64,000 nt of DNA from positions 113,365-177,364 of the IMG/VR virus record IMGVR_UViG_3300042402_001861. The stretch is one strand, 5' to 3'. Below are positions 1-64,000 of the stretch, piece after piece (within the stretch, counting starts at the first letter, position 1; each line of letters starts with the position of its first letter). This stretch comes from a virus. The notes beneath the pieces are model-generated. The model saw only the letters and a list, made by a program, of their open reading frames with translations, had not been told where the DNA came from and did not search any database. Position numbers and translations under genes: made by a program.

Positions 1-2
1 AC

Positions 3-290
3 GAGGATCTTGGAATCATGGGAGGCGGCGATGCTGCTGCCATACTGTCCACGGTGGTCGCCATCGCCAAGGAATTCGTCGCCAAGGTCAAGCCCATGGG
101 AATTCTCCTTGGCACGAAGATGGACGCAAAGGGAGCAAGGAGCCGAATCTATGCTGGCCTTGCAAGCAGAAACAATGCACGGATGATTCCCATTCCCTAC
201 TCGCCAAGGTCAGGCATGGGCAATGCGAACATGCTGTGGTTTGGCAAGGACAAGGACTTCCAGCCCGTCAGCAAGGAAGGCAAGCCATGA
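3..290 (+). CDS. hypothetical protein (probably 5'-truncated by window edge)
   Basis: Frame open from the window start; TGA overlaps the ATG of the next gene (ATGA at 287-290). Confidence 0.55.
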   Translation, partial: EDLGIMGGGDAAAILSTVVAIAKEFVAKVKPMGILLGTKMDAKGARSRIYAGLASRNNARMIPIPYSPRSGMGNANMLWFGKDKDFQPVSKEGKP

Positions 291-934
291 AGTCATTCAT
301 CGCATTCATCAGCGAGGCACAGTCCTTCGCACAATGGGTTGCACGGAATGCCGAGAAGCGCAAGGCACCCGCATCGGGTTCTCCCCGCAGTTCCTTCCCG
401 TGGATGCAGAATGCCAACATGGTTCCCGGTTGGTGGCATCCGACCAAGCAATGGTTCACTTTCGCCCACGGCAAGCAGGGCTACCATGTCACGCATCTTG
501 TGAACAACCTCTCAAAGTTCGGCATTTCCGAAAAGGAGTTGATGGCTGCTGCGGCGAAGGAAGCGCAGAGGCCATATTGGGACAACGAATTGAGAAAGCA
601 ACGGGGACACAATCTTGTCGATGCCGAGCGGGTGATCCACATGATCAAGAACGAGAACATCGACAACTCCTATCCGATCATGGCACTAGCCTACAAGCGT
701 GGATGGCTCAAGGCATACGGCGGGAAGTTCCACACCGGCGACCGTGGCGGCGCAATCGAAGGTTCCGACAAGAAGAGCATCAAGGCCGCGATCCGCGAGA
801 TAGAGCAGGCGGCATCCATGGCAGGAATCGATGACATCCGTATCGATGCAACGGAGCGGTCAAACACCACATACGAGCCAAAGTTCTTCGTTCTGGATTC
901 AAAGTTCAAGCGTGATGGATACATGAGGCAATGA
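287..934 (+). CDS. hypothetical protein with T4 capsid-targeting-like N-terminus
   Basis: ATGA coupling to upstream ORF; begins MKSFIAFISEA (cf. T4 IPIII MKTYQEFIAE). Confidence 0.7.
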   Translation: MKSFIAFISEAQSFAQWVARNAEKRKAPASGSPRSSFPWMQNANMVPGWWHPTKQWFTFAHGKQGYHVTHLVNNLSKFGISEKELMAAAAKEAQRPYWDNELRKQRGHNLVDAERVIHMIKNENIDNSYPIMALAYKRGWLKAYGGKFHTGDRGGAIEGSDKKSIKAAIREIEQAASMAGIDDIRIDATERSNTTYEPKFFVLDSKFKRDGYMRQ

Positions 935-935
935 C

Positions 936-1409
936 ATGAGCAACCACTTTTCACAACTTCGTTTCTCTCCCGTCAGCAAGAGGAAGGTTCTGTATTCCTT
1001 CTATGACCTGACCATCCGCCCGATGCGGACCATGCCGCCATTCTCCTACGGTGTCAACAACATCGAAGGGCTCCGTGTCGTTACGATGACACCCGATGGC
1101 AAGGAGACTTCCAACACAGCATCCAAGGGAGACATCATCATGAGCGGGGTAAGCCGCGAGAAGTATGTCATCCGTGGGGCGAAGTTCGGGAAGTTGTATG
1201 TGGGCACCATCGGTTCCACCGTATATCCCGAGCAGTCACCGAGGATGGTCGCAAGGTATGACGGTCCCAATGTCACATTCAAGGCTCCGTGGGGCGAGGA
1301 CATGGTTGCCAAGAAGGGCGACTACATCGTCCGCGAGGGCGATGGTGCAGGATTCTACCGTGTGGCCAAGGCCGAATTCGAGAAGACCTACAACCCTCTG
1401 CCGAAATAA
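936..1409 (+). CDS. conserved phage protein, PGDYG-like motif
   Basis: APWGEDMVAKKGDYIVREGDG..FYRVAKAEFEKTY resembles the phage (P/K)GDY(I/L)V family. Confidence 0.6.
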   Translation: MSNHFSQLRFSPVSKRKVLYSFYDLTIRPMRTMPPFSYGVNNIEGLRVVTMTPDGKETSNTASKGDIIMSGVSREKYVIRGAKFGKLYVGTIGSTVYPEQSPRMVARYDGPNVTFKAPWGEDMVAKKGDYIVREGDGAGFYRVAKAEFEKTYNPLPK

Positions 1410-1412
1410 ATA
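1407..1412 (+). promoter_or_regulatory. T4-type late promoter core TAAATA
   Basis: AATAAATA directly upstream of RBS AGGAG and ATG 1431. Confidence 0.6.
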
Positions 1413-1430
1413 CAAAAACAGGAGAACGCC

Positions 1431-1907
1431 ATGGGATTCAACGACAACTGGGACGGAGTGAAGCGCATCGACCTCAACGAAAAGTTGATCGGCAAGCAGC
1501 ACAAACTTGACTTCAACAAGGACGGCAAGTTGACCAAGACCGACTTCGACATCCTCAAGGGAATCCGCAAGGATGCCGAGAAGAAGAAGGACAAGAAGGA
1601 GTCCGTCGAAGAAGTCGATGAGGCCACGAATCAGGCACCGAGACTGCCGCACTTCACCGACCTGAAGGACTTCGCTGCCAATGTCCGAAAGACAGCAATG
1701 ACAGTCAAGTCTTCGGACATGCAGAACTATCTCCTGCAAGTCTCGGGTTCACTTGCTCATGCCGGTCAGCAGCAGGCATATTTCTTTGAAGGACTCATCA
1801 GTTCCCTTACGGACATTCACCGCAAGACCATGAGTCCTTCCAAGCACGGCAACATGGAAATACTGAAAGACCTTGAGATGGTGATCAAGGAACTCAAGAA
1901 GTATTGA
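1431..1907 (+). CDS. putative internal head/prohead-core protein with EF-hand-like loop
   Basis: GKQHKLDFNKDGKLTKTDFDILK motif typical of T4-like internal proteins; acidic linker ESVEEVDEA; late promoter. Confidence 0.6.
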   Translation: MGFNDNWDGVKRIDLNEKLIGKQHKLDFNKDGKLTKTDFDILKGIRKDAEKKKDKKESVEEVDEATNQAPRLPHFTDLKDFAANVRKTAMTVKSSDMQNYLLQVSGSLAHAGQQQAYFFEGLISSLTDIHRKTMSPSKHGNMEILKDLEMVIKELKKY

Positions 1908-1938
1908 AATAGGCATTCGTGGGGTTGCGACATTTGAC

Positions 1939-1966
1939 TTGCATTCGGCGGTTCATGCTGTATACT
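1939..1966 (+). promoter_or_regulatory. sigma70-like promoter TTGCAT-16-TATACT
   Basis: Consensus-like hexamers in the intergenic gap before ATG 1993. Confidence 0.45.
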
Positions 1967-1992
1967 TGTCGCAACCATCAAGGACAAACACC

Positions 1993-2175
1993 ATGCAGAA
2001 AGCGGAAAATACGATTCAGCGGCTCCTTGCCCTGCGAGACAAGTACGAGTACAACGACGATATTCGTGATGTGTGCAATCTCGCGATTTCTCAACTTCAG
2101 ATGTTCGTCAAGGAAGATCGAAACACGATTGATCGTTTCTTCTTCCGTGGATGGGGAAAGGGAAAGGACGAGTGA
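1993..2175 (+). CDS. hypothetical protein
   Basis: RBS AAGGA upstream; stop overlaps next start. Confidence 0.55.
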   Translation: MQKAENTIQRLLALRDKYEYNDDIRDVCNLAISQLQMFVKEDRNTIDRFFFRGWGKGKDE

Positions 2176-2429
2176 TGATGGATATTGCAAGATATCGCTT
2201 CCTGTCCAATGGGACGGGACCGTGTGTGAGGCTGACGAGGGAAGAGCAAGAGCAGGGATGGCATTGGTGTTGGGAGTGGGATGACATGCTTGTCGGTCCC
2301 CACATGGCCGAGGCTTTCTCATGCACCTGTGGCGTGAAGAATCTTGAGGAGTGGAAGAACTCCCCCGAGGGAAAGAAGTTCGAAGAGGAACAGTTCAAGT
2401 GCGAACCCTTGGACGGTGGAACTTTCTGA
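2175..2429 (+). CDS. hypothetical protein
   Basis: TGATG overlap with upstream gene; WCWEWDDMLV..CTC motif. Confidence 0.5.
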   Translation: MMDIARYRFLSNGTGPCVRLTREEQEQGWHWCWEWDDMLVGPHMAEAFSCTCGVKNLEEWKNSPEGKKFEEEQFKCEPLDGGTF

Positions 2430-2640
2430 TTTCCTAAACACTTGGGTGAAAGAACCCGAGCGAAGAAACATCCGCACCGTAAACTTCAAGATCGAAGGCG
2501 GTATCTCTGCAACTCTCGCAAGCAACATGATGATCCGTGAGAGCAACCGTGCCAAGGCTGAGGGATGGGAACAGGTATTGCTTGAAGTCCACACCAAGAA
2601 CAACACATTTCAGTTGACCCTGACGGGCATCAAGTACTGA
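2416..2640 (+). CDS. hypothetical protein (GTG start inferred)
   Basis: Protein-like C-terminal part of ORF 2344..2640; in-frame GTG at 2416; stop abuts the convergent gene. Confidence 0.4.
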   Translation: MELSDFLNTWVKEPERRNIRTVNFKIEGGISATLASNMMIRESNRAKAEGWEQVLLEVHTKNNTFQLTLTGIKY

Positions 2641-3918
2641 TTACTTGACGCAGCCCCAGAAAAGGTCTGCGCCAGCCTTGCTTGTTATGTCTATGCCCTT
2701 TTTGGCGGTAGTCTTTGACTTCGAACCCTCAACACGGGGAGCGATGGCAAAGGTCACTCTTGCCTTCTTGCTCTCTATTGTGCAAGACACATCAAATACG
2801 GACATTGATCTAGCCTGACGGTTTATGTCGGTTGCCTTTGTCGGAGTTGAGTGTACTTGTGTTATCTTTCCGATTTCTAGGTTTCCTGATGTTGCAGGGA
2901 ACGGTTTCATGCTATAGATGTACTGTTGACCGTTCACCTTGATCGTCTTGCTTGATGTGTTGAAGTCCACGGCTCCTGTCTTGGCAAGATTCGACAGGAC
3001 TTTCTCTTCCATGTAGACGGGCTTCCCTACCTTTATATCGTTTATGGATGCCGCTTGGATTCTTATCCTTCTTTTCAGGGCAACCGTGGTTTCGCTCAAT
3101 GATCCTCGCTTGAGGCGAACCTCCATCTCTCTCGCAGAATCATCCATCTTGTCAAGTGAGGAAATCGATGGGACTGTTCCGCCAACAAACCACGAAGGAA
3201 GTTTGGCACCAGAGTAAAGAAGCCCGATGTTTTCAATATAGACAAAGTGGTCACCGCCATTCTTTGCAAGACCTTGCAAAGTTGCCCAGTAACTGTCTAG
3301 GGTGATTCTCCACTTTTCGCCGCTTTCCTGTGTCGTGTACTTCTTCAGTATTGGATTCCATATTTCCTTTGTGACCCAGAAGTGTATGTTTCCCGAGATA
3401 GTGGATTGATCGTTCATCCACTTTCCGATAGTCGGCAACATGACATCAAGTCTGGCTTCCACGGTTGTCAACTTCTTGAGTACCGACTTTCGGTTTATCT
3501 CACTCATGGAGTTCCACTTGCCAAGGGACACCTCTGTGGGGCTCCACTTCTTGTTGTTTCGATTGAGAGTGATGCTGACTCCCTGTGCTTCTTCTTTCTT
3601 CACTTCGATCACGATAGGATCGCTGAGTCTCTTTCCGTTCTTGTCTAGTTTGTAGATTGTAATGTCAGGCTGTACAGAACCAATTCCCTTGTCTCCTCCA
3701 CCTTGAGAGAAATTGCTTACGACCTCTATCTTTCCCTGAAGATGCGAAGGCATTTCCTTGAGAAGTGCCTTGGCTATTTTGTTCTGCAACACACCGCCAG
3801 CCTGCCCACGAATCGACTTCTGCGGAGCCTTGGCTTCGAGGAACATACGGGCAGCAGGGGACAGCAGAGGAGAACTCTCGTCCAGATGGATGAACTGTTT
3901 TAGGGTTAGTGGCTTCAT
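2641..3918 (-). CDS. putative PD-(D/E)xK nuclease-domain protein
   Basis: 425-aa ORF; VQPDITI...IVIEVKK restriction-endonuclease-like motif; N-terminus MKPLTLKQFIHLDES; minus-strand late promoter at 3925-3930. Confidence 0.6.
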   Translation of the reverse strand: MKPLTLKQFIHLDESSPLLSPAARMFLEAKAPQKSIRGQAGGVLQNKIAKALLKEMPSHLQGKIEVVSNFSQGGGDKGIGSVQPDITIYKLDKNGKRLSDPIVIEVKKEEAQGVSITLNRNNKKWSPTEVSLGKWNSMSEINRKSVLKKLTTVEARLDVMLPTIGKWMNDQSTISGNIHFWVTKEIWNPILKKYTTQESGEKWRITLDSYWATLQGLAKNGGDHFVYIENIGLLYSGAKLPSWFVGGTVPSISSLDKMDDSAREMEVRLKRGSLSETTVALKRRIRIQAASINDIKVGKPVYMEEKVLSNLAKTGAVDFNTSSKTIKVNGQQYIYSMKPFPATSGNLEIGKITQVHSTPTKATDINRQARSMSVFDVSCTIESKKARVTFAIAPRVEGSKSKTTAKKGIDITSKAGADLFWGCVK

Positions 3919-3924
3919 GCTCGG

Positions 3925-3938
3925 TATTTATCTAAATA
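3925..3938. promoter_or_regulatory. back-to-back late promoters TATTTA-TC-TAAATA
   Basis: TAAATA on both strands between divergent ATGs at 3918(-) and 3957(+). Confidence 0.65.
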
Positions 3939-3956
3939 AAAACCGAGGATACCCCC

Positions 3957-4214
3957 ATGAAGAGTTTCAAGAAACTTAAGGAAGAGTTGGCAGGCCGTGT
4001 TCAGGTTCACTACGGATCGAAGGACGGCTTTGGTAAGGATGTCAAGATCATCGCCACGGTTCCCCCGATGACTGAACCTGCCATCGAAAACAAGTACGAC
4101 CTCATGCGAAAAATTGAAAAGTACATCAAAGACATGAAGACAAAGGGGTTGATCAAGGGGAATGGCTACAAAATCGTATACCCACATGACCCACAATGGC
4201 GTGGGAGTAAGTGA
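3957..4214 (+). CDS. small hypothetical protein with capsid-targeting-like N-terminus
   Basis: MKSFKKLKEEL; RBS GAGGA; late promoter. Confidence 0.65.
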   Translation: MKSFKKLKEELAGRVQVHYGSKDGFGKDVKIIATVPPMTEPAIENKYDLMRKIEKYIKDMKTKGLIKGNGYKIVYPHDPQWRGSK

Positions 4215-4220
4215 GCAAAC

Positions 4221-4388
4221 ATGGGAAGAGAGCGTAAGGGAAAGATGGACAAGGGGGGCAAGAAGCCCGGACTTTCGTTGCAGGGACTGCCGAAGATTTA
4301 TCCACCCAATGGTCAACCCATAAGCAAGGAACTTCGTGCTTGGGCAGAGCGGAAGATTGCCGCCAACAAGGCAGCAGGCAAGCGTTAA
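4221..4388 (+). CDS. small basic hypothetical protein (55 aa)
   Basis: MGRERKGKMDKGGKKPG...KAAGKR; fills the gap; its stop interlocks with the convergent stop in TTAA (4385-4388). Confidence 0.45.
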   Translation: MGRERKGKMDKGGKKPGLSLQGLPKIYPPNGQPISKELRAWAERKIAANKAAGKR

Positions 4389-4684
4389 CGGTAGCGGACG
4401 ATCAGGGTCTTCTGCCAGATCGACCAAGTGACCTTCTCGTCATCGCCAACGATGTCCGAGAGAAGTTGCTCCACTTTTTGCCGAGCAGACTTGCGTAGTT
4501 CTGAATCGTCCTGCCGTTGCGAGTCACCAATTGGAATCTGTCCGTTGAGTCCCTGTATCAGGTTGAAGTCGGGTGCATTCCTGAATTCAGGTATCTCCAT
4601 CATTAGCCAACTAATGTCATAGGTCTTGATGACATCGGGACACATGAGCATCAGGCTCGTAAGCAGGACGGGAAGAATCTGCAT
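4385..4684 (-). CDS. small exported protein resembling the planctomycete secretin-like repeat domain
   Basis: Hydrophobic N-terminus MQILPVLLTSLMLMC; KTYDISWLMMEIPEFRNAPDFNL...TLIVR; TGATG coupling to upstream gene. Confidence 0.55.
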   Translation of the reverse strand: MQILPVLLTSLMLMCPDVIKTYDISWLMMEIPEFRNAPDFNLIQGLNGQIPIGDSQRQDDSELRKSARQKVEQLLSDIVGDDEKVTWSIWQKTLIVRYR

Positions 4685-4959
4685 CAGTATTGCTCCGAAT
4701 AGGGCTTGGCCCATGACAGGGCGATGATGTCCTCTATGCCTAGAGGATTTGCGATCCTACGCAGCACACCCTTTTCCGTGGATGTTGGCTCTCCCGGCGT
4801 ACCATTACGCATGGCACGGACGCACTTTTCAAGTGTTGCCTCGTCCAAGGATTTCAAAATTTCAAGGTATTCCTCGGGAATCGAAGCGGATTCGGGGACA
4901 GCCTCGTAGGCAATTTCAATCGGAGGCATTGAGATGTTTCCGTATCGGAATCTTGGCAT
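4684..4959 (-). CDS. hypothetical protein
   Basis: RBS AGGAG before ATG 4959 on the minus strand; coupled to 4385..4684. Confidence 0.55.
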   Translation of the reverse strand: MPRFRYGNISMPPIEIAYEAVPESASIPEEYLEILKSLDEATLEKCVRAMRNGTPGEPTSTEKGVLRRIANPLGIEDIIALSWAKPYSEQY

Positions 4960-4970
4960 GGAAGTCTCCT

Positions 4971-5011
4971 CTGTATCTATGGGGGCAGGCGAATTTGAGG
5001 AATAGATACAG
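4971..5011. repeat. 10-bp inverted repeat CTGTATCTAT...ATAGATACAG between divergent genes (possible TAGATA late-promoter variants)
   Basis: Exact inverted pair at 4971-4980 and 5002-5011, each pointing at an RBS and ATG. Confidence 0.5.
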
Positions 5012-5025
5012 TAGAGGAATTCCCC

Positions 5026-5496
5026 ATGGCATATGCACACAAGTTGGCAGAACTAGCCAACCAAATCACTAATCTCACCGAGGCTCCGATGCTTGCTCCA
5101 AGCACGGACACCGGCATGTTCGGCTACAGCAAGTCGCAGTTTGAGATGAAGATTCGCCAACTGCTTCAGAGAATGGGATTTGAGAAGGGCATCAACAAGA
5201 TGGAGATCGGCTCCAACGGTAAGATGATGCTCCACTTCGCCAATGCAGCGAAGGCACGGGACTTCATGATCACATTCAACGGCATGGTTCGTCGCATGGC
5301 CAAGGGCGGTGCCACGGCTGCACAGATGGTGACTTCCTTCGACAAGAACAAGTCTCCCGGCACGGCTGCCGTTGTATCCGTTGACTTCTCCGTGATGATG
5401 AAGAAGGAAGGTGTCGAGGTCACCGAGGACATCTTCGTGATGCTCGAAAGCCTGCACGATTCGTTCATCAAGGAACAAACTTCTACGGAAGAATAA
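5026..5496 (+). CDS. hypothetical protein
   Basis: 156-aa ORF, RBS GAGG, phage-typical codon usage. Confidence 0.65.
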   Translation: MAYAHKLAELANQITNLTEAPMLAPSTDTGMFGYSKSQFEMKIRQLLQRMGFEKGINKMEIGSNGKMMLHFANAAKARDFMITFNGMVRRMAKGGATAAQMVTSFDKNKSPGTAAVVSVDFSVMMKKEGVEVTEDIFVMLESLHDSFIKEQTSTEE

Positions 5497-5810
5497 TGCA
5501 CTATCGTGACTTGAAGAAAAAGTTGGAAGAGGAGATTGCCAACACCACGGCGATCATCAATTATCCCGCAGGGTTCCAAGTAGACACGGTTCCATCTGAC
5601 TTCGATGTCGAAGACTTTCCCGAGGATGATGAGTGGAGCAGAGACAGAAAAGACCTTGGCGACAAGTGGGAAGTTGCAAATGCAGCGGCAGCACGGGAAC
5701 GCCGTGAGACTGTACTTCGCTGGCTTAAAGCCGCCTCTGGCAATCAGTTAAATGCGGTTGACAACAAGAGCCTCCCCAAGGTTCCCGGTTGGCAATCCGA
5801 GAAGTATTAA
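5496..5810 (+). CDS. hypothetical protein, capsid-targeting-like N-terminus
   Basis: TAATG overlap; MHYRDLKKKLEEEIANT. Confidence 0.6.
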   Translation: MHYRDLKKKLEEEIANTTAIINYPAGFQVDTVPSDFDVEDFPEDDEWSRDRKDLGDKWEVANAAAARERRETVLRWLKAASGNQLNAVDNKSLPKVPGWQSEKY

Positions 5811-5812
5811 AC

Positions 5813-5842
5813 TTGACACGAATTGTGGGGTGAATGTAGACT
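5813..5842 (+). promoter_or_regulatory. possible sigma70-like promoter TTGACA-18-TAGACT
   Basis: Perfect -35 upstream of the OMP gene; long spacer. Confidence 0.35.
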
Positions 5843-5898
5843 CCCTCCCTATACATACCTATCCCTATCCATTGTGGGTCGGGAGTTACAAAGGAGAA

Positions 5899-6669
5899 AT
5901 GATGAAGAAAGTAATTACCTACGCTGCGGCTATGGTTGCCGCTCTTTCCTTCGGCCACATGGCTGCTGCTCAGGAGGCTGCTGCTCCTGCCGCTGCTCCG
6001 GTGTTCGAAGTCAAGAATTGGTACTTCCGCGAGAGCATCGATGTGAATGCCCTCAAGGATAACGGCGGCACCTTCGTTGGACTGAACCAGACCCTAGGAT
6101 TCGACATCATGAAGGATGTGACTGTCGATTTCAATGTTCCCGTGTATGCACAGAATGGCTACACCTCGGTGGCCAACCTCATGCTCGGTGCAAATTGGGC
6201 TGCGTTCAAGGGCAACAACAGCGTCCTTGGTGACTGGATGCTGAACTTCGGTGGCGGTTTCTACATTCCCGTTGGTACGGAATACTTCCGCAATGCGAAT
6301 GTGAACCCGTTCGTGAACACCAAGTTCGGCTTCGATCTGTGGAAGTTCGACTTCGCACAGACCGTTGACTACCGCTTCAACGGTGGAGAGTCCTACATCA
6401 CTTGGCTCGGAGCCAAGACCGATTCGGATGTCCTCACCCTTGTGTCGGATCTGTCCTATGCTTGGAACGCTTGGAACTTCGGCCTACAGTTTGACCAGTT
6501 GTACTATGTCAACAGCGGCGAGTACCAGTTGTTCCTTGGTCCGGTTGCTTCGTGGGAGGTTGCTTCGAATGTTTCGTTCGACGCTGCCATCCTCATCCCT
6601 GTTGCACAACAGGTCACTAGCGCCGAGTCCAATGCCTTCGTGAAGGCTGGCATCGAAGTCAAGTTCTGA
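5899..6669 (+). CDS. outer-membrane beta-barrel protein (transporter/porin-like)
   Basis: RBS AAGGAG; Sec signal MKKVITYAAAMVAALSFGHMAAA; alternating amphipathic aromatic-rich strands; C-terminal GIEVKF (terminal Phe, BAM-type signal). Confidence 0.75.
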   Translation: MMKKVITYAAAMVAALSFGHMAAAQEAAAPAAAPVFEVKNWYFRESIDVNALKDNGGTFVGLNQTLGFDIMKDVTVDFNVPVYAQNGYTSVANLMLGANWAAFKGNNSVLGDWMLNFGGGFYIPVGTEYFRNANVNPFVNTKFGFDLWKFDFAQTVDYRFNGGESYITWLGAKTDSDVLTLVSDLSYAWNAWNFGLQFDQLYYVNSGEYQLFLGPVASWEVASNVSFDAAILIPVAQQVTSAESNAFVKAGIEVKF

Positions 6670-6690
6670 TTTCAAATTTCTGCTACTTCA

Positions 6691-6723
6691 ACGGCAGGGA
6701 GTCGAAAGACTCCCTGCTGTTTT
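6691..6723 (+). terminator. Rho-independent terminator
   Basis: 13-bp stem ACGGCAGGGAGTC-GAAA-GACTCCCTGCTGT followed by T tract. Confidence 0.85.
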
Positions 6724-6725
6724 CC

Positions 6726-6731
6726 TAAATA
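6726..6731 (+). promoter_or_regulatory. T4-type late promoter CTAAATA
   Basis: Immediately after terminator, 5 nt before ATG 6737. Confidence 0.6.
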
Positions 6732-6736
6732 TCCAT

Positions 6737-7621
6737 ATGCGTAGATTCCGAAGTTTCGTTTCCGAAGGTTACAACGGCGATGGCGATTGCATGGAAGCCG
6801 CCGCCAACCTAATGATGCGTTTTCACACTCCTTTCTTCGGAAAGCAGTTGCAGTCCAAGTCGGGAAATCCCATTCTCGTCCATGCCCTCGTCTACGGACA
6901 GGGGCCGGTGAAGAATCTTCGGTTCCCCCATGCATGGGTTGAGGATGGAGATACCGTCATCGACCAATCCAACGGTCGCGATATCCAAATGGACAAGCGA
7001 GTTTACTACGCAGTAGGCAAGATTGATCCCAAGCAGAAGGGTGCCTACAAGACATATACCTTCAAGGAAATGAAGAAGAAGTTGACATCTACAGGTCACT
7101 ACGGACATTGGGACTTGGATGAGAAACTTGAGGAAGTCACTTCGCGAATTGGCAAGATGCGAAAGCCGGTTGGACGCAAGGTGATGGACATCCTGAAGGA
7201 AGCAATCGTCAGCGGAGTGGGCGGTGGCGTAAGAAAGCCGATGCCCCCTTCATCCCCCGTCAAGAAGATTGAGTGGAACGAGTTGAAGCGGCTTGAGTCG
7301 ATGCTTGACAATCTGTTCGCCGCTGCAAAGTTGGACATCAAGTTCACCAAGCACTTCCTTGAGAGAGTCAACGGTTCCCGTGGGTACGGCGGCACCGTGA
7401 CGATGGGTGAGATTCAGGATGCCTTCAACAAGACATTCAAGAAGTATGCAAGCGTCATTCAGAACAAGCCCGTCGATTGGAAGGCAGTCATCAACGATGT
7501 CTCCAAGAATCTCAACATGCCGTTTGCGTTGGATTGGGACGCAAGCAAGAAAAGCATGGTGATCCTGACGGCGATGAAGAAACCCAACTTTGCCTCGCCC
7601 GACCCAAAGTTGAAGGTCTGA
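6737..7621 (+). CDS. two-domain T4-like virion-associated protein
   Basis: MRRFRSFVSEG N-terminus; domain 1 GDCME...FPHAWVE; domain 2 IKFTKHFLERVN...NMPFAL familiar from T4-like phages. Confidence 0.65.
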   Translation: MRRFRSFVSEGYNGDGDCMEAAANLMMRFHTPFFGKQLQSKSGNPILVHALVYGQGPVKNLRFPHAWVEDGDTVIDQSNGRDIQMDKRVYYAVGKIDPKQKGAYKTYTFKEMKKKLTSTGHYGHWDLDEKLEEVTSRIGKMRKPVGRKVMDILKEAIVSGVGGGVRKPMPPSSPVKKIEWNELKRLESMLDNLFAAAKLDIKFTKHFLERVNGSRGYGGTVTMGEIQDAFNKTFKKYASVIQNKPVDWKAVINDVSKNLNMPFALDWDASKKSMVILTAMKKPNFASPDPKLKV

Positions 7622-7665
7622 TAACAAACAAAGTTATTGGTCAAATTCCGCAGCATCCAAGGGGG

Positions 7666-7694
7666 TTGACGGCGAGAACGGATTTTGCTAAACT
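7666..7694 (+). promoter_or_regulatory. sigma70-like early promoter TTGACG-17-TAAACT with extended -10 TG
   Basis: Hexamers at 7666-7671 and 7689-7694 before ATG 7707. Confidence 0.6.
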
Positions 7695-7706
7695 TGGGTC
7701 AGACAA

Positions 7707-8579
7707 ATGACCACGACGATGACCGCCAACTCCCCAACCGTCACGAACCGCCCCCTGCTGCCCGAGATGCAACCGGACTTCGCGACGATGGCGGTGCCTT
7801 CGACCGCCGATTGGGATTTTGTCAGGGAAACGGTTTCTATGACAAATTTTGTCAGGGAAACCTACCGTGGTGTCGTGTTCAGCGCCAAAAAGGTGGAAGA
7901 TGCCCTAGAGCAACTACGCTCTCGCGGGGAAGTCTACGCCGCCGTCATGACGGTCGATGTTGATGAGTCCCGCCCCGTATCCTCCGACTACGATCCTACC
8001 GTGTTTGGTAGGGTCTACCTTCGGGTGGCTTATCGGAACAACGCAACACCGAACAATCCCGTCGATGTCACCGCCATTCCCTTGGCTTCGATGTACACGC
8101 AGTTCTATCCGACCGCGAGTGACCGTGAGCGGCTGAGGGCCACCGTCACCGAGATGGTGGAAACCGTCAGTCCGCTGACGGATTATTGGAAGTCCCTGCT
8201 CACCACGGCCAAGTCGATGGTGGCTTCTCCCGACCGTGTTGAAGCAGCACGGACGGAATTGATCCTTGGGATGATGGAGCAAATCCGCAACGATATGCGG
8301 GCTGCTCTCAACGACAAAATGCGCCGTGGCTGCAACATCGGAGTCAAGGTCGTGAGAGGACGCAAGGTTCCTGTTGGCACCATGGGCAAGGTCTTTTGGG
8401 CAGGCAAGAATCAATGGGGTCTTCGGGTCGGGCTGAAGACGGACAAGGGAACCGTCTATTGGACCAGCGTGGCAAATGTTGAAGTCACCGACCAGCCCAA
8501 CGAAATGGAAGTCCTGGCCACGGCTAGGCAGCGATACACCAACATCTACTCCGACCTGTTCGGTTCCGCCCGAGACTAA
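7707..8579 (+). CDS. hypothetical early protein with C-terminal SH3-like domain
   Basis: 290-aa ORF bracketed by a promoter and a terminator; VKVVRGRKVPVGTMGKVFW...RVGL C-terminal motif. Confidence 0.65.
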   Translation: MTTTMTANSPTVTNRPLLPEMQPDFATMAVPSTADWDFVRETVSMTNFVRETYRGVVFSAKKVEDALEQLRSRGEVYAAVMTVDVDESRPVSSDYDPTVFGRVYLRVAYRNNATPNNPVDVTAIPLASMYTQFYPTASDRERLRATVTEMVETVSPLTDYWKSLLTTAKSMVASPDRVEAARTELILGMMEQIRNDMRAALNDKMRRGCNIGVKVVRGRKVPVGTMGKVFWAGKNQWGLRVGLKTDKGTVYWTSVANVEVTDQPNEMEVLATARQRYTNIYSDLFGSARD

Positions 8580-8598
8580 CAAAAGTTTGTCTTTGCTG

Positions 8599-8626
8599 CC
8601 CCGCCCAAGAGGCGGGGTTTTTCTTT
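8599..8626 (+). terminator. Rho-independent terminator
   Basis: CCCCGCC-CAAGA-GGCGGGG followed by TTTTTCTTT. Confidence 0.85.
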
Positions 8627-8627
8627 G

Positions 8628-8655
8628 TTGACATCAACCCCCCATGGGGTATAAT
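8628..8655 (+). promoter_or_regulatory. sigma70 consensus promoter TTGACA-16-TATAAT driving the tRNA cluster
   Basis: Perfect hexamers, 9 nt upstream of tRNA-Leu. Confidence 0.8.
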
Positions 8656-8664
8656 CCCGACAAT

Positions 8665-8737
8665 GGCACGGTAGACCAACGGCAGAGTCAGTTGACTCAA
8701 AATCAACATAGTGTGGGTTCGAATCCCACCCGTGCTA
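8665..8737 (+). tRNA. tRNA-Leu(CAA), short variable loop
   Basis: Acceptor GGCACGG/CCGTGCT; anticodon arm GTTGA-CTCAAAA-TCAAC; T arm GTGGG-TTCGAAT-CCCAC; no encoded CCA. Confidence 0.85.
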
Positions 8738-8749
8738 CTATAGATACTT

Positions 8750-8821
8750 GCGAATGTAACTCAGCGGTAGAGTCTCGGTTTTCCAAACCGATGGTCGTGG
8801 GTTCGAATCCCATCATTCGCT
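8750..8821 (+). tRNA. tRNA-Gly(TCC)
   Basis: Acceptor GCGAATG/CATTCGC; anticodon arm TCGGT-TTTCCAA-ACCGA; TTCGAAT T loop. Confidence 0.9.
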
Positions 8822-8826
8822 TATAT

Positions 8827-8931
8827 GCGTAGTTAAGCAGCAGGGGATAAACCGCTAGGCTTACTAGGGTCGCCTACTTGCAAGGGGTGATCTGATACAG
8901 AGCAACAGAGGTGCAAGTCCTCCGCTACGCT
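8827..8931 (+). ncRNA. aberrant tRNA-like RNA (105 nt)
   Basis: 7-bp acceptor GCGTAGT/GCTACGC; T-like arm GAGG-TGCAAGT-CCTC; internal hairpin GGTCGCC/GGTGATC around CTTGCAA; lies between bona fide tRNAs. Confidence 0.6.
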
Positions 8932-8935
8932 TCGA

Positions 8936-9007
8936 TGGCCCATAGCACAACGGTAGTGCGATCCGCTGTTAACGGATAGGTTGAAGGTTCGAATCCTTCT
9001 GGGCCAG
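8936..9007 (+). tRNA. tRNA-Asn(GTT)
   Basis: Acceptor TGGCCCA/TGGGCCA; anticodon arm ATCCG-CTGTTAA-CGGAT; T arm GAAGG-TTCGAAT-CCTTC. Confidence 0.92.
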
Positions 9008-9009
9008 TT

Positions 9010-9017
9010 TATAAATA
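9010..9017 (+). promoter_or_regulatory. T4 late promoter TATAAATA
   Basis: Exact T4 gp55 consensus upstream of the protease genes. Confidence 0.7.
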
Positions 9018-9052
9018 ACCGTGTATGAGCCGATGTTGAAAGGAGGCTCACC

Positions 9053-9850
9053 ATGCGGATGCGTAATCTAGCGGCGGCTGCACTTGCGGTCGCTCTTCCC
9101 ACGGTAGGGCTGAATGCCTGCAAAGGTGTCAGCCCTTTGTCTTTCCATGAGTCGATGGAGGCACAGCGAACGGTGGTGATACGCAGGATAATTTCCTGCA
9201 ATATTGCAATCTCGTACAACAATGCATTGGGTTCGGGTGTTGTGTATCGCAAAGATGGAAAGTTGTATGCACTTACCGCTGCCCATGTCGTTGAAGACGA
9301 ACCCACCACGGTCGCAGCATTTTCGGTAAACGGTTCAGCACCGATTCCTTTCGTCACAAAGACCCACGGAACCAAGGACATACTTGTGTTTGCCGTGGAG
9401 GAAAATGGAACGAATGTGTATTATGCCTGCAAGGCAGACATTGTTCTTGTGGTTCCAGAAGAGGACATAGCGGTCTTGCAGTTGCAGGAAATACCCGGCT
9501 TGGTTGAAAACATTGGCAATTCAACTTTTGACTTTTCGACTCCAACCATTGGTGAAAGAGTCTTTGCCGTTGGCAACACCTCTTTCGAAATTGGAACTTT
9601 GTCGGCAGGGATAGTTCAGCATGGAAACAGAAAGCCCGCAGGAAGCACAGGAGAACAAAGATTCGTACAGAGCGACTGTGCAGGAGGACCGGGGATGAGT
9701 GGTGGTGGGCTGTTCCTGCAAAGCACGGGAGAGTGCATCGGAATCGTGTCCATGAAGAGCGATATCACGGGAAGCATTTATGCCATCCCTATGAGCAAAG
9801 TCAAAACTTCAATTTTGAATTCCCTTCGGAAGGATGTCTGTCCCGACTGA
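9053..9850 (+). CDS. trypsin-like (S1) serine protease, probable lipoprotein
   Basis: Triad LTAAHVV / EEDIAVL / GPGMSGGGLF; N-terminal hydrophobic stretch ending LNAC; RBS AGGAGG. Confidence 0.85.
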   Translation: MRMRNLAAAALAVALPTVGLNACKGVSPLSFHESMEAQRTVVIRRIISCNIAISYNNALGSGVVYRKDGKLYALTAAHVVEDEPTTVAAFSVNGSAPIPFVTKTHGTKDILVFAVEENGTNVYYACKADIVLVVPEEDIAVLQLQEIPGLVENIGNSTFDFSTPTIGERVFAVGNTSFEIGTLSAGIVQHGNRKPAGSTGEQRFVQSDCAGGPGMSGGGLFLQSTGECIGIVSMKSDITGSIYAIPMSKVKTSILNSLRKDVCPD

Positions 9851-9892
9851 ACATCCATTGTCTCTATCTCGTACTTCTAGCAGGAGATCACC

Positions 9893-11299
9893 ATGCTGCT
9901 ACCTCTAGCAACCACCCTGTCGCTTCTCGCCCCTCCACAGATTGCCGAAGTTCCGCAAGTGGATACCATGTTCATCCAATGGAAGCAGTCAGCAGACAAG
10001 GCACGAATACTTTCCTCGCTTGATGGCATTGAATCCGTACACCACTACGAGAACATTCCCAACCTTACTTTGGTTGACATGGTTGATGTTTCGTCAATGC
10101 AGCAGGCAACATCTAAACTTTCGGGAAATCCAAGCATTGAATTCATCGAAGAGGATCGATGGGTCATCGTTGAGAGGCAGACTTTCCCACCACCGAATGA
10201 TCCCGGCTTCTCTCAATGTTGGGGTCTTCGCAACACCGGCTCAAGTGGCGGTCAGGCGGGATGGGACATGAATGCCTTGGGTGCTTGGGATGTAACCACG
10301 GGGAATCCTGCCGTCAGAGTGATGATCATCGAAACGGGAGTGGATGAGACACATGCTGACCTGAACCTAGACCAAGGCAGGGACTTTACCACAGGTGCCG
10401 TAAATGGCATCTTGGGTGGGGGGCCAAGCAATCAATGTGACAATCATGGCACAGCCGTGGCAGGATGCATCTCCGCAAGGATCAACAACGCATCAGGCAC
10501 GGTCGGGATCGCTCCCAATTGCAAGGTGGTATCGGCAAAGGTAGGCATTGCAACTACGCCATGCAGCGGCTCATGGAATGGACAGATCAGTTGGACGGTG
10601 AATGCCTTGAATTGGGCAATCGGTGCAGGCATAAAGGTGACCAACAACAGCAACGATTACGGCACATCCTCCAATGCAATGAGCAGCGCATATTCGGCAG
10701 GCCGTGCAGCAGGCATCGTGCATTTTGCAAGTGCAGGCAACGGAGGAACGGAGGGCATGGGATTCCCCGCAAGATTGAGCAGCGTCAATGCTGTAGGCTC
10801 TGCCTCAAGGAATGGAACCAAGTCTTCTTTCTCAAGTTACGGCAACGGAATTGCATTCGTTGCTCCCGGTCAGTCCATCTATACAACCGACAGAACAGGA
10901 AGTGCAGGATACAATTCAACAAATTGGGTTACCATCGACGGCACATCGTTCTCGTCGCCATATGCAGCCGGTGTCGCTGCCCTGCTGTTTTCCGTAAATC
11001 CAACCTTGACTCCCACGCAAGTTGAAAATGCGATGAAGTCAACAGCCGATGACATGGGAACCGCAGGCTATGACACACTTACGGGATGGGGAATGATCGA
11101 TGCAGCAAAGGCCGTGCAGGCAGTTGCACCACAGCCCTGTCCTGCCGACTTGAACGGGGATTCAATCGTAGACGGAAATGATCTTGGAATTTTCCTGAGC
11201 CTGTGGGGGCAGTCAAATTCAGCAGCCGATTTCAACAATGACAATTTTGTAGATGGAATCGATCTTGGAATTTTGCTAAACGCTTGGGGTGGCTGCTGA
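9893..11299 (+). CDS. secreted subtilisin-like S8 peptidase with C-terminal dockerin-like repeats
   Basis: IIETGVD, NHGTAVAG, SAGN, GTSFSSPYAAG; signal peptide; C-terminal CPADLNGDSIVDGNDLGIFLSLWG and ADFNNDNFVDGIDLGILLNAWG. Confidence 0.9.
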   Translation: MLLPLATTLSLLAPPQIAEVPQVDTMFIQWKQSADKARILSSLDGIESVHHYENIPNLTLVDMVDVSSMQQATSKLSGNPSIEFIEEDRWVIVERQTFPPPNDPGFSQCWGLRNTGSSGGQAGWDMNALGAWDVTTGNPAVRVMIIETGVDETHADLNLDQGRDFTTGAVNGILGGGPSNQCDNHGTAVAGCISARINNASGTVGIAPNCKVVSAKVGIATTPCSGSWNGQISWTVNALNWAIGAGIKVTNNSNDYGTSSNAMSSAYSAGRAAGIVHFASAGNGGTEGMGFPARLSSVNAVGSASRNGTKSSFSSYGNGIAFVAPGQSIYTTDRTGSAGYNSTNWVTIDGTSFSSPYAAGVAALLFSVNPTLTPTQVENAMKSTADDMGTAGYDTLTGWGMIDAAKAVQAVAPQPCPADLNGDSIVDGNDLGIFLSLWGQSNSAADFNNDNFVDGIDLGILLNAWGGC

Positions 11300-11316
11300 A
11301 AGAAACCGAGAGTGGC

Positions 11317-11344
11317 TTGACTTTGCTGTCCCTGTCGTTATACT
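11317..11344 (+). promoter_or_regulatory. sigma70-like promoter TTGACT-16-TATACT
   Basis: Upstream of the gp45 replication operon. Confidence 0.65.
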
Positions 11345-11371
11345 GTGAGCAACACTTTGGAGAACTACACC

Positions 11372-12079
11372 ATGAAGATCAGCCAAGACACACTCGCAAT
11401 CCTCAAGAACTTCAGCACGATCAACAGCAATCTGCTCGTTCGTCCGGGAAACACCCTGACCACGATCAGCCCCACCAAGAACATCCTCGCTGAAGCCACC
11501 GTCACCGAGACATTTGATGTTGAGTTTGGAGTTTGGGATTTGTCCAAGTTCCTCGCCACCATCAGCCTGTTCAAGGATCCCGAGTTTGACTTCAGCGATT
11601 CCTATGTGGAGATTTCCTCCACCGGCAGCAAGGCTTCGGTGAAGTACTACTACAGCGAACCCGAACTGCTCGTCAAGGCCGATAAGAAGTTGAAGATGCC
11701 GGGGACTCCCGTGAACTTCACCCTCACGGCCAAGGACTACACGGAGTTGCAGAAGGCTGCATCCGTCCTTCAGGCACCTGACCTTGCATTGGAGTCCACC
11801 GACGATGACCGCATGGTTCTCCGTGTCTTTGATCGCAAGGACAGCACAAGCCACTCCTACAGCATCGATGTCGGAGAGAACAAGAGCGGTGCGGCTTTCT
11901 CTTTCCTCTTCAAGACCGAGAACCTGAAGATGATTCCTGGCACCTACGAGGTGGGCATCAGCGAGAAGAAGGTGAGTCAGTTCCGCAACAGCAACGGCAT
12001 CACCTATTGGATTTCACTAGAGGCAGACAGCGAGTACGAGGCTTCCAACAACAAGATCGCCAATGTCGCTTCTCGTTGA
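11372..12079 (+). CDS. gp45: DNA polymerase sliding clamp
   Basis: MKISQDTLAILKNFSTINSNLL...FGVWDLSKFL...VKYYYSEP...YWISLE; precedes gp44. Confidence 0.95.
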   Translation: MKISQDTLAILKNFSTINSNLLVRPGNTLTTISPTKNILAEATVTETFDVEFGVWDLSKFLATISLFKDPEFDFSDSYVEISSTGSKASVKYYYSEPELLVKADKKLKMPGTPVNFTLTAKDYTELQKAASVLQAPDLALESTDDDRMVLRVFDRKDSTSHSYSIDVGENKSGAAFSFLFKTENLKMIPGTYEVGISEKKVSQFRNSNGITYWISLEADSEYEASNNKIANVASR

Positions 12080-12992
12080 AAAGTATCGTCCCGCCAAAAT
12101 TGCCGATTGCGTCCTGCCCAAGAACATCAAGAAGATGTTTGAGGATATCGCCAAGACTGGCGACATCCCCAACTTGATTCTCAACGGCGGTGCGGGTTGC
12201 GGCAAGACTACGGTAGCCAAGGCACTATGCAACGAACTAGGCATCGACTACCTGTTCGTGAATGCTAGTGAGGACAGCGGCATCGATGTGCTGCGGACTC
12301 GCATCCGCAACTTTGCATCGACCGTTGCCCTTGGTGGAGGGAAGAAGGTTGTCATCCTTGATGAGGCTGACTATCTCAATCCGCAGTCCACGCAACCCGC
12401 ACTCCGTGGGTTCATCGAAGAGTTCGCGGCAAACTGTCGCTTCATCATGACTTGCAACTTCAAGAGTCGGATCATCGAACCGCTGCACTCCCGCTGCACG
12501 ATGATCGACTTCAAGATTCCAAGCAAGGAGAAGCCAACGCTTGCATCGGAGTTTCTTGAACGGGCGAAGTTCGTGCTTGGCAGCGAGGGGATCGCTTATG
12601 ACGAGAAGGTGGTTGCCCAACTCATCGTAAAGAACTTCCCCGATTTCCGCAAGGTTCTCAACCTGATTCAGCGTTATTCTGTGTCGGGTGCGATTGACTC
12701 GGGCATCCTGTCTGCATCTACGGACATCACGGTCAACTCCCTCATCGAATCGATGAAGAAGAAGGACTTCAATGGCATCCGCAAGTGGGCAGTAGACAAC
12801 GCCGACAAGGAGATGGCAGGAATTTTCCGCCGTATTTATGATTCTCTGCAAGACCACATCGACGCTCCATCGATTCCACAGGCCGTGCTGATTCTGTCGG
12901 AGTATCAGTACAAGTCTGCGTTCGTCGCGGATCAGGAAATCAACCTAGTCGCTTGCTGTCTCATGCTTGCTTCCGATTGCACCTTTCGATAA
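12063..12992 (+). CDS. gp44: clamp loader large subunit (AAA+)
   Basis: VEKYRP, GGAGCGKTT, ILDEADYLN, LHSRC. Confidence 0.96.
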   Translation: MSLLVEKYRPAKIADCVLPKNIKKMFEDIAKTGDIPNLILNGGAGCGKTTVAKALCNELGIDYLFVNASEDSGIDVLRTRIRNFASTVALGGGKKVVILDEADYLNPQSTQPALRGFIEEFAANCRFIMTCNFKSRIIEPLHSRCTMIDFKIPSKEKPTLASEFLERAKFVLGSEGIAYDEKVVAQLIVKNFPDFRKVLNLIQRYSVSGAIDSGILSASTDITVNSLIESMKKKDFNGIRKWAVDNADKEMAGIFRRIYDSLQDHIDAPSIPQAVLILSEYQYKSAFVADQEINLVACCLMLASDCTFR

Positions 12993-13015
12993 ATAGAGAG
13001 CGAAGGGAGGTCGGT

Positions 13016-13735
13016 ATGGACAAGAAGATCCCTAGCCTCAATGACCTGTCGATCAATCTGCACTTGATCAACAAGAAGTACAAGATCAAGGACTTCATCG
13101 CGGAGTACCGCGAGGAGATATCCAAGATCAATGATCTTCTTCGGCAGGAACTCATCACTTCGGATGGTCTGACCAATCCCGTGCAGAAAGTTGTGCAAAT
13201 CAGCCAAATGCTCACGGAAGAGGAGTTGGATCAGACGATAGAAGTAGTGGAGAAGTTGTCTCACAAGTACGACTACACCTCCTACATTGAAGAGTGCGAA
13301 ACCATTCGCAGAAACTTCATGGTTGACCGCGAGAACTACTTTGCGGTGAAGGCAACCAAAAGCCAAGCCAAGATAGTTGATGAAGTGACCACGATCTTTG
13401 AATTGACGGGAACCTCGGAGATAATTTTCTCAAAATGGATGGACAAGATCCTAGAGAAGATACAGCCCAAGACCCTTGAGATTGACTACGAAGACATCGA
13501 CGGCAAGCGCAAGAAGGCCAAGGCAAAGCACAAAGTTGCCTCAATGAGCGATGACTTTGTTGAAGCACCACTCATTGATCGCTATCATGGCATCAATGCA
13601 TACGACTCGTTCCTACTGCACTCGTTCTTTGATGTGTATCAGAACAAGTGGATTTACATACCAGTAAAGTTAATCATCTCATTGAGATGCGATGACGATA
13701 TCGATGACCTTGATGTCGGTGAAGGGAAAAAATGA
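13016..13735 (+). CDS. hypothetical protein inserted between gp44 and gp62
   Basis: RBS GGAGG; GATAAATA at 12988-12995; ATGA overlap with gp62. Confidence 0.65.
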   Translation: MDKKIPSLNDLSINLHLINKKYKIKDFIAEYREEISKINDLLRQELITSDGLTNPVQKVVQISQMLTEEELDQTIEVVEKLSHKYDYTSYIEECETIRRNFMVDRENYFAVKATKSQAKIVDEVTTIFELTGTSEIIFSKWMDKILEKIQPKTLEIDYEDIDGKRKKAKAKHKVASMSDDFVEAPLIDRYHGINAYDSFLLHSFFDVYQNKWIYIPVKLIISLRCDDDIDDLDVGEGKK

Positions 13736-14118
13736 ACCCGTTTGAGTTTGTGAAGAGCATCAACGAAAAGACCGGAAACATCCTTGAGCAGAATTCAGAC
13801 CTAGAGAAGGCATACACTCCCTTCTTGGTCAACCGTGGGCTGTCGTTCACTCCCGACACGATCCTCTCTGCCAACGAGATGAATGCCGCTCCATTCCTTG
13901 ACAAGCGAATGCAGTATGACTATCTGTATTCAACGGTTCGCAAGAAGAAGCGGTATGCCAAGTGGATCAAGGCAGAGCAGGACGATCTTGAGGATTTGGT
14001 GGTCGAACACTTTCAGGTCAGTCGCCGTAGGGCAGCAGAATATCTTGCCTTGCTGACCGATAGGGACTTGCAGGAAATCAAGGAAAGAAACAACAAGGGC
14101 GGAATTCGCAAATCCTGA
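13732..14118 (+). CDS. gp62: clamp loader small subunit
   Basis: MNPFEFVKSIN...YTPFLVNRGLS...ANEMN...QYDYL...KKRYAKW. Confidence 0.92.
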   Translation: MNPFEFVKSINEKTGNILEQNSDLEKAYTPFLVNRGLSFTPDTILSANEMNAAPFLDKRMQYDYLYSTVRKKKRYAKWIKAEQDDLEDLVVEHFQVSRRRAAEYLALLTDRDLQEIKERNNKGGIRKS

Positions 14119-14166
14119 AACACGGATTGACTAAATATCTCCTGTATGCCCAACTAGGAGATCGTC

Positions 14167-14574
14167 ATGGATTTGTCAACATTCATTGAGGTGACCCTGC
14201 CACAGCAGGAGAACTTCCTAAAGGTCAAGGAAACGCTTACCCGAATCGGGATTTCGTCCAAGACCGAAAATAAACTCTACCAGTCCTGCCACATTCTCCA
14301 CAAGAAGGGCAAGTACTACATCGTCCATTTCAAGGAATTGTTCATGCTTGACGGAATGCCAACGACATTCCCCGAGAGCGACATTGCCCGACGAAATACC
14401 ATCGCAAACCTATTGGCCGAGTGGGGCTTGGTCAAACTTGTCGAAACTGCCAAGAGCAAGGAACCTGTAGTGCCCGTGTCGTATTTGAAAATTCTGCCTT
14501 ACGGGGAAAAGAAGGATTGGGAATTGGTTCCCAAGTACAACATCGGCAGAAAAAAGTCACCTGACAGCGAGTGA
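14167..14574 (+). CDS. regA: translational repressor RegA
   Basis: FLKVKETLTRIGISS...LYQSCHILHKKGKYYIVHFKELF; CTAAATA at 14131-14137 upstream. Confidence 0.96.
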   Translation: MDLSTFIEVTLPQQENFLKVKETLTRIGISSKTENKLYQSCHILHKKGKYYIVHFKELFMLDGMPTTFPESDIARRNTIANLLAEWGLVKLVETAKSKEPVVPVSYLKILPYGEKKDWELVPKYNIGRKKSPDSE

Positions 14575-14578
14575 TTGC

Positions 14579-14607
14579 TTGACGGGGGTTGATTGCTGCG
14601 ATACAAT
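14579..14607 (+). promoter_or_regulatory. sigma70-like promoter TTGACG-17-TACAAT
   Basis: Upstream of dut. Confidence 0.55.
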
Positions 14608-14616
14608 GTCTGAACT

Positions 14617-15168
14617 ATGAACAACGATGAACCAAGGACGCTTCGTTACCTGAAGTTGCATCCGAAGGTGGCCGATCTCGCTTTGGCCACGCAGGAATCC
14701 GCCTGCTTTGACCTTCGGGCATTCTTTCATCCCAACCTCAAGAAGATCGATGGCTTTAATGCTGATTCGACTTCCATCTCCTCCCCAATTTCAACGATTG
14801 AATGGAAAAAGGCAGACAGTCCAAGAGCGGTAGTCATCAATCCCGGCGAGAGAATGATGGTTCCCACGGGGATCATCTTTGACATTCCCAAGGGTTACTC
14901 TGTTCGCATCCATGCCCGCTCTGGTCTTGCCCTGAAGGCGGGTCTTGTGATGGGCAATGCCGAAGGCATCATTGATTCGGACTATACCGATGAGACTAAG
15001 ATCATCGTGCTGAACATCAGCAACATTCCGATTCGAATCAACCACGGTGACCGCATCGCACAGGCCGAGATGGTTCCTGTACTGAACTACAACCTCGTAC
15101 CCACCACCGAGGACATTGCCCAAAAGACCAACAGAGCGGGTGGCTTTGGCTCTACCGGAGTTTCATAA
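14617..15168 (+). CDS. dut: dUTPase (trimeric)
   Basis: ACFDL, IHARSGLA, GIIDSDY, RIAQ, RAGGFGSTG motifs. Confidence 0.96.
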   Translation: MNNDEPRTLRYLKLHPKVADLALATQESACFDLRAFFHPNLKKIDGFNADSTSISSPISTIEWKKADSPRAVVINPGERMMVPTGIIFDIPKGYSVRIHARSGLALKAGLVMGNAEGIIDSDYTDETKIIVLNISNIPIRINHGDRIAQAEMVPVLNYNLVPTTEDIAQKTNRAGGFGSTGVS

Positions 15169-15674
15169 TGAACCGAGAAGAACTTCTGAATATGCACTCG
15201 ACCCTCTGCGATAAGTCACGCAACCTGATGAGAAAGAAGAATGCTGACTACGCAGGAAAGCATGGTGTGGAGCCGTTTGCCAACTTCACCCGTGTGGAGT
15301 CGATGGGCATCTGCAAGACTGAGGCAGGAATGCTCGTTCGAATGACCGATAAGATGAGCAGACTGTCATCTTTTCTTGAGGCCGGTAAGTTTGAGGTCAA
15401 GGATGAGTCCCTTGAGGACACCATTCTTGACATGATTAATTATTCGGTACTTCTGTACTCCTACATTTCCGATAAGAAAAAGAGTCAGGAAAATTTCATC
15501 TCTGTGGGCGGGAATGCCGATACCAGTAATAGGGAACCCCCTGTTTACCTAACGGAGAACCATGAAAATGAAAAGTGCGAGATTGATCCTGTCGGCCCTC
15601 CTCATTTACGCAACGGTTGCTGTGGCGGCGGTGCCAACCTTTTCACGACACGAACGCCTCTTGCAGGCGATTGA
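15168..15674 (+). CDS. DUF1599 / nucleotide-modification-associated domain protein
   Basis: KKNADYA...PFANF...VRMTDKMSRL...ESLEDTILDMINYSVL. Confidence 0.75.
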   Translation: MNREELLNMHSTLCDKSRNLMRKKNADYAGKHGVEPFANFTRVESMGICKTEAGMLVRMTDKMSRLSSFLEAGKFEVKDESLEDTILDMINYSVLLYSYISDKKKSQENFISVGGNADTSNREPPVYLTENHENEKCEIDPVGPPHLRNGCCGGGANLFTTRTPLAGD

Positions 15675-15981
15675 GCAAGTTGAGTCGCGAGGAAACGCAA
15701 AGGCTGTGGGCGACAATGGACGAGCAATCGGTCCATTTCAGATTTGGCGTTCTTACTGGCAGGATGCCGTTGAGCATGACAAGAACATCGGAGGTCGTTA
15801 CGAGGATTGCTTCGACAAGGAGTATGCCAAGCGAATCGTCCTTGCCTATTGGGATCGTTATGCTCCTAAGAATGCAACAGATGAGCAATTGGCTAGGATC
15901 CACAACGGTGGCCCGAAAGGCCACCGAAACCCGAAGACTCTAGAGTATTGGACAAAGGTAAAGAGAGAACTACTGAAATGA
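15568..15981 (+). CDS. i-type (destabilase-like) lysozyme with signal peptide; candidate endolysin
   Basis: AIEQVES, GPFQIWRSYWQDA, YWDRYA, LARIHNGGP; hydrophobic N-terminus. Confidence 0.8.
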   Translation: MKSARLILSALLIYATVAVAAVPTFSRHERLLQAIEQVESRGNAKAVGDNGRAIGPFQIWRSYWQDAVEHDKNIGGRYEDCFDKEYAKRIVLAYWDRYAPKNATDEQLARIHNGGPKGHRNPKTLEYWTKVKRELLK

Positions 15982-16376
15982 CAAACAACCCATTCGGATA
16001 CTCATACTACTTGGATATGTACAACTGCCGTGCAGGAGCAGCCGATGACTTGGAACTCACCTACCGATTCCTTGAGCGGGTGGTTGACCGCATCGGCATG
16101 ACTCGCATGAGTCAGCCCATTGTCATTCATGGGCCTACTCATTACGGCAAGGAACTGTATCCACAGAAGGCCGGTGTGAGCGGTTGGGTTCCGCTGATTG
16201 AAAGTGGAATTCAGATTCATTCCATGGAACCAACTCACTTCATCACTCTTGATGTTTATTCTTGCAACAAGTTCGACAAGAACATCATTCTTGAGTATGC
16301 CAAGGAGTGCTTCGATTTCACCGACTTCGAAGAAAACTTCTTTGTTCGTGGCAGGGGATACGGCAATATCGTCTGA
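15978..16376 (+). CDS. speD: S-adenosylmethionine decarboxylase proenzyme
   Basis: GVSGWVPLIE|SGIQIH...ITLDVYSC; ATGA overlap. Confidence 0.88.
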   Translation: MTNNPFGYSYYLDMYNCRAGAADDLELTYRFLERVVDRIGMTRMSQPIVIHGPTHYGKELYPQKAGVSGWVPLIESGIQIHSMEPTHFITLDVYSCNKFDKNIILEYAKECFDFTDFEENFFVRGRGYGNIV

Positions 16377-16389
16377 TGCGGGGTGAGGT

Positions 16390-17073
16390 ATGCCGTATAA
16401 AGACAAAGAAAAGGCGAAGGCTGCTGCAAAGGCAAGATACCTTGCAAACAGAGATAAGAAAATTGCACAAGCAAAAGCATGGGCAGAAGCCCATCGTGAA
16501 CAGGTAAGAGAAAATCATAGAAGATGGCAGAAAGAAAACAGGAATCGGGTTAACAGATCAAAGAGGAAATACGAATCAAAAGATCCCCAAAAATGGAAGA
16601 AGTGGAGAAATAAATGGAGAAAAGATTGGTGGAGAAACAATCCCGAACAAGCAGCGGAGTTGTGTAGAAGAAAGAAATATCGGAAAACCCAAAGTTTAGT
16701 GCCACTTACAGTTAAAGAAATACAAGCAGTTCTTTTACTAGAGCGAACACGAAAGCAACTTCAAAAAAAGACAGGGCAAACCTACCACATAGATCACATT
16801 CTGCCGATTATTCACGGCGGCATTCATCACCCCGTCAATTTGAGAATACTTCATGCGAGTTACAATTGTTCAAAACGACATAAACTTCTTCCCGAAGCGA
16901 TTGATCTTGCACATGAACACTATAAGTTGTACTATGAGCGGATCGGTACTGAAAGAGCAGAGGAGTTCGTGAAGCAACTCGCAAAAGCCATTGGGCTGAA
17001 CGAGATAGACCCGAAGAGAGGCGTTTTGTCTTCCCTTCCAAAAAGAGTAACACTAGAGGATTTAATGGAATGA
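16390..17073 (+). mobile_element. free-standing HNH homing endonuclease
   Basis: YHIDHILPIIHGGIHHPVNLRILHASYNCSK; basic K/R/W-rich N-terminus; A-rich composition. Confidence 0.85.
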
Positions 17074-17285
17074 ACACGCATCGGATCATCCAAGGTGACT
17101 GCATCAAGGGCATGGCAACATTGCCCGAAGGATGCATTAATACTTGCATCACATCTCCTCCCTATTTTGGCCTGCGTTCATATTTGCCCGATGGTGTAAA
17201 ACTCCGAGAGGATTTGACACCCGAACAGGTGGAGTATGTGTTAACTGAATTAAAAAATAGAGGTATTGACCATATTTCGGAGTGA
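17070..17285 (+). CDS. N4-C/N6-A DNA methyltransferase, N-terminal fragment (SPPY motif)
   Basis: IIQGDCIKGMATLPEGCINTCITSPPYFGLRSY. Confidence 0.8.
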   Translation: MNTHRIIQGDCIKGMATLPEGCINTCITSPPYFGLRSYLPDGVKLREDLTPEQVEYVLTELKNRGIDHISE

Positions 17286-17313
17286 TCTTCCATATATAGT
17301 ATGGAGAAACTAT

Positions 17314-17880
17314 ATGGGTCAAAAAAGAAAACCTGATGGAACATTTGAGAAAAACAGCCATTGGAGAACCCCCAATAAACTGTGGGACAAACAATGGCTT
17401 GAAGAACAATATTTGTCAAAGCAGCGATCCATGCAAGACATAGCATCCGAAATGGGTGTATCAGAACCTGCTGTTCGTCATTGGATCAAAAAGCATCAAA
17501 TACCATCACGAAAAATATCCGAAGCAAGAGCAATCAAATATTGGGGTTCGTTTGGAGCGGACAATCCAATGTGGAACCGTAAAGGTGAACTAAATCCGAA
17601 CTGGAAAGGTGGGGTAACACCAGAAAGACAGGCATTCTATACGAGCAAGGAATGGAAGACTGCCTGTAGAACTGTTTGGAATCGTGATGGTGCGTGTTGT
17701 AGAAGATGTGGATTGCATAAATGCGAAGCAGAAGATGTTCCTTTTCACATCCACCACATAAGACCATTTAGTGAATCGATTGAGTTAAGAACAGATGTCA
17801 ACAATCTTGCTTTGGTTTGTGAAATATGTCACCATTGGATACACTCAAAACAAAACACACAGAAAGAGTTTTTGGTATGA
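17314..17880 (+). mobile_element. HNH homing endonuclease inserted within the methyltransferase gene
   Basis: HTH-like MQDIASEMGVSEPAVRHW; NPNWKGG; CRRC..HIHHIRPF...NNLALVCEICHHWIH; own RBS GGAG; AT-rich. Confidence 0.88.
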
Positions 17881-18770
17881 TCTATAAGAAGTCTGACATC
17901 CCCGATGATCTCATGAAGTTTTTTGAACCCGCCGAGATAGGGCAGGAGGACACCGTTGAGGGATATGTAAAGAAAATGGTTGAAGTCTTCCGTGGGGTTC
18001 GTCGCATTCTTCGTGATGATGGAACTTTGTGGCTCAATTTGGGGGACTCTTACATGTCGGCTACTTGCGTTCCTCCTCCACAGACGGTGGCAAATGGCAA
18101 CAATCGTGGGATGCCAACCGACTCCATCCCTGCCAATCGACAGAAGCAGAACGGTCTGAAGCAGAAGGACTTGATCGGCATTCCTTGGCGGGTGGCACTT
18201 GCTCTTCAGGCGGATGGTTGGTATCTCCGTCAGGACATTATCTGGCACAAGCCAAACCCGATGCCCGAAAGCGTGGAAGACCGTTGCACCAAGGCACACG
18301 AATATATCTTCTTGCTGTCCAAGAAGCCAAAGTATTATTATGACCACAATGCAATCAAGGAACCACACAAGTGGAGTCATGTTGGGGAAATGCGTAAAGG
18401 CAAGGAAAGTAAAAATGGAGGAAGCATCGAAGAACCCATAAAGGGCAGAGGAAACACCACCGGCAGTTTCAGAGCCTTTGGGGAAGGCGGCAAGAACAAG
18501 CGTTCTGTTTGGACTGTCACCACCAAGCCTTTCCGTGGGGCACATTTTGCAACTTTCCCAAAAGAACTTATCGAACCTTGTGTCTTGGCAGGATGCCCCA
18601 AGGGAGGAACGGTATTCGATCCCTTCACGGGCAGCGGCACAACGGCGGTAGTTGCATTGAACAACGAAAGGAACTATATTGGTACGGAACTGAATCCCGA
18701 CTACATCGCCCTTGCAGAGGGCCGCATTCGGGATGAGGTGACTGCCAGCCTTTCGGAGTTCCTTGCTTGA
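17877..18770 (+). CDS. DNA methyltransferase, C-terminal fragment (SAM-binding)
   Basis: EIGQEDT...RILRDDGTLWLNLGDSY...WYLRQDIIWHKPNPMPES...HFATFP...VFDPFTGSGTT; ATGA overlap with the HNH. Confidence 0.9.
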   Translation: MIYKKSDIPDDLMKFFEPAEIGQEDTVEGYVKKMVEVFRGVRRILRDDGTLWLNLGDSYMSATCVPPPQTVANGNNRGMPTDSIPANRQKQNGLKQKDLIGIPWRVALALQADGWYLRQDIIWHKPNPMPESVEDRCTKAHEYIFLLSKKPKYYYDHNAIKEPHKWSHVGEMRKGKESKNGGSIEEPIKGRGNTTGSFRAFGEGGKNKRSVWTVTTKPFRGAHFATFPKELIEPCVLAGCPKGGTVFDPFTGSGTTAVVALNNERNYIGTELNPDYIALAEGRIRDEVTASLSEFLA

Positions 18771-21316
18771 AGCCCTTCTATACGAACATCTCTATTCGTG
18801 GCAACAGCATCCTTCACCGTGGCTATGATGCCAACGGCAAGCGGGTGCATGAGAAGGTTTCCTACAGCCCGACCCTATTCGTCCCGAGCAAGGGAGGAAA
18901 TCCCGAGTGGCATACTCTTGATGGCCGTGGGGTGGAGCCGTTCAAGCCGGGAGACATCAAGGATTGCCGCGAGTTCGTGGAAGAATACCGAGATGTCGGT
19001 GGGTTCGAAATCTTCGGCAACACCGAGTACATCTACCAATACATCGGTGACACCTTTGAGGGCGAGGTTGAGTATGATCCTTCTCTCCTACGCATTGGAT
19101 TCATCGACATCGAAACGGAGTCCGAGGAAGGATTTCCGCAGATCAATACCGCCAACGAGCGGGTGAATGCAATCACCCTGAAGTTCAGGGACAAGACATT
19201 CGTGTTTGGTCTTGGACAGTTCTCTATCCCTGACGAGAATGTCAAGTGCTTTCAGTACGACGATGAGGGACGGATGCTGCGGGAGTTTCTTGCGGCATGG
19301 GAGTCCCTTGATCTTGACATCATCACGGGGTGGAATGTCAACTTCTTCGACATTCCTTATCTTGTCAATCGCATCACTCGCCTGTTTGGCGAGAAGGAAG
19401 CCATGCGGCTGTCGCCGTGGCGGGTCATCAAGAGCCGAATCGTTGAGGTCATGGAGCGAGAGAACGAGGTGTATGATCTGATCGGCATGTCGATCCTTGA
19501 CTACTTCGACCTGTATCGCAAGTTCACCTATGTCACACGGGAGTCCTACAAACTAGACCACATCGCATGGGTTGAATTGTCCGACCGAAAGATCGCCTAC
19601 GATGGATCGTTGGCAGACTTCTACCGCAATGACTTTCAGCGGTTCATTGAGTACAACATCCACGACACCAATCTCGTTGACCGTCTTGAGCAGAAGTTGA
19701 AGTTGATGGAACTTGCCCTTGCGCTTGCTTACAGCGCAAAGGTGAACCTGAACGATGTCTTCTCCCAAGTCCGCACATGGGACGCAATCATCTACCACGA
19801 ACTCTGCAAGCGAAAGATCGCCATCCCCATGAAGCGGGGAGGGATCGAAAAGGAGGACAAGTTCGAAGGTGCATATGTCAAGGAGCCCATCGTCGGGGAG
19901 CATCAATGGGTGGCATCCTTCGACTTGGATTCCCTGTACCCACACCTGATGATGCAGTACAACCTCAGCCCCGAGACAAAGACCAATCATGGCAAGCGTA
20001 ATGCTTTTCCCGTGGATCAGTTCCTGTCTGGCCCGTGGCAGGAGGATTCGGACATAGCCAAGCAGATGGCCAAGTGGCAGGACAATGACTTGTCGGTTGC
20101 CGCCAATTGCATCACCTTCCGCCGCGATGTGCAGGGCATGTTGCCTTACCTCATGGAAGTGATGTATGAGGAACGCAAGATGTACAAGGGCAAGTTGCTT
20201 GATGCCAAGCGCAGGCTCAAGACCTTGGGCGATGATGCGGATCCAGAGGAAGTCAAGAAAGTCAAGAACGACATCTCCAAGTTTCACAACTTCCAACTTG
20301 TGCGTAAGATTCAGTTGAACTCGGCATTCGGTGCCTGCGGTAACGAGTACTTCCGCTATTACGATCAGGACATTGCGGAAGCCATCACGCTGTCGGGTCA
20401 GTTGTCCATCCGTTGGATCGAACGCCATCTCAATGACTTCCTGAACAAGAGCCTGAAGACCAAGAAGACCGAAGACTTCATCATTGCCGCAGACACGGAC
20501 TCCGTTTATCTGCGGTTGGGAAAGTTGGTCGAACAGGTAATGCCGCAGGAAACAGACAAGCAGAAGATCACCAAGTTCCTTGACAAGTTCTGCAACGATG
20601 TATTGCAGCCCTTCATCAACAAGAAGTATGAAGACCTCGCCAAGCAGCAGAATGCCTACGGTCAGAAGATGCACATGAAGCGGGAGGCGATTGCATCCAA
20701 GGGCATATGGACGGCAAAGAAGCGGTACATGCTCAATGTCTTCATGGGAGAGGAGAATGTTCTGCTTGGCACTCCCGACCTGAAGATCATGGGTATCGAA
20801 ACTTCGCGGTCATCGACCCCACAGATTGTTCGTGATGCCTTGAAGGAATCGATTCGGATCATCATGAACGGCACCGAGGAGCAGTTGATAGCCTTCGTCG
20901 CGGACTTCCATGATCGCTTCCGCAAGTCCCCGATCCACGAAATTGCCTTCCCCCGTTCCTGCAAGAAGATGTCCGAATACAGAGACTCTTCCTCCATCTA
21001 CCGCAAGTCAACTCCCATCGCGGTCAAGGGCTCGCTCGTATACAATCATTGGTTGAAGGAGAAGGGATTGTCGAAGAAGTATCCTCTCATCAGCGAGGGC
21101 GAGAAGATCAAGTTCGTGTACCTGAAGATTCCCAATACGATTCGTGAACATGTGATCTCGTTTTCTTCGGCGTTTCCAAGCGAGTTGGGCTTGGATAAAT
21201 ACATTGACTATGATACGCAGTTCGAAAAGTCCTTTCAGGAACCCCTGCGGACAATCATCAACTGCATCGGATGGAAGATGGAGAAGACAAGTTCATTGGA
21301 AGACCTGTTCGCATGA
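18767..21316 (+). CDS. gp43: family B DNA polymerase
   Basis: TTG start; DIETE exonuclease motif; SFDLDSLYP; KIQLNSAFG; ADTDS; KKRY. Confidence 0.97.
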   Translation: MKPFYTNISIRGNSILHRGYDANGKRVHEKVSYSPTLFVPSKGGNPEWHTLDGRGVEPFKPGDIKDCREFVEEYRDVGGFEIFGNTEYIYQYIGDTFEGEVEYDPSLLRIGFIDIETESEEGFPQINTANERVNAITLKFRDKTFVFGLGQFSIPDENVKCFQYDDEGRMLREFLAAWESLDLDIITGWNVNFFDIPYLVNRITRLFGEKEAMRLSPWRVIKSRIVEVMERENEVYDLIGMSILDYFDLYRKFTYVTRESYKLDHIAWVELSDRKIAYDGSLADFYRNDFQRFIEYNIHDTNLVDRLEQKLKLMELALALAYSAKVNLNDVFSQVRTWDAIIYHELCKRKIAIPMKRGGIEKEDKFEGAYVKEPIVGEHQWVASFDLDSLYPHLMMQYNLSPETKTNHGKRNAFPVDQFLSGPWQEDSDIAKQMAKWQDNDLSVAANCITFRRDVQGMLPYLMEVMYEERKMYKGKLLDAKRRLKTLGDDADPEEVKKVKNDISKFHNFQLVRKIQLNSAFGACGNEYFRYYDQDIAEAITLSGQLSIRWIERHLNDFLNKSLKTKKTEDFIIAADTDSVYLRLGKLVEQVMPQETDKQKITKFLDKFCNDVLQPFINKKYEDLAKQQNAYGQKMHMKREAIASKGIWTAKKRYMLNVFMGEENVLLGTPDLKIMGIETSRSSTPQIVRDALKESIRIIMNGTEEQLIAFVADFHDRFRKSPIHEIAFPRSCKKMSEYRDSSSIYRKSTPIAVKGSLVYNHWLKEKGLSKKYPLISEGEKIKFVYLKIPNTIREHVISFSSAFPSELGLDKYIDYDTQFEKSFQEPLRTIINCIGWKMEKTSSLEDLFA

Positions 21317-22065
21317 TCGACTCATTTCTGCGCCATAATGCCAAGGCTTATCTGTCGGAGTTCGCAAAGCGACTCCCAAGCGGCTATGCACACACATACG
21401 CAGGATCGGTCAGCATCTTCCACCCCGAGAATCCGAATCCCAATCTTCCATCCATGCTTGTGGCAACCGGTTGGCACGGTGATGAGGAAGCGGCTACCCT
21501 AGGTTTGATGGATTTTGTTGGTTACGATGATTCCAAGTTCTTCGCTAAGAACATCAACATTTCCTACATGCCTTTGGTTTCCGTGGAGGGAAACATGATG
21601 GGAATGCGGAACAACATCCGTAGCCAAGACCCCAACTATGCCGAACCCGAGAACCGCAAGTTGATACAGAGCGTAATTGAGCCATCCTCCGAGGCCCAAG
21701 GTCTATTTGATAATTTGGATCTTGTCCTGCGTCTTGCTAGGAATGGCTATTACACTATGCACGAAGACATGAGGAATCGCTATGGTGGTGCATACATCTA
21801 CTATGCCGGGGATGATGATGCCCTGCCTTTCACGCTTGTGAACGAATTGGAGCAATGGATGGAGGTCAGCGACAGCAACACGATCATCGAAACCCACAAG
21901 AAGGGGTCTTTTGAAAGTTTCATGCACGATCAGGGGGTTCCTGAAGTGGTCTGCACGGAAACAATTGCCTGTCAGCAATGCAATGTTCCCGAACGAGTCC
22001 GTCGAATTGCCCATGTCAACTGTCTGCGAATTTACTGCGAACACATCGTTGCACTTGGCACATGA
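21313..22065 (+). CDS. M14 zinc carboxypeptidase / succinylglutamate desuccinylase-aspartoacylase-like protein
   Basis: ATGWHGDEE (HxxE), MRNN..QDPN, TMHED, CTET; ATGA overlap with gp43; GATAAATA at 21194-21201. Confidence 0.7.
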   Translation: MIDSFLRHNAKAYLSEFAKRLPSGYAHTYAGSVSIFHPENPNPNLPSMLVATGWHGDEEAATLGLMDFVGYDDSKFFAKNINISYMPLVSVEGNMMGMRNNIRSQDPNYAEPENRKLIQSVIEPSSEAQGLFDNLDLVLRLARNGYYTMHEDMRNRYGGAYIYYAGDDDALPFTLVNELEQWMEVSDSNTIIETHKKGSFESFMHDQGVPEVVCTETIACQQCNVPERVRRIAHVNCLRIYCEHIVALGT

Positions 22066-22076
22066 TGTGATATAAT
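22049..22076 (+). promoter_or_regulatory. sigma70-like promoter TTGCAC-16-TATAAT
   Basis: Extended -10 TG; upstream of uvsX. Confidence 0.55.
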
Positions 22077-22099
22077 CACTCAACAATGAGGTCTACACT

Positions 22100-23152
22100 A
22101 TGAGCAACTTTCTGAAGAGCATTCTCAAGGATTCTGGCAACGAACACGCATCTCTGGCAGTCGATGGATTGGAGTCCGATGTATCGGGCTTCGTTGATAC
22201 CGGCTCCTATTCATTCAATGCCCTGCTGTCAGGGACGATCTACGGCGGTATGCCCGACAACAAGATCCTCGGCATCGCTGGCGAGTCGGCAACGGGTAAG
22301 ACATACTTTGCCTTGGGCATTGCCCGCAAGTTCCTAGAGGAAAAGAAGGACGGGGCAATCCTGTACTTTGACACGGAGCAGGCCGTGACAAGCGACATGA
22401 TCAACGACCGTGGGCTTGATCCCAAGCGGGTTGCCGTTTTCCCTGTTGCAACGGTTGAGCAGTTCCGCCACCAGATGTTGCAGATTCTTGACAGTTACGG
22501 CAAGATGAAGGAAGAGGATCGCAAGCCGATCCTGGTTGTACTTGACTCTCTCGGGATGCTTTCCACCAGCAAGGAAATGAACGACGGTCTTGAAGGCAAG
22601 GAAGTCCGCGACATGACCCGTTCGCAGATTATCAAGTCGGTCTTCCGTACCGTGACCCTGAAGTTGGGCAAGTACAACATTCCCCTGATCGTCACCAACC
22701 ACACCTACGATGTGATTGGTGCCTATGTCCCAACCAAGGAGATGGGCGGCGGCACGGGACTCAAGTACGCAGCCTCCACCATCGTGTACCTTTCCAAGAA
22801 GAAGGAGAAGGTGGACAACGAGGTGATCGGCAACATCATCCATTGCAAGTTGTACAAGGGTCGCCTTACCCGCGAGAACAAGATGATCGATACCCTGTTG
22901 ACCTTCGACAAGGGCTTGGACAAGTACTATGGACTCGTCCCGCTTGCCATCAAGCACGGGGTCTTCAAGAAGAGTTCGACCAAGATCGAACTGCCCGATG
23001 GCAAGTCCGTCTTTGAGTCACAGATCAACAAGAACCCGGAAAAGTATTACACCGAGGAAATCCTAAAGGCCATCGATGCCGCAGCCTCCAAGGAATTCAA
23101 GTATGGCATGGAAGAGGTGGAAGCCGATGGAGCGGAAAAGACTGCTGATTAA
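22100..23152 (+). CDS. uvsX: RecA-like recombinase UvsX
   Basis: DTGSYSFNALLSG, GESATGKT, VLDSLGML, TNHTY, MGGGTGLKYAAS. Confidence 0.96.
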   Translation: MSNFLKSILKDSGNEHASLAVDGLESDVSGFVDTGSYSFNALLSGTIYGGMPDNKILGIAGESATGKTYFALGIARKFLEEKKDGAILYFDTEQAVTSDMINDRGLDPKRVAVFPVATVEQFRHQMLQILDSYGKMKEEDRKPILVVLDSLGMLSTSKEMNDGLEGKEVRDMTRSQIIKSVFRTVTLKLGKYNIPLIVTNHTYDVIGAYVPTKEMGGGTGLKYAASTIVYLSKKKEKVDNEVIGNIIHCKLYKGRLTRENKMIDTLLTFDKGLDKYYGLVPLAIKHGVFKKSSTKIELPDGKSVFESQINKNPEKYYTEEILKAIDAAASKEFKYGMEEVEADGAEKTAD

Positions 23153-23801
23153 GTTCCCTTCCCGGTCAAGGCCGGGTCGGTTCATGGAGACATTCGGGCT
23201 GTACAAGAACATGCTTTCGGGTATGCACGATGTCACATTCGTCTTGTCATTTGACAAGGATGACATCACCATGAACAACAAGGGGATGCACAGTTGGCTT
23301 GAGAGGCAAGGAGAGAATGTCAAGTGGTTCTATGGGGAATCCAATTCCAAGATTTCCGCAGTCAATGCTGATCTTGATCGTGGATGGGATTACGATGTTC
23401 TTCTCCTTGCCTCTGATGACATGATTCCCGTCAAGGCAGGATACGATGACATCATCATGAAGGACATGGTTCTATGTTATCCTGACTTTGATGGAGTGCT
23501 GCACTACAACGATGGGCGGCGAGGAGAAAGCCTCAACACCCTGTGCATCCTCGGCAAGAAGTACTATGATCGCTTCGGGTACATTTACCATCCTTCCTAC
23601 AAGAGTGTCTACTGCGACAACGAATTCACGGATGTCAGCAGAATCCTCCACAAGGTGACCTATATCGACAACACTATCATCAAGCACTATTGGATTGACA
23701 TTGGTGTCGATGCCTTGTACATGAGGAACGAGAATCCTGCGTTCTATTCCGTCGATGGGGAGAACTACAAGAACCGAAGAGACAAGAACTTCGGGCTTTG
23801 A
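23127..23801 (+). CDS. GT-A fold glycosyltransferase (type A, copy 1)
   Basis: LLIKFPSRSRP...SKISAVN...LLLASDDMIP...YIYHPSYKSVYCDNE. Confidence 0.8.
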   Translation: MERKRLLIKFPSRSRPGRFMETFGLYKNMLSGMHDVTFVLSFDKDDITMNNKGMHSWLERQGENVKWFYGESNSKISAVNADLDRGWDYDVLLLASDDMIPVKAGYDDIIMKDMVLCYPDFDGVLHYNDGRRGESLNTLCILGKKYYDRFGYIYHPSYKSVYCDNEFTDVSRILHKVTYIDNTIIKHYWIDIGVDALYMRNENPAFYSVDGENYKNRRDKNFGL

Positions 23802-24794
23802 GTGGATAAGGTAGCAGTCATCACCGGAGTGAATGGGCAGGATGGTTCCTATCTTGCCGAATTCTTGCTTGGCAAGGGCTATCGTGTGGTCGGACTGCGC
23901 CGTTCTCCGTCCTCAAGCACCCACAGGATCGAATCCATCCTGAGCAATCCGAACTTTGAGTTGGAGATATGCGATGTCAGCGATGTGTCTCGTACCAACC
24001 ACATAGTGAAGACATATCTGCCCGATGAGATATACAACCTTGCAGCGCAGTCCCATGTGGGGATTTCCTTCCAGATGCCCGAACATACGGCGGAAACGAT
24101 ATGCCAAGGCACGATGAACTTGCTCAATGTCATCAAGTCGGTGTCGCCCAAGACAAAGTTTTACCAAGCATCCTCCTCTGAGATGTTCGGCATCAGCAAG
24201 GGATCGGGACCGAATGGATTCAACGAGAACAGCCCATTCAAGCCCGTTTCCCCGTATGCATTGTCCAAGGTCTACGCACACTATTGCGCTCAGATGTATC
24301 GATCTGCCTACGGACTCTATGCCTCAAGCGGCATCCTGTTCAACCATGAGAGCCCACGCCGTGGAGAGACATTCGTGACTCGCAAGATCACGATTGGAGC
24401 AGCAAGGATACGGGAGGGATTGCAGGACAACCTTGTGTTGGGAAACATCGATGTCAAGCGTGATTGGGGCTTTGCGGGGGATTATGTCGAAGCCATGTGG
24501 CTGATGATGCAGCAGACGGAAGCGGATGATTTCGTGATATCCACGGGGAAGGAACACACAGTCAGAGAATTCCTTCAAGTGGTATTCGATCATGCGGGAC
24601 TTGGTTCGTATGAGGATTATGTGGTGGTCGATCCGAAGTTGTTTCGACCAAACGAGATACCATCCCTTGTTGGGGATTCGTCAAAGGCACATTCCATCCT
24701 TGGGTGGAAACCAGAGGTTGACTTTGCAACCTTGGCGAAAATGATGTATGATTACGACCTTTCAAAGGTGAGGAAAGACCATGCCAACAGATAG
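23802..24794 (+). CDS. gmd: GDP-mannose 4,6-dehydratase
   Basis: GVNGQDGSYL, YNLAAQSHV, QASSSEMFG, SPYALSK, FNHESPRRGETFVTRKI, RDWG. Confidence 0.96.
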   Translation: MDKVAVITGVNGQDGSYLAEFLLGKGYRVVGLRRSPSSSTHRIESILSNPNFELEICDVSDVSRTNHIVKTYLPDEIYNLAAQSHVGISFQMPEHTAETICQGTMNLLNVIKSVSPKTKFYQASSSEMFGISKGSGPNGFNENSPFKPVSPYALSKVYAHYCAQMYRSAYGLYASSGILFNHESPRRGETFVTRKITIGAARIREGLQDNLVLGNIDVKRDWGFAGDYVEAMWLMMQQTEADDFVISTGKEHTVREFLQVVFDHAGLGSYEDYVVVDPKLFRPNEIPSLVGDSSKAHSILGWKPEVDFATLAKMMYDYDLSKVRKDHANR

Positions 24795-25386
24795 AAACAA
24801 TGTCCTGTTCACCGTGATGATCCTGTCGATTCCGAGCAGGATCGAAAAGTACTATCTTCCATTGCAGGAAAAGTTGGAGAAGCAAATCACGGATGGCAGC
24901 GTGGAGGTTCTTACGCTCATCGATAATAAGTGCATGACCATCGGAGAGAAGCGGCAGGCTCTTCTTGGGGCTGCACGGGGCAAGTGGATGGGGTTTCTTG
25001 ACGATGATGACATGGTTTCCAATGATTATGTCTCGTCCCTCACCGAGGCGATGCAAAAAACGCCTGCGGATGTGATCACCTTTGACCAACATTGCTCCGT
25101 GAATGGCGAGGAATTCATGGTGAACTTCAAAGTTGGCAACCCGCATGAGCCGTGGGTGCCGGGATCGGGCATGAGGACGATTCGTCGGCCTCCATACCAC
25201 ATGTGCTTCTGGCGCTCCAAAATCACAAAGAACATTCCGTTTCGCCCATCGTCATATGGCGAGGACTTGGATTGGGTCATGCGGATGCTTCCGTATGTGA
25301 CTTCCGAAACCCACATAGATAAAGTGCTGCATCACTACCGATACAGCGACAGTACATCTGAATCCATACAGTATGCAGGAAGGTGA
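24781..25386 (+). CDS. GT2-like glycosyltransferase (type B, copy 1)
   Basis: ILSIPSR...IGEKRQALL..A.GKWMGFLDDDD...GEDLDW. Confidence 0.82.
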   Translation: MPTDRNNVLFTVMILSIPSRIEKYYLPLQEKLEKQITDGSVEVLTLIDNKCMTIGEKRQALLGAARGKWMGFLDDDDMVSNDYVSSLTEAMQKTPADVITFDQHCSVNGEEFMVNFKVGNPHEPWVPGSGMRTIRRPPYHMCFWRSKITKNIPFRPSSYGEDLDWVMRMLPYVTSETHIDKVLHHYRYSDSTSESIQYAGR

Positions 25387-25396
25387 AATCTAGATC

Positions 25397-26362
25397 ATGG
25401 CTCAAAATGCGGTAGTTACATACATGTCTTGCATGAGGGACTTGCCGATTCTTCATCGGAGTCTCGTCATGCTGTTCAAGAACTGGAAGTACGCACAGCA
25501 GTATCCTGTCCTTGTCTTTCATGATGACTTGAATCGTGTGGCAATGTCAAGTCTCATGGTTGCCCTGCACCGTGAACTTGGATTCATGCCAAAGATAAAC
25601 TTCGAAGAGTTGAAGTGGGAGATGCCTTCGTGGGTTTCTCCTGATCCATCGAAGTACACCACATCCCTCAACGAGTTCTGGATGGGGTATCGTCATATGT
25701 GTCGGTTCTATTCGGGTGGGATCTATCGCCATCCAAGCATGGCTCAGTATGATTGGTACTGGCGATTGGATTCAGACTCATACATTCTCTCTCCCGTGGA
25801 TTACGATCCATTCCAAAGAATGGCAGACAACGGATACGAGTATGCCTACATGGGAGATACTGATGAGAAGGATTTGCCCCGTGTCTGTATGGGGCTGTGG
25901 GATACAACCATGGACTTCATGAAGAAGAATGGCATATCCATGAGCAAGCAGTTGAAGGAACATTCCTTGGAAGATGGCAAGACATGGGATCACACCATGT
26001 ATTACACCAACTTTGAAATTGGAAAGTTGTCATTCTTCCGAGGCAACGATTACATGGCATACTTTGACCATCTTGATCAGACGGGACAGATTTACTACAA
26101 CCGATGGGGCGACAATGTGATCCATTGGCTAGGAGTCAACATGCTCATGGACGAAAGCAAGACATGGGCAGTCAAGGACATGACCTATCAGCACAACAAT
26201 TGGCTGAGAAATCTGAGTTCCCTGAAGGATGGAAAGGTTTCGGATGACATTCTCCGCTATGTTGATGGGGACAGCAATCCCAAGGGAAGAAGAGCGAGGC
26301 TTCTATATGCCTTGGATCGATACGCAAAGACTGGAATTGACGGCTGCAATTGGAGCGATTAA
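25397..26362 (+). CDS. GT15 (KRE2/Mnt1-like) alpha-1,2-mannosyltransferase (type C, copy 1)
   Basis: GYRHMCRFYSG, YDWYWRLD, DPF..M, YTNFEI..LSFFR...Y..YF..LD..G.IYY.RWGD. Confidence 0.85.
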   Translation: MAQNAVVTYMSCMRDLPILHRSLVMLFKNWKYAQQYPVLVFHDDLNRVAMSSLMVALHRELGFMPKINFEELKWEMPSWVSPDPSKYTTSLNEFWMGYRHMCRFYSGGIYRHPSMAQYDWYWRLDSDSYILSPVDYDPFQRMADNGYEYAYMGDTDEKDLPRVCMGLWDTTMDFMKKNGISMSKQLKEHSLEDGKTWDHTMYYTNFEIGKLSFFRGNDYMAYFDHLDQTGQIYYNRWGDNVIHWLGVNMLMDESKTWAVKDMTYQHNNWLRNLSSLKDGKVSDDILRYVDGDSNPKGRRARLLYALDRYAKTGIDGCNWSD

Positions 26363-27082
26363 ATGCACATACTATTGAAATACCCGACTCGTCAGCGACC
26401 ACAAAAGTTTGTCACCAACTTCTTGGGATACATGGATCGCATCTCCGAGAAGCATGAGATCACCGTTGTAATCAGCATGGACAGCGATGATCCCCTCATG
26501 AACAACGACAGGATTCGTGGGTTCCTTGCCAAGCAGAACCAAAGGGGTACTGCCAAGATCATGTACCATTACGGCGAAAGCAAAGGCAAGATCAACGCAA
26601 TCAATCGTGACATTCCCTTGGATGTTCCTTGGGATGTTGTGGTGGCAACAGCCGATGACATGGAGCCGCAGGAAAATGGTTGGGATGACATCATCGCCAA
26701 TGACATGCTCACCGAATTCCCTGATACCAACGGTGCCATCAACTACAATACCGATCCTAGGCTTGAAACCAAGATTGATGGGCGACCTGAAGGATGGAAG
26801 GGACTCATCACCCTGCCTGTGATTGGCCGCAAACTGTATGATCGCTTCGGATACATCTATCATCCCGACTATGTTTCGGAGTCCTGTGATGACGAACAGA
26901 CTCTGGTATTCACGAAGTTGGGAGTGTTGCGTCATATCGACCGAAGACCCATCTTCCACAATTTCGTCCCATGGCATGATGAGTTGATGGTTCGGAACAT
27001 GAGAATCGGGCAGACCGTTGATCGTCAGAAGTTCTTGGAGAGAAAGGCAATCAACTTTGGGTTGCCTGTGGAGATTTCGTGA
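26363..27082 (+). CDS. GT-A fold glycosyltransferase (type A, copy 2)
   Basis: ILLKYPTRQRP...KGKINAIN...VATADDMEP...YDRFGYIYHPDY..CDDE; paralog of 23127. Confidence 0.8.
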   Translation: MHILLKYPTRQRPQKFVTNFLGYMDRISEKHEITVVISMDSDDPLMNNDRIRGFLAKQNQRGTAKIMYHYGESKGKINAINRDIPLDVPWDVVVATADDMEPQENGWDDIIANDMLTEFPDTNGAINYNTDPRLETKIDGRPEGWKGLITLPVIGRKLYDRFGYIYHPDYVSESCDDEQTLVFTKLGVLRHIDRRPIFHNFVPWHDELMVRNMRIGQTVDRQKFLERKAINFGLPVEIS

Positions 27083-27693
27083 TGTTCTACTCGCAACAGT
27101 CAGAGGATGTCATTCTGTGGAAGAAGTACCTGAACTACCGCAACGGATTCTTCGTTGAACTTGGTGCGATGGATGGGGTGACCTATTCGAACACGAAGTT
27201 CTTTGAAGATGAACTTGGTTGGACCGGCATTCTCATTGAACCCGAACCCAACCAGTACAAGCGTCTGTGGGCAAACAGGCCGAATTGCAAGAACTTCAAC
27301 TACGCAGTATCTGAGGTTGATGGAACGGTACTGTTCTACTCAAGAAACGGTGGTGATTCCGGTGGCGGGATCAAGGACACCCACATAGAAACGAATCTGT
27401 ATGGAAAGGAACACGAAATACCCGTACAGAGCAAGCCATTCCATGCCATCCTTGCCGAGGCAGGAAAGCCCAACAGAATCGACCTCTTGGTGGTTGATGT
27501 TGAGGGTGGCGAGTATGGTGTTCTCAAGACATTTGATTGGTCGATACCGACTTATGTTGTTCTGGTAGAGTTTCATCAGAATAATCATGCCACAGAAGAA
27601 TGTAAGCGAATGCTTTCTGAAAATGGCTTCGAATACGGCATGACGATTGGCTGCAACGAAGCATGGATAAATCACAAGGTGGGAAACGCATGA
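27079..27693 (+). CDS. FkbM family methyltransferase
   Basis: FYSQQSED, FFVELGAMDG..YSNT, WTGILIEP, IDLLVVDVEG. Confidence 0.88.
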   Translation: MMFYSQQSEDVILWKKYLNYRNGFFVELGAMDGVTYSNTKFFEDELGWTGILIEPEPNQYKRLWANRPNCKNFNYAVSEVDGTVLFYSRNGGDSGGGIKDTHIETNLYGKEHEIPVQSKPFHAILAEAGKPNRIDLLVVDVEGGEYGVLKTFDWSIPTYVVLVEFHQNNHATEECKRMLSENGFEYGMTIGCNEAWINHKVGNA

Positions 27694-28349
27694 CTGACAT
27701 CAAACTTTCAATATGCATTCCGAGCATCCCCAATCGCCTGAGAATGTACTTGCATCCTCTGTATTCTCGCCTGCTCACACAGATTGGCGACAGCAAGGAC
27801 ATAGAGGTTCTGTCTTTGGTTGACAACAAGATGATGAGCATAGGAAGAAAGAAGTCCCTGTTGCTCTCCATGGCAACCGGAAAGTATTCATGCATCATTG
27901 ATGATGACGATGATGTGGTTGGTGACTACATCGCAACCATGCGTGGACTCATCACGGAAGAAATGGATATGGATGTGATTTGCTACAATCAAGAAGCCAC
28001 CATCAACGGCAAGACATGGTTGGTGAAGACGAGCCTTGACCATAACAGAGTTCATCCTTTCGACCAACTTGAAGTTGATTCCAAGGGCAACACTATTCCT
28101 TGCAAGCGTCCTCCTTGGCAATGGTGTGCATGGAAGACTTCCATGATAAAGACGGTTCCGTTTGGTGACAGCAATTGGGCCGAGGATGCCGCATTCACTC
28201 TCGGTGCATTGGAGAAGGCCAAGACGCAATATGTCTTGGATAAGGTGATGTGCGTATACAGATGGTCACCCCAAGTCACGGAAACACAACGGCCAACAGA
28301 ACAGACAAACATTCAGGAAATGCGGAAAGTGAATTTGACAAATGGCTGA
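27690..28349 (+). CDS. GT2-like glycosyltransferase (type B, copy 2)
   Basis: LSICIPSIPNR...IGRKKSLL...GKYSCIIDDDDD...AED; paralog of 24781. Confidence 0.82.
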   Translation: MTDIKLSICIPSIPNRLRMYLHPLYSRLLTQIGDSKDIEVLSLVDNKMMSIGRKKSLLLSMATGKYSCIIDDDDDVVGDYIATMRGLITEEMDMDVICYNQEATINGKTWLVKTSLDHNRVHPFDQLEVDSKGNTIPCKRPPWQWCAWKTSMIKTVPFGDSNWAEDAAFTLGALEKAKTQYVLDKVMCVYRWSPQVTETQRPTEQTNIQEMRKVNLTNG

Positions 28350-29289
28350 GAATGCCGCGATCATCTATATGTCACGAAAGCGTGACTTGCCCCTGCTTTA
28401 CCGCAGTCTCAGTTTGCTTTGCTACAACTTCAAGCAAGCACGGGAATATCCGATCATCGTGTTCCATGATGACATAACCAAGACTGATGTTGCCAACCTG
28501 ACGGTTCAGTTGCATCGTCAACTTGGCTACATTCCGAGCATTCGCTTTGAACTTCTTTCTTTCGAAATGCCTTCTTGGGTATCTGCCGATGAAAGCAAGT
28601 ACATCGTGCCATTGAGCGAGGCTTGGATGGGTTACCGACACATGTGTCGCTTCCATTCGGGAGGAATCTATCGGGATGAGAGATTGCTCAAGTATGATTG
28701 GTATTGGAGGCTTGATTCCGATTCCTACATCTACTCCCCCATTTCTTACGATCCATTTGAGCGAATGAAGAATGAAGGCTATGAATATGCCTACATGAGT
28801 GAGGAAGATGGAGAGGTTCCTAGCGTTGCACAGGGTCTATGGGAAGAAACCGAGAACTTCCTGAAGACAAACAACATCGAAATGAGCGAGTATTTCAAGA
28901 GTTGCTTGGTGGATGGAAAGTGGAACTATCGGCTCTTCTACACGAACTTTGAGATTGCAAAGTTCTCTTTCTTCCGAGGCAAGGAGTACATGGATTACTT
29001 CGATCATCTTGACCGGACAGGAAACATTTATTATCGACGGTGGGGGGATGCACCCATCCATTGGTTGGGTGTAAAGATGTTCCTTGATCCCAAGAAGACA
29101 TGGGCGGTCAAGGACATAGCATATCACCACAACGCATGGGTAAGGAATTTGAGTGCCATACCCAACAAGCAAGTCCCTGAAAAAATCTGGCAAATCTTGC
29201 AGGGAGATGACTACAGGATGAACCGTTTGTCGCAAGGGATGGCTAAATACATTTCGGGCGGCAATGATGGCCTGAATTGGGGTGAATGA
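28342..29289 (+). CDS. GT15 (KRE2/Mnt1-like) mannosyltransferase (type C, copy 2)
   Basis: GYRHMCRFHSG, YDWYWRLDSDSYI, FYTNFEIAKFSFFR, YRRWGDAPIH. Confidence 0.87.
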   Translation: MAENAAIIYMSRKRDLPLLYRSLSLLCYNFKQAREYPIIVFHDDITKTDVANLTVQLHRQLGYIPSIRFELLSFEMPSWVSADESKYIVPLSEAWMGYRHMCRFHSGGIYRDERLLKYDWYWRLDSDSYIYSPISYDPFERMKNEGYEYAYMSEEDGEVPSVAQGLWEETENFLKTNNIEMSEYFKSCLVDGKWNYRLFYTNFEIAKFSFFRGKEYMDYFDHLDRTGNIYYRRWGDAPIHWLGVKMFLDPKKTWAVKDIAYHHNAWVRNLSAIPNKQVPEKIWQILQGDDYRMNRLSQGMAKYISGGNDGLNWGE

Positions 29290-29900
29290 TGTATTCGCAA
29301 GCATTTCAAGATGAATTCGTAGACATTCTTCTGTCTCGTCCCACCAAGGGGTTCTTTGTGGATGTCGGTGCTGGATATGACCAAGCCATCGACATAAACA
29401 GCAATTCTTTGATGTTTGAGGAAAGAGGGTGGGAAGGTATAGCCATAGATGGAAGCATGGAGCGAATGTTGGGTAGAAAGTGCAAATGTGTTTCTTGCTT
29501 CATCGGGGATGGGTCAGAAGGAACAGTCCTTCTTTCCGATGTTCTCTCTGCAAATGGATGCCCAACTGTGGTTGACTATCTGTCCGTGGATATAGAAGGA
29601 AATGACTACAAGGCCATTGAGTCTTTTGTTGGTGGTGGTTATGAATTCAAGATCGCAACCATAGAACACAATTTATATTCTCGTAATGCTGGAGTGGATG
29701 AACTCAAGAGAGATGTGTTTGACCTCTTGACTCGCAACGGTTACATAAGAATCGTTGACAATGTGGGTCACATGGCGATTTCCTCGGATCTACACAGAGG
29801 ATGGCCGTTCGAAGACTGGTACATCAATCCGAAATATGTGAAGTATAAAGAGACAATGAACACAATAAAGACCATGAAGGAAAATGGAGAAGCAAGATGA
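29286..29900 (+). CDS. FkbM family methyltransferase (copy 2)
   Basis: YSQAFQD, FFVDVGAG, GWEGIAID, VDYLSVDIEG, ATIEHN, FEDWY. Confidence 0.82.
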   Translation: MMYSQAFQDEFVDILLSRPTKGFFVDVGAGYDQAIDINSNSLMFEERGWEGIAIDGSMERMLGRKCKCVSCFIGDGSEGTVLLSDVLSANGCPTVVDYLSVDIEGNDYKAIESFVGGGYEFKIATIEHNLYSRNAGVDELKRDVFDLLTRNGYIRIVDNVGHMAISSDLHRGWPFEDWYINPKYVKYKETMNTIKTMKENGEAR

Positions 29901-30805
29901 AACTCGACAAAGTGGTGTTTGGATGCTCCGAGACATTTAGCCCGTGGTGGAACATTCAGTCCCGTGTATGGAAGACCAAGTTCAATGTTGAACCGGTATG
30001 CCTGTTGTTTGGTGACAAGAACAAGTGTGGCATGTCTGAGAAATATGGGCAAGTAGTGGAGATGCAGTTTGACAAAGACTTGCCGGACATCATTCAGATA
30101 CAGTTCTGCAAATTTTACTATCCAAAGACCGAGCCAGACAAGACATGGATCATTGGTGACATTGATCAGATACCTTTGCAGACCGAGTACTTCTTGGAAG
30201 ACCTTCCTAGCATTCCCGACGATGCCTATGCTCACCTGAACTATACTCTTACTGCACAGATGCGTCCCGATGCTCGAACGGATGGATTCCCCGGAATCCC
30301 CGCCGATACCTTTATGAAGTTGGGATCGTATGCAAATGGTGGCTTTGATCTTCCCGGACATTACCATGTTGCAAAGGGTCATCTTTATGAAAAGTTGTTC
30401 TTCAACGGTCGTTCCTTCAAGGAAGTTGTTCAATATGTGATTGAAGCACAGAGGCATGGGATGATAAAGGAGGATGCCAGAAAGACCCTCAATCAGAACA
30501 TTCATGGTATGTACTGGATTGCTGAGGAAGGCTATACCTCCGAACAGATATGGTATGGATTGAAGTCCAAGAAGATCAGCGGCTTCTACGGCAAGGAATA
30601 CCACATTTGGAATCAGAAGATCGACAGAGTAGGAAGACTGTTTGATGCTCAGGGAAGATTTACACCTCAATGGACAGGTAGCAACTATCTGTATGATGAG
30701 AACAAATTGAGGAACAAGGGATACATGGATTTGCATTGCCATCGGCCTTATCACGAACAGGAAAGGCCCATGATGCGTATTCTTGAAATCGCTGAGATGA
30801 TCTGA
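29897..30805 (+). CDS. hypothetical protein, probable glycosyltransferase
   Basis: Within the glycan island; WIIGDIDQIPL DxD-like motif; DLHCHRP C-terminus. Confidence 0.55.
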   Translation: MKLDKVVFGCSETFSPWWNIQSRVWKTKFNVEPVCLLFGDKNKCGMSEKYGQVVEMQFDKDLPDIIQIQFCKFYYPKTEPDKTWIIGDIDQIPLQTEYFLEDLPSIPDDAYAHLNYTLTAQMRPDARTDGFPGIPADTFMKLGSYANGGFDLPGHYHVAKGHLYEKLFFNGRSFKEVVQYVIEAQRHGMIKEDARKTLNQNIHGMYWIAEEGYTSEQIWYGLKSKKISGFYGKEYHIWNQKIDRVGRLFDAQGRFTPQWTGSNYLYDENKLRNKGYMDLHCHRPYHEQERPMMRILEIAEMI

Positions 30806-32211
30806 TGGCATTCATCTGCATATCCGGCAGTTCGGGTGTGGGAAAGACCACGATATCGACTTTGATGCAGTCGGTATTGGGTGCGGAGAATTGCACCACT
30901 CTGAGCGGAGATGATCTACACAGATGGGAAAGAACAAGTCCCGTGTGGAAGATCAAAACTCACTTGGATCCAGAAGAGAACGACTTGGAGCGAGGCTATG
31001 CTGACATACGGGCTCTCATGGACGGCAAAACCATCGAACGGAGAAAGTACAACCACGACACGGGAATATGGGATTCTCCAATTTTGGTTCAACCAAGGGA
31101 ACATGTTCTGTACGAAGGGCTTCATGCCCTGTACCACATTCCGACCTATAGCCTTGCTGACCTGACGATCTTTGTTGATACGGATGATACGCTGAAGACC
31201 GAGTGGAAGGTGAAGCGAGATACGAAGAAGAGGGGCTACACGGAAAGCCAAGTTCTTGAAACGATGAAGAGGCGAAAGAAGGACGAGGAATTGTACATCA
31301 CGCCGCAGAAAGAGAGAGCGGATGTGGTGGTGAAGTTCACGAAGGGAAGGGACGGATCGATATCGCTAGAGTACATCTCTGTGAACGGCAAGGGAATTGC
31401 ATTGATGGACAGGATGAAGGAATTCTACGATTCTCTTCGGGATTACATGAATCTCTGCAAGTGGATATCGCTTGATCCTTCCTTAGTACAGGGACCGGGA
31501 GGAAATGTTTCCGTGAAGTCAAAGAGCGGAATCATTATCAAGTCATCAGGTGCGAGAATGTCCGATGTAAATCTACATCACGGATTCAGTCTTTGTGACA
31601 TAGATGGGGACTTTCCTGAATTTCAGTCGGAGGAGGAATACACGGAGTTCGTTCATCGTTCACGGAAAATGGGCAGCAGGCCATCTATGGAAACAGGATT
31701 CCATGTAGTGTTGCCCGAGCGAGTGGTAGTACATACGCATCCTATCCATCTCAATGCCATCCTTTGCAGCAAGGAGGCTAGGGGAACCATCAGGGACATC
31801 TTCCACGATCTTTCATACGATTTCATTGAATACACAAGACCCGGCATGATGCTCACCAACAGGTTGATAGAAGACATGCCAGCGAACATCATATTTCTAG
31901 AGAACCACGGACTGATCGTGTGTTCCGAAAGCCCGCAGGAGGCATTGGAGACAACCGAAAGAATAAACAACCGATGCAAGAGATGGCTTGCTAATCATGT
32001 TGAGTCTTTCGTTGATCTTGAAGATTGCAAGCAAGAATCTCTGCCACTTTTCCCCGATGCTGCCGTCTTGCCTGATGAAATGCGCTCAACCAACAACTAC
32101 ATACTTGGTCTGCTGAATGCAGCCTGTCTATCTCCGAATTACCTTTCGGAGGAAGAGGCAACGGCACTCAACTCAATGATTTCAGAAAAGTATAGGAAGG
32201 CTATAGCATGA
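30805..32211 (+). CDS. phosphoribulokinase/uridine-kinase-like P-loop kinase fused to class II aldolase/epimerase
   Basis: GSSGVGKTT, GDDLH, YEGLH, RDTKKRGY; then GPGGNVS, RPSMETGFH, VHTHP, LENHG. Confidence 0.85.
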   Translation: MAFICISGSSGVGKTTISTLMQSVLGAENCTTLSGDDLHRWERTSPVWKIKTHLDPEENDLERGYADIRALMDGKTIERRKYNHDTGIWDSPILVQPREHVLYEGLHALYHIPTYSLADLTIFVDTDDTLKTEWKVKRDTKKRGYTESQVLETMKRRKKDEELYITPQKERADVVVKFTKGRDGSISLEYISVNGKGIALMDRMKEFYDSLRDYMNLCKWISLDPSLVQGPGGNVSVKSKSGIIIKSSGARMSDVNLHHGFSLCDIDGDFPEFQSEEEYTEFVHRSRKMGSRPSMETGFHVVLPERVVVHTHPIHLNAILCSKEARGTIRDIFHDLSYDFIEYTRPGMMLTNRLIEDMPANIIFLENHGLIVCSESPQEALETTERINNRCKRWLANHVESFVDLEDCKQESLPLFPDAAVLPDEMRSTNNYILGLLNAACLSPNYLSEEEATALNSMISEKYRKAIA

Positions 32212-33044
32212 AGATTGTGATTCCGATGGCAGGGACGGGGAATCGGTTCGTGGAAAAGGGTTATGCCGATCCCAAGCCGCTCATTCGTGTGAACGGCAAG
32301 CGCATTATCGATTACATTCTTGATATGTTCGACACGGAAAACGATGAGTTCGTCTTCATCTGTAATGATGTTCACTTGGCAACGACCAACATGGAGAAAA
32401 TCCTTCGGGCAATCGTCAAGAATGCAACCATCATTTCGATGCCGCAGCACAAGTTGGGCCCGGTCTACACGGTTCAGGCTGCTTACGATCACATCAAGGA
32501 TGACGAGGAAGTCATCATCTCGTACTGCGATAACCCACATCTGTGGGATCGCAAGGACTTCGAAACCAAGATGCATGAGGGAGGATATGCCGGTTGCGTA
32601 CTCACGCACACGGGATTCCATCCACACACCCTTGCTCACACGAAGATGGCTTTCGTCAAGGGAAGCAACAATATCCTTGAGGAGATCAAGGAGAAGGCTT
32701 GCTACACGGACAATCCGATGGATGAACATGCATCCACGGGAGTCTATTACTTCAGCAAGGGTGCCTATATCAAGAAGTATTTTGACCAAGCAGTAGCCGA
32801 GAAGATACAGTACAACGGCGAGTTCTATGTTACGCTTGTCTACAATCTTCTCGTTCGTGATGGATTGAAGGTTGGATACTACGATACACCCTATGTCACG
32901 GTGTTTGGGACTCCAGAGGAAGTAGAGAATTTTGAGGCTTGGGCCACGATTCTCAAGGGAACGCAAGTGAAGAATGTCATCGATCTTGTGGCCTGCTATC
33001 AATATTGGAAGAAGTACCATGAGGAGGAAGCAACAGTACTATGA
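32208..33044 (+). CDS. sugar-phosphate nucleotidyltransferase (GT-A/NTP_transferase)
   Basis: MKIVIPMAGTGNRF...PKPLI...YCD...ASTGVYYF...GEFYV. Confidence 0.88.
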   Translation: MKIVIPMAGTGNRFVEKGYADPKPLIRVNGKRIIDYILDMFDTENDEFVFICNDVHLATTNMEKILRAIVKNATIISMPQHKLGPVYTVQAAYDHIKDDEEVIISYCDNPHLWDRKDFETKMHEGGYAGCVLTHTGFHPHTLAHTKMAFVKGSNNILEEIKEKACYTDNPMDEHASTGVYYFSKGAYIKKYFDQAVAEKIQYNGEFYVTLVYNLLVRDGLKVGYYDTPYVTVFGTPEEVENFEAWATILKGTQVKNVIDLVACYQYWKKYHEEEATVL

Positions 33045-33511
33045 TCTACATTTCACACAGAGGAAATCTCAACGGCATCAAGCCTGAACTTGAGAATGCC
33101 CCAACCTACATCGATGAGTGCATCCATCGTGGCTTTGACTGTGAGATAGACCTACGGATGCGGGATGGTATGCCTCACTTGGGGCACGACACACCCGACT
33201 TTGTTGTTTCTGCCTCTTGGCTGAACAATCGAAAGGACAGGCTATGGATTCATGTCAAGGAATACGAGGCTTTGGTGTGGCTGATGGAGAATTGCCCTGA
33301 TTGTAAGTTTTTCTGCCACGAAAGTGATCGATACACATTGATAAGCAATGGATGGATATGGTCGCATGATTTGACAAATAAAATGACAGAGAAGTGCGTG
33401 GTTCCATTGCTTTCAAAAGAATCGATAGAGGCGTATTCTCAAGAACCAACATTCGGTGCAGTCTGTTCGGATTTTGTGTTTGATTGCATGGAGAAGTTCG
33501 ATCTGGACTGA
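33041..33511 (+). CDS. PLC-like / GDPD-like phosphodiesterase
   Basis: ISHRGN...EN.P.YI...GFDCEIDL...LGHD...WIHVK. Confidence 0.8.
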   Translation: MIYISHRGNLNGIKPELENAPTYIDECIHRGFDCEIDLRMRDGMPHLGHDTPDFVVSASWLNNRKDRLWIHVKEYEALVWLMENCPDCKFFCHESDRYTLISNGWIWSHDLTNKMTEKCVVPLLSKESIEAYSQEPTFGAVCSDFVFDCMEKFDLD

Positions 33512-33518
33512 ACCTGTC

Positions 33519-33546
33519 TTGACTTCGGTGTTGGGTGCTGTATACT
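33519..33546 (+). promoter_or_regulatory. sigma70-like promoter TTGACT-16-TATACT
   Basis: Re-initiates before gp41 after the glycan island. Confidence 0.65.
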
Positions 33547-33553
33547 TTGCCCA

Positions 33554-34975
33554 ATGACTTCTGATCGAATCGAAACCCTTGTACTTCGTTCGCTGATTCA
33601 CGATGATGAGTTCGCTCGTCGGGCTTTGCCGTTCATCAAGCCCGAGTACTTCATGGATCGAAACGAGAAGGTGGTCTATGAAACCATCCACTCGTTCATC
33701 ACTACCTATAACAAGACTCCTACCGCAGAATCACTCTGCATCGACCTATCGAACCGTGATGGACTTTCCGAAGAAGAGTTCAAGCAGGCAAAGAAGGTAA
33801 TCGAAGAGATCGCGGAGTACAACAAGCCCGACACAGACTGGCTTGTCAAAAGCACCGAGAAGTTCTGCCGGGACAAGGCCATCTACAATGCCATCATGGA
33901 GTCGATTCAGATCATCGATGGCAAGGGCAATAAGACACAGAACGCCATTCCCGAGATTCTATCTGATGCCTTGGCTGTTTCGTTCGACACACACATCGGC
34001 CATGACTTCATCGATGACCACAACGAACGGTACGACTTCTACCACAAGATCGAACGGAAGATGCCGTTTGACCTTGAATACCTGAACAAGATCACTCAAG
34101 GAGGTGTACCGAGCAAGACACTCAATGTCATCCTCGCGGGCACGGGTGTGGGCAAGAGCCTCTTCATGTGCCATCATGCCGCCCAATGCCTTATCGGTGG
34201 GAACAATGTCCTGTACATCACCTGTGAGATGGCAGAGGAGAGGATCGCAGAACGCATCGATGCCAATCTCATGGACATCTCCCTTGATGACCTGAAGAAG
34301 TTGCCCAAGGACATCTACACCCGAAAAATGCAGAGGATCATGTCCTCCACTTCATCGAAGTTGATCATCAAGGAGTATCCCACAGCAACGGCAAATGCTA
34401 TGCACTTTGAACACCTGTTGGATGAACTGCGGCTGAAGAAGAACTTCAAGCCCGATATCGTGTTCATCGACTATCTCAACATCTGTGCATCAAGTCGCTT
34501 CAAGGCTAACTCCAATGTGAACTCCTACACTTATGTCAAGGCGATTGCCGAGGAACTTCGTGGCATGGCCGTCAAGTACGATGTTCCCATCTTCACGGCA
34601 ACACAGACCAATCGCGAAGGGTTCGGAAACAGCGATGTGGAACTCACCAACACAAGCGAGTCCTTCGGTCTTCCCGCCACGGCTGACTTCATGGTTGCCC
34701 TGATTTCCACCGAGGAACTTGAGGAACTTGGACAGTTGATGGTAAAGCAGTTGAAGAATCGATATGGTGACCCGTCAAGTAACAGGCGATTCGTTGTCGG
34801 TGTTGACCGCAGCAAGATGAAGTTGTTTGATTTGGATGCCTCCGCACAGCAAGGCATTTCTAAAATGGGCGATGCCGAGAAGGACGAGGAGCAGGAACAG
34901 GGAGGATTCAGGACTTTCCGTCAGCGGATGGAGGACAAGTTTGTCAAGAAGAATAATTTCGATGACTGGTCTTGA
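33554..34975 (+). CDS. gp41: DnaB-like replicative helicase
   Basis: LAGTGVGKS, EMAEERIAERID, IKEYPT, FIDYLNIC, SESFGLPATAD, QLKNRY. Confidence 0.97.
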   Translation: MTSDRIETLVLRSLIHDDEFARRALPFIKPEYFMDRNEKVVYETIHSFITTYNKTPTAESLCIDLSNRDGLSEEEFKQAKKVIEEIAEYNKPDTDWLVKSTEKFCRDKAIYNAIMESIQIIDGKGNKTQNAIPEILSDALAVSFDTHIGHDFIDDHNERYDFYHKIERKMPFDLEYLNKITQGGVPSKTLNVILAGTGVGKSLFMCHHAAQCLIGGNNVLYITCEMAEERIAERIDANLMDISLDDLKKLPKDIYTRKMQRIMSSTSSKLIIKEYPTATANAMHFEHLLDELRLKKNFKPDIVFIDYLNICASSRFKANSNVNSYTYVKAIAEELRGMAVKYDVPIFTATQTNREGFGNSDVELTNTSESFGLPATADFMVALISTEELEELGQLMVKQLKNRYGDPSSNRRFVVGVDRSKMKLFDLDASAQQGISKMGDAEKDEEQEQGGFRTFRQRMEDKFVKKNNFDDWS

Positions 34976-34999
34976 ACTTGTCAACATACAAGGTATACT
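34972..34999 (+). promoter_or_regulatory. sigma70-like promoter TTGAAC-16-TATACT
   Basis: Upstream of ATG 35007. Confidence 0.45.
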
Positions 35000-35006
35000 T
35001 TACACC

Positions 35007-35246
35007 ATGACATATCGCCTACACATTGACATTCCGATTGAAGCCTGCTCCGTGGAGGAGGCTCAAGAGAAGGCAAGAGGAATCCTGAATGAACTTTCGA
35101 TTCGTGAAGATGCCCAAATGGGTCATCTCGTTGAAGAGATCAATTACAGATTGGGTCATGACGATGATCGGCAGCGTTCGAATTATCTGGACATCGATAC
35201 TAGAGGGCATTGCTCAAGCAAGAAGAGCAAAGTACGGTTCAGATAA
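35007..35246 (+). CDS. hypothetical protein
   Basis: 79-aa ORF directly after a promoter-like sequence. Confidence 0.55.
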   Translation: MTYRLHIDIPIEACSVEEAQEKARGILNELSIREDAQMGHLVEEINYRLGHDDDRQRSNYLDIDTRGHCSSKKSKVRFR

Positions 35247-35511
35247 GTATCCCACCAACGGGCCGACTTGCCTGAATTGCGGCTGTGCCACGCTTCGAAC
35301 ATTGCGAGATCATCAGTTTGAGATCGGAAGCAGGGAAAATGCACGGACAGAACCATTGGTCAAGGCAACCATCGTCTACAACCTTCCCGTATATCAATGC
35401 GTCAATGCCAAGTGTGGCTACTACTACACCGATGAGGAGGCAATGCTCATAGTCGATCCAATCTACAAAGCCTTGCTGAAGCACATACAGAGAACCAAGT
35501 CACTTGAGTGA
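35164..35511 (+). CDS. YgiT/MqsA-type zinc-finger protein (start uncertain)
   Basis: CLNCG...VYNLPVYQC..AKCGYYY pattern; no convincing start nearer the domain. Confidence 0.45.
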   Translation: MIGSVRIIWTSILEGIAQARRAKYGSDKYPTNGPTCLNCGCATLRTLRDHQFEIGSRENARTEPLVKATIVYNLPVYQCVNAKCGYYYTDEEAMLIVDPIYKALLKHIQRTKSLE

Positions 35512-35519
35512 CACCGAAT

Positions 35520-35593
35520 GGGGCGAGGGGGTCTTTGGTTGGCCCAGGAGAGTTTATACCTCTCTGGCGCAGGTTCGAATCCTGATCGCCCTA
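35520..35593 (+). tRNA. tRNA-Ile(TAT)
   Basis: Acceptor GGGGCGA/TCGCCCT; D arm GGGTC/GGCCC; anticodon arm GAGAG-TTTATAC-CTCTC; TTCGAAT T loop. Confidence 0.8.
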
Positions 35594-35628
35594 CTTGACG
35601 GATAAATACCACCACAAAGGAGATTGCC

Positions 35629-36018
35629 ATGCTTATTCCAAATACTGACTACATCATCATCGAAACCACCAAGGAAGAATTCGAGAAGCGAACTGACAGA
35701 AGCAACGCCAACTTCACCACGGACATGCTCTACAATGTCACGGGCCGAATCTATGCTGTGGGTGACAGCAAGTTCTCTGACAGCCCTGTGATGGGAGATG
35801 GACGGTCTTTCTCTTGGGCACGGAGGCCGGACGAGTTCCCGCTGAAGAACGGCGAGGAAGTCGTATGTGGTTCTTGGGAACACGCCACGGTCCATGAGGG
35901 AAAGCACTTGTTCCTCGTCCGCAAGGACACCGTGCTTGCTGTTTATCGTGAACGGGAACAGGTCGAAGCGACTTTGTTTGACACCGCAGAGGAACAGGAA
36001 GTCCAACTTAACGCTTGA
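35629..36018 (+). CDS. divergent GroES/gp31-like co-chaperonin
   Basis: LIPNTDYIIIE / TGRIYAVG / LKNGEEVV / LFLVRKDTVLAV align with GroES strands; GATAAATA at 35601-35608; RBS AAGGAG. Confidence 0.65.
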   Translation: MLIPNTDYIIIETTKEEFEKRTDRSNANFTTDMLYNVTGRIYAVGDSKFSDSPVMGDGRSFSWARRPDEFPLKNGEEVVCGSWEHATVHEGKHLFLVRKDTVLAVYREREQVEATLFDTAEEQEVQLNA

Positions 36019-36061
36019 AATTCAATAAATGCACCCCGCCAGAGATAGCATCTCCGGCCCG

Positions 36062-36092
36062 ACAGCCCCCGCTAGCAGGGGGCTGTTTCTTT
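36062..36092 (+). terminator. Rho-independent terminator
   Basis: ACAGCCCCC-GCTAGCA-GGGGGCTGT then TTCTTT. Confidence 0.8.
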
Positions 36093-36124
36093 AAATCAGG
36101 ATGGGGGAAAGGATAAATATGACC

Positions 36125-37372
36125 ATGATAAGGACTTTCTCAAGCCTGATCGAAGAGCGGCAACCCGTCATGGAGGCGGTGCAGTCGCAGCATCTTGATC
36201 ACCTTGAGGACTTGATCTTTTTGGATGGAGGGGTAAAGAAAGCCACCGAAATCCTTAAGAATCTGGTGAAGTCCTTGGCTTCAGCCACCCCTACGGCAAA
36301 GATGGTCATCACCACGAAGTGGGATGGGGCACCGGCAATAGTGGCAGGAATCCACCCGGCAACTAAGAAGTTCTTCGTGGCACTCAAGGGAGCAACCCTT
36401 TCTGCCAATCCCAAGATTTGCTATACACAGGCAGACATCAACCGGGAGTATGGAGACAAGGCGGAACTTGCATCCAAACTTTCAGTTTGCCTGAAGAACC
36501 TTCCCTCCGTGTTGCCTGCAAAGGGAATCTATCATGGGGACTTGCTCTTCACAGACAACAAGAAGATCGCCACAATTGACGGTACATCTATGGTGACTTT
36601 CCGACCAAACACGATCATGTATGCCGTTCCTGCTGACAGCCCAATGGGAGTGAAGATAAAGGCTGCAAAGATGGGAATCGTATTCCATACGCAGTACACG
36701 GGCACGGGCAAGGAACTCAAGGATCTGTCCAAGTCTCCCCTTTCCTCGCTGCAAGGGTTCAAGCAGACAACTGCCGTATGGTTCACGGGTGCCACTTTGC
36801 CGTCCCCGCCATCAGGATCAACCTTCCTCACGGCAAGCAACGCCAAGCAGATAGTTGACCTTATTGGATTGATTGCGGCATCGGCAACCCAAGTCAACTC
36901 ATTTCTCAAGATTGTGAAGAAGTCCCACGAAAAGGACATCTACGCAGAACTGATGCCCTTCATCAATTCGGGGGTTCGGGCAGGAATTTCAAAATACGAT
37001 TCCGCCAAGTTGAAGGTGTTCATCGAAGGTAAATACAATGCAGCAATCGCGAAGTTGAAGACACAGACAAAGATAGCAGAGAAACAAAACGACAAGAAGA
37101 AGGCAATTGCCTTCATCGATGCATACGCAGGGCAGTTTGATCAGTTGTTCAAGGTTCACTCGTTGGTGTCGGAAGCAAAGATGGTGGTAATCAGCAAGTT
37201 GTCTGAAGTAAAGACGATAGGAACATACTTGCCAACCGCATCCGGCTTGAAGGCAACCAATCCCGAAGGATTCGTTGCCGTGTGTGGAAAGACTTGTTCA
37301 ACCATCAAGTTGATAGACAGATTGGTGTTCGCAAACGCAAACATGAACATAACCAAGGATTGGAAGAAATGA
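36125..37372 (+). CDS. DUF6267-like conserved T4-like protein with ligase-type KxDG motif
   Basis: HLDHLED, TTKWDGAPAI, KFFV..K, GDLLF, PNTIMY, PEGFV, KLIDRL.F; late promoter 36112-36119; ATGA-coupled to the next gene. Confidence 0.75.
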   Translation: MIRTFSSLIEERQPVMEAVQSQHLDHLEDLIFLDGGVKKATEILKNLVKSLASATPTAKMVITTKWDGAPAIVAGIHPATKKFFVALKGATLSANPKICYTQADINREYGDKAELASKLSVCLKNLPSVLPAKGIYHGDLLFTDNKKIATIDGTSMVTFRPNTIMYAVPADSPMGVKIKAAKMGIVFHTQYTGTGKELKDLSKSPLSSLQGFKQTTAVWFTGATLPSPPSGSTFLTASNAKQIVDLIGLIAASATQVNSFLKIVKKSHEKDIYAELMPFINSGVRAGISKYDSAKLKVFIEGKYNAAIAKLKTQTKIAEKQNDKKKAIAFIDAYAGQFDQLFKVHSLVSEAKMVVISKLSEVKTIGTYLPTASGLKATNPEGFVAVCGKTCSTIKLIDRLVFANANMNITKDWKK

Positions 37373-40300
37373 AAACCTTCTCGGAAGCAACAAAGAACTT
37401 CAAGCCAAAGGGCAAGTCCGTAGTAGTGGCTGTTGGGAGGTTCAATCCCCCCACCACAGGGCATGAACTTCTTCTCAAGAAGGTCAAGGAAGTGCAGTCT
37501 GCAAAGGGTGCCGATGCTCATGTCATCTACTACAGTTATTCCAACGATCCTAAGAAGAATCCCCTGACTGCGGCGCAGAAAGCCAAGTATCTCAAGCAAT
37601 TCTTCCCCGGCTACAAGTTCAAGCAGATGCCCAAGCCTTCGGCAAAGGGTTCGGGTGTATATGCCTGTATGCAGGAGTTGAGCGACCAAGGCTACACACA
37701 GGTTTATGTTGTGACCGGTGCCGATCACATGACGGAATACCAACTTGTCAAGAAGTACATCAAGAAGACCCCGACACAGAAGGACGGGTACAACTTCAGC
37801 AAGTACGAGATAATCAGCGCAGGAGAGCGTGATCCCGATTCTGAGGGAGTGGTCGGCATGTCTGCAAGCAAGATGCGTAAGGCCGCATTCGATAAGGACA
37901 TCAAGACCTTCATGACGGGCATTCCTTCAGGAGTTTCCAAGACGGTAGCAAAGCAGATGTACAATGATGTCCGCAAGGGAATGAGCCTAAAGGAAGAGGT
38001 GATCGTAGAGGAAACCAAGACACCCGTGACGATCATCGCTCTCACTTCAAGCATGGAAGAGAGCGAGAAAAGCACAATCGGAAAGATGGAGGAAGCCTGC
38101 AAGAAGTACAAGGTGAACTTCCATCCGATCCGCATCAAGACCGCCACCATCAACATCGCCAAGGCAAGTCCCGACAAGATCACCATAGAGAACTTCGATG
38201 GCGAAGGAAATGATGTCACCATCATCCCGAACCAGACCCTGTGCGTTGTCCGTGGTGGCACGATGAACAGCGAAGTCGGCATTGCCCTCCTCATGTTGTT
38301 GCAGAACAACGGCGTATTCATGGTGAACGAACGAGGCGGCATGGATCTGTGTGCAAACAAGTTGCAGACTGCCATCACGCTAAAGCGACACAACATTCCT
38401 CACCCAAAGACTGCATTCGTCGCAGATGCTGAATCCATTCCCGATGCCCTGAAGCAGATCGGAGGGAAGTTCCCCGTCATCGTCAAAACCCTGACGGGAG
38501 CGGAGGGAATTGGCGTATCGATCATCGAAAGCGAAAAGTCACTTGTGTCCGTGCTGCAAAGCCTGTGGAAGTACGGTGCCGAGATCATTCTTCAGGAATT
38601 CATTCCCGGCTTCACCCATGATGTCCGAAGCATCTGTCTCAACGGCAAGATTTTCGCATCTGCCAAGCGAGACAAGGCCAAGGGAGACTTCAGAACGAAT
38701 ATTGCCCGTGGTTCAAAGGGCGGTTCATTCGAACTATCTGAGGACGAGATCAAGTTGGTGGAAACCGTGGCGAGGGTTTCCAAGTGCTACTATGTCGGAG
38801 TCGATCATGTGGTCGCTGGTGGAAAGCCTTACATCATAGAGATGAATGCGAGCCCCGGAAGCGGAAATGTCTACACTCTGTATGAGGACGGAAAGCCGAC
38901 AAAGGATGTTGATGGCGATGAACTTGTCGAAGAACTCGTCAAGCACCTGTCCAACAAGCAGAATTGGAAGTTGTTCAGTTCCGTCGCGGTGGTCGAACCA
39001 ATAAAGGTCGCAGGCGAGGAATTCTACGGCAAGGTGGATACGGGCAACAGCGGTTACAACTCAATCCATGCCACGGACATTAAGATCAACGAGAAGAACC
39101 ACACAGTCACCTTCAAGTTCAATGGCGAGAAGGAGATGACCAAGCCCATACAGAGCCGTATTCGTCTTCGCCATGGTTCTTCCAAGGAAGAGGCAGTCCG
39201 TCCGACTGTCCTGTTTGATGTTGAATTTAATGGCAGGGAATTCAAGAATGTCAAGTTCAGTCTTGCCGACAGAAGCCACATGAACTACAAGGTTCTTCTT
39301 GGTCTTCGTTTCCTCGTTCAGGCCGGTGTCATGGTCGATCCCAAGGACATGTCGGCTTCGAAGACGAAGATCGATGAGGAGAAACTTGCCATGCAAGGCA
39401 AGGAAATGAAGAGTCACCTTGACGGTCTGATTTCAAAGATCAGGGAAAAGCATGGAAGCACAAATGTGACCTATTCGCAGGCTATGAAGATCGTAGGTGC
39501 GACAGGTGCTGCTCGTCTTGCTGCCCGTGGAATGATTAAGCGTGACAGCGGCAAGAAGGAAAAGGGAGAACTTGGCAAGGAATCCGTGGAGGAATCCAAG
39601 TACACAACCAAGACCGGAAAGGCCGTGTCTCCTGCAAGAGACACGAAGGCCGACTTGCCGAAGAAGTATGTCGCTGGCCTGAGCAAGACGCAGAAGGCAA
39701 AGCGAAAGGCACAATTTGACAAGCGCAAGGACATTCCCGACAGCGATCCCCGTGCATGGAAGAAGTTGCCGGGTGATCCAAAGGAAACCAAGAGAAAGTC
39801 CAAGTACACTCAATTGTTTGCCAAGAAGTTTGGGAAGAAGGTTGAAGAGGCAATCGATCAATTGATGAAGATCGATTCACTCTCCATCCCCATGTCGGAA
39901 AAGGTCGAACGAGTCAGGGAATACCAATCCAAGTTGCAGACGAAGGAAGAAAGAGACATCTGCACGGTCTTTATTGAAGTCGTCAAGAACGAGATGTACG
40001 AACCATATTCCAACATCAAGACAACCTTGGACGAGGATTTCGAGTGGATGATGTACAACAGTACGGATTCAGAGTCCACGGCAAGAATCATTAAGAAGAA
40101 GTTGCAGGAAGTTCTTGAAATCGGAACCAACGAAATCGTCAAGGCGTATTCCAAGATGACTCCGGGGCAGAAGTACTACACCGAGGACAAGGCCAAGGAA
40201 GAGCAGGATGCCCTTTACAAGGAATGGGAAAAGTTGGTCAACATGGGTCCAAAGGAGTTGGAGTCCTTCATCGATTCAGATGAGGGCGAAGAAGCAGGAC

Positions 40301-40554
40301 TTTCCCGCAAGGAGGCTTCCAAAGCAGGAGCCAAGGGCGGAAAGATCAAGTCCGGACGAGACTCGGCCCGTGCCATTGTACGCATGTTGCAGACCAAGAA
40401 GAAGGATTGGACACCCAACGATTGGGAATGGGCACGAAGACAGGTCAATTTCATCACACGCATGAAGGGAGCCCAAGGACCGATGCGTGACGAAAAGGGT
40501 CGCCCAACAAGGAAACTTCTGGCTCTGAAGATTTGGGGCCACAACCCGGAATAA
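37369..40554 (+). CDS. multidomain polyprotein: HxGH nucleotidyltransferase + RimK-like ATP-grasp ligase + retropepsin-like protease + DUF5824 N-half + DUF3140-like domain
   Basis: GRFNPPTTGH...SASKMR; ANKLQT/PVIVKTLTGAEGIGV/LQEFI/GDFRTN/IEMNASPG; KVDTG...SLADRS.M.YKVLLG; KYVAGLS...SKYT; LVNMGPKELE...LKIWGHNP. Confidence 0.88.
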   Translation: MKTFSEATKNFKPKGKSVVVAVGRFNPPTTGHELLLKKVKEVQSAKGADAHVIYYSYSNDPKKNPLTAAQKAKYLKQFFPGYKFKQMPKPSAKGSGVYACMQELSDQGYTQVYVVTGADHMTEYQLVKKYIKKTPTQKDGYNFSKYEIISAGERDPDSEGVVGMSASKMRKAAFDKDIKTFMTGIPSGVSKTVAKQMYNDVRKGMSLKEEVIVEETKTPVTIIALTSSMEESEKSTIGKMEEACKKYKVNFHPIRIKTATINIAKASPDKITIENFDGEGNDVTIIPNQTLCVVRGGTMNSEVGIALLMLLQNNGVFMVNERGGMDLCANKLQTAITLKRHNIPHPKTAFVADAESIPDALKQIGGKFPVIVKTLTGAEGIGVSIIESEKSLVSVLQSLWKYGAEIILQEFIPGFTHDVRSICLNGKIFASAKRDKAKGDFRTNIARGSKGGSFELSEDEIKLVETVARVSKCYYVGVDHVVAGGKPYIIEMNASPGSGNVYTLYEDGKPTKDVDGDELVEELVKHLSNKQNWKLFSSVAVVEPIKVAGEEFYGKVDTGNSGYNSIHATDIKINEKNHTVTFKFNGEKEMTKPIQSRIRLRHGSSKEEAVRPTVLFDVEFNGREFKNVKFSLADRSHMNYKVLLGLRFLVQAGVMVDPKDMSASKTKIDEEKLAMQGKEMKSHLDGLISKIREKHGSTNVTYSQAMKIVGATGAARLAARGMIKRDSGKKEKGELGKESVEESKYTTKTGKAVSPARDTKADLPKKYVAGLSKTQKAKRKAQFDKRKDIPDSDPRAWKKLPGDPKETKRKSKYTQLFAKKFGKKVEEAIDQLMKIDSLSIPMSEKVERVREYQSKLQTKEERDICTVFIEVVKNEMYEPYSNIKTTLDEDFEWMMYNSTDSESTARIIKKKLQEVLEIGTNEIVKAYSKMTPGQKYYTEDKAKEEQDALYKEWEKLVNMGPKELESFIDSDEGEEAGLSRKEASKAGAKGGKIKSGRDSARAIVRMLQTKKKDWTPNDWEWARRQVNFITRMKGAQGPMRDEKGRPTRKLLALKIWGHNPE

Positions 40555-40559
40555 TTCAA

Positions 40560-40826
40560 ATGCAAAGATTCAAAAACTACATCTCCGAAGACAAGCCAGC
40601 CGCACATACATCCTTGGAGAAGAAGTCCAAGGCTTCAGGCATCCCTTACCGCTTCCTCAAGCAAGTCTATGACCGTGGAGTGGTCGCATGGAAGGGAGGC
40701 CATAGGCCGGGGGCTGGCCCCGAGCAATGGGGTCTGGCAAGAGTCAACAGTTTCATCGTCGGCGGCAAGACTCGTCATACCGCCGATGCAGACATTTGGA
40801 AAAAGTACAAGGGCAGCAAGCGTTAA
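40560..40826 (+). CDS. DUF5824 C-half protein
   Basis: SGIP..FLKQVYDRGVVAWKGGHRPGAGPEQWGLARVNSF..GGKT..TADADIW. Confidence 0.75.
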   Translation: MQRFKNYISEDKPAAHTSLEKKSKASGIPYRFLKQVYDRGVVAWKGGHRPGAGPEQWGLARVNSFIVGGKTRHTADADIWKKYKGSKR

Positions 40827-40870
40827 ATTTCGCTAAATACCCAAGCATCAACTTCACCTAGAGGTAAACA

Positions 40871-41788
40871 ATGCACAGTAACAAAATCTCTGCCAATTTG
40901 CAAAATGACATTCTGAAGGTTCTTCGTGGCGAAACTATTTCGAAGACCGAACTCCCGACCGCCATCATGGAGGCCGCAAAGCAGGCTTCCATCGATCTGG
41001 GTCATGCCTTCCTTGACGAGGGCTATCTGTCGGCAGAACGCCGCCGCGACATCCTTCGCCGCAACCTCGCAGAGGGGTTGAAGAAGTGCGGATGCACTCC
41101 GACCACGGAAATGATCAACCGCTACGAGGAAGAGGCTTCCAAGCCCGTTCAGGTTGATGCTAAGAAGGAAGTTGCCGAGGAAACCAAGAAGGAAGAAGTC
41201 GTTGATGAGGCAGTAGTGACCGAAACCGAAGAAGAAACTCTTACCGAAAGCAAGGCTAAGGTCACACAAACAAAAGATGGCCGTTATTTCTTCGAATATC
41301 CAGGAATGAGTGCAACAACACGGGCTGGACTTATGCTCTGGGTAAGAGAGGTGTTTGGAACAAACGACAAAACCTACACCTCGGCTAATACTAAGAAAGC
41401 ATATGACACACTTGCCAAACATGCAGATGGAATCAATGCATGGATGAAAAAGAACAATTTCGGATCATTTGCCAACGGTACGCACCCTAACTATAAGCAC
41501 CTTATTGGTTATTATCTGAAGAACCTAAAGGGTGTAAATATTAAGGGCAAGTACGATGTTAAGAATGATCTCGGAGCCGGTAAGACTTTAAAGAAGGAAG
41601 AAGTCGTTGATGAGGCTGCATCCGACATGATGCTTCGCTCTTGGATTCGCAACAATTATCCAAGCGCCGACAACACCAAGTTCAACAAGATCCTCGCAGC
41701 AATGCAGAAGCAGTACAACAAAGACCCCAAGGGCTATACCTACGGTGGCGGCTTCAGCAAGGTTGCAAAGGACGCAGGGATCAAGTAA
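40871..41788 (+). CDS. acidic modular internal head protein
   Basis: Late promoter 40834-40839; repeated KKEEVVDEA linkers. Confidence 0.65.
   Translation: MHSNKISANLQNDILKVLRGETISKTELPTAIMEAAKQASIDLGHAFLDEGYLSAERRRDILRRNLAEGLKKCGCTPTTEMINRYEEEASKPVQVDAKKEVAEETKKEEVVDEAVVTETEEETLTESKAKVTQTKDGRYFFEYPGMSATTRAGLMLWVREVFGTNDKTYTSANTKKAYDTLAKHADGINAWMKKNNFGSFANGTHPNYKHLIGYYLKNLKGVNIKGKYDVKNDLGAGKTLKKEEVVDEAASDMMLRSWIRNNYPSADNTKFNKILAAMQKQYNKDPKGYTYGGGFSKVAKDAGIK
41186..41616 (+). repeat. 26-bp direct repeat AAGAAGGAAGAAGTCGTTGATGAGGC (41186-41211, 41591-41616)
   Basis: Two exact copies flanking a compositionally distinct module. Confidence 0.85.
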
Positions 41789-41836
41789 TCCCTTTCCGAG
41801 AGACTAAATAACAGAGCCCCCAAAGGAGAACCATAG

Positions 41837-42718
41837 ATGCCACTCTGGAAGAACAACAATCGCGAAGAGTCGAAGCCGTCATGGCTGAACAAGATCGAGA
41901 AGAGACTTTGCGTCCGCACCGTCCGTGGTTGGGAGAAGCCCCTTGATGGGTCTTTCTTCAGCCAAGGAACCACCGCAACCAACTCGGTTCCTGTTCAGAT
42001 GGAACTCCTTGTCACCATGCCTTATGATCCTTCGATCACGGGTGGCGTAAACAGCGCATATGCCTACAGAACAGTAGGCGGGCTCTCCTCGGACAGCCGT
42101 GGCATCACTTCGTCCACCGAAGTGCAGTATTCTCCCTACTTCTCGACTCCTTTCGATGGAGACAGCGCCACCGCAGGCGGTCCTGCTGGTGTTGGAGTCA
42201 CCCACGACAACATCACCTATGTTGTTCCCAATGGTGCAACTCGCGGTGCTGGAGTCGGCTACCAGTATGGCGTGAATGCCTATGGCGTGTCCACCCTCGG
42301 TGGCCTGACCGGCGTTACCGCTTACATCAAGATTGTTGCCAACGATACCAACCTGACACAGAACCTAACTATCGGTCTGTCGGGAACCTACAACGGAATG
42401 GCTCTCTACACCGGCATCGGACTGACTGTCGGCAATGCCGCTCCTGCCATTCCAGAGGTTGTGTACAACGCCTTCTTCGGTGCAACCGGAGATGATCCGG
42501 GGATCAAGCAGTATCGTCAAGACAACATCGCTGTTCTTGTTGTCGGTGGCCAGACTGCTGCCGGTACAAAGGTTGTTGATCTAATCGTTCGCGACAACTC
42601 GGGTGTCACCTTCGGCACCATCAACGGTCTGACGGGAGCAACCGGCTTTGCCGAATTCACGCTGTCGTTCGACCGTAATGCCGCCGATGCCAAGTGGATC
42701 ACTTCGTACTCGAAGTAA
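41837..42718 (+). CDS. putative virion structural protein
   Basis: MPLWKNNNREESKPSWL...TVRGW N-terminus typical of T4-like virion proteins; late promoter 41805-41810; G/T-rich beta character. Confidence 0.65.
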   Translation: MPLWKNNNREESKPSWLNKIEKRLCVRTVRGWEKPLDGSFFSQGTTATNSVPVQMELLVTMPYDPSITGGVNSAYAYRTVGGLSSDSRGITSSTEVQYSPYFSTPFDGDSATAGGPAGVGVTHDNITYVVPNGATRGAGVGYQYGVNAYGVSTLGGLTGVTAYIKIVANDTNLTQNLTIGLSGTYNGMALYTGIGLTVGNAAPAIPEVVYNAFFGATGDDPGIKQYRQDNIAVLVVGGQTAAGTKVVDLIVRDNSGVTFGTINGLTGATGFAEFTLSFDRNAADAKWITSYSK

Positions 42719-42731
42719 GTAAGGAGTCAAG

Positions 42732-43328
42732 ATGCGTTTCAAGGACTTGCGTAAGAAGATTGAGGAAGCAATGCTTCCTACCGACTACTACGGTGGGTAT
42801 GTTGTCGGCACAAAGGTTGGACCCTTGGACTCTCAGGACAATGCAGTTGATGCTCCCGAGGCCAGCGTCCACAAACTCACGCATCAGGAATTGAAGAGAC
42901 TCAACACCTTCCTTGGTGCTTCAGAGGACAAGGCTTACATTGATGTGAATGTAGCCATCAACAACATGAAGCAGAAGTTGCAGACACAGGGCATTTCGTT
43001 TGACTTCAAGCCCGATGATGTGATGGAAGACGGCGATCACATCTTCCCGCTGAAGCAGTTCGGCGGACGCTACGGAATGGACGGGACATCCTACAATCCA
43101 ATCAACGACGATGGCATCACCCATCGTCTTGGTCACGGATTGAACCTGATGATCACCACCATGCGTCAGTCAAACGGCCTCACCAACATGTGTGCCAAGA
43201 TTTGTCCTGCCAATGAAATGCCAACCTCTCCCGAGATGAAGCCCAAGAATGCACCCATGAACATGTCGGCAAGCACGGTAATGGCAAACAAGAATCCATT
43301 CACCAACCCGACATTCTCCAAGCAATAA
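42732..43328 (+). CDS. conserved T4-like hypothetical protein
   Basis: MRFKDLRKKIEEA; LKQFGGRYG..DDGI motif. Confidence 0.65.
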   Translation: MRFKDLRKKIEEAMLPTDYYGGYVVGTKVGPLDSQDNAVDAPEASVHKLTHQELKRLNTFLGASEDKAYIDVNVAINNMKQKLQTQGISFDFKPDDVMEDGDHIFPLKQFGGRYGMDGTSYNPINDDGITHRLGHGLNLMITTMRQSNGLTNMCAKICPANEMPTSPEMKPKNAPMNMSASTVMANKNPFTNPTFSKQ

Positions 43329-43343
43329 TCGAAGATATGAAGA

Positions 43344-43380
43344 AAGGGGCATCAGTTTCGGCTGGTGCCCCTTGTTATTT
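43344..43380 (+). terminator. Rho-independent terminator with UUCG loop
   Basis: AAGGGGCATCAGT-TTCG-GCTGGTGCCCCTT then GTTATTT. Confidence 0.8.
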
Positions 43381-43410
43381 GGATAGATAATGGTGTATCA
43401 ATGACTCATC

Positions 43411-43800
43411 ATGCAATTCAAGAAACTAGACAATGACAACTACTCGCTGTATGCAGCGAAATACTACGACAATCCAACTTGTCGTGGAGTTGAGGAATTC
43501 AACGAGGATTTGACCCGCCTGATATACCTCAAGCGTCTGTTTCGCCGCTATCGAAGGACGGGTGAATTGCGTGAGCGATTGATACTGAATCATTTGATTA
43601 CTTTCTACAATGTCTTTGGTGTGGAAGCCGCAACTCGGCTTCTCTTTTTCAAAATAGACCCCGATTTGTATGATGTGTTGAAGACCTTCATTGTGTTCCT
43701 GAACTACATGGACCCAAAGACAAACACCATAGATGGCATAGATATTATTGCAATTCAGTTGGATCAGACGATCATAGATCGATTAAGGACACTCGGGTGA
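43411..43800 (+). CDS. conserved T4-like hypothetical protein
   Basis: YAAKYYDNP.C...EF.EDL.R..Y.KRL..RY...GEL.ERLILNH...YNVFG. Confidence 0.8.
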   Translation: MQFKKLDNDNYSLYAAKYYDNPTCRGVEEFNEDLTRLIYLKRLFRRYRRTGELRERLILNHLITFYNVFGVEAATRLLFFKIDPDLYDVLKTFIVFLNYMDPKTNTIDGIDIIAIQLDQTIIDRLRTLG

Positions 43801-44525
43801 AGAGCAAGGCACAAGACAAACTCATACAGCATCGCCTGCTTGATCTTGTGCTGACCTCTTGGACAGAACAGCCTGCCTTCATGTGGGGCATCATCAACGA
43901 GCATGGGGCGATTCTACGCAATCGTGTATCCCTTATGACCAAGGAAGAGAAGGCTGCATATCCAAGCAACTTCTATGCTCTTGCATGGAAATTCAAGAAA
44001 CTCCTTGAGACAGCCAAGACTCCAACCGAGATTGCCAAGGCCATCGTCGCTCTCTACGACATCCGCGAGAAGACGAAGGAAGACATGGTGAATCCAAAGT
44101 CCATCGATGAAGCCGCAAGGATCATCTTCAAGGAAACAAACATCGACCTACAGTCGCTACTTGAAGAGAACCACGATGCCCGTCCGCTTATCGGAAAGTA
44201 TGAACTAGACGGAAAGCCCGTGTCATTCGAAAAGCCAGTCATGCCGATTGATGAAATCCTTGGATTCCCAATTTACAGAAATGGTGAAGACTTGTTCCTG
44301 ACTCTTGAGGCAAAGAAGACTAGCAGCGAGGATGGAGCAGCAGCCGTGGCTGTTCCTGCCAACAATGTCGGATCAGGAAACATCGCCGGTGTGTCGCCGG
44401 GTCAGGAACCGCCGGGTCCAAAGGGTGGGTTCAAGGCATTGGCCAAGATGAAGAAGAAAAGGATCATGCAACTCAGGAGGGATTCAAAGACCCTCAATGT
44501 GATTGCCAAAGAAGACAAGGAGTAA
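43797..44525 (+). CDS. conserved T4-like hypothetical protein (GTG start)
   Basis: GTGA overlap; W...PAF.WGII.E.G..L...T.EEK.AY motif. Confidence 0.65.
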   Translation: MKSKAQDKLIQHRLLDLVLTSWTEQPAFMWGIINEHGAILRNRVSLMTKEEKAAYPSNFYALAWKFKKLLETAKTPTEIAKAIVALYDIREKTKEDMVNPKSIDEAARIIFKETNIDLQSLLEENHDARPLIGKYELDGKPVSFEKPVMPIDEILGFPIYRNGEDLFLTLEAKKTSSEDGAAAVAVPANNVGSGNIAGVSPGQEPPGPKGGFKALAKMKKKRIMQLRRDSKTLNVIAKEDKE

Positions 44526-44528
44526 GAC

Positions 44529-45419
44529 ATGCTTTTTAGATGCTTTGCCGTGGTGTTGGGGGCAACCATCCTATTTGCAAATGGCTGCAAGAGCCTTCCT
44601 CCTGTCGAACCTTCCACGGGTGCAGCATCCGCAACCCTCAATTCCGTGGTTGACAGAACCAACGATGAGGTGGCAAACATCAAGCGAGATGCCTTGGAGA
44701 TCAAGGAAAATACCAAGAGTGCAATGCTGTCAAAGAGTGGACCAGAGATGGTGTTGGGCAAGATCGACAGCGAGGCAGACGCAATCGTTGCCTCTGCCAA
44801 TGACATACAGAAGGAAACCGCCAAACTCAAGAAACTCACGGCAGAGGTGACTAAACTTGAAAAGTCCCTGACTACCTTGAGGATTGCCATGGAAGAAGCC
44901 AAGGCCGCTGCACTTGAACGGCTTTATGGCTACATCACTTTGTTCTGGGTAATCGGCTTCATCTTGATCGCGGCTGGCGCTGCGGTTGCGTTCTTTCTCA
45001 ACAAGACATATGGTGGGATGTTGGCGCTCCTAGGTGCCCTGATGCTTGGGTTTGCCTCTGCATCGCATCGCTATCTTGACGAGATCGCCATGGTCGGTGC
45101 CATACTTCTTGTGGCAGGGTTCATCACGGCTGTGGGAATGATTGTCTGGTCAACCATCAACAGCAAGAGAAGCAGCATTGCCGTCAAGGAAATCGTGGAG
45201 ATGATGCAGATTCTCAAGGAAACCATGACAGACGATGAGAGAAATCGAATCTTCGGGCCGGATGGGATTGCAAGCAAGGTGCAGTCCGATCTGACCAAGG
45301 AGATCATCGCAAAGGTCAAGGAGAAGAATGGTTTCAAGCGGCTTGAGGAAATCCGCAATGCCATGAAGGAGTCGGAGAAGACAGGAGCAACGGGGGCAGC
45401 ACCGCCCGAGTCAAAGTGA
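44529..45419 (+). CDS. membrane protein: lipoprotein-like signal, coiled coil, three TM helices
   Basis: FAVVLGATILFANGC; heptad-rich middle; hydrophobic helices YITLFWVIG..., GGMLALLG..., IAMVGAIL... Confidence 0.7.
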   Translation: MLFRCFAVVLGATILFANGCKSLPPVEPSTGAASATLNSVVDRTNDEVANIKRDALEIKENTKSAMLSKSGPEMVLGKIDSEADAIVASANDIQKETAKLKKLTAEVTKLEKSLTTLRIAMEEAKAAALERLYGYITLFWVIGFILIAAGAAVAFFLNKTYGGMLALLGALMLGFASASHRYLDEIAMVGAILLVAGFITAVGMIVWSTINSKRSSIAVKEIVEMMQILKETMTDDERNRIFGPDGIASKVQSDLTKEIIAKVKEKNGFKRLEEIRNAMKESEKTGATGAAPPESK

Positions 45420-45542
45420 CGCTATGTATGCGTGACCGTTGCTGAAAATCCCACTTTTTCGGGCAGTTACAACAATTATTTTTGCGGCGAGAAAAAGAGG
45501 GCGGAAGTCAACTTTTAGTGAGCGAATCGTTGAGATTTGCTG

Positions 45543-45570
45543 TTGACTGTCTTCGTTGGTGGTGTATACT
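45543..45570 (+). promoter_or_regulatory. sigma70-like promoter TTGACT-16-TATACT
   Basis: Upstream of primase ATG 45582. Confidence 0.65.
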
Positions 45571-45581
45571 TTCCGAACCAC

Positions 45582-46622
45582 ATGAGCAACTACATCGACA
45601 GCAAGTACATCAACATCATCTCCCCTAGGCTGCAACGCTTTGGGTGGAAGAAGCAGAGCCTTGCTGTCTGTCGATGCCCCATCTGTGGAGACAGCCAGAA
45701 GTCCAAGAGCAAGACGAGGTTCTACTTCTACGAGAAGAAGGGCGGATTCTTCGTCCGTTGCCACAATTGCGACTATGGCACCACCTTGGGGAAGTTCATC
45801 GAATACATCGATCCGTTCGTGTACAAGCAGTACATGCTTGAGAAGTACCGTGATGGTCTTGAGGGTCGCCATGACGGAAAGGCCGATGCCGAGAAGCAGT
45901 TCAAGTTTGAAAAGCCCGTGTTCGAAAGCAAGCGCAGGGAACTTCTGCTTGAATCCCTTGAGCCCTTGACCGATCTGCCCGATGACCACAAGGCGGTGGA
46001 ATTCGTCAGGAACCGAAGGATTCCCGTGGAGCAATGGGAGAGGCTTTACTTCACGGAGGACTTTGGGTGGTGGGCCAAGCAAGTCGATCCCGAGATCGAA
46101 TCCCCTCCCGACGAGCGGTTGGTCATTCCAATCATGCGTGGCAATCGATTGGTTGCAGCACAGGGAAGATCGCTGTCTTCCACGGCTTCCGGCAGGATCA
46201 TTCGCTACATCACCATCAAGCGAGACAAGGACTTGCAGTCCATCTGGTTCGGCTTGGAGCGCATCGACAAGACCAAGCCCGTGATTGTGGTCGAAGGACC
46301 GCTCGATTCGCTGTTCCTTCCCAACTGCGTGGCAATGCTTGGAGCAAAGCACATCGGTGAACTGCCTGCGGAACTTGAGGGATGCAACATTACCTTTGCC
46401 CTTGACAATGAGCCAAGGAACAAGGAAGTGGTGGGAATTTATCAAAAACTCGTGGAAGACGGATACCGTGTCTGCTTCTGGCCTGAGAACATTCGGGTGA
46501 AGGACATCAACGACATGGTGATTGCAGGACACGAACCCAAGGAAATTGAAAGAACGATACGGGAAAATTCGTCAAGTGGGCTGATTGCCAGACTGAAACT
46601 GTCCACATGGCGGCATACATGA
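45582..46622 (+). CDS. gp61: DNA primase
   Basis: Zn finger CRCPICGDSQ...CHNC; TOPRIM VVEGPLDSLF..N.VAM; LDNEPRN; KDINDM. Confidence 0.96.
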   Translation: MSNYIDSKYINIISPRLQRFGWKKQSLAVCRCPICGDSQKSKSKTRFYFYEKKGGFFVRCHNCDYGTTLGKFIEYIDPFVYKQYMLEKYRDGLEGRHDGKADAEKQFKFEKPVFESKRRELLLESLEPLTDLPDDHKAVEFVRNRRIPVEQWERLYFTEDFGWWAKQVDPEIESPPDERLVIPIMRGNRLVAAQGRSLSSTASGRIIRYITIKRDKDLQSIWFGLERIDKTKPVIVVEGPLDSLFLPNCVAMLGAKHIGELPAELEGCNITFALDNEPRNKEVVGIYQKLVEDGYRVCFWPENIRVKDINDMVIAGHEPKEIERTIRENSSSGLIARLKLSTWRHT

Positions 46623-46635
46623 ACTAAATACCAAC

Positions 46636-47373
46636 ATGAGCGAAGAATCAACAGAACAACCACAGAATGACGAAACAGAAGTTCAGTCCTCTCCCATTGG
46701 CGATCTGATCGACCGTCTGCAAAGCAAGGACTTGATCGGAGGAAAGGACATGATTCGTTCCATCCTCTTCTCCAAGTTGAGGGGACGGCTAGACACCCTC
46801 AATTCAACTACGGCTCCTATCGATGGAATCGAAGTCAATGAACCCGAGGTTGAGATTGCTGAAAGCGGCGTTGGTGCTGCCCTGACTCCTGACAAGCAGG
46901 GAACCGCCCGTAGAGGATTCAAGCCTCACTACCGTCAGTTCCCGACCGAGTTCGTGTGGACCGCCGAGAAGGATGGTCAAATCATCGACACCGCAAAGAT
47001 GAACGCCGAGACTCTTGATCGGGCACAGGAAGCCATGAAGGAACTTGGCAAGATCATGGCCGAGAAGGGTGCGGAGGTCATCAAGATTCATGGTCGCGAT
47101 GGCAAGGTTCTTTCGTCCATGAAAATCGGTGAGTCCGTGGAGGCCGGGGGGTGGAACCTAGGTGACTTGGACAAGATCACCGGAACAGGCAAGGCCATGG
47201 GTGCAAAGGTCAGCGACATGATGGTGAACATCCGCGAAAAGATCGTCAAGCGTGGCGAGAAGTTCGTCATCCTTTCCAAGGATGGCAGCAAGCAACTTGG
47301 CGAGTACGACAACCTTGCGGATGCCGAGAAACGCCTGCGGCAGATTGAGTATTTCAAGCACATGAAGAAGTGA
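46636..47373 (+). CDS. putative internal head protein
   Basis: Late promoter 46625-46630; IAES/IGES linkers; C-terminal KRGEKFVILSKDG..LG.Y...A..RLRQIEYFKH motif. Confidence 0.6.
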   Translation: MSEESTEQPQNDETEVQSSPIGDLIDRLQSKDLIGGKDMIRSILFSKLRGRLDTLNSTTAPIDGIEVNEPEVEIAESGVGAALTPDKQGTARRGFKPHYRQFPTEFVWTAEKDGQIIDTAKMNAETLDRAQEAMKELGKIMAEKGAEVIKIHGRDGKVLSSMKIGESVEAGGWNLGDLDKITGTGKAMGAKVSDMMVNIREKIVKRGEKFVILSKDGSKQLGEYDNLADAEKRLRQIEYFKHMKK

Positions 47374-47387
47374 CAAGGAGATAGATC

Positions 47388-48131
47388 ATGCAAGTTACTG
47401 AAGTGTTGGGTGGGCGACCGAAGAGTGTCCTTGCTTTGGACAAGGGGTTCGTTGAATATATCGATCATCTTGGCGATGACCTGACCGTGGTGAATGCGGC
47501 TCGGGTTTCGTTCCACAAGGAAAGCAGTTGGGAGTGGGAGGATTCACATGTCCCCCGTGGTCATCTGTCCGAGAAGGACCAGAAACTCATCAAGTACCTT
47601 GCCAAGCACAAGCATTGGACACCTTTCGCTCACCCACAGGTGACGCTCCGAATCAAGGCTCCAATCTTCGTTCGGACGCAACTCTTCAAGCACAAGGTAG
47701 GATTCACCGAGAACGAGGTTTCTCGTCGCTATATCTCTGAGCCGCCACAGGTCTATTACCCCCGTTGGCGTGGCAAGCCCACAAACGGCGCAAAGCAGGG
47801 TTCCGATGACTTTCTGCCCGTCAACGAAGAACTCAATACCATCAATCGACACTACGAGATGACGGTCAGGGAGTCTCTTCTGACCTATCACGAACTAATT
47901 GATCGTGGGGTTGCACCCGAGCAGGCACGGGCGGTCTTGCCGCAGGGAACCTACACGGAGTGGTGGTGGACTGGATCTTTGTCCGCATATGCCCGTGTGT
48001 ATGCACAGCGCATAGACGCACACGCACAATGGGAAGTTCAGCAGTATGCACAGGCCATCAATTTGATTATTGCGCCTTTGTTCAAGCATTCTTGGGCGGC
48101 ACTCACGGAAAAGCCATCTGCGGGTATCTAA
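47388..48131 (+). CDS. thyX: FAD-dependent thymidylate synthase
   Basis: VVNAARVSF, HWTPFAH, APIFV..QL.KH, NEVSRRY, APEQAR.VLPQ. Confidence 0.95.
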   Translation: MQVTEVLGGRPKSVLALDKGFVEYIDHLGDDLTVVNAARVSFHKESSWEWEDSHVPRGHLSEKDQKLIKYLAKHKHWTPFAHPQVTLRIKAPIFVRTQLFKHKVGFTENEVSRRYISEPPQVYYPRWRGKPTNGAKQGSDDFLPVNEELNTINRHYEMTVRESLLTYHELIDRGVAPEQARAVLPQGTYTEWWWTGSLSAYARVYAQRIDAHAQWEVQQYAQAINLIIAPLFKHSWAALTEKPSAGI

Positions 48132-48140
48132 ATACCTTGC

Positions 48141-49595
48141 ATGGCCAAATTCCGAGACTTCATAGGCAAGGAACCCGATCCCGAAGGGTTGGAAGAACTG
48201 TACAAGGAATTTCAGGAGTTCATGGAGGCTCCTGAGCCGGATGTAGTCTCGTCTGCAACATCCAAGCAAAAAATCCGAGTAGTGAGGGGTTCACCCGGCC
48301 CGAAGGGCGAAAAGGGTGACAAGGGAGACACCGGCGAACGGGGTCTTCGTGGTTTGCGTGGAATCACAGGCCCAAGGGGCGAAAGAGGTGACCGTGGCGA
48401 GAAGGGCGACAAGGGCGAGCGTGGCGAAAAGGGTCCGCAGGGCGAAAGAGGTCCGCAAGGCGAGGTCGGCCCCCGTGGGGAAAAAGGAAGTGACGGGAAA
48501 GCGGGTGCCCAAGGCACACCTGGACCCCAAGGTCTTCGTGGCGAAAAAGGTGACAAGGGAGACAGAGGAGAAGCAGGGCCGCAAGGACTGAAGGGGGTTG
48601 CTGGTCCCAAGGGGGACAAGGGAGAGAAGGGCGATGTAGGCCCACGGGGTATCGCTGGCCCCAAGGGAGACAAAGGAGATAAGGGCGATAAGGGAGACAA
48701 GGGTGAGCCGGGTCTTCAGGGAATCGCCGGAGTCGCGGGAGCCAAAGGAGAGAAGGGTGCTGTTGGTCCAGTTGGTCCGCAGGGCAAGCGTGGTTCCAAG
48801 GGACAAAAGGGTGACCGTGGAGAAAAGGGCGAGAAGGGTGATGTTGGTCCTGCCGGTCCACAAGGTGAGAAGGGTGCCACGGGAGACTCTGGCGTTCTTC
48901 ATGCAATCTATCCACTCAAGTACGATCCCAAGTCAAAGACACTCAAGGTAGACCTTACCAACCTGAATCGCGGAACCACCGTACTGGGCAATCCCGGCGG
49001 CGGAATGGGTGAAGCATTCAAGTTCGTTGAAGTCGCAGGACAGCCCGGTCTTACTGCCATCCAGTATCAGGCAGAGACTCTTCGGTTCGATGCAGGCAAC
49101 AATGTACAACTGATCACCAACCCTGCGACGAACAGCATAACCATATCCTCTTCGGGCACGAACTTCTTCTATCAGCCCGATCCCCCGACATCGGGATTCA
49201 CCGCCGGTTCACGATGGATGGATTCGGATGATGGACAGGAGTACATCTACATCAATGACGGCAACACGCAGCAATGGGTGCAGCCCACGGTGAATCCTGC
49301 AATGGTGGTTGCCGTGACATCGGTAACGGGAAGCACATACCTAGCCACGGGTAGGGATCACTACATCGGTGTCAACGCAACCGGACCCGTGACGATAACT
49401 CTTCCTTCCCTGCCGTTCACGGGAAGGGAAATCATCGTCAAGGATGAGTCGGGTCGGGCAGGAGAGCCTTATCGATACATCACCATAGTCGGTGCAACGG
49501 CGGCAGACACGGTTGACAACCAAGAGTCCGCAACCATCAATCTAAATAACGCAGGACTGCATTTCATATACAACAATGGGTGGAGAATAGTATGA
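48141..49595 (+). CDS. collagen-like virion/fibre protein
   Basis: 68 uninterrupted G-X-Y triplets; late promoter 48129-48134; C-terminal ITLP..P..GREIIVKDE motif. Confidence 0.85.
   Translation: MAKFRDFIGKEPDPEGLEELYKEFQEFMEAPEPDVVSSATSKQKIRVVRGSPGPKGEKGDKGDTGERGLRGLRGITGPRGERGDRGEKGDKGERGEKGPQGERGPQGEVGPRGEKGSDGKAGAQGTPGPQGLRGEKGDKGDRGEAGPQGLKGVAGPKGDKGEKGDVGPRGIAGPKGDKGDKGDKGDKGEPGLQGIAGVAGAKGEKGAVGPVGPQGKRGSKGQKGDRGEKGEKGDVGPAGPQGEKGATGDSGVLHAIYPLKYDPKSKTLKVDLTNLNRGTTVLGNPGGGMGEAFKFVEVAGQPGLTAIQYQAETLRFDAGNNVQLITNPATNSITISSSGTNFFYQPDPPTSGFTAGSRWMDSDDGQEYIYINDGNTQQWVQPTVNPAMVVAVTSVTGSTYLATGRDHYIGVNATGPVTITLPSLPFTGREIIVKDESGRAGEPYRYITIVGATAADTVDNQESATINLNNAGLHFIYNNGWRIV
48288..48899 (+). 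repeat. collagen (Gly-X-Y)68, charged (GEK/GDK/GER)
   Basis: Counted from the translation. Confidence 0.9.
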
Positions 49596-50827
49596 GTTAC
49601 CTTTTCAACGATCAAGTGCAATTCAAGGGAAATGCAGTAGATGCCTTCAACCGATTGAAAGTCTCTGCACCTTTCACGCTTTTCGACAGCCAGAATCGCT
49701 ATCAGATGAACGACAAGTGGGACACATTCGGTGCCACCGGAGGTACTGCCACATTCGCAGTACTTGAAAGCGCCATCAACATGACCGTGGGAACAACGGC
49801 AGGAAGCAAGGTCACACGGGAAACCAAGAGGGTGTTCCCCTACCAACCCGGCAAGTCCCTGCTCGTCCTCAACACCTTTGCAATGAACACTCCCAAGGAT
49901 GGTCTGTTGCAGCGGGTAGGGTATTTCGGCATCACGGGAGGGGCGACCGCATCCGTTCCCTTCAATGGCATCTACTTGCAGCAAGACGGGCTCACGATGT
50001 CCATGTGCTTGGCTAGTGCGTCACTTGGCAACACAATCACGGTCAATCAGTCAAATTGGAATGGAGACAAGTTCGATGGAAACGGAGAGTCGGGAAGGAC
50101 TCTTGATCCAACCAAGGGAAACATAATGTGGATGGACATTGAATGGCTCGGTGTCGGTGATGTGAGGACAGGGTTCATTGTAGATGGACGGCCAATCGTT
50201 GCCCATACATTCCACAACGACAACCTGAATCCAACGACCTACATGACAACGGCGATATTGCCGATTCGGTATGAACTGATGAATACCAAGGGGCAGACCG
50301 GAAGCAGCACGATGAAGCAGATATGCTCATCCGTGATAAGCGAGGGTGGATATGAAGGATTCAGCCGCAGACACAATGTCACCCATAACGGAGCAACCCT
50401 AAAGACCCTGACCACGGCGGGGGTGCAGTATCCGATCATCGCACTTCGACTCAATTCCAATCGGCTCGACAGCGTTGTGGTTCCTTCCAACATCAATGCC
50501 GTGATTCAGGAAACCAGCAACAACAAGCCCAACACGGCACAGTATCGCATACTGTTCAACCCATCGATAAGCGGCGGTTCATGGGTCACCCACTACAACG
50601 GAAATGTTGACTACAACAACACAATGGCAAGCATAACTGGTGGAACCGACATCATAGGCGGATACATCAGCAGCAGCGGATCTTTGGTAATATCGGATGT
50701 CAATGACTTCAATTTCCAAATCGGAAGAACCCAACTTGGAGTTAGCGATGTGATCGTGTTCACCATGACACCAATCTATGATGGTGCAAAGATATGCGCT
50801 GACTTCTCTTGGTTTGAGATCATCTGA
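49592..50827 (+). CDS. virion structural protein (beta-rich)
   Basis: [17 protein letters not shown]...YQPGKS...WLGVG.VR.GF motifs common in large-phage virion proteins; ATGA overlap. Confidence 0.7.
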
Positions 50828-52362
50828 TGCCCTTGGACTTTCCGTCGAATCCCTTCCTAAACCAGGTCTATGCTGCCAATGGCAAGGCTTGGCGATGGAA
50901 CGGAGCCGCATGGGAGACACACAACGCATCCCTTACGGTTGATTATGTCTCGGACATTAACGGCATATCCGGCAGCGTATCACTCACGGCTGGTGCAAAT
51001 GTAACCATCACGAAGTCGGGACAGACCCTGACAATTGCGTCTAGCGGAGGCGGCGGTGGAGGAACAGGAAGCGGCGCAAATGGTGCCACAGGAGCAACAG
51101 GTGCTACTGGTCCTGTGGGTGCCACAGGTCCGCAGGGTGCTACTGGTTCCACGGGTCCGCAGGGTGCCACGGGTACACAAGGCCCAACAGGCCCACAGGG
51201 TGCAACGGGTACACAAGGCCCAACAGGCCCACAGGGTGCAACAGGTCCTCAAGGAGAAATTGGCCCTCAAGGCATTCAGGGTGAAAGTTTTTACTTTAGA
51301 GGCCCTTACGGTGGTTCAGAGATTGTTTATAATCTCAATGATGTAGTTACATTCATTGGCAATTCTTATATTTGTTTAACTAATGGTCTTACTGGCTCTC
51401 AACCAGATTCTTTAGTGGGTTGGGATGTATTTGTAGAAAAGGGTTCAACTGGCCCACAGGGTGCAACAGGTCCGCAAGGTGCAACTGGTGCAAATTCAAC
51501 TGTTCCCGGCCCAACAGGCCCAACAGGTCTGCAAGGTGCAACGGGCTCACAGGGTGCAACGGGTACACAAGGCCCAACAGGCCCACAGGGTGCAACGGGT
51601 ACACAAGGATCAACAGGCCCACAGGGTGCAACAGGTCCGCAAGGTGCAACGGGCTCACAGGGTGCCACGGGTGCTACAGGAAGAATAGCGTTCACCTATG
51701 GTGCAACTGCTCCATCTTCGCCTCAAATGGGAGATCAATGGCTCAATGAAGTCAATGGAAATCTTTATACTTGGCTGGTCGATGAGGGAGAAGGAACAGG
51801 CCAATGGGTCAACTACAACACAAGCATCACGACAATAGGTGGCGATGGTGCAACAGGAGTCAACAAATTTACCTACAGTTCTATGGAACCAACTGGTTCC
51901 ACATCTGGAGATGAATGGCTGAATTCTGTTGACGGGAAACTCTACACCTACCTTGTGGATGCAGGCGAAGTGACAGGACAATGGGTAGAACTTTCCGTGA
52001 TTCCCGATGCCATAAACACATCGTTCCGTGGACCATCAGGAAACACCTTGGGACCATTGACATTCTCTCAGCAGGCTACATCCGACTATACGCTTGTCAT
52101 TGGTGATTCTGCCAAGACCATAGAGATGGTATATGGTTCTGCCAACACATTGCAGATTCCCTCATACTCCAATGTTGCATTCCCCACGGGTACTCAGATC
52201 ATGGTCATGCAGGCTGGGGCAGGGAACACATCATTGACAGGGGCTGCCGGTGTTACCCTGAATTCAAGAAATTCAATGTTTTCTCTGAACGGCCAATGGT
52301 CGGTCGTGACTCTTGTAAATAGGTCAATAGATACTTGGGTCGTACACGGAGACTTGGCCTGA
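50827..52362 (+). CDS. tail-fibre-like protein with Thr-rich collagen repeats
   Basis: [13 protein letters not shown]...W.WNG.AW; GPQGAT/GPT repeats; two GD.W(L)N...LY modules; C-terminal YTLVIGD...LNGQWS.VTL...W...GDL. Confidence 0.8.
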
Positions 52363-55300
52363 TGGGAGCAGAAGATATCATCATAAAGTTGAAGCGTGGT
52401 GTTTCGGGTGGGGCAGCACCGACTGGCCTGACCCACGGTGAACTTGCCATAAACACCACGGATGTCCGTCTGTATGTTGGTTCCTTGACTGGCTCGGTTC
52501 TGGCGATAAACAACAGGTTCTTCACCGGGGCTACCGCTCCCGATTACCCAATCGAAGGAGACAGATGGTACAACGGCACATATGAAAGTGCCTACATCTC
52601 TGGTTCTTGGCAGGCTGTGGGCGGTGGAGGTGGAACTGGATCATTCAATCCTGCAAACTTGCTGATGTTTGTCGCTGGGGCAAGTGGTTCTGGCGGAATT
52701 ACCTTCTCGGGAAATTTTACGATCACCAACAATCTTGGTGGAACTACTGAAATTCTAAACGGTCTGACCGTTGTTGGGGGAATCACAGGAAGCATTCTGA
52801 CCGCAACCCAACCAAATATCACCTTGGTGGGAATCCTTTCCTCGCTTACTGCATCGGGGCTGATCTCTGCAAACGCCGGTCTGTCGGCAAGCAACCTGTT
52901 TGTTACCAATGGTGCCACCTTTGGCTCCAACATCTATGCGCCAAACATGGTCACGGGTGTCAATGGAATCACAGGTGCGGTAACCATCACATCCGGTTCC
53001 AACATCACGATCACTCAGTCGGGCAAACAGATAACAATAGCGGCTGCTGCAACTCCCGCAACTCTTGCCACCTCAAGTGTTACCGGTGTTGCCTCTTTCC
53101 GTGCAGCGGACTTTGATGTATCTGTGACTGGTTCGGTGAGTCTCACGGGAACCGTGGCAAGAACCAATGTTTCTCAGACATTCACCGGATTGCAGACATT
53201 TGGTTCCGGCATTTCTGGCAACGGCATCACGGGAACTTTGCTGACTTCGACGCAGCCAAACATAACATTGCTTGGTTCGTTGTCTGCGCTTACTGCTGCC
53301 AATGTTCAGGTTTCTGGCGGTGGGCTCAGCGTAACAGGCGGAATCGCGGGAACAATAGTTACGGCTTCTCAACCCAATATTACTGCAATAGGAACTCTAT
53401 CTTCTTTCAGTACGGCAGGACTTACCTCGTTCGAAAGAATCAACATCACCAATGGTGGACTTTCTGCCTCTGGTCCTGTCTTCATTCAGTCCAATGGCCT
53501 AAGTGTAACTGGTGGAATCGCAGGAACCCTGTTGACCGCTGCACAGACCAACATCACATCGGTTGGTGTACTCAACGGATTGTCTGTCAACAACGGACTC
53601 AGCGTCACGGGTTCTCTGGTTGTGACGGGATCAGCAGACATCTTTGGTGGTCTATTCATTGACTCCGGTGGCTTGAGTGTTACTGGCGGCATTGCAGGAA
53701 CAATAGTCACACCATCACAGACCAACATTACATCCGTTGGTGTTCTGAACGGACTTTCTGTTAACAATGGTTTGAGTGTCACGGGTGGAATTAGCGTAAC
53801 TGGTGGAGTTAGTGTTGGTGGTGGAGGACTTAGTGTAACTGGCGGAATCGCAGGAACCCTGTTGACTTCTGCACAAACCAACATCACATCAGTTGGAACC
53901 TTGTCGAACCTGACGGCAACGAATGTTCAAATTTCAAGTGGTGGACTAAGTGTCACGGGTGGCTTGAGTGTGACTGGTGGTGAAACCCTCTTTGGTGGCT
54001 CAAGGATTCAAAGTGGTGGCTTGAGTGTCACGGGAGGCATTGCCGGAACTCTTGTAACTGCTGTACAGACAAACATCACTTCGGTTGGAACCTTGACTTC
54101 CTTGTCCACAGCAGGACTCACTTCCTCTCAGAGGATCAATATCACCAACGGTGGTCTATCGGCAGCAGGACCAATATTCATCCAATCCAATGGCTTGAGT
54201 GTGACTGGTGGCATTGCGGGAACACTATTGACCGCTGCACAAACCAACATCACATCAGTTGGAACCTTGTCGAACCTGACGGCAACAAATGTTCAAATTT
54301 CAAGTGGTGGACTGAGCGTCACGGGTGGCTTGAGTGTGACTGGCGGATCTACTCTGTTTGGGGGAGGAACGATACAAAGTGGTGGCTTGAGTGTCACGGG
54401 AGGCATTGCCGGAACTTTGCTCACAGCAGCACAACCCAATATCACATCCGTGGGAACCCTGACTTCACTCAATTCCTCGGGCCTGATCTCTACTACTGCG
54501 GGTCTTTCTGGGAATAGCCTTAATATTGCTGCCGGTGCAACATTCAATGGTGCGGTAAGGATCTTTGGAGACTTGTTGGTGAGTGGTGGAATCACCACGA
54601 CCGTTAGTGAAAATGTCCTGATCGAAGACAACTTCATCGTCCTCAATTCCAACGCAACTGTAGCAGACAGCGGAGGCATAGAAGTTTATCGTGGACCAGC
54701 CGCTACTAATCGTATTCTTAGGTGGAACGAGTCTAGCGGTACATGGCAATACACAAATGATGGAACCACCTATTTCAACATAGCGGCTGCCGGTGCGCTT
54801 CCACTAGCATCCGCTACCGTTACGGGTGTTGCCTCGTTTGGCAATGAGTTTGTCGTATCCGCTCTTGGTGCAGTAAGCCTGACAAGCAATTATGTGCGAT
54901 CCGTGAATGGTGTAACAGGTGGTGTTACCGGTGTCGCCTGGAACTTCCTGCCACAGACATTCACAGGGTATCAATCCTTCTCAAGCGGTGTTTCGTCTTC
55001 AAACCTCTATGTCTCCACGGGTGCAACATTTGCCGGTGGAGTAAACATAAGTTCTGGTGGCTTGAGTGTCACGGGAGGAATTGCCGGAACTATCGTAACT
55101 CCAAGCCAGACCAACATCACGACTGTTGGTTCCTTGGTGTCCTTGTCAACGGCAGGACTTACTTCTTCACAGAGAATCAATATCACCAATGGTGGTTTGT
55201 CTGCTGCCGGACCAGTATTCATCCAATCCAACGGGTTGAGTGTAACTGGCGGAATCGCAGGAACTTTGTTGACAGCGACACAAACAAACATCACATCGGT

Positions 55301-58300
55301 CGGTGTACTCAACGGACTGTCTGTAAATAATGGCCTGAGTGTCACGGGTTCGATGGTTGTCACGGGATCAGCGGACATCTTTGGTGGTTTGTTTGTTGAC
55401 TCGGGTGGTTTGAGCGTAACTGGCGGCATTGCCGGAACTCTTCTAACTGCTGCACAGACCAACATCACTTCGGTTGGAACCTTGACTTCCTTGGCTTCCG
55501 CAGGACTCACTTCCTCTCAGAGGATCAATATCACCAATGGTGGTCTATCGGCAGCAGGACCAGTATTCATCCAATCCAATGGCTTGAGTGTAACTGGCGG
55601 CATCGCAGGAACCCTGTTGACCGCTGCACAGACCAATATCACTTCGGTCGGTGTACTTAATGGTCTTTCGGTTAACAATGGATTGAGTGTAACTGGTGGA
55701 ATTTCAATTACGGGTGGTATTCTTCAATTTGGACCATCAAGGATTGCTGATGGCTTGAGTGTCACAGGTTCGATGGTGGTAACCGGAGGTGCCGACATCT
55801 TCGGTGGACTATTTGTTGACTCTGGTGGCTTGAGTGTCACAGGTGGGGCAAGCATAACGGGCGGAGAAGCAATCTTTGGCGGATCAAGGATTCAATCGGG
55901 TGGCTTGAGTGTGACTGGCGGGATTGCGGGAACCTTGGTAACGCCATCACAGACCAACATCACGGCTGTGGGTTCCTTGGTGTCTTTGTCAACGGCAGGA
56001 CTTACCTCGTCCGAAAGAATCAATATCACAAATGGCGGTATCTCTGCGGCTGGTCCTGTATTCATTCAGTCCAATGGGTTGAGTGTGACTGGTGGCATTG
56101 CAGGTATTCTTCTAACTGCTGCACAGACCAACATCACTTCGGTTGGTGTACTAAACGGTCTATCTGTCAACAATGGTCTTAGCGTTACTGGTGGAGTAAG
56201 TATAACAGGAGGAGAAACGATCTTTGGTGGGTCTAGAATTCAATCAGGTGGATTGAGTGTTACGGGTTCCATGGTTGTTACAGGATCAGCAGACATCTTT
56301 GGTGGGTTGTTTGTTGACTCGGGTGGCTTGAGTGTGACTGGTGGCATCGCTGGAACTCTAGTCACTTCATCACAGACCAACATCACTTCAATCGGAACTT
56401 TGACTTCCTTGTCTACGGCAGGACTTACCTCGTCTGAAAGAGTCAACATTACCAATGGTGGTCTGTCTGCTTCTGGTCCTGTCTTCATCCAATCCAATGG
56501 CTTGAGTGTGACTGGTGGCATCGCTGGAACTTTGTTGACCGCTGCACAGACCAATATCACGACTGTTGGTTCCTTGGTGTCCTTGTCTACCGCAGGACTC
56601 ACTTCCTCTCAGAGGATCAATATCACCAATGGTGGTCTATCGGCAGCAGGACCAGTATTCATCCAATCCAATGGCTTGAGTGTAACTGGCGGAATCGCAG
56701 GAACTTTGATCACGCCAAGTCAAACGAACATTACTGGCTTGGGTACATTGACTTCACTAAGCACAGCAGGACTTACTTCATCCGAGAGAGTAAACATCAC
56801 CAATGGTGGTTTATCCGCAGCAGGACCAGTATTCATTCAGTCCAACGGTTTGAGTGTAACCGGTGGAATCGCCGGAACTCTTCTAACTCCTGCACAGACC
56901 AACATCACATCGGTCGGTGTACTCAACGGACTGTCTGTAAATAATGGCCTGAGTGTCACGGGTTCCATGGTTGTGACTGGTGGCGAATCAATCTTTGGTG
57001 GATCAAGGATACAATCTGGTGGATTGAGTGTCACGGGTAGTGCCACAATCACGGGCGGATTGAATGCGTATGGTCAATTGAGTGCTTACAATGGCATCGA
57101 AATACTACAATCGGGGTTGAGGGTAAGTAAAGGAGGAATCGATACCAATCTTGGTGTAACTTTCGGAAATCCCGCATATGGTTTCGGGGATGATCCTGTA
57201 ATCAATCTGTATCGTGGCACCAACGAATTGCTGAGAATAGGTGCAGCCCGTGGTGGAAGTTTCCTAGGTGGACTGAACAATGTGTATGTCTTTGACATCT
57301 TGGGTCCAAATGCCGCACAGACAAGAGCAATCAACTTCAGAAGAGGAACCAACTTTGACGGGGCATCGGCAAGCAACCATGTGACCATCATGTCGTTTGA
57401 TACGAGCGACAATGTAGGCATAAGGACTGCATCTCCGGGTGCTACATTTGATGTAGCGGGAACTCTTCGTGCTAGCGGAATCGGAACATTCACAAGTGGA
57501 CTGACAACCAACAATCTTTATGTCTCCCAAGGAACCACATTTGCAAGTGGTATCAACATTGCTTCGGGAGGCATTAGCGTCACAGGTGGTATCGCTGGAA
57601 CAATAACCAATCCATCACAGAACAACATCACGGCTGTGGGTTCCTTGGTATCCTTGTCCACGGCAGGACTTACATCTTCGCAGAGAGTCAACATCACCAA
57701 TGGTGGTCTGTCTGCCGGTGGTGGAATATGGGTACAGAGCGGTGGAATAAGCGTCACGGGGGGTATCGCTGGAACCCTGTTGACCGCTGCACAGACCAAC
57801 ATCACATCGGTTGGTGTACTTAATGGTCTATCTGTAAACAATGGACTCAGCGTGACTGGTGGCATTAGTATCACGGGTGGACTTCTTCAGTTTGGTCCTA
57901 GCCGAATTGCAGATGGACTTAGCGTTACTGGTGGTGTAAACATTACCGGTGGTGCAAACTTCTTCGGCAACATCATTGCAAATGGTGGAGTCACGGCATA
58001 TGGCGGTGTATCGACTCCTAGGATATTGTTTGGCAACACAGGTGCAAATTCCATAAGCGCAATCTATGACTTTGATACCTATGACACCCTCTCCTTTGAG
58101 GGATCTGCCGGACAACTATTCTCTATTTACAACAACTTGTCCTCGGGAACAATATTCTCCGTAAATGACATTTCGGGAATACCGAGCATAGAGGTAAATG
58201 CAGATGGAACTGTGTTGCTTGCAGGATTTACGGGAAATGTAGGCATCGGCATCACTTCTGCATCTGGAACTGAAAAAGTCCATGTCGGTGGTTCCTTGCG

Positions 58301-60860
58301 GGTACTGGGTTCAGTCAATTCTAGTGGACTGAGTGTCACAGGCTCTGCCATAATCACAGGTGGTGCCGATGTGTTTGGTGGATTGTTTGTTGATTCAGGT
58401 GGCTTGAGTGTCACGGGAGGTATTGCAGGAACTCTGTTGACTGCTGCACAACCCAACATCACATCAGTTGGTGTACTCAATGGTCTATCTGTAAACAATG
58501 GACTCAGCGTTACTGGTGGATTAAGTGTAACTGGTGGTTTTGTTCTCTATGGTCCTTTGACTTTGCCAGAAGGGACTCTGAATCTATCCATTATTAATGC
58601 ATCTAATGCGATTTCGATAACGGGAAATCTTTTCATCACGGGTGGCAATCTCACCGCAAATTCATTGTTTGCCAACCGTGCATCATTCTTGCAACCATTG
58701 ACCATCAGCAATGCCGGTGATGTGTCCTCGATTGGGAGCAGAAGCATAACATCTCATCATTTGAACTCCGATGTTCTCTATACGAGATCAATTGTTACAA
58801 GCAGCCCAACAGGAAACATCTACCTTGAAGGTCAAAATGTTTGGGTGAGAAATTCTGTGCTTACCATAACTGGACCGCATGGATTCGGAGCAGGAGCATC
58901 CGCTTATGTCTTGATAGACAGACCCGCTTATATCACGGGAAGTTCCACTCAATCCATTCGTGCCTTGACTTCCAAGGGGAATAACTCCTTTGAAAATGGA
59001 TACATTTGGTTAGGAAAGCAAGTAGACATGCCTTGGGATTGGTATTGGGGCTCTCCGTCCTACGGTCTGACATATCCCGGTTCAAATGTCTTTGATGTTG
59101 AATGCTATTTGCCGTCCGAATTCTTCAATACCACGACACATAACTTCAAATCAAGTTGGACAACAAGACTCGCAATAAACAAAGATCGTCCCGAGTCACC
59201 CGGTGTCTCTGGCGGAATAGTTTCTCCAATTCCAAGCGATTACAACATACTGAGACTTACTCAGAGAACAGCACCAACAGGAACCGTTTCTGCCGGACAC
59301 GGTTTTGTGGCACCTTCGGGTCTTTTGAATGTTGGTTACTCTGTATATGGTACAGGTGTGCCTATCATAAGTGATCCCAGATATGATGTTGTCTCTCTTG
59401 CGGTAGCAACTACTGGCCCAACATCTGTGATCGGTGTAGTTGTTCATACCGGTGGTGTAGAAATTACTGGAAATTCTAGTTTCAATCAGGATTTGACTAT
59501 TCGAGGAAACCTCTTCGTATTTGGGTCTTATCCTGGTTCAACTGGTTCTTCTACAGGTGTCACGAGTTTGAACGGGCTTGTTGGTTCCTTGACATTGACT
59601 GGTGGAACTGGCGTTTCGGTAACCTCGGTTGGTACGAACATCTTGAGAATCAGTTTCTCTGGTGCGGGTTCATTCACCGGTGGCATCGAAGTTTATGGCG
59701 GTGCCAAAATTCAATCAGGTGGCATGAGTCTTACTGGCGGTGCATCGATTACTGGTGGCCTAACGGTATATGGCAGTTCGATGATGGCAAACGGTCTGAG
59801 TGTGACGGGCGGAATGTATCTCACGGGAGGAATGACTGCTTACGGTCGATTGAATCTCCAAAGTGGGTTAGATGTCGATAGCGGTTTGGTTAATATTCGA
59901 AATGGTTGTGTCTTTCAGTCATCGATAAATTCTGTTGACTTCTATCCTGATGTCTATTTTACCAGCAACAGCACTATAAGGATGTTGTCTGGAACAAATT
60001 TCTTGGGATTGGGAATCAGCGGCGGTGCAACTGCATACGGTGGAATCAAGATACAGAGCGGTGGATTGAGCGTAACTGGCGGCATCGATGTCACCGGTGG
60101 TGCTACCGTGTTTGGAGAAATGGATGTCGGCAATGGGATTAGTGTAACTGGTGGCATGGCGATTACCGGAGCGATTGTTTCGTTCGGTGGAGTACAGATC
60201 AACAGCGGGGGGTTGAGTGTAACTGGTGGAGCAAGAATTCAAGGACTATTGACAGTTACTGGAACAAACTCATTGACCGTGTTTGGTGGATTCCGTGTTG
60301 AAAATGGTGTCAGTATCACAGGCGGAATAGATGTTACTGGTGGTGCAACGGTGTTTGGAACAATCAATGCCGGTAATGGCATTAGTGTAACTGGCGGAGC
60401 AATAGTAACCGGGTCAGCAGACATCTTTGGTGGACTCTTCGTTGACTCTGGTGGCTTGAGTGTCACGGGTGGTGCAAGCATCACCGGAAACATCAGGATC
60501 AATGCCTCTTCTCTTTCTCCTGTTGGAGCCGCACCTTCGGCAACCGTTCGAGCATGGGTAAACTACAATCAGGCAACTCCTTCGACAAGAGGAAGCATGA
60601 ATGTCTCAAGCGTTTCGGACAATGCAGCAGGTCTTTTCTCGTTGAATTACACCACAAATCTATCAACCACGGGTTATGCTGTTTCGGCAATAGGAGAAAG
60701 AGTGGGTGCCAACGGAACAACATTGGTAGTTCTGCAAAATACCACCAATCCTCTAGGGACAACCGGTGTTGCTTTGCAGACGATTGAAAATGCCGGAGGT
60801 GCTGGTGTTCCCGGCACAAACACCGATTTAACTTATGTCACCATCATAGTGGTTCAATGA
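52362..60860 (+). CDS. giant (2,832 aa) repeat-rich tail fibre / adhesin
   Basis: N-terminal IKLKRG..PTGL..GELAIN anchor motif; dozens of GLSVTGG(I/A) and QTNITSVG repeats; C-terminal RAWVNY...S.NVSS..DN..G fibre-tip motif. Confidence 0.88.
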   Translation: MGAEDIIIKLKRGVSGGAAPTGLTHGELAINTTDVRLYVGSLTGSVLAINNRFFTGATAPDYPIEGDRWYNGTYESAYISGSWQAVGGGGGTGSFNPANLLMFVAGASGSGGITFSGNFTITNNLGGTTEILNGLTVVGGITGSILTATQPNITLVGILSSLTASGLISANAGLSASNLFVTNGATFGSNIYAPNMVTGVNGITGAVTITSGSNITITQSGKQITIAAAATPATLATSSVTGVASFRAADFDVSVTGSVSLTGTVARTNVSQTFTGLQTFGSGISGNGITGTLLTSTQPNITLLGSLSALTAANVQVSGGGLSVTGGIAGTIVTASQPNITAIGTLSSFSTAGLTSFERINITNGGLSASGPVFIQSNGLSVTGGIAGTLLTAAQTNITSVGVLNGLSVNNGLSVTGSLVVTGSADIFGGLFIDSGGLSVTGGIAGTIVTPSQTNITSVGVLNGLSVNNGLSVTGGISVTGGVSVGGGGLSVTGGIAGTLLTSAQTNITSVGTLSNLTATNVQISSGGLSVTGGLSVTGGETLFGGSRIQSGGLSVTGGIAGTLVTAVQTNITSVGTLTSLSTAGLTSSQRINITNGGLSAAGPIFIQSNGLSVTGGIAGTLLTAAQTNITSVGTLSNLTATNVQISSGGLSVTGGLSVTGGSTLFGGGTIQSGGLSVTGGIAGTLLTAAQPNITSVGTLTSLNSSGLISTTAGLSGNSLNIAAGATFNGAVRIFGDLLVSGGITTTVSENVLIEDNFIVLNSNATVADSGGIEVYRGPAATNRILRWNESSGTWQYTNDGTTYFNIAAAGALPLASATVTGVASFGNEFVVSALGAVSLTSNYVRSVNGVTGGVTGVAWNFLPQTFTGYQSFSSGVSSSNLYVSTGATFAGGVNISSGGLSVTGGIAGTIVTPSQTNITTVGSLVSLSTAGLTSSQRINITNGGLSAAGPVFIQSNGLSVTGGIAGTLLTATQTNITSVGVLNGLSVNNGLSVTGSMVVTGSADIFGGLFVDSGGLSVTGGIAGTLLTAAQTNITSVGTLTSLASAGLTSSQRINITNGGLSAAGPVFIQSNGLSVTGGIAGTLLTAAQTNITSVGVLNGLSVNNGLSVTGGISITGGILQFGPSRIADGLSVTGSMVVTGGADIFGGLFVDSGGLSVTGGASITGGEAIFGGSRIQSGGLSVTGGIAGTLVTPSQTNITAVGSLVSLSTAGLTSSERINITNGGISAAGPVFIQSNGLSVTGGIAGILLTAAQTNITSVGVLNGLSVNNGLSVTGGVSITGGETIFGGSRIQSGGLSVTGSMVVTGSADIFGGLFVDSGGLSVTGGIAGTLVTSSQTNITSIGTLTSLSTAGLTSSERVNITNGGLSASGPVFIQSNGLSVTGGIAGTLLTAAQTNITTVGSLVSLSTAGLTSSQRINITNGGLSAAGPVFIQSNGLSVTGGIAGTLITPSQTNITGLGTLTSLSTAGLTSSERVNITNGGLSAAGPVFIQSNGLSVTGGIAGTLLTPAQTNITSVGVLNGLSVNNGLSVTGSMVVTGGESIFGGSRIQSGGLSVTGSATITGGLNAYGQLSAYNGIEILQSGLRVSKGGIDTNLGVTFGNPAYGFGDDPVINLYRGTNELLRIGAARGGSFLGGLNNVYVFDILGPNAAQTRAINFRRGTNFDGASASNHVTIMSFDTSDNVGIRTASPGATFDVAGTLRASGIGTFTSGLTTNNLYVSQGTTFASGINIASGGISVTGGIAGTITNPSQNNITAVGSLVSLSTAGLTSSQRVNITNGGLSAGGGIWVQSGGISVTGGIAGTLLTAAQTNITSVGVLNGLSVNNGLSVTGGISITGGLLQFGPSRIADGLSVTGGVNITGGANFFGNIIANGGVTAYGGVSTPRILFGNTGANSISAIYDFDTYDTLSFEGSAGQLFSIYNNLSSGTIFSVNDISGIPSIEVNADGTVLLAGFTGNVGIGITSASGTEKVHVGGSLRVLGSVNSSGLSVTGSAIITGGADVFGGLFVDSGGLSVTGGIAGTLLTAAQPNITSVGVLNGLSVNNGLSVTGGLSVTGGFVLYGPLTLPEGTLNLSIINASNAISITGNLFITGGNLTANSLFANRASFLQPLTISNAGDVSSIGSRSITSHHLNSDVLYTRSIVTSSPTGNIYLEGQNVWVRNSVLTITGPHGFGAGASAYVLIDRPAYITGSSTQSIRALTSKGNNSFENGYIWLGKQVDMPWDWYWGSPSYGLTYPGSNVFDVECYLPSEFFNTTTHNFKSSWTTRLAINKDRPESPGVSGGIVSPIPSDYNILRLTQRTAPTGTVSAGHGFVAPSGLLNVGYSVYGTGVPIISDPRYDVVSLAVATTGPTSVIGVVVHTGGVEITGNSSFNQDLTIRGNLFVFGSYPGSTGSSTGVTSLNGLVGSLTLTGGTGVSVTSVGTNILRISFSGAGSFTGGIEVYGGAKIQSGGMSLTGGASITGGLTVYGSSMMANGLSVTGGMYLTGGMTAYGRLNLQSGLDVDSGLVNIRNGCVFQSSINSVDFYPDVYFTSNSTIRMLSGTNFLGLGISGGATAYGGIKIQSGGLSVTGGIDVTGGATVFGEMDVGNGISVTGGMAITGAIVSFGGVQINSGGLSVTGGARIQGLLTVTGTNSLTVFGGFRVENGVSITGGIDVTGGATVFGTINAGNGISVTGGAIVTGSADIFGGLFVDSGGLSVTGGASITGNIRINASSLSPVGAAPSATVRAWVNYNQATPSTRGSMNVSSVSDNAAGLFSLNYTTNLSTTGYAVSAIGERVGANGTTLVVLQNTTNPLGTTGVALQTIENAGGAGVPGTNTDLTYVTIIVVQ
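53230..60490 (+). repeat. hierarchical coding repeats (GGLSVTGGIAGTLLTAAQTNITSVG.L units), interrupted at about 54.5-55.0, 57.1-57.5, 58.0-58.3 and 58.6-59.7 kb
   Basis: Near-identical DNA blocks recur, e.g. ACCAACATCACATCAGTTGGAACCTTGTCGAACCTGACGGCAAC near 53878 and 54243; boundaries approximate. Confidence 0.85.
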
Positions 60861-60893
60861 CATATCTACTATTAAGAAACGGAGGGAATACAC

Positions 60894-61103
60894 ATGGCTT
60901 TGTCTGACATTTCAAAGAGGGTGGTATCTGTCAATGACGATGGAACGATTCGGATATTGATTCCTACTCCTGAGTATCTTGAAAATCACACAATAGAGGA
61001 TTTGATAGCAAAGGACATCCCTCCCGGGATTCAATACTACATCATCGATGCATCGGAGATGCCCACCGACAGAACATTCAGGAATGCATGGACATGGGAA
61101 TAA
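60894..61103 (+). CDS. tail fibre assembly-associated small protein
   Basis: IAKDIP.G..Y.IID...P.DRTFRNAW motif; RBS GGAGG; follows the fibre gene. Confidence 0.7.
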   Translation: MALSDISKRVVSVNDDGTIRILIPTPEYLENHTIEDLIAKDIPPGIQYYIIDASEMPTDRTFRNAWTWE

Positions 61104-61345
61104 AGATAAACATCGAGAAGGCCAAGGAGATATCCCACGACATTCGCAGGCGAGTTCGTGCAAAGGAATTTGAACCACTTGACAACATCATTGCCAAGCG
61201 CATTCCGGGCACACCTGAGGCAGCCGTGGAGGTGCAGCGGCAGGAAATCCGCGACCGCTATGCCGCCATTCAAGAGCAGATAGATGCCGCCGAAACCGTG
61301 GAAGAATTGAAGGCTTTGCCGATATTTGATAATCGAAACACCTGA
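61094..61345 (+). CDS. tail fibre assembly-associated small protein 2
   Basis: KINIEKAKEISHDIRR..R..EF.PLD...RQ.IRD.YA..Q..IDAA.T.EELK; usual partner of the upstream gene. Confidence 0.65.
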   Translation: MGIKINIEKAKEISHDIRRRVRAKEFEPLDNIIAKRIPGTPEAAVEVQRQEIRDRYAAIQEQIDAAETVEELKALPIFDNRNT

Positions 61346-61383
61346 ATTTCGTGTGTTTCTTTAGAAACTAAATACTCGGCACT

Positions 61384-61812
61384 ATGCCCCTAAATTTCCC
61401 GTCTGGCCCAACTTCAGGTGCGATTTACTCGTTCAATGGCAAGACATGGACATGGAATGGATATGCCTGGGACATCCTCGTAGCCACCGTAGGAACCACA
61501 GGAACCGTTTCAACCATCAATGGCATTACCGCCGACTCGTTCGGCAATGTCACCCTTGAACTTGAGGATTTATCCAATGTCAACATCGGCTCCAAGCAGG
61601 ACGATGACATACTGCGTTGGGATGCCGACACTTCAAAGTGGATCACCCTGAGTTCGGGAGTCAGCGCAGGCAATTTTATAATTCTGTCAGCAGGAGGAAC
61701 CGCAGGAACGGGCAAGTTGCCTGCCGTGGATGGTTCCCTGCTCTTGGATGTCAACGCTTACTATTTGAGAAACAAATCACCAGATCAGATCACCGATGGC
61801 GGTTCGTTCTGA
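61384..61812 (+). CDS. small virion protein
   Basis: MPLNFPSGP...NGKTWTWNG.AW shared with 50827; L.DL.NV..D.L.W...W repeat; late promoter 61369-61374. Confidence 0.7.
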   Translation: MPLNFPSGPTSGAIYSFNGKTWTWNGYAWDILVATVGTTGTVSTINGITADSFGNVTLELEDLSNVNIGSKQDDDILRWDADTSKWITLSSGVSAGNFIILSAGGTAGTGKLPAVDGSLLLDVNAYYLRNKSPDQITDGGSF

Positions 61813-61865
61813 ATGCTAAATAACCAGCCATCACCTCAACAATGGGTCAATAACAGGAGATAGAT

Positions 61866-63401
61866 ATGCCAAGAGAGAGTTTAATTCGTATTCTTCGTTC
61901 TACGACTACCGATGTCCCCGCAGGGTTGACATTCGGTGAACTTGCTTATTCTGATCTCAACGGCAAGTTGTTTGCAGGCAAGAACGATGGAACAAGTCTC
62001 TGGATTGGCGCTCAGGTAACCGGTGGTGACATTGCCAACGACAGCCCATACATGGTTCCGACCCAATCTGCGGTCAAGGCTTATGTTACAGGGGTGGTCG
62101 GTGGTGGATCAGGAGTTGTAAACAGCGTAAACGCAACCGGTGGTGCAATTACCATCACGGGTGACGGTGGTGCAATCAGCAATGTTCAGGTCAACAAGGC
62201 CAACACCATCACGGCTCGTCTTGCAAGCACATCCGTCACAGGTGTTGCATCTTTCTCTTCTGACAACTTTGCCGTTGATGCAAACGGACAAGTCACGGTA
62301 AAGAACGGCGGAATCGCCAACGACGAACTGGTTAATTCTTCAGTAACTGTCAACTCAGGTACAGGTCTTGCCGGTGGTGGTGCGGTTGCACTTGGTGGTT
62401 CCATCACCCTAACAAATATCGGCGTGGTCAGCCTAAACGGACTGACAGGTGCAAGAAGCCTGACAGGTGACGGTGGTGCAGTATACGGCGTGGGTAACGA
62501 CAGAATCGCTGCTCGTGTTGCAAGCACATCGCTCACAGGTGTGGCTTACTTCTCCTCCGACAACTTTGCCGTCGCTGGCGATGGCTTAGTCACCGTGAAG
62601 GATGGCGGCATCGCAAATGTTGAACTCGTCAATTCCTCGGTCACGGTGAATACGGGTGTTGGTCTTGATGGTGGTGGCACGGTTGCACTCGGCTCCTCCA
62701 TCACAATCAACAACAATGGTGTTCGTTCCTTCAATGGCGCAACGGGTGCAGTAACCTTCTCCGTCACGGGTGACGGTGGTGCGCTGTTTGGCACAGGAAA
62801 CGGCACAAGCACAAGCACTATTGCTGCCCGTGTTGCCACGGCAAGTCTTACCGGCGTTGCCTCCTTCAACAGCGGAAACTTCAACATCGGCTCTACGGGA
62901 CATGTGGAAATCAAGGCTGGTGGCGTAAGCAATACAAACCTTGCAAATTCCTCGGTTACCGTAAATGCTGGCGGCAGCAGCACCCTGAGCCTAGGAAACA
63001 CGCTTACGCTGACGGGTGGCGCTCAGGACAACATCAAGTTCACCAACAGCGGAAACACGATCACCGCCACGCTTTCGGACAATGTGACGATTTCCGGCAA
63101 CCTGACCGTCAATGGCACGGTCATGACGGCGAATGTCGATACCTTCACGGTCGAAGATTCGCTCATCATGCTTGCCACGGGAAACAACCTGAACAGCCTT
63201 GATATTGGCTTCTTCGGTCAATATGCACCATCAGGCGTAGGCGTTCAGTTCACGGGTCTGTTCCGTGATGCTGATGATGGAAAGTGGAACCTCTTCGCCG
63301 GATTGACAAGCGGCTCTGTGCCGGGAACCACGGTAAACAAGAGCGGTTCCGGTTACACGGTGGCAACACTCATCGCCAACATCGACGGCGGAACATTCTA
63401 A
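61866..63401 (+). CDS. tail fibre protein
   Basis: IRILRS..VP.GL.FGELAY; three to four AS.S(V/L)TGVA.F repeats; C-terminal FTGLFRDA.DG; late promoter 61817-61822. Confidence 0.8.
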   Translation: MPRESLIRILRSTTTDVPAGLTFGELAYSDLNGKLFAGKNDGTSLWIGAQVTGGDIANDSPYMVPTQSAVKAYVTGVVGGGSGVVNSVNATGGAITITGDGGAISNVQVNKANTITARLASTSVTGVASFSSDNFAVDANGQVTVKNGGIANDELVNSSVTVNSGTGLAGGGAVALGGSITLTNIGVVSLNGLTGARSLTGDGGAVYGVGNDRIAARVASTSLTGVAYFSSDNFAVAGDGLVTVKDGGIANVELVNSSVTVNTGVGLDGGGTVALGSSITINNNGVRSFNGATGAVTFSVTGDGGALFGTGNGTSTSTIAARVATASLTGVASFNSGNFNIGSTGHVEIKAGGVSNTNLANSSVTVNAGGSSTLSLGNTLTLTGGAQDNIKFTNSGNTITATLSDNVTISGNLTVNGTVMTANVDTFTVEDSLIMLATGNNLNSLDIGFFGQYAPSGVGVQFTGLFRDADDGKWNLFAGLTSGSVPGTTVNKSGSGYTVATLIANIDGGTF

Positions 63402-63409
63402 AAAACAAA

Positions 63410-63453
63410 GTAGACATCCCGAATCCATAAAACCGTGGGTTCGGGCTGTCTAC
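63410..63453. repeat. long intergenic hairpin
   Basis: GTAGACA-T-CCCGAATCCA / TGGGTTCGGG-C-TGTCTAC; overlaps a CTACATA late-promoter-like variant. Confidence 0.6.
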
Positions 63454-63465
63454 ATACTTTAGGTC

Positions 63466-64000
63466 ATGCCGAGAGAAAGTACCATACGAATCTACCGCTC
63501 GGATACGGCAGGAACAGTACCGTCCCTGACTGCCGGTGAAATCGCCATAAACATACCCGATAGTAGGCTCTTCGTGGGCAACTCTACGGGTGGGGTGATA
63601 CCATTCTTTGGAAATGGGGTCACGGGTGTCAATGGAATCACGGGTGCCGTTGTCTTGGCTCAAGGTTCTGGTATCAGCATCACCCCATCCGGTAAGCAAC
63701 TTACGATTGCTTCGACCATTACTCAATACACCGCACCTTTGGCTACCTCTAGCGTCACAGGTGTTGCTTCGTTCAGGGCAGCAGATTTTGATGTGTCTAC
63801 AACTGGTTCCGTGAGTTTGACCGGGAATGTTGCAAGAACCAATGTTGCACAGACATTCACGGCGATACAGTCATTCCCGAATGGACTTTCTGCCCAAGGC
63901 GCAACCTTTGCGGGAATGGTAAGTGTTGCCGATTTCTTGGCGAGAACTGTTGGTGGTGACGAGGGAGGTGAGATCAAACTTGGTCTTGCTCAAACAAACA
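63466..64000 (+). CDS. tail fibre protein (3'-truncated by window edge)
   Basis: MPRESTIRIYRS...GEIAIN; shares LATSSVTGVASFRAADFDVS.TGSVSLTG.VARTNV.QTF with the giant fibre; no stop before window end. Confidence 0.8.
   Translation, partial: MPRESTIRIYRSDTAGTVPSLTAGEIAINIPDSRLFVGNSTGGVIPFFGNGVTGVNGITGAVVLAQGSGISITPSGKQLTIASTITQYTAPLATSSVTGVASFRAADFDVSTTGSVSLTGNVARTNVAQTFTAIQSFPNGLSAQGATFAGMVSVADFLARTVGGDEGGEIKLGLAQTN

Follow-up and report, generated by a model that had tools for sequence, protein, structure and literature searches.

Candidate head-cargo polyprotein with a RimK-RimB-like unit in an uncultured T4-like phage

Results

The window, a 64,000-nucleotide stretch of IMG/VR record IMGVR_UViG_3300042402_001861 (positions 113,365 to 177,364), comes from an uncultured T4-like phage related to the Kyanoviridae and contains on its plus strand a single intact open reading frame (37369-40554) for a candidate polyprotein of 1061 amino acids (118.6 kDa, pI 9.4), whose ATG overlaps the stop codon of an upstream DUF6267 gene (ATGA). 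The first-pass annotation had proposed one polyprotein here, with a leader, a nucleotidyltransferase (NTase), a RimK-like ligase, an aspartic protease, and DUF5824 and DUF3140 portions; the reading frame and profile matches confirmed this arrangement (Table 1), including the M-K-T-F-S-E leader and all five Glu-rich linker strings (residues 206-215, 667-671, 739-743, 824-828, and 937-940). A domain-architecture search, suggested in the same annotation, gave at least 136 clusters of similarly long proteins with this layout, in all of which the catalytic motifs are unchanged; the 1061-residue layout is thus not due to chance. The modules are reshuffled, split, and fused among relatives.

Table 1. 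Features of the polyprotein locus (window coordinates; a slash marks a candidate cut)
Feature	Position	Strand	Evidence
ATAAATA late-promoter-like motif, start of DUF6267/polyprotein gene pair	36113..36119	+	Enrichment
DUF6267 upstream partner gene, 423 aa from first ATG	36101..37372	+	PF19782 4e-89
N-terminal leader M-K-T-F-S-E then Ala, candidate capsid-targeting propeptide (FSE-6)	37369..37386	+	Family pattern
HIGH-motif nucleotidyltransferase, adenylyltransferase-like	37387..37980	+	phrog_3041, phrog_395; AlphaFold, Foldseek
NTase-RimK linker, candidate protease sites L-K-E/E and I-V-E/E	37981..38016	+	Conserved pattern
RimK-family ATP-grasp alpha-L-glutamate ligase domain	38017..38973	+	PF08443, TIGR00768, 7qyr
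RimB-like retropepsin-type aspartic protease domain	38974..39354	+	PF05618, invariant D-T-G-N
Post-protease linker I-D-E/E, basic two-helix module, disordered linker with V-E-E/S	39355..39603	+	pLDDT
Basic module, DUF5824 N-half (K-T-G-K ... L-P-K-K-Y-V), pI 10.3, end K-V-E-E/A	39604..39852	+	PF19141
Acidic helical middle module, residues 829-936	39853..40176	+	Helices, pLDDT ~80
DUF3140 (and DUF6321-like) C-terminal domain, end W-G-H-N-P-E then stop codon	40177..40554	+	PF11338, PF19846
Separate downstream gene, 88 aa, DUF5824 C-half	40560..40826	+	PF19141 3.2e-18

The late-promoter-like motif is preceded by a GC-rich hairpin and T-run at about 36064-36092. Eight ATAAATA sites occur in the window against 2.8 expected, a count reached in 0 of 100 shuffles, and most of the 17 sites genome-wide lie 6 to 36 nucleotides ahead of gene starts, including that of a gp22-like scaffold gene. 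The DUF6267 gene could instead start at either of two in-frame ATGs, 36119 or 36125, and its protein would in the latter case begin M-I-R-T-F-S-S-L-I-E-E. The DUF6267 family has viral members only; the protein encoded here is 33% identical to S-SZBM1 ORF141, and the domain and the NTase share one polypeptide in phrog_455, P0247, and P0124. The polyprotein gene stands among replication genes, between the gp41 helicase and the primase, near nucleotide-metabolism genes and outside the head module, and the locus is syntenic with the mass spectrometry-positive locus of cyanophage S-SZBM1, also between gp41 and primase. The source genome encodes a gp21-family prohead protease (2e-37) and a scaffold-like protein with an extremely Glu-rich N terminus; a NAMPT gene is absent from it and is found near a distant relative (L004).

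Residues 13-212 matched phrog_3041 (4e-57) and phrog_395 (5e-44), as expected of the NTase that had been called, although its supposed HxGH motif literally reads TTGH (TxGH; 37447-37464, residues 29-32). A second motif, S-A-S-K-M-R, lies at 37858-37878 (residues 165-170). The AlphaFold model (pLDDT 84.5) found its best Foldseek matches in NadD, PPAT, and NadM (E values of 9e-8 to 1e-5; TM scores of 0.5 to 0.68), a predicted likeness to NMN/NaMN adenylyltransferases and PPAT that holds at the superfamily level only.

The RimK assignment was borne out by PF08443 (6.4e-31; residues 230-500), TIGR00768 (1.1e-40), the nearest solved structure (Pseudomonas RimK, 7qyr; 2.3e-27), and the family-wide retention of the motifs D-V-R, D-F-R-T-N, and I-I-E-M-N-A-S-P-G. 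The protease, joined directly to RimK without a flexible linker, had been described as a DTG retropepsin-like enzyme and indeed exceeded the Pfam cut-off for PF05618 (5.7e-10; residues 550-660), with a family-invariant D-T-G-N at 39037-39048 (residues 557-560). This RimK-RimB (K-B) unit alone makes up the whole of 63 retrieved proteins. All equivalog models tried on the polyprotein scored far under their cut-offs: the ligase reached 78.8 bits on the S6-ligase (RimK) model, against a cut-off of 331, and the protease, weak on both the RloA3 and RimB NCBIfam models, reached 27.8 against 200 bits on the latter. The second-best NCBIfam match of the ligase was MptN (7e-34), with CofF at 1.9e-15, both RimK-family enzymes that glutamylate cofactors. 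The gene neighborhood showed no RimA partner. The earlier proposal that host ribosomes are reversibly tagged found no support, and the low S6-ligase score lends it none. A second proposal, that the aspartic protease cuts its own polypeptide, gains partial support: 44 of 189 relatives carry a poly-Glu tract (E5-E9) at a fixed place 115 to 117 residues past the DTG, and RimB cleaves internal poly-Glu (PMC11957791), but the target has only D-E-E at that place.

Beyond the protease, the two-helix module (residues 676-726; pI 10.4) has pLDDT values of ~80 in its helices, falling below 50 over residues 727-753; in P0032 and P0026 it is preceded by I-I-E/A-D or L-N-E/A-D, candidate cuts. The DUF5824 N-half was correctly located, and its match (PF19141, 7.3e-5; residues 764-831, profile positions 1-62 of 127) falls, at 23.4 bits, slightly below the 25-bit cut-off; in relatives a conserved candidate site, (I/V)-x-E/A, directly precedes it. 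The missing half resides in the 88-residue downstream protein (profile positions 52-123 of 127), which has a leader of its own, M-Q-R-F-K-N-Y-I-S-E/D, and which 22 NTase-bearing relatives carry as an in-frame fusion. The middle module gave no informative fold match (best Z of 7.5, generic helical) and pairs with DUF3140 in P0170 and P0188, two small proteins that stand alone. The DUF3140-like C terminus was upheld above cut-off (PF11338, 3.4e-10, residues 952-1043; PF19846, 4.5e-6) and, with more than 50 invariant columns and pLDDT values of 81 to 90, is second only to RimK in conservation.

M-K-T-F-(S/L)-(E/Q)-A forms the first seven residues of 27 retrieved proteins, and MKTF-type proteins among the matches listed were 52 to 99% identical overall to the target. 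Other subclades carry (F/L)-x-x-x-(I/L/V)-x-E-A at this position, a T4-style N-terminal leader ending in (I/L/V)-x-E-A; where these relatives have that ending the target reads T-K-N-F, its own leader being the short form M-K-T-F-S-E/A without an aliphatic P3 residue (F-S-E). (I/L/V)-x-E occurs within the first 18 residues of 48 of 62 nonredundant homologs, and an aromatic residue followed by this motif marks 43% of NTase-first and 34% of RimK-first N termini against 7 to 8% of internal control windows; the leader remains N-terminal whichever domain leads. Six open reading frames of the source genome carry M-(K/R/Q)-x-F ... (I/L/V)-x-E, with 0.2 expected.

The same motif recurs at module joins. 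It lies no more than 14 residues ahead of the RimK start in 56/56 homologs and just before the other module starts in 5/5, 28/46, 42/59, and 33/37 (61 to 100% across joins, against a background of ~20%), an enrichment that is overstated because the sequences are related and the linkers Glu-rich. These motifs sit in linkers that otherwise defy alignment and are predicted to be disordered. The NTase-RimK linker has the pattern G(M/L)xLxEE(Y/W)(I/L)xE in nonredundant homologs, and on the structural model its conserved L-x-E-E segment could belong to the last NTase helix (residues 191-204).

Homologs of parts of the polyprotein have been reported from virions. S-SZBM1 ORF140, which begins M-R-F-R-Q-F-I-I-E-A and is 36% identical to residues 7-184, was LC-MS positive in CsCl-purified virions (PMC9146016), and S-CREM2 ORF154, a tblastn match to the target, is virion associated (PMC10665884); both detections concern homologs of the N-terminal domain. 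NMNAT-like proteins are often detected in cyanophage virions (PMC9602691). YerA41_066, a K-B homolog, carries a structural-protein annotation, and the paper on YerA41 describes LC-MS on purified particles; polymerases and other nucleic-acid enzymes are among the 63 proteins it lists, and ribonucleotide reductase is recorded as present in the particle.

Discussion

We suggest, with moderate confidence, that this gene is expressed late and that its product is a polyprotein carried as cargo in the phage head. Support is indirect and comes from the virion homologs, the leader, the boundary sites, the gp21-family gene, the late motif, module shuffling, and synteny. The virion delivery and gp21 cleavage put forward in the first-pass annotation are supported to this extent, but the short F-S-E leader of the target fits less well. 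Against packaging also stand the position of the gene outside the head module, the large size of a 119-kDa cargo, and possible contamination, as abundant enzymes are frequent contaminants of virion proteomes.

The closest parallels are the T4 ADP-ribosyltransferase Alt and the internal proteins IPI-III, which have a short N-terminal leader followed by cleavage after Glu, as proposed here, and which are processed by gp21 and ejected together with the DNA (PMC9026906, PMC5694885). Ten residues suffice for capsid targeting in T4, where cleavage follows Glu (PMC9026906; PMC5694885), and by analogy the leader described here would agree with these rules. Alt, itself an enzyme, loses 6 residues at ITE-6 and is cut again at LTE-619 (PMC5694885); IPI-III are small basic proteins encoded alongside a gp21-family protease, and hypervariability and shuffling mark the cargo genes of T4 (PMC9026906, PMC5694885). 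The polyprotein, in contrast, is not homologous in sequence to Alt or to the internal proteins, has enzymes of other kinds (adenylyltransferase-like, and glutamate ligase plus protease), and strings many modules, with candidate cut sites between functional domains, into one predicted 119-kDa precursor. In the giant phages phiKZ and SPN3US, a prohead protease related to that of T4 recognizes a short motif in head proteins and cleaves behind its Glu, and enzymes are delivered along with DNA (PMC5694885), but the motif there is A/S/G-x-E, the propeptides are long, and the proteins are unrelated. The cyanophage cytidylyltransferase/NMNAT-like proteins S-SZBM1 ORF140, S-CREM2 ORF154, and S-SCSM1 ORF91 are homologous to residues about 7-215 and are encoded at the same place, behind a DUF6267 gene in the interval from gp41 to primase, and ORF140, whose sequence was read, has the same leader type; at about 190 to 360 residues, however, they lack the RimK, RimB, and DUF3140 parts.

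It is unlikely that the product is instead an ordinary, unpackaged cytoplasmic enzyme of many domains, an auxiliary metabolic gene product working as one polypeptide in which leader and Glu-rich linkers would be structural or fortuitous. The location between gp41 and primase close to nucleotide-metabolism genes, the auxiliary-metabolic-gene status given to the homolog in cyanophages (PMC9146016), the missing aliphatic P3 residue, and the fact that domain fusion alone usually denotes a single enzyme complex would all suit such an enzyme; they must be set against virion detection of homologs in several independent studies, a leader that moves with the N terminus, boundary motifs located in disordered, unalignable linkers, a late-promoter motif, and C-terminal modules that vary and shuffle, unlike those of a fixed enzyme. 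Rather improbable, too, is a packaged protein that acts within the prohead, its ligase and protease working on a Glu-rich core or scaffold, or on its own poly-Glu, during head maturation, with the basic modules as DNA-condensing internal proteins: T4 head maturation, as known, requires no such activity, the ligase would need ATP and free glutamate inside the prohead, and the target lacks the poly-Glu tract of its relatives, although that tract, the internal poly-Glu cleavage by RimB, the Glu-rich scaffold-like protein, and the two modules of pI >10 (residues 676-726 and 746-828) are in its favor. Least probable is a small-molecule ligase that, with the NTase-like domain, makes or remodels a nucleotide-linked or glutamylated metabolite, such as in NAD-related anti-defense chemistry, since the MptN and CofF matches, the NTase fold, the NAMPT gene near a distant relative, and the naming of a cyanophage homolog as NMNAT (PMC9602691) are outweighed by scores far below equivalog cut-offs, a fold match at superfamily level, the source genome without NAMPT, and a fused peptide-cutting domain that, with the poly-Glu tracts of relatives, points to peptide substrates.

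The K-B unit most likely acts as writer and eraser of alpha-linked glutamate tails carried by a protein target. Pseudomonas RimK and RimB and the bacterial hybrid RimBK, a single polypeptide, similarly pair a RimK ATP-grasp enzyme with a DTG PF05618 protease (Little et al. 2025, PMC11957791), and the specificity reported for RimB is consistent with the poly-Glu tracts that relatives carry beside this domain (PMC11957791). The claim of a new system holds in part: the pairing and hybrid enzyme were already published, but RimBK has its protease first (PMC11957791), and no description of the order RimK then RimB with added domains was found in the literature searched. The phage unit differs further in being viral, set in a larger polyprotein, far under the RimK and RimB equivalog models, and in a neighborhood where RimA was not seen.

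Under the head-cargo explanation, the short leader would target the 119-kDa precursor to the core of the prohead under assembly, where the gp21-type protease of the phage would cut after Glu at (I/L/V)-x-E in the flexible linkers to release an adenylyltransferase-like enzyme, the undivided K-B ligase/protease, small basic modules comparable in size and charge to T4 internal proteins, and the DUF3140 domain. For this protein, packaging, cutting, ejection, and substrate are all inferred; on this view the pieces would then leave the head together with the DNA and become active as soon as infection begins.

RESULTS

Domain content of the putative polyprotein

The target gene is a single uninterrupted frame of 1061 codons whose ATG overlaps the TGA of the gene upstream, and profile searches bore out the first-pass annotation in placing along it a nucleotidyltransferase (NT), a RimK-like ligase (K), a RimB-like protease (B), the N-terminal half of DUF5824 (DUF5824N), and DUF3140; every linker string quoted there was found in the target. 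The nucleotidyltransferase itself was confirmed, but its motif is T-T-G-H and not H-x-G-H as had been read. T-x-G-H is a normal variant within the HIGH-motif superfamily and is carried by PPAT. T-T-G-H (residues 29-32) and S-A-S-K-M-R (residues 165-170) are invariant in the family, and G-R-x-N-P-P-T-x-G-H and S-x-x-R are invariant or almost so in a nonredundant alignment; the domain thus has both motifs and the Rossmann-like fold of the superfamily. Pfam CTP_transf_like scored 19.4, slightly below its cutoff of 21, and the family profile had no significant match among PDB sequences (best E value, 0.53). A Foldseek search with the predicted model (pLDDT 84.5) retrieved NadD at 8.8e-8 and PPAT at ~1e-6, with NaMN/NMN adenylyltransferases and PPAT ranging from 9e-8 to 1e-5 (TM 0.5-0.68), and this match of a predicted fold places the domain in the superfamily without pointing to one substrate. 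An NAD-salvage pairing with NAMPT was dropped, as no NAMPT is encoded in the target genome.

The ligase scored 107.9 bits with the Pfam RimK ATP-grasp profile (gathering cutoff, 21) and 139.8 bits with TIGR00768, 3.6 bits short of the cutoff of 143.4, and the nearest solved structures are RimK of Pseudomonas (2e-27) and of Escherichia coli (2e-21). It gave 78.8 bits against the 331 set for the S6--L-glutamate ligase equivalog NF007764 (RimK proper) and is therefore classed as a predicted RimK-family glutamate ligase, not as a RimK ortholog. The ATP-grasp motifs D-V-R, D-F-R-T-N, and E-M-N-A-S-P-G are intact in the target and conserved or invariant family-wide, and presumably hold the catalytic and Mg-binding residues. 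With an invariant D-T-G-N, the protease domain reached 39.7 bits with PF05618 (gathering cutoff, 27), 27.8 bits with the RimB equivalog NF052261 (cutoff, 200), and 36.6 bits with the RloA3 model (cutoff, 210). Since the nucleotidyltransferase, ATP-grasp, and D-T-G-N motifs are invariant or nearly so, all three enzymes look active, as predicted from their sequences.

A whole-domain DUF5824 match above the gathering score was not obtained for the target, the first half of the profile lying here and the remainder in the next gene. The C-terminal half comprises two strongly basic modules (pI 10.3-10.4), an acidic one, and DUF3140, conservation being highest in the last; relatives carry additional small modules inserted in this region, and such variability resembles that of T-even internal-protein loci (PMC9026906). 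The predicted model consists of helical modules with disordered linkers between them, a fold search with the C-terminal 391 residues returned generic helical matches only (Z ≤7.5), and, because model confidence for these residues was low (pLDDT 66, pTM 0.32), we make no fold claim.

Features of the target locus and genome. Positions are those of the window unless marked as residues (of the 1061-aa product) or genome (the whole virus record).
Feature	Location	Strand	Evidence or remark
Polyprotein gene	37369-40554	+	
Nucleotidyltransferase	residues 13-212		phrog_3041, 4e-57
RimK-type ATP-grasp domain	residues 217-535 (profile core ~230-500)		PF08443, 6e-31; TIGR00768, 1e-40
RimB-like retropepsin domain	residues 536-662 (profile core 550-660)		PF05618, 5.7e-10; D-T-G-N at 557-560
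DUF5824, first half	residues 764-831		profile positions 1-62 of 127; 23.4 bits (cutoff, 25)
DUF3140	residues 952-1043		3.4e-10; 40.7 bits (cutoff, 25)
DUF5824, remainder	40560-40826 (next gene)		profile positions 52-123; 66.5 bits
gp41 helicase	33554-34975		5' side of target
Primase	45537-46622		3' side of target
tRNA-Leu(CAA), tRNA-Gly(UCC), tRNA-Asn(GUU)	8665-9007		upstream cluster
tRNA-Ile, anticodon UAU	35520-35594	+	between helicase and cargo genes
Collagen-repeat fibre proteins (two)	48141-49595, 50827-52362	+	around a virion structural protein
Giant ORF, 2841 aa	52335-60860	+	C-terminal matches tail-fibre-like
gp21-family prohead protease	genome 70699-71136		Peptidase_S77, 2e-37, above cutoff
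Leader-type ORF	287-934	+	M-K-S-F-I-A-F-I-S-E-A
Leader-type ORF	6737-7621	+	M-R-R-F-R-S-F-V-S-E-G
Leader-type ORF	genome 112914-113654	+	M-K-S-F-R-G-H-I-T-E-V; outside window
Leader-type ORF	genome 102212-102454	-	M-Q-S-F-R-Q-H-I-L-E-A; outside window
305-aa ORF	40871-41788	+	
198-aa ORF	42732-43328	+	
ORF with ATAAATA 5'	genome 86051-87112	-	outside window
ORF with ATAAATA 5'	genome 96070-96768	+	outside window
ATAAATA	1406, 9011, 12989, 21195, 35602, 36113	+	
ATAAATA	3931, 12839	-	

Genomic setting and family

The virus record is 177,364 bp long, with an estimated completeness of 98%, and the window makes up its final 64 kb. Its gp41-type helicase shares ~60% identity with the T4-like cyanophage enzymes, and the phage is therefore taken to be an uncultured relative of the Kyanoviridae. 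As the target gene lies between this helicase and the primase, it belongs to the replication region and not to a head module; the primase is followed by thymidylate synthase and then by fibre and virion genes. Cyanophage S-SZBM1 has a matching local order, with gp41, DUF6267 (ORF141), the nucleotidyltransferase (ORF140), DUF7207 (ORF135), and the primase in succession, other genes intervening. A megablast search of the target gene against 50,697 phage records gave zero matches, and no cultured phage in that collection covered ≥80% of the target protein.

A domain-architecture search, which the first-pass annotation had proposed, found the full architecture to be common to at least 136 clusters: the 136 returned by a word-indexed search are of similar length, with the same Pfam set in nearly all, the longest of their contigs reaching 182 kb, and an exhaustive search gave 8574 matches, with 493 representatives at E < 1e-30, on contigs from aquatic metagenomes. 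In a module census, for which the query was split into segments and each was mapped onto all retrieved proteins, NT-K-B-(DUF5824N)-(MID)-DUF3140, where MID is the acidic middle module, was the form of >100 proteins, K-B only that of 63, NT plus DUF5824N (C-half present or absent) that of 25, and NT-K-B only that of 9; fusions with the upstream gene (DUF6267-NT and DUF6267-NT-K-B) and small stand-alone MID-DUF3140 proteins also occur. Because the modules are fused and split in this manner among relatives, the DUF6267 gene and the downstream DUF5824 C-half gene belong to one functional set with the target. A phmmer search with DUF6267 found nothing, and a protein-atlas search with it returned viral DUF6267 clusters only and no functional lead. 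At the locus of one distant relative (L004, 8001-11978), DUF6267, nucleotidyltransferase, RimK, and RimB domains share one 1325-aa protein; an RNA-ligase-family gene adjoins the helicase there, and a NAMPT gene lies nearby. Two relatives of ~1160 aa (P0117 and P0123) have an additional C-terminal module of ~200 residues with a D-G-H-H-R-W motif, reminiscent of ParB/sulfiredoxin-type domains; this shows that the scaffold accommodates further activities as well.

A flexible linker between K and B is absent in every case, the two behaving as one unit. The RimK/RimB pair and a bacterial RimBK hybrid have been published (PMC11957791); both domains are present in the target, but RimK precedes the RimB-like domain, whereas the protease comes first in the hybrid. 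The occurrence of the K-then-B order in cellular genomes was judged only indirectly, from the contigs of 10 sampled K-B clusters, all from metagenomes and ≤118 kb; the single context examined looked phage-like.

Evidence for possible head packaging

The "cytidylyltransferase" ORF140 of S-SZBM1 is one of 30 proteins in CsCl-purified virions (PMC9146016); it is homologous to the target (36% identity, 185 residues) and begins M-R-F-R-Q-F-I-I-E-A. S-CREM2 ORF154, the gene underlying the tblastn match H34, is listed as virion associated (PMC10665884), and the corresponding proteins of S-SCSM1 and S-CBWM1 are reported likewise, with the conclusion that such proteins are probably virion carried (PMC9602691). 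All of the virion mass-spectrometry data are for proteins homologous to the N-terminal domain or to the K-B unit. In Yersinia phage YerA41, a protein homologous to K-B has a structural-protein annotation. It is weak evidence for packaging, since polymerases and further nucleic-acid enzymes occur among the 63 proteins that LC-MS detected in purified YerA41 particles, and ribonucleotide reductase is also a particle component according to the record. A role in DNA hypermodification, suggested by this phage, was dropped, its thymidine modification being reported as oligosaccharide-like and not peptide-like.

T4 internal proteins are targeted to the head by the sequence M-K-T-Y-Q-E-F-I-A-E, followed by Ala. 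The first 10 residues are enough, residues 4 and 7 serving for targeting and residues 8 and 10 for cutting (PMC9026906). Across the present family, (F/L)-x-x-x-(I/L/V)-x-E-A precedes the first nucleotidyltransferase strand, as in M-K-K-F-T-Q-I-I-A-E-A of the relative P0010. Although relatedness of the sequences and the Glu-rich nature of the linkers inflate these statistics, (I/L/V)-x-E fell within the first 18 residues in 48 of 62 nonredundant homologs, the leader type headed 43% of NT-first proteins (8% in control windows) and 34% of K-first proteins (7% in control windows), and (I/L/V)-x-E lay ≤14 residues before module starts in 61-100% of the 62 homologs, against a background of 20%. Since the leader heads both NT-first and K-first proteins, it is a property of the N-terminus and not of one domain. 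Directly ahead of the DUF5824N module, (I/V)-x-E-A is kept even in otherwise unalignable linkers, and the boundary sites of the target fall within predicted disordered segments. Cuts in the target are predicted after residues 6, 209 or 214, 670, 742, and 827.

The leader of the target, M-K-T-F-S-E/A (slash, predicted gp21 cut), is noncanonical, with Phe and not Leu/Ile at P3, the third residue before the cut; T-K-N-F stands where relatives have (I/L/V)-x-E-A. Such a short leader is typical of the target's subclade and appears to be under constraint, as M-K-T-F-(S/L)-(E/Q)-A is kept in 27 retrieved proteins, the listed ones 52-99% identical overall to the target. T4 Alt is cut after just six residues, at ITE-6 (PMC5694885).

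A gene for a gp21-family prohead protease is present in the genome, and M-(K/R/Q)-x-F ... (I/L/V)-x-E begins six of its ORFs against 0.2 expected, the protease itself and the neighbouring DUF5824 C-half gene among them. ATAAATA, enriched within the window and present in 17 copies in 177 kb, mostly 6-36 nt 5' of gene starts, that of the scaffold gene included, behaves as a candidate late-promoter core; the copy at 36113-36119 follows a hairpin and T-run, where the DUF6267/polyprotein pair begins. Because five independent lines (proteomics, leader, boundary sites, protease gene, and ATAAATA) agree, we lean, by a modest margin, toward packaging of the target and its processing by a gp21-type protease. 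Head delivery with gp21 cutting, as first proposed, is thus favored by virion homologs, leader, boundary motifs, and protease gene, but the Phe at P3 counts against it.

The four other leader-type ORFs are candidates for further head-cargo proteins; those at 287-934 and 6737-7621 matched no Pfam family. The 305-aa ORF, with no PHROG or Pfam match, contains K-K-E-E-V-V-D-E-A twice (residues ~105-113 and 240-248), each copy holding V-D-E/A, and I-M-E/A-A near its N-terminus; from these motifs it looks like a further linker-delimited cargo protein. The 198-aa ORF has a leader-like start, M-R-F-K-D-L-R-K-K-I-E-E-A; in the corresponding stretch of S-SZBM1, ORF136 (199 aa) carries a virion-structural-protein annotation, but the two ORFs are not similar by BLASTP. 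In two more ORFs with ATAAATA 5', the N-terminal peptide likewise ends in Glu: M-K-E-F-Q-G-L-K-D-Y-L-E-E on the minus strand, with a P-loop-like G-G-A-G-S-G-K-G after it, and M-K-S-L-L-E-H-L-L-Q-E on the plus strand.

Possible self-processing

The first-pass annotation had offered cutting by the polyprotein's own aspartic protease as an alternative to gp21. A run of 5 to 9 Glu residues is present in 44 of 189 retrieved D-T-G-N proteins, always 115-117 residues past D-T-G, directly beyond the protease domain and nowhere else. RimB strips poly-Glu tails and also cleaves internal Glu8 linkers (PMC11957791), and for this reason a cut by the neighbouring RimB-like domain is plausible in the poly-Glu relatives, where it would yield a Glu-tailed K-B fragment, the kind of end that RimK extends. 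The target has D-E-E only at this place, and self-cutting is unlikely for it. Self-glutamylation of its C-terminal Glu was also dropped, as most homologs run on with K, KK, or KKS.

DISCUSSION

The interpretation of the target as a packaged polyprotein is, overall, partly supported. The RimK/RimB pair and its hybrid, T4 capsid targeting with gp21 processing, and virion-associated NMNAT-like proteins of cyanophages are known already. In a literature search, the combination of a long precursor, ligase-then-protease order, nucleotidyltransferase, small modules, and apparent head delivery was not found described; neither DUF3140 nor "cytitidyltransferase" was mentioned there, and no paper joined RimK with phage and cytidylyltransferase.

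Head-ejected proteins act before phage gene expression, T4 Alt and IPI being the classic cases. A writer/eraser pair made up of the RimK-like ligase and the RimB-like protease would enter with the phage DNA and could tag its substrate within seconds, ahead of any phage gene expression. It is a speculative and rather improbable proposal that an injected RimK-like/RimB-like pair adds and trims Glu tails on a host protein (S6, a defence protein, or a DNA-binding protein), while the adenylyltransferase-like enzyme and its DUF6267 partner act on a nucleotide substrate; the tagging of host ribosomes put forward in the first-pass annotation is similarly doubtful. Were the proposal true, this would be the first virus with an injected protein-glutamylation system. 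Of the means of host takeover and counter-defence, ejected head proteins rank with the least studied, and to this repertoire the family would add a new chemistry, ATP-dependent glutamate ligation with a matching protease, and a new format, a multi-enzyme polyprotein processed by the head protease. The poly-Glu tract beside the RimB-like domain of relatives provides a simple biochemical entry point, and the head-cargo reading offers a testable reason why "cytidylyltransferase/NMNAT-like" proteins recur in cyanophage virion proteomes.
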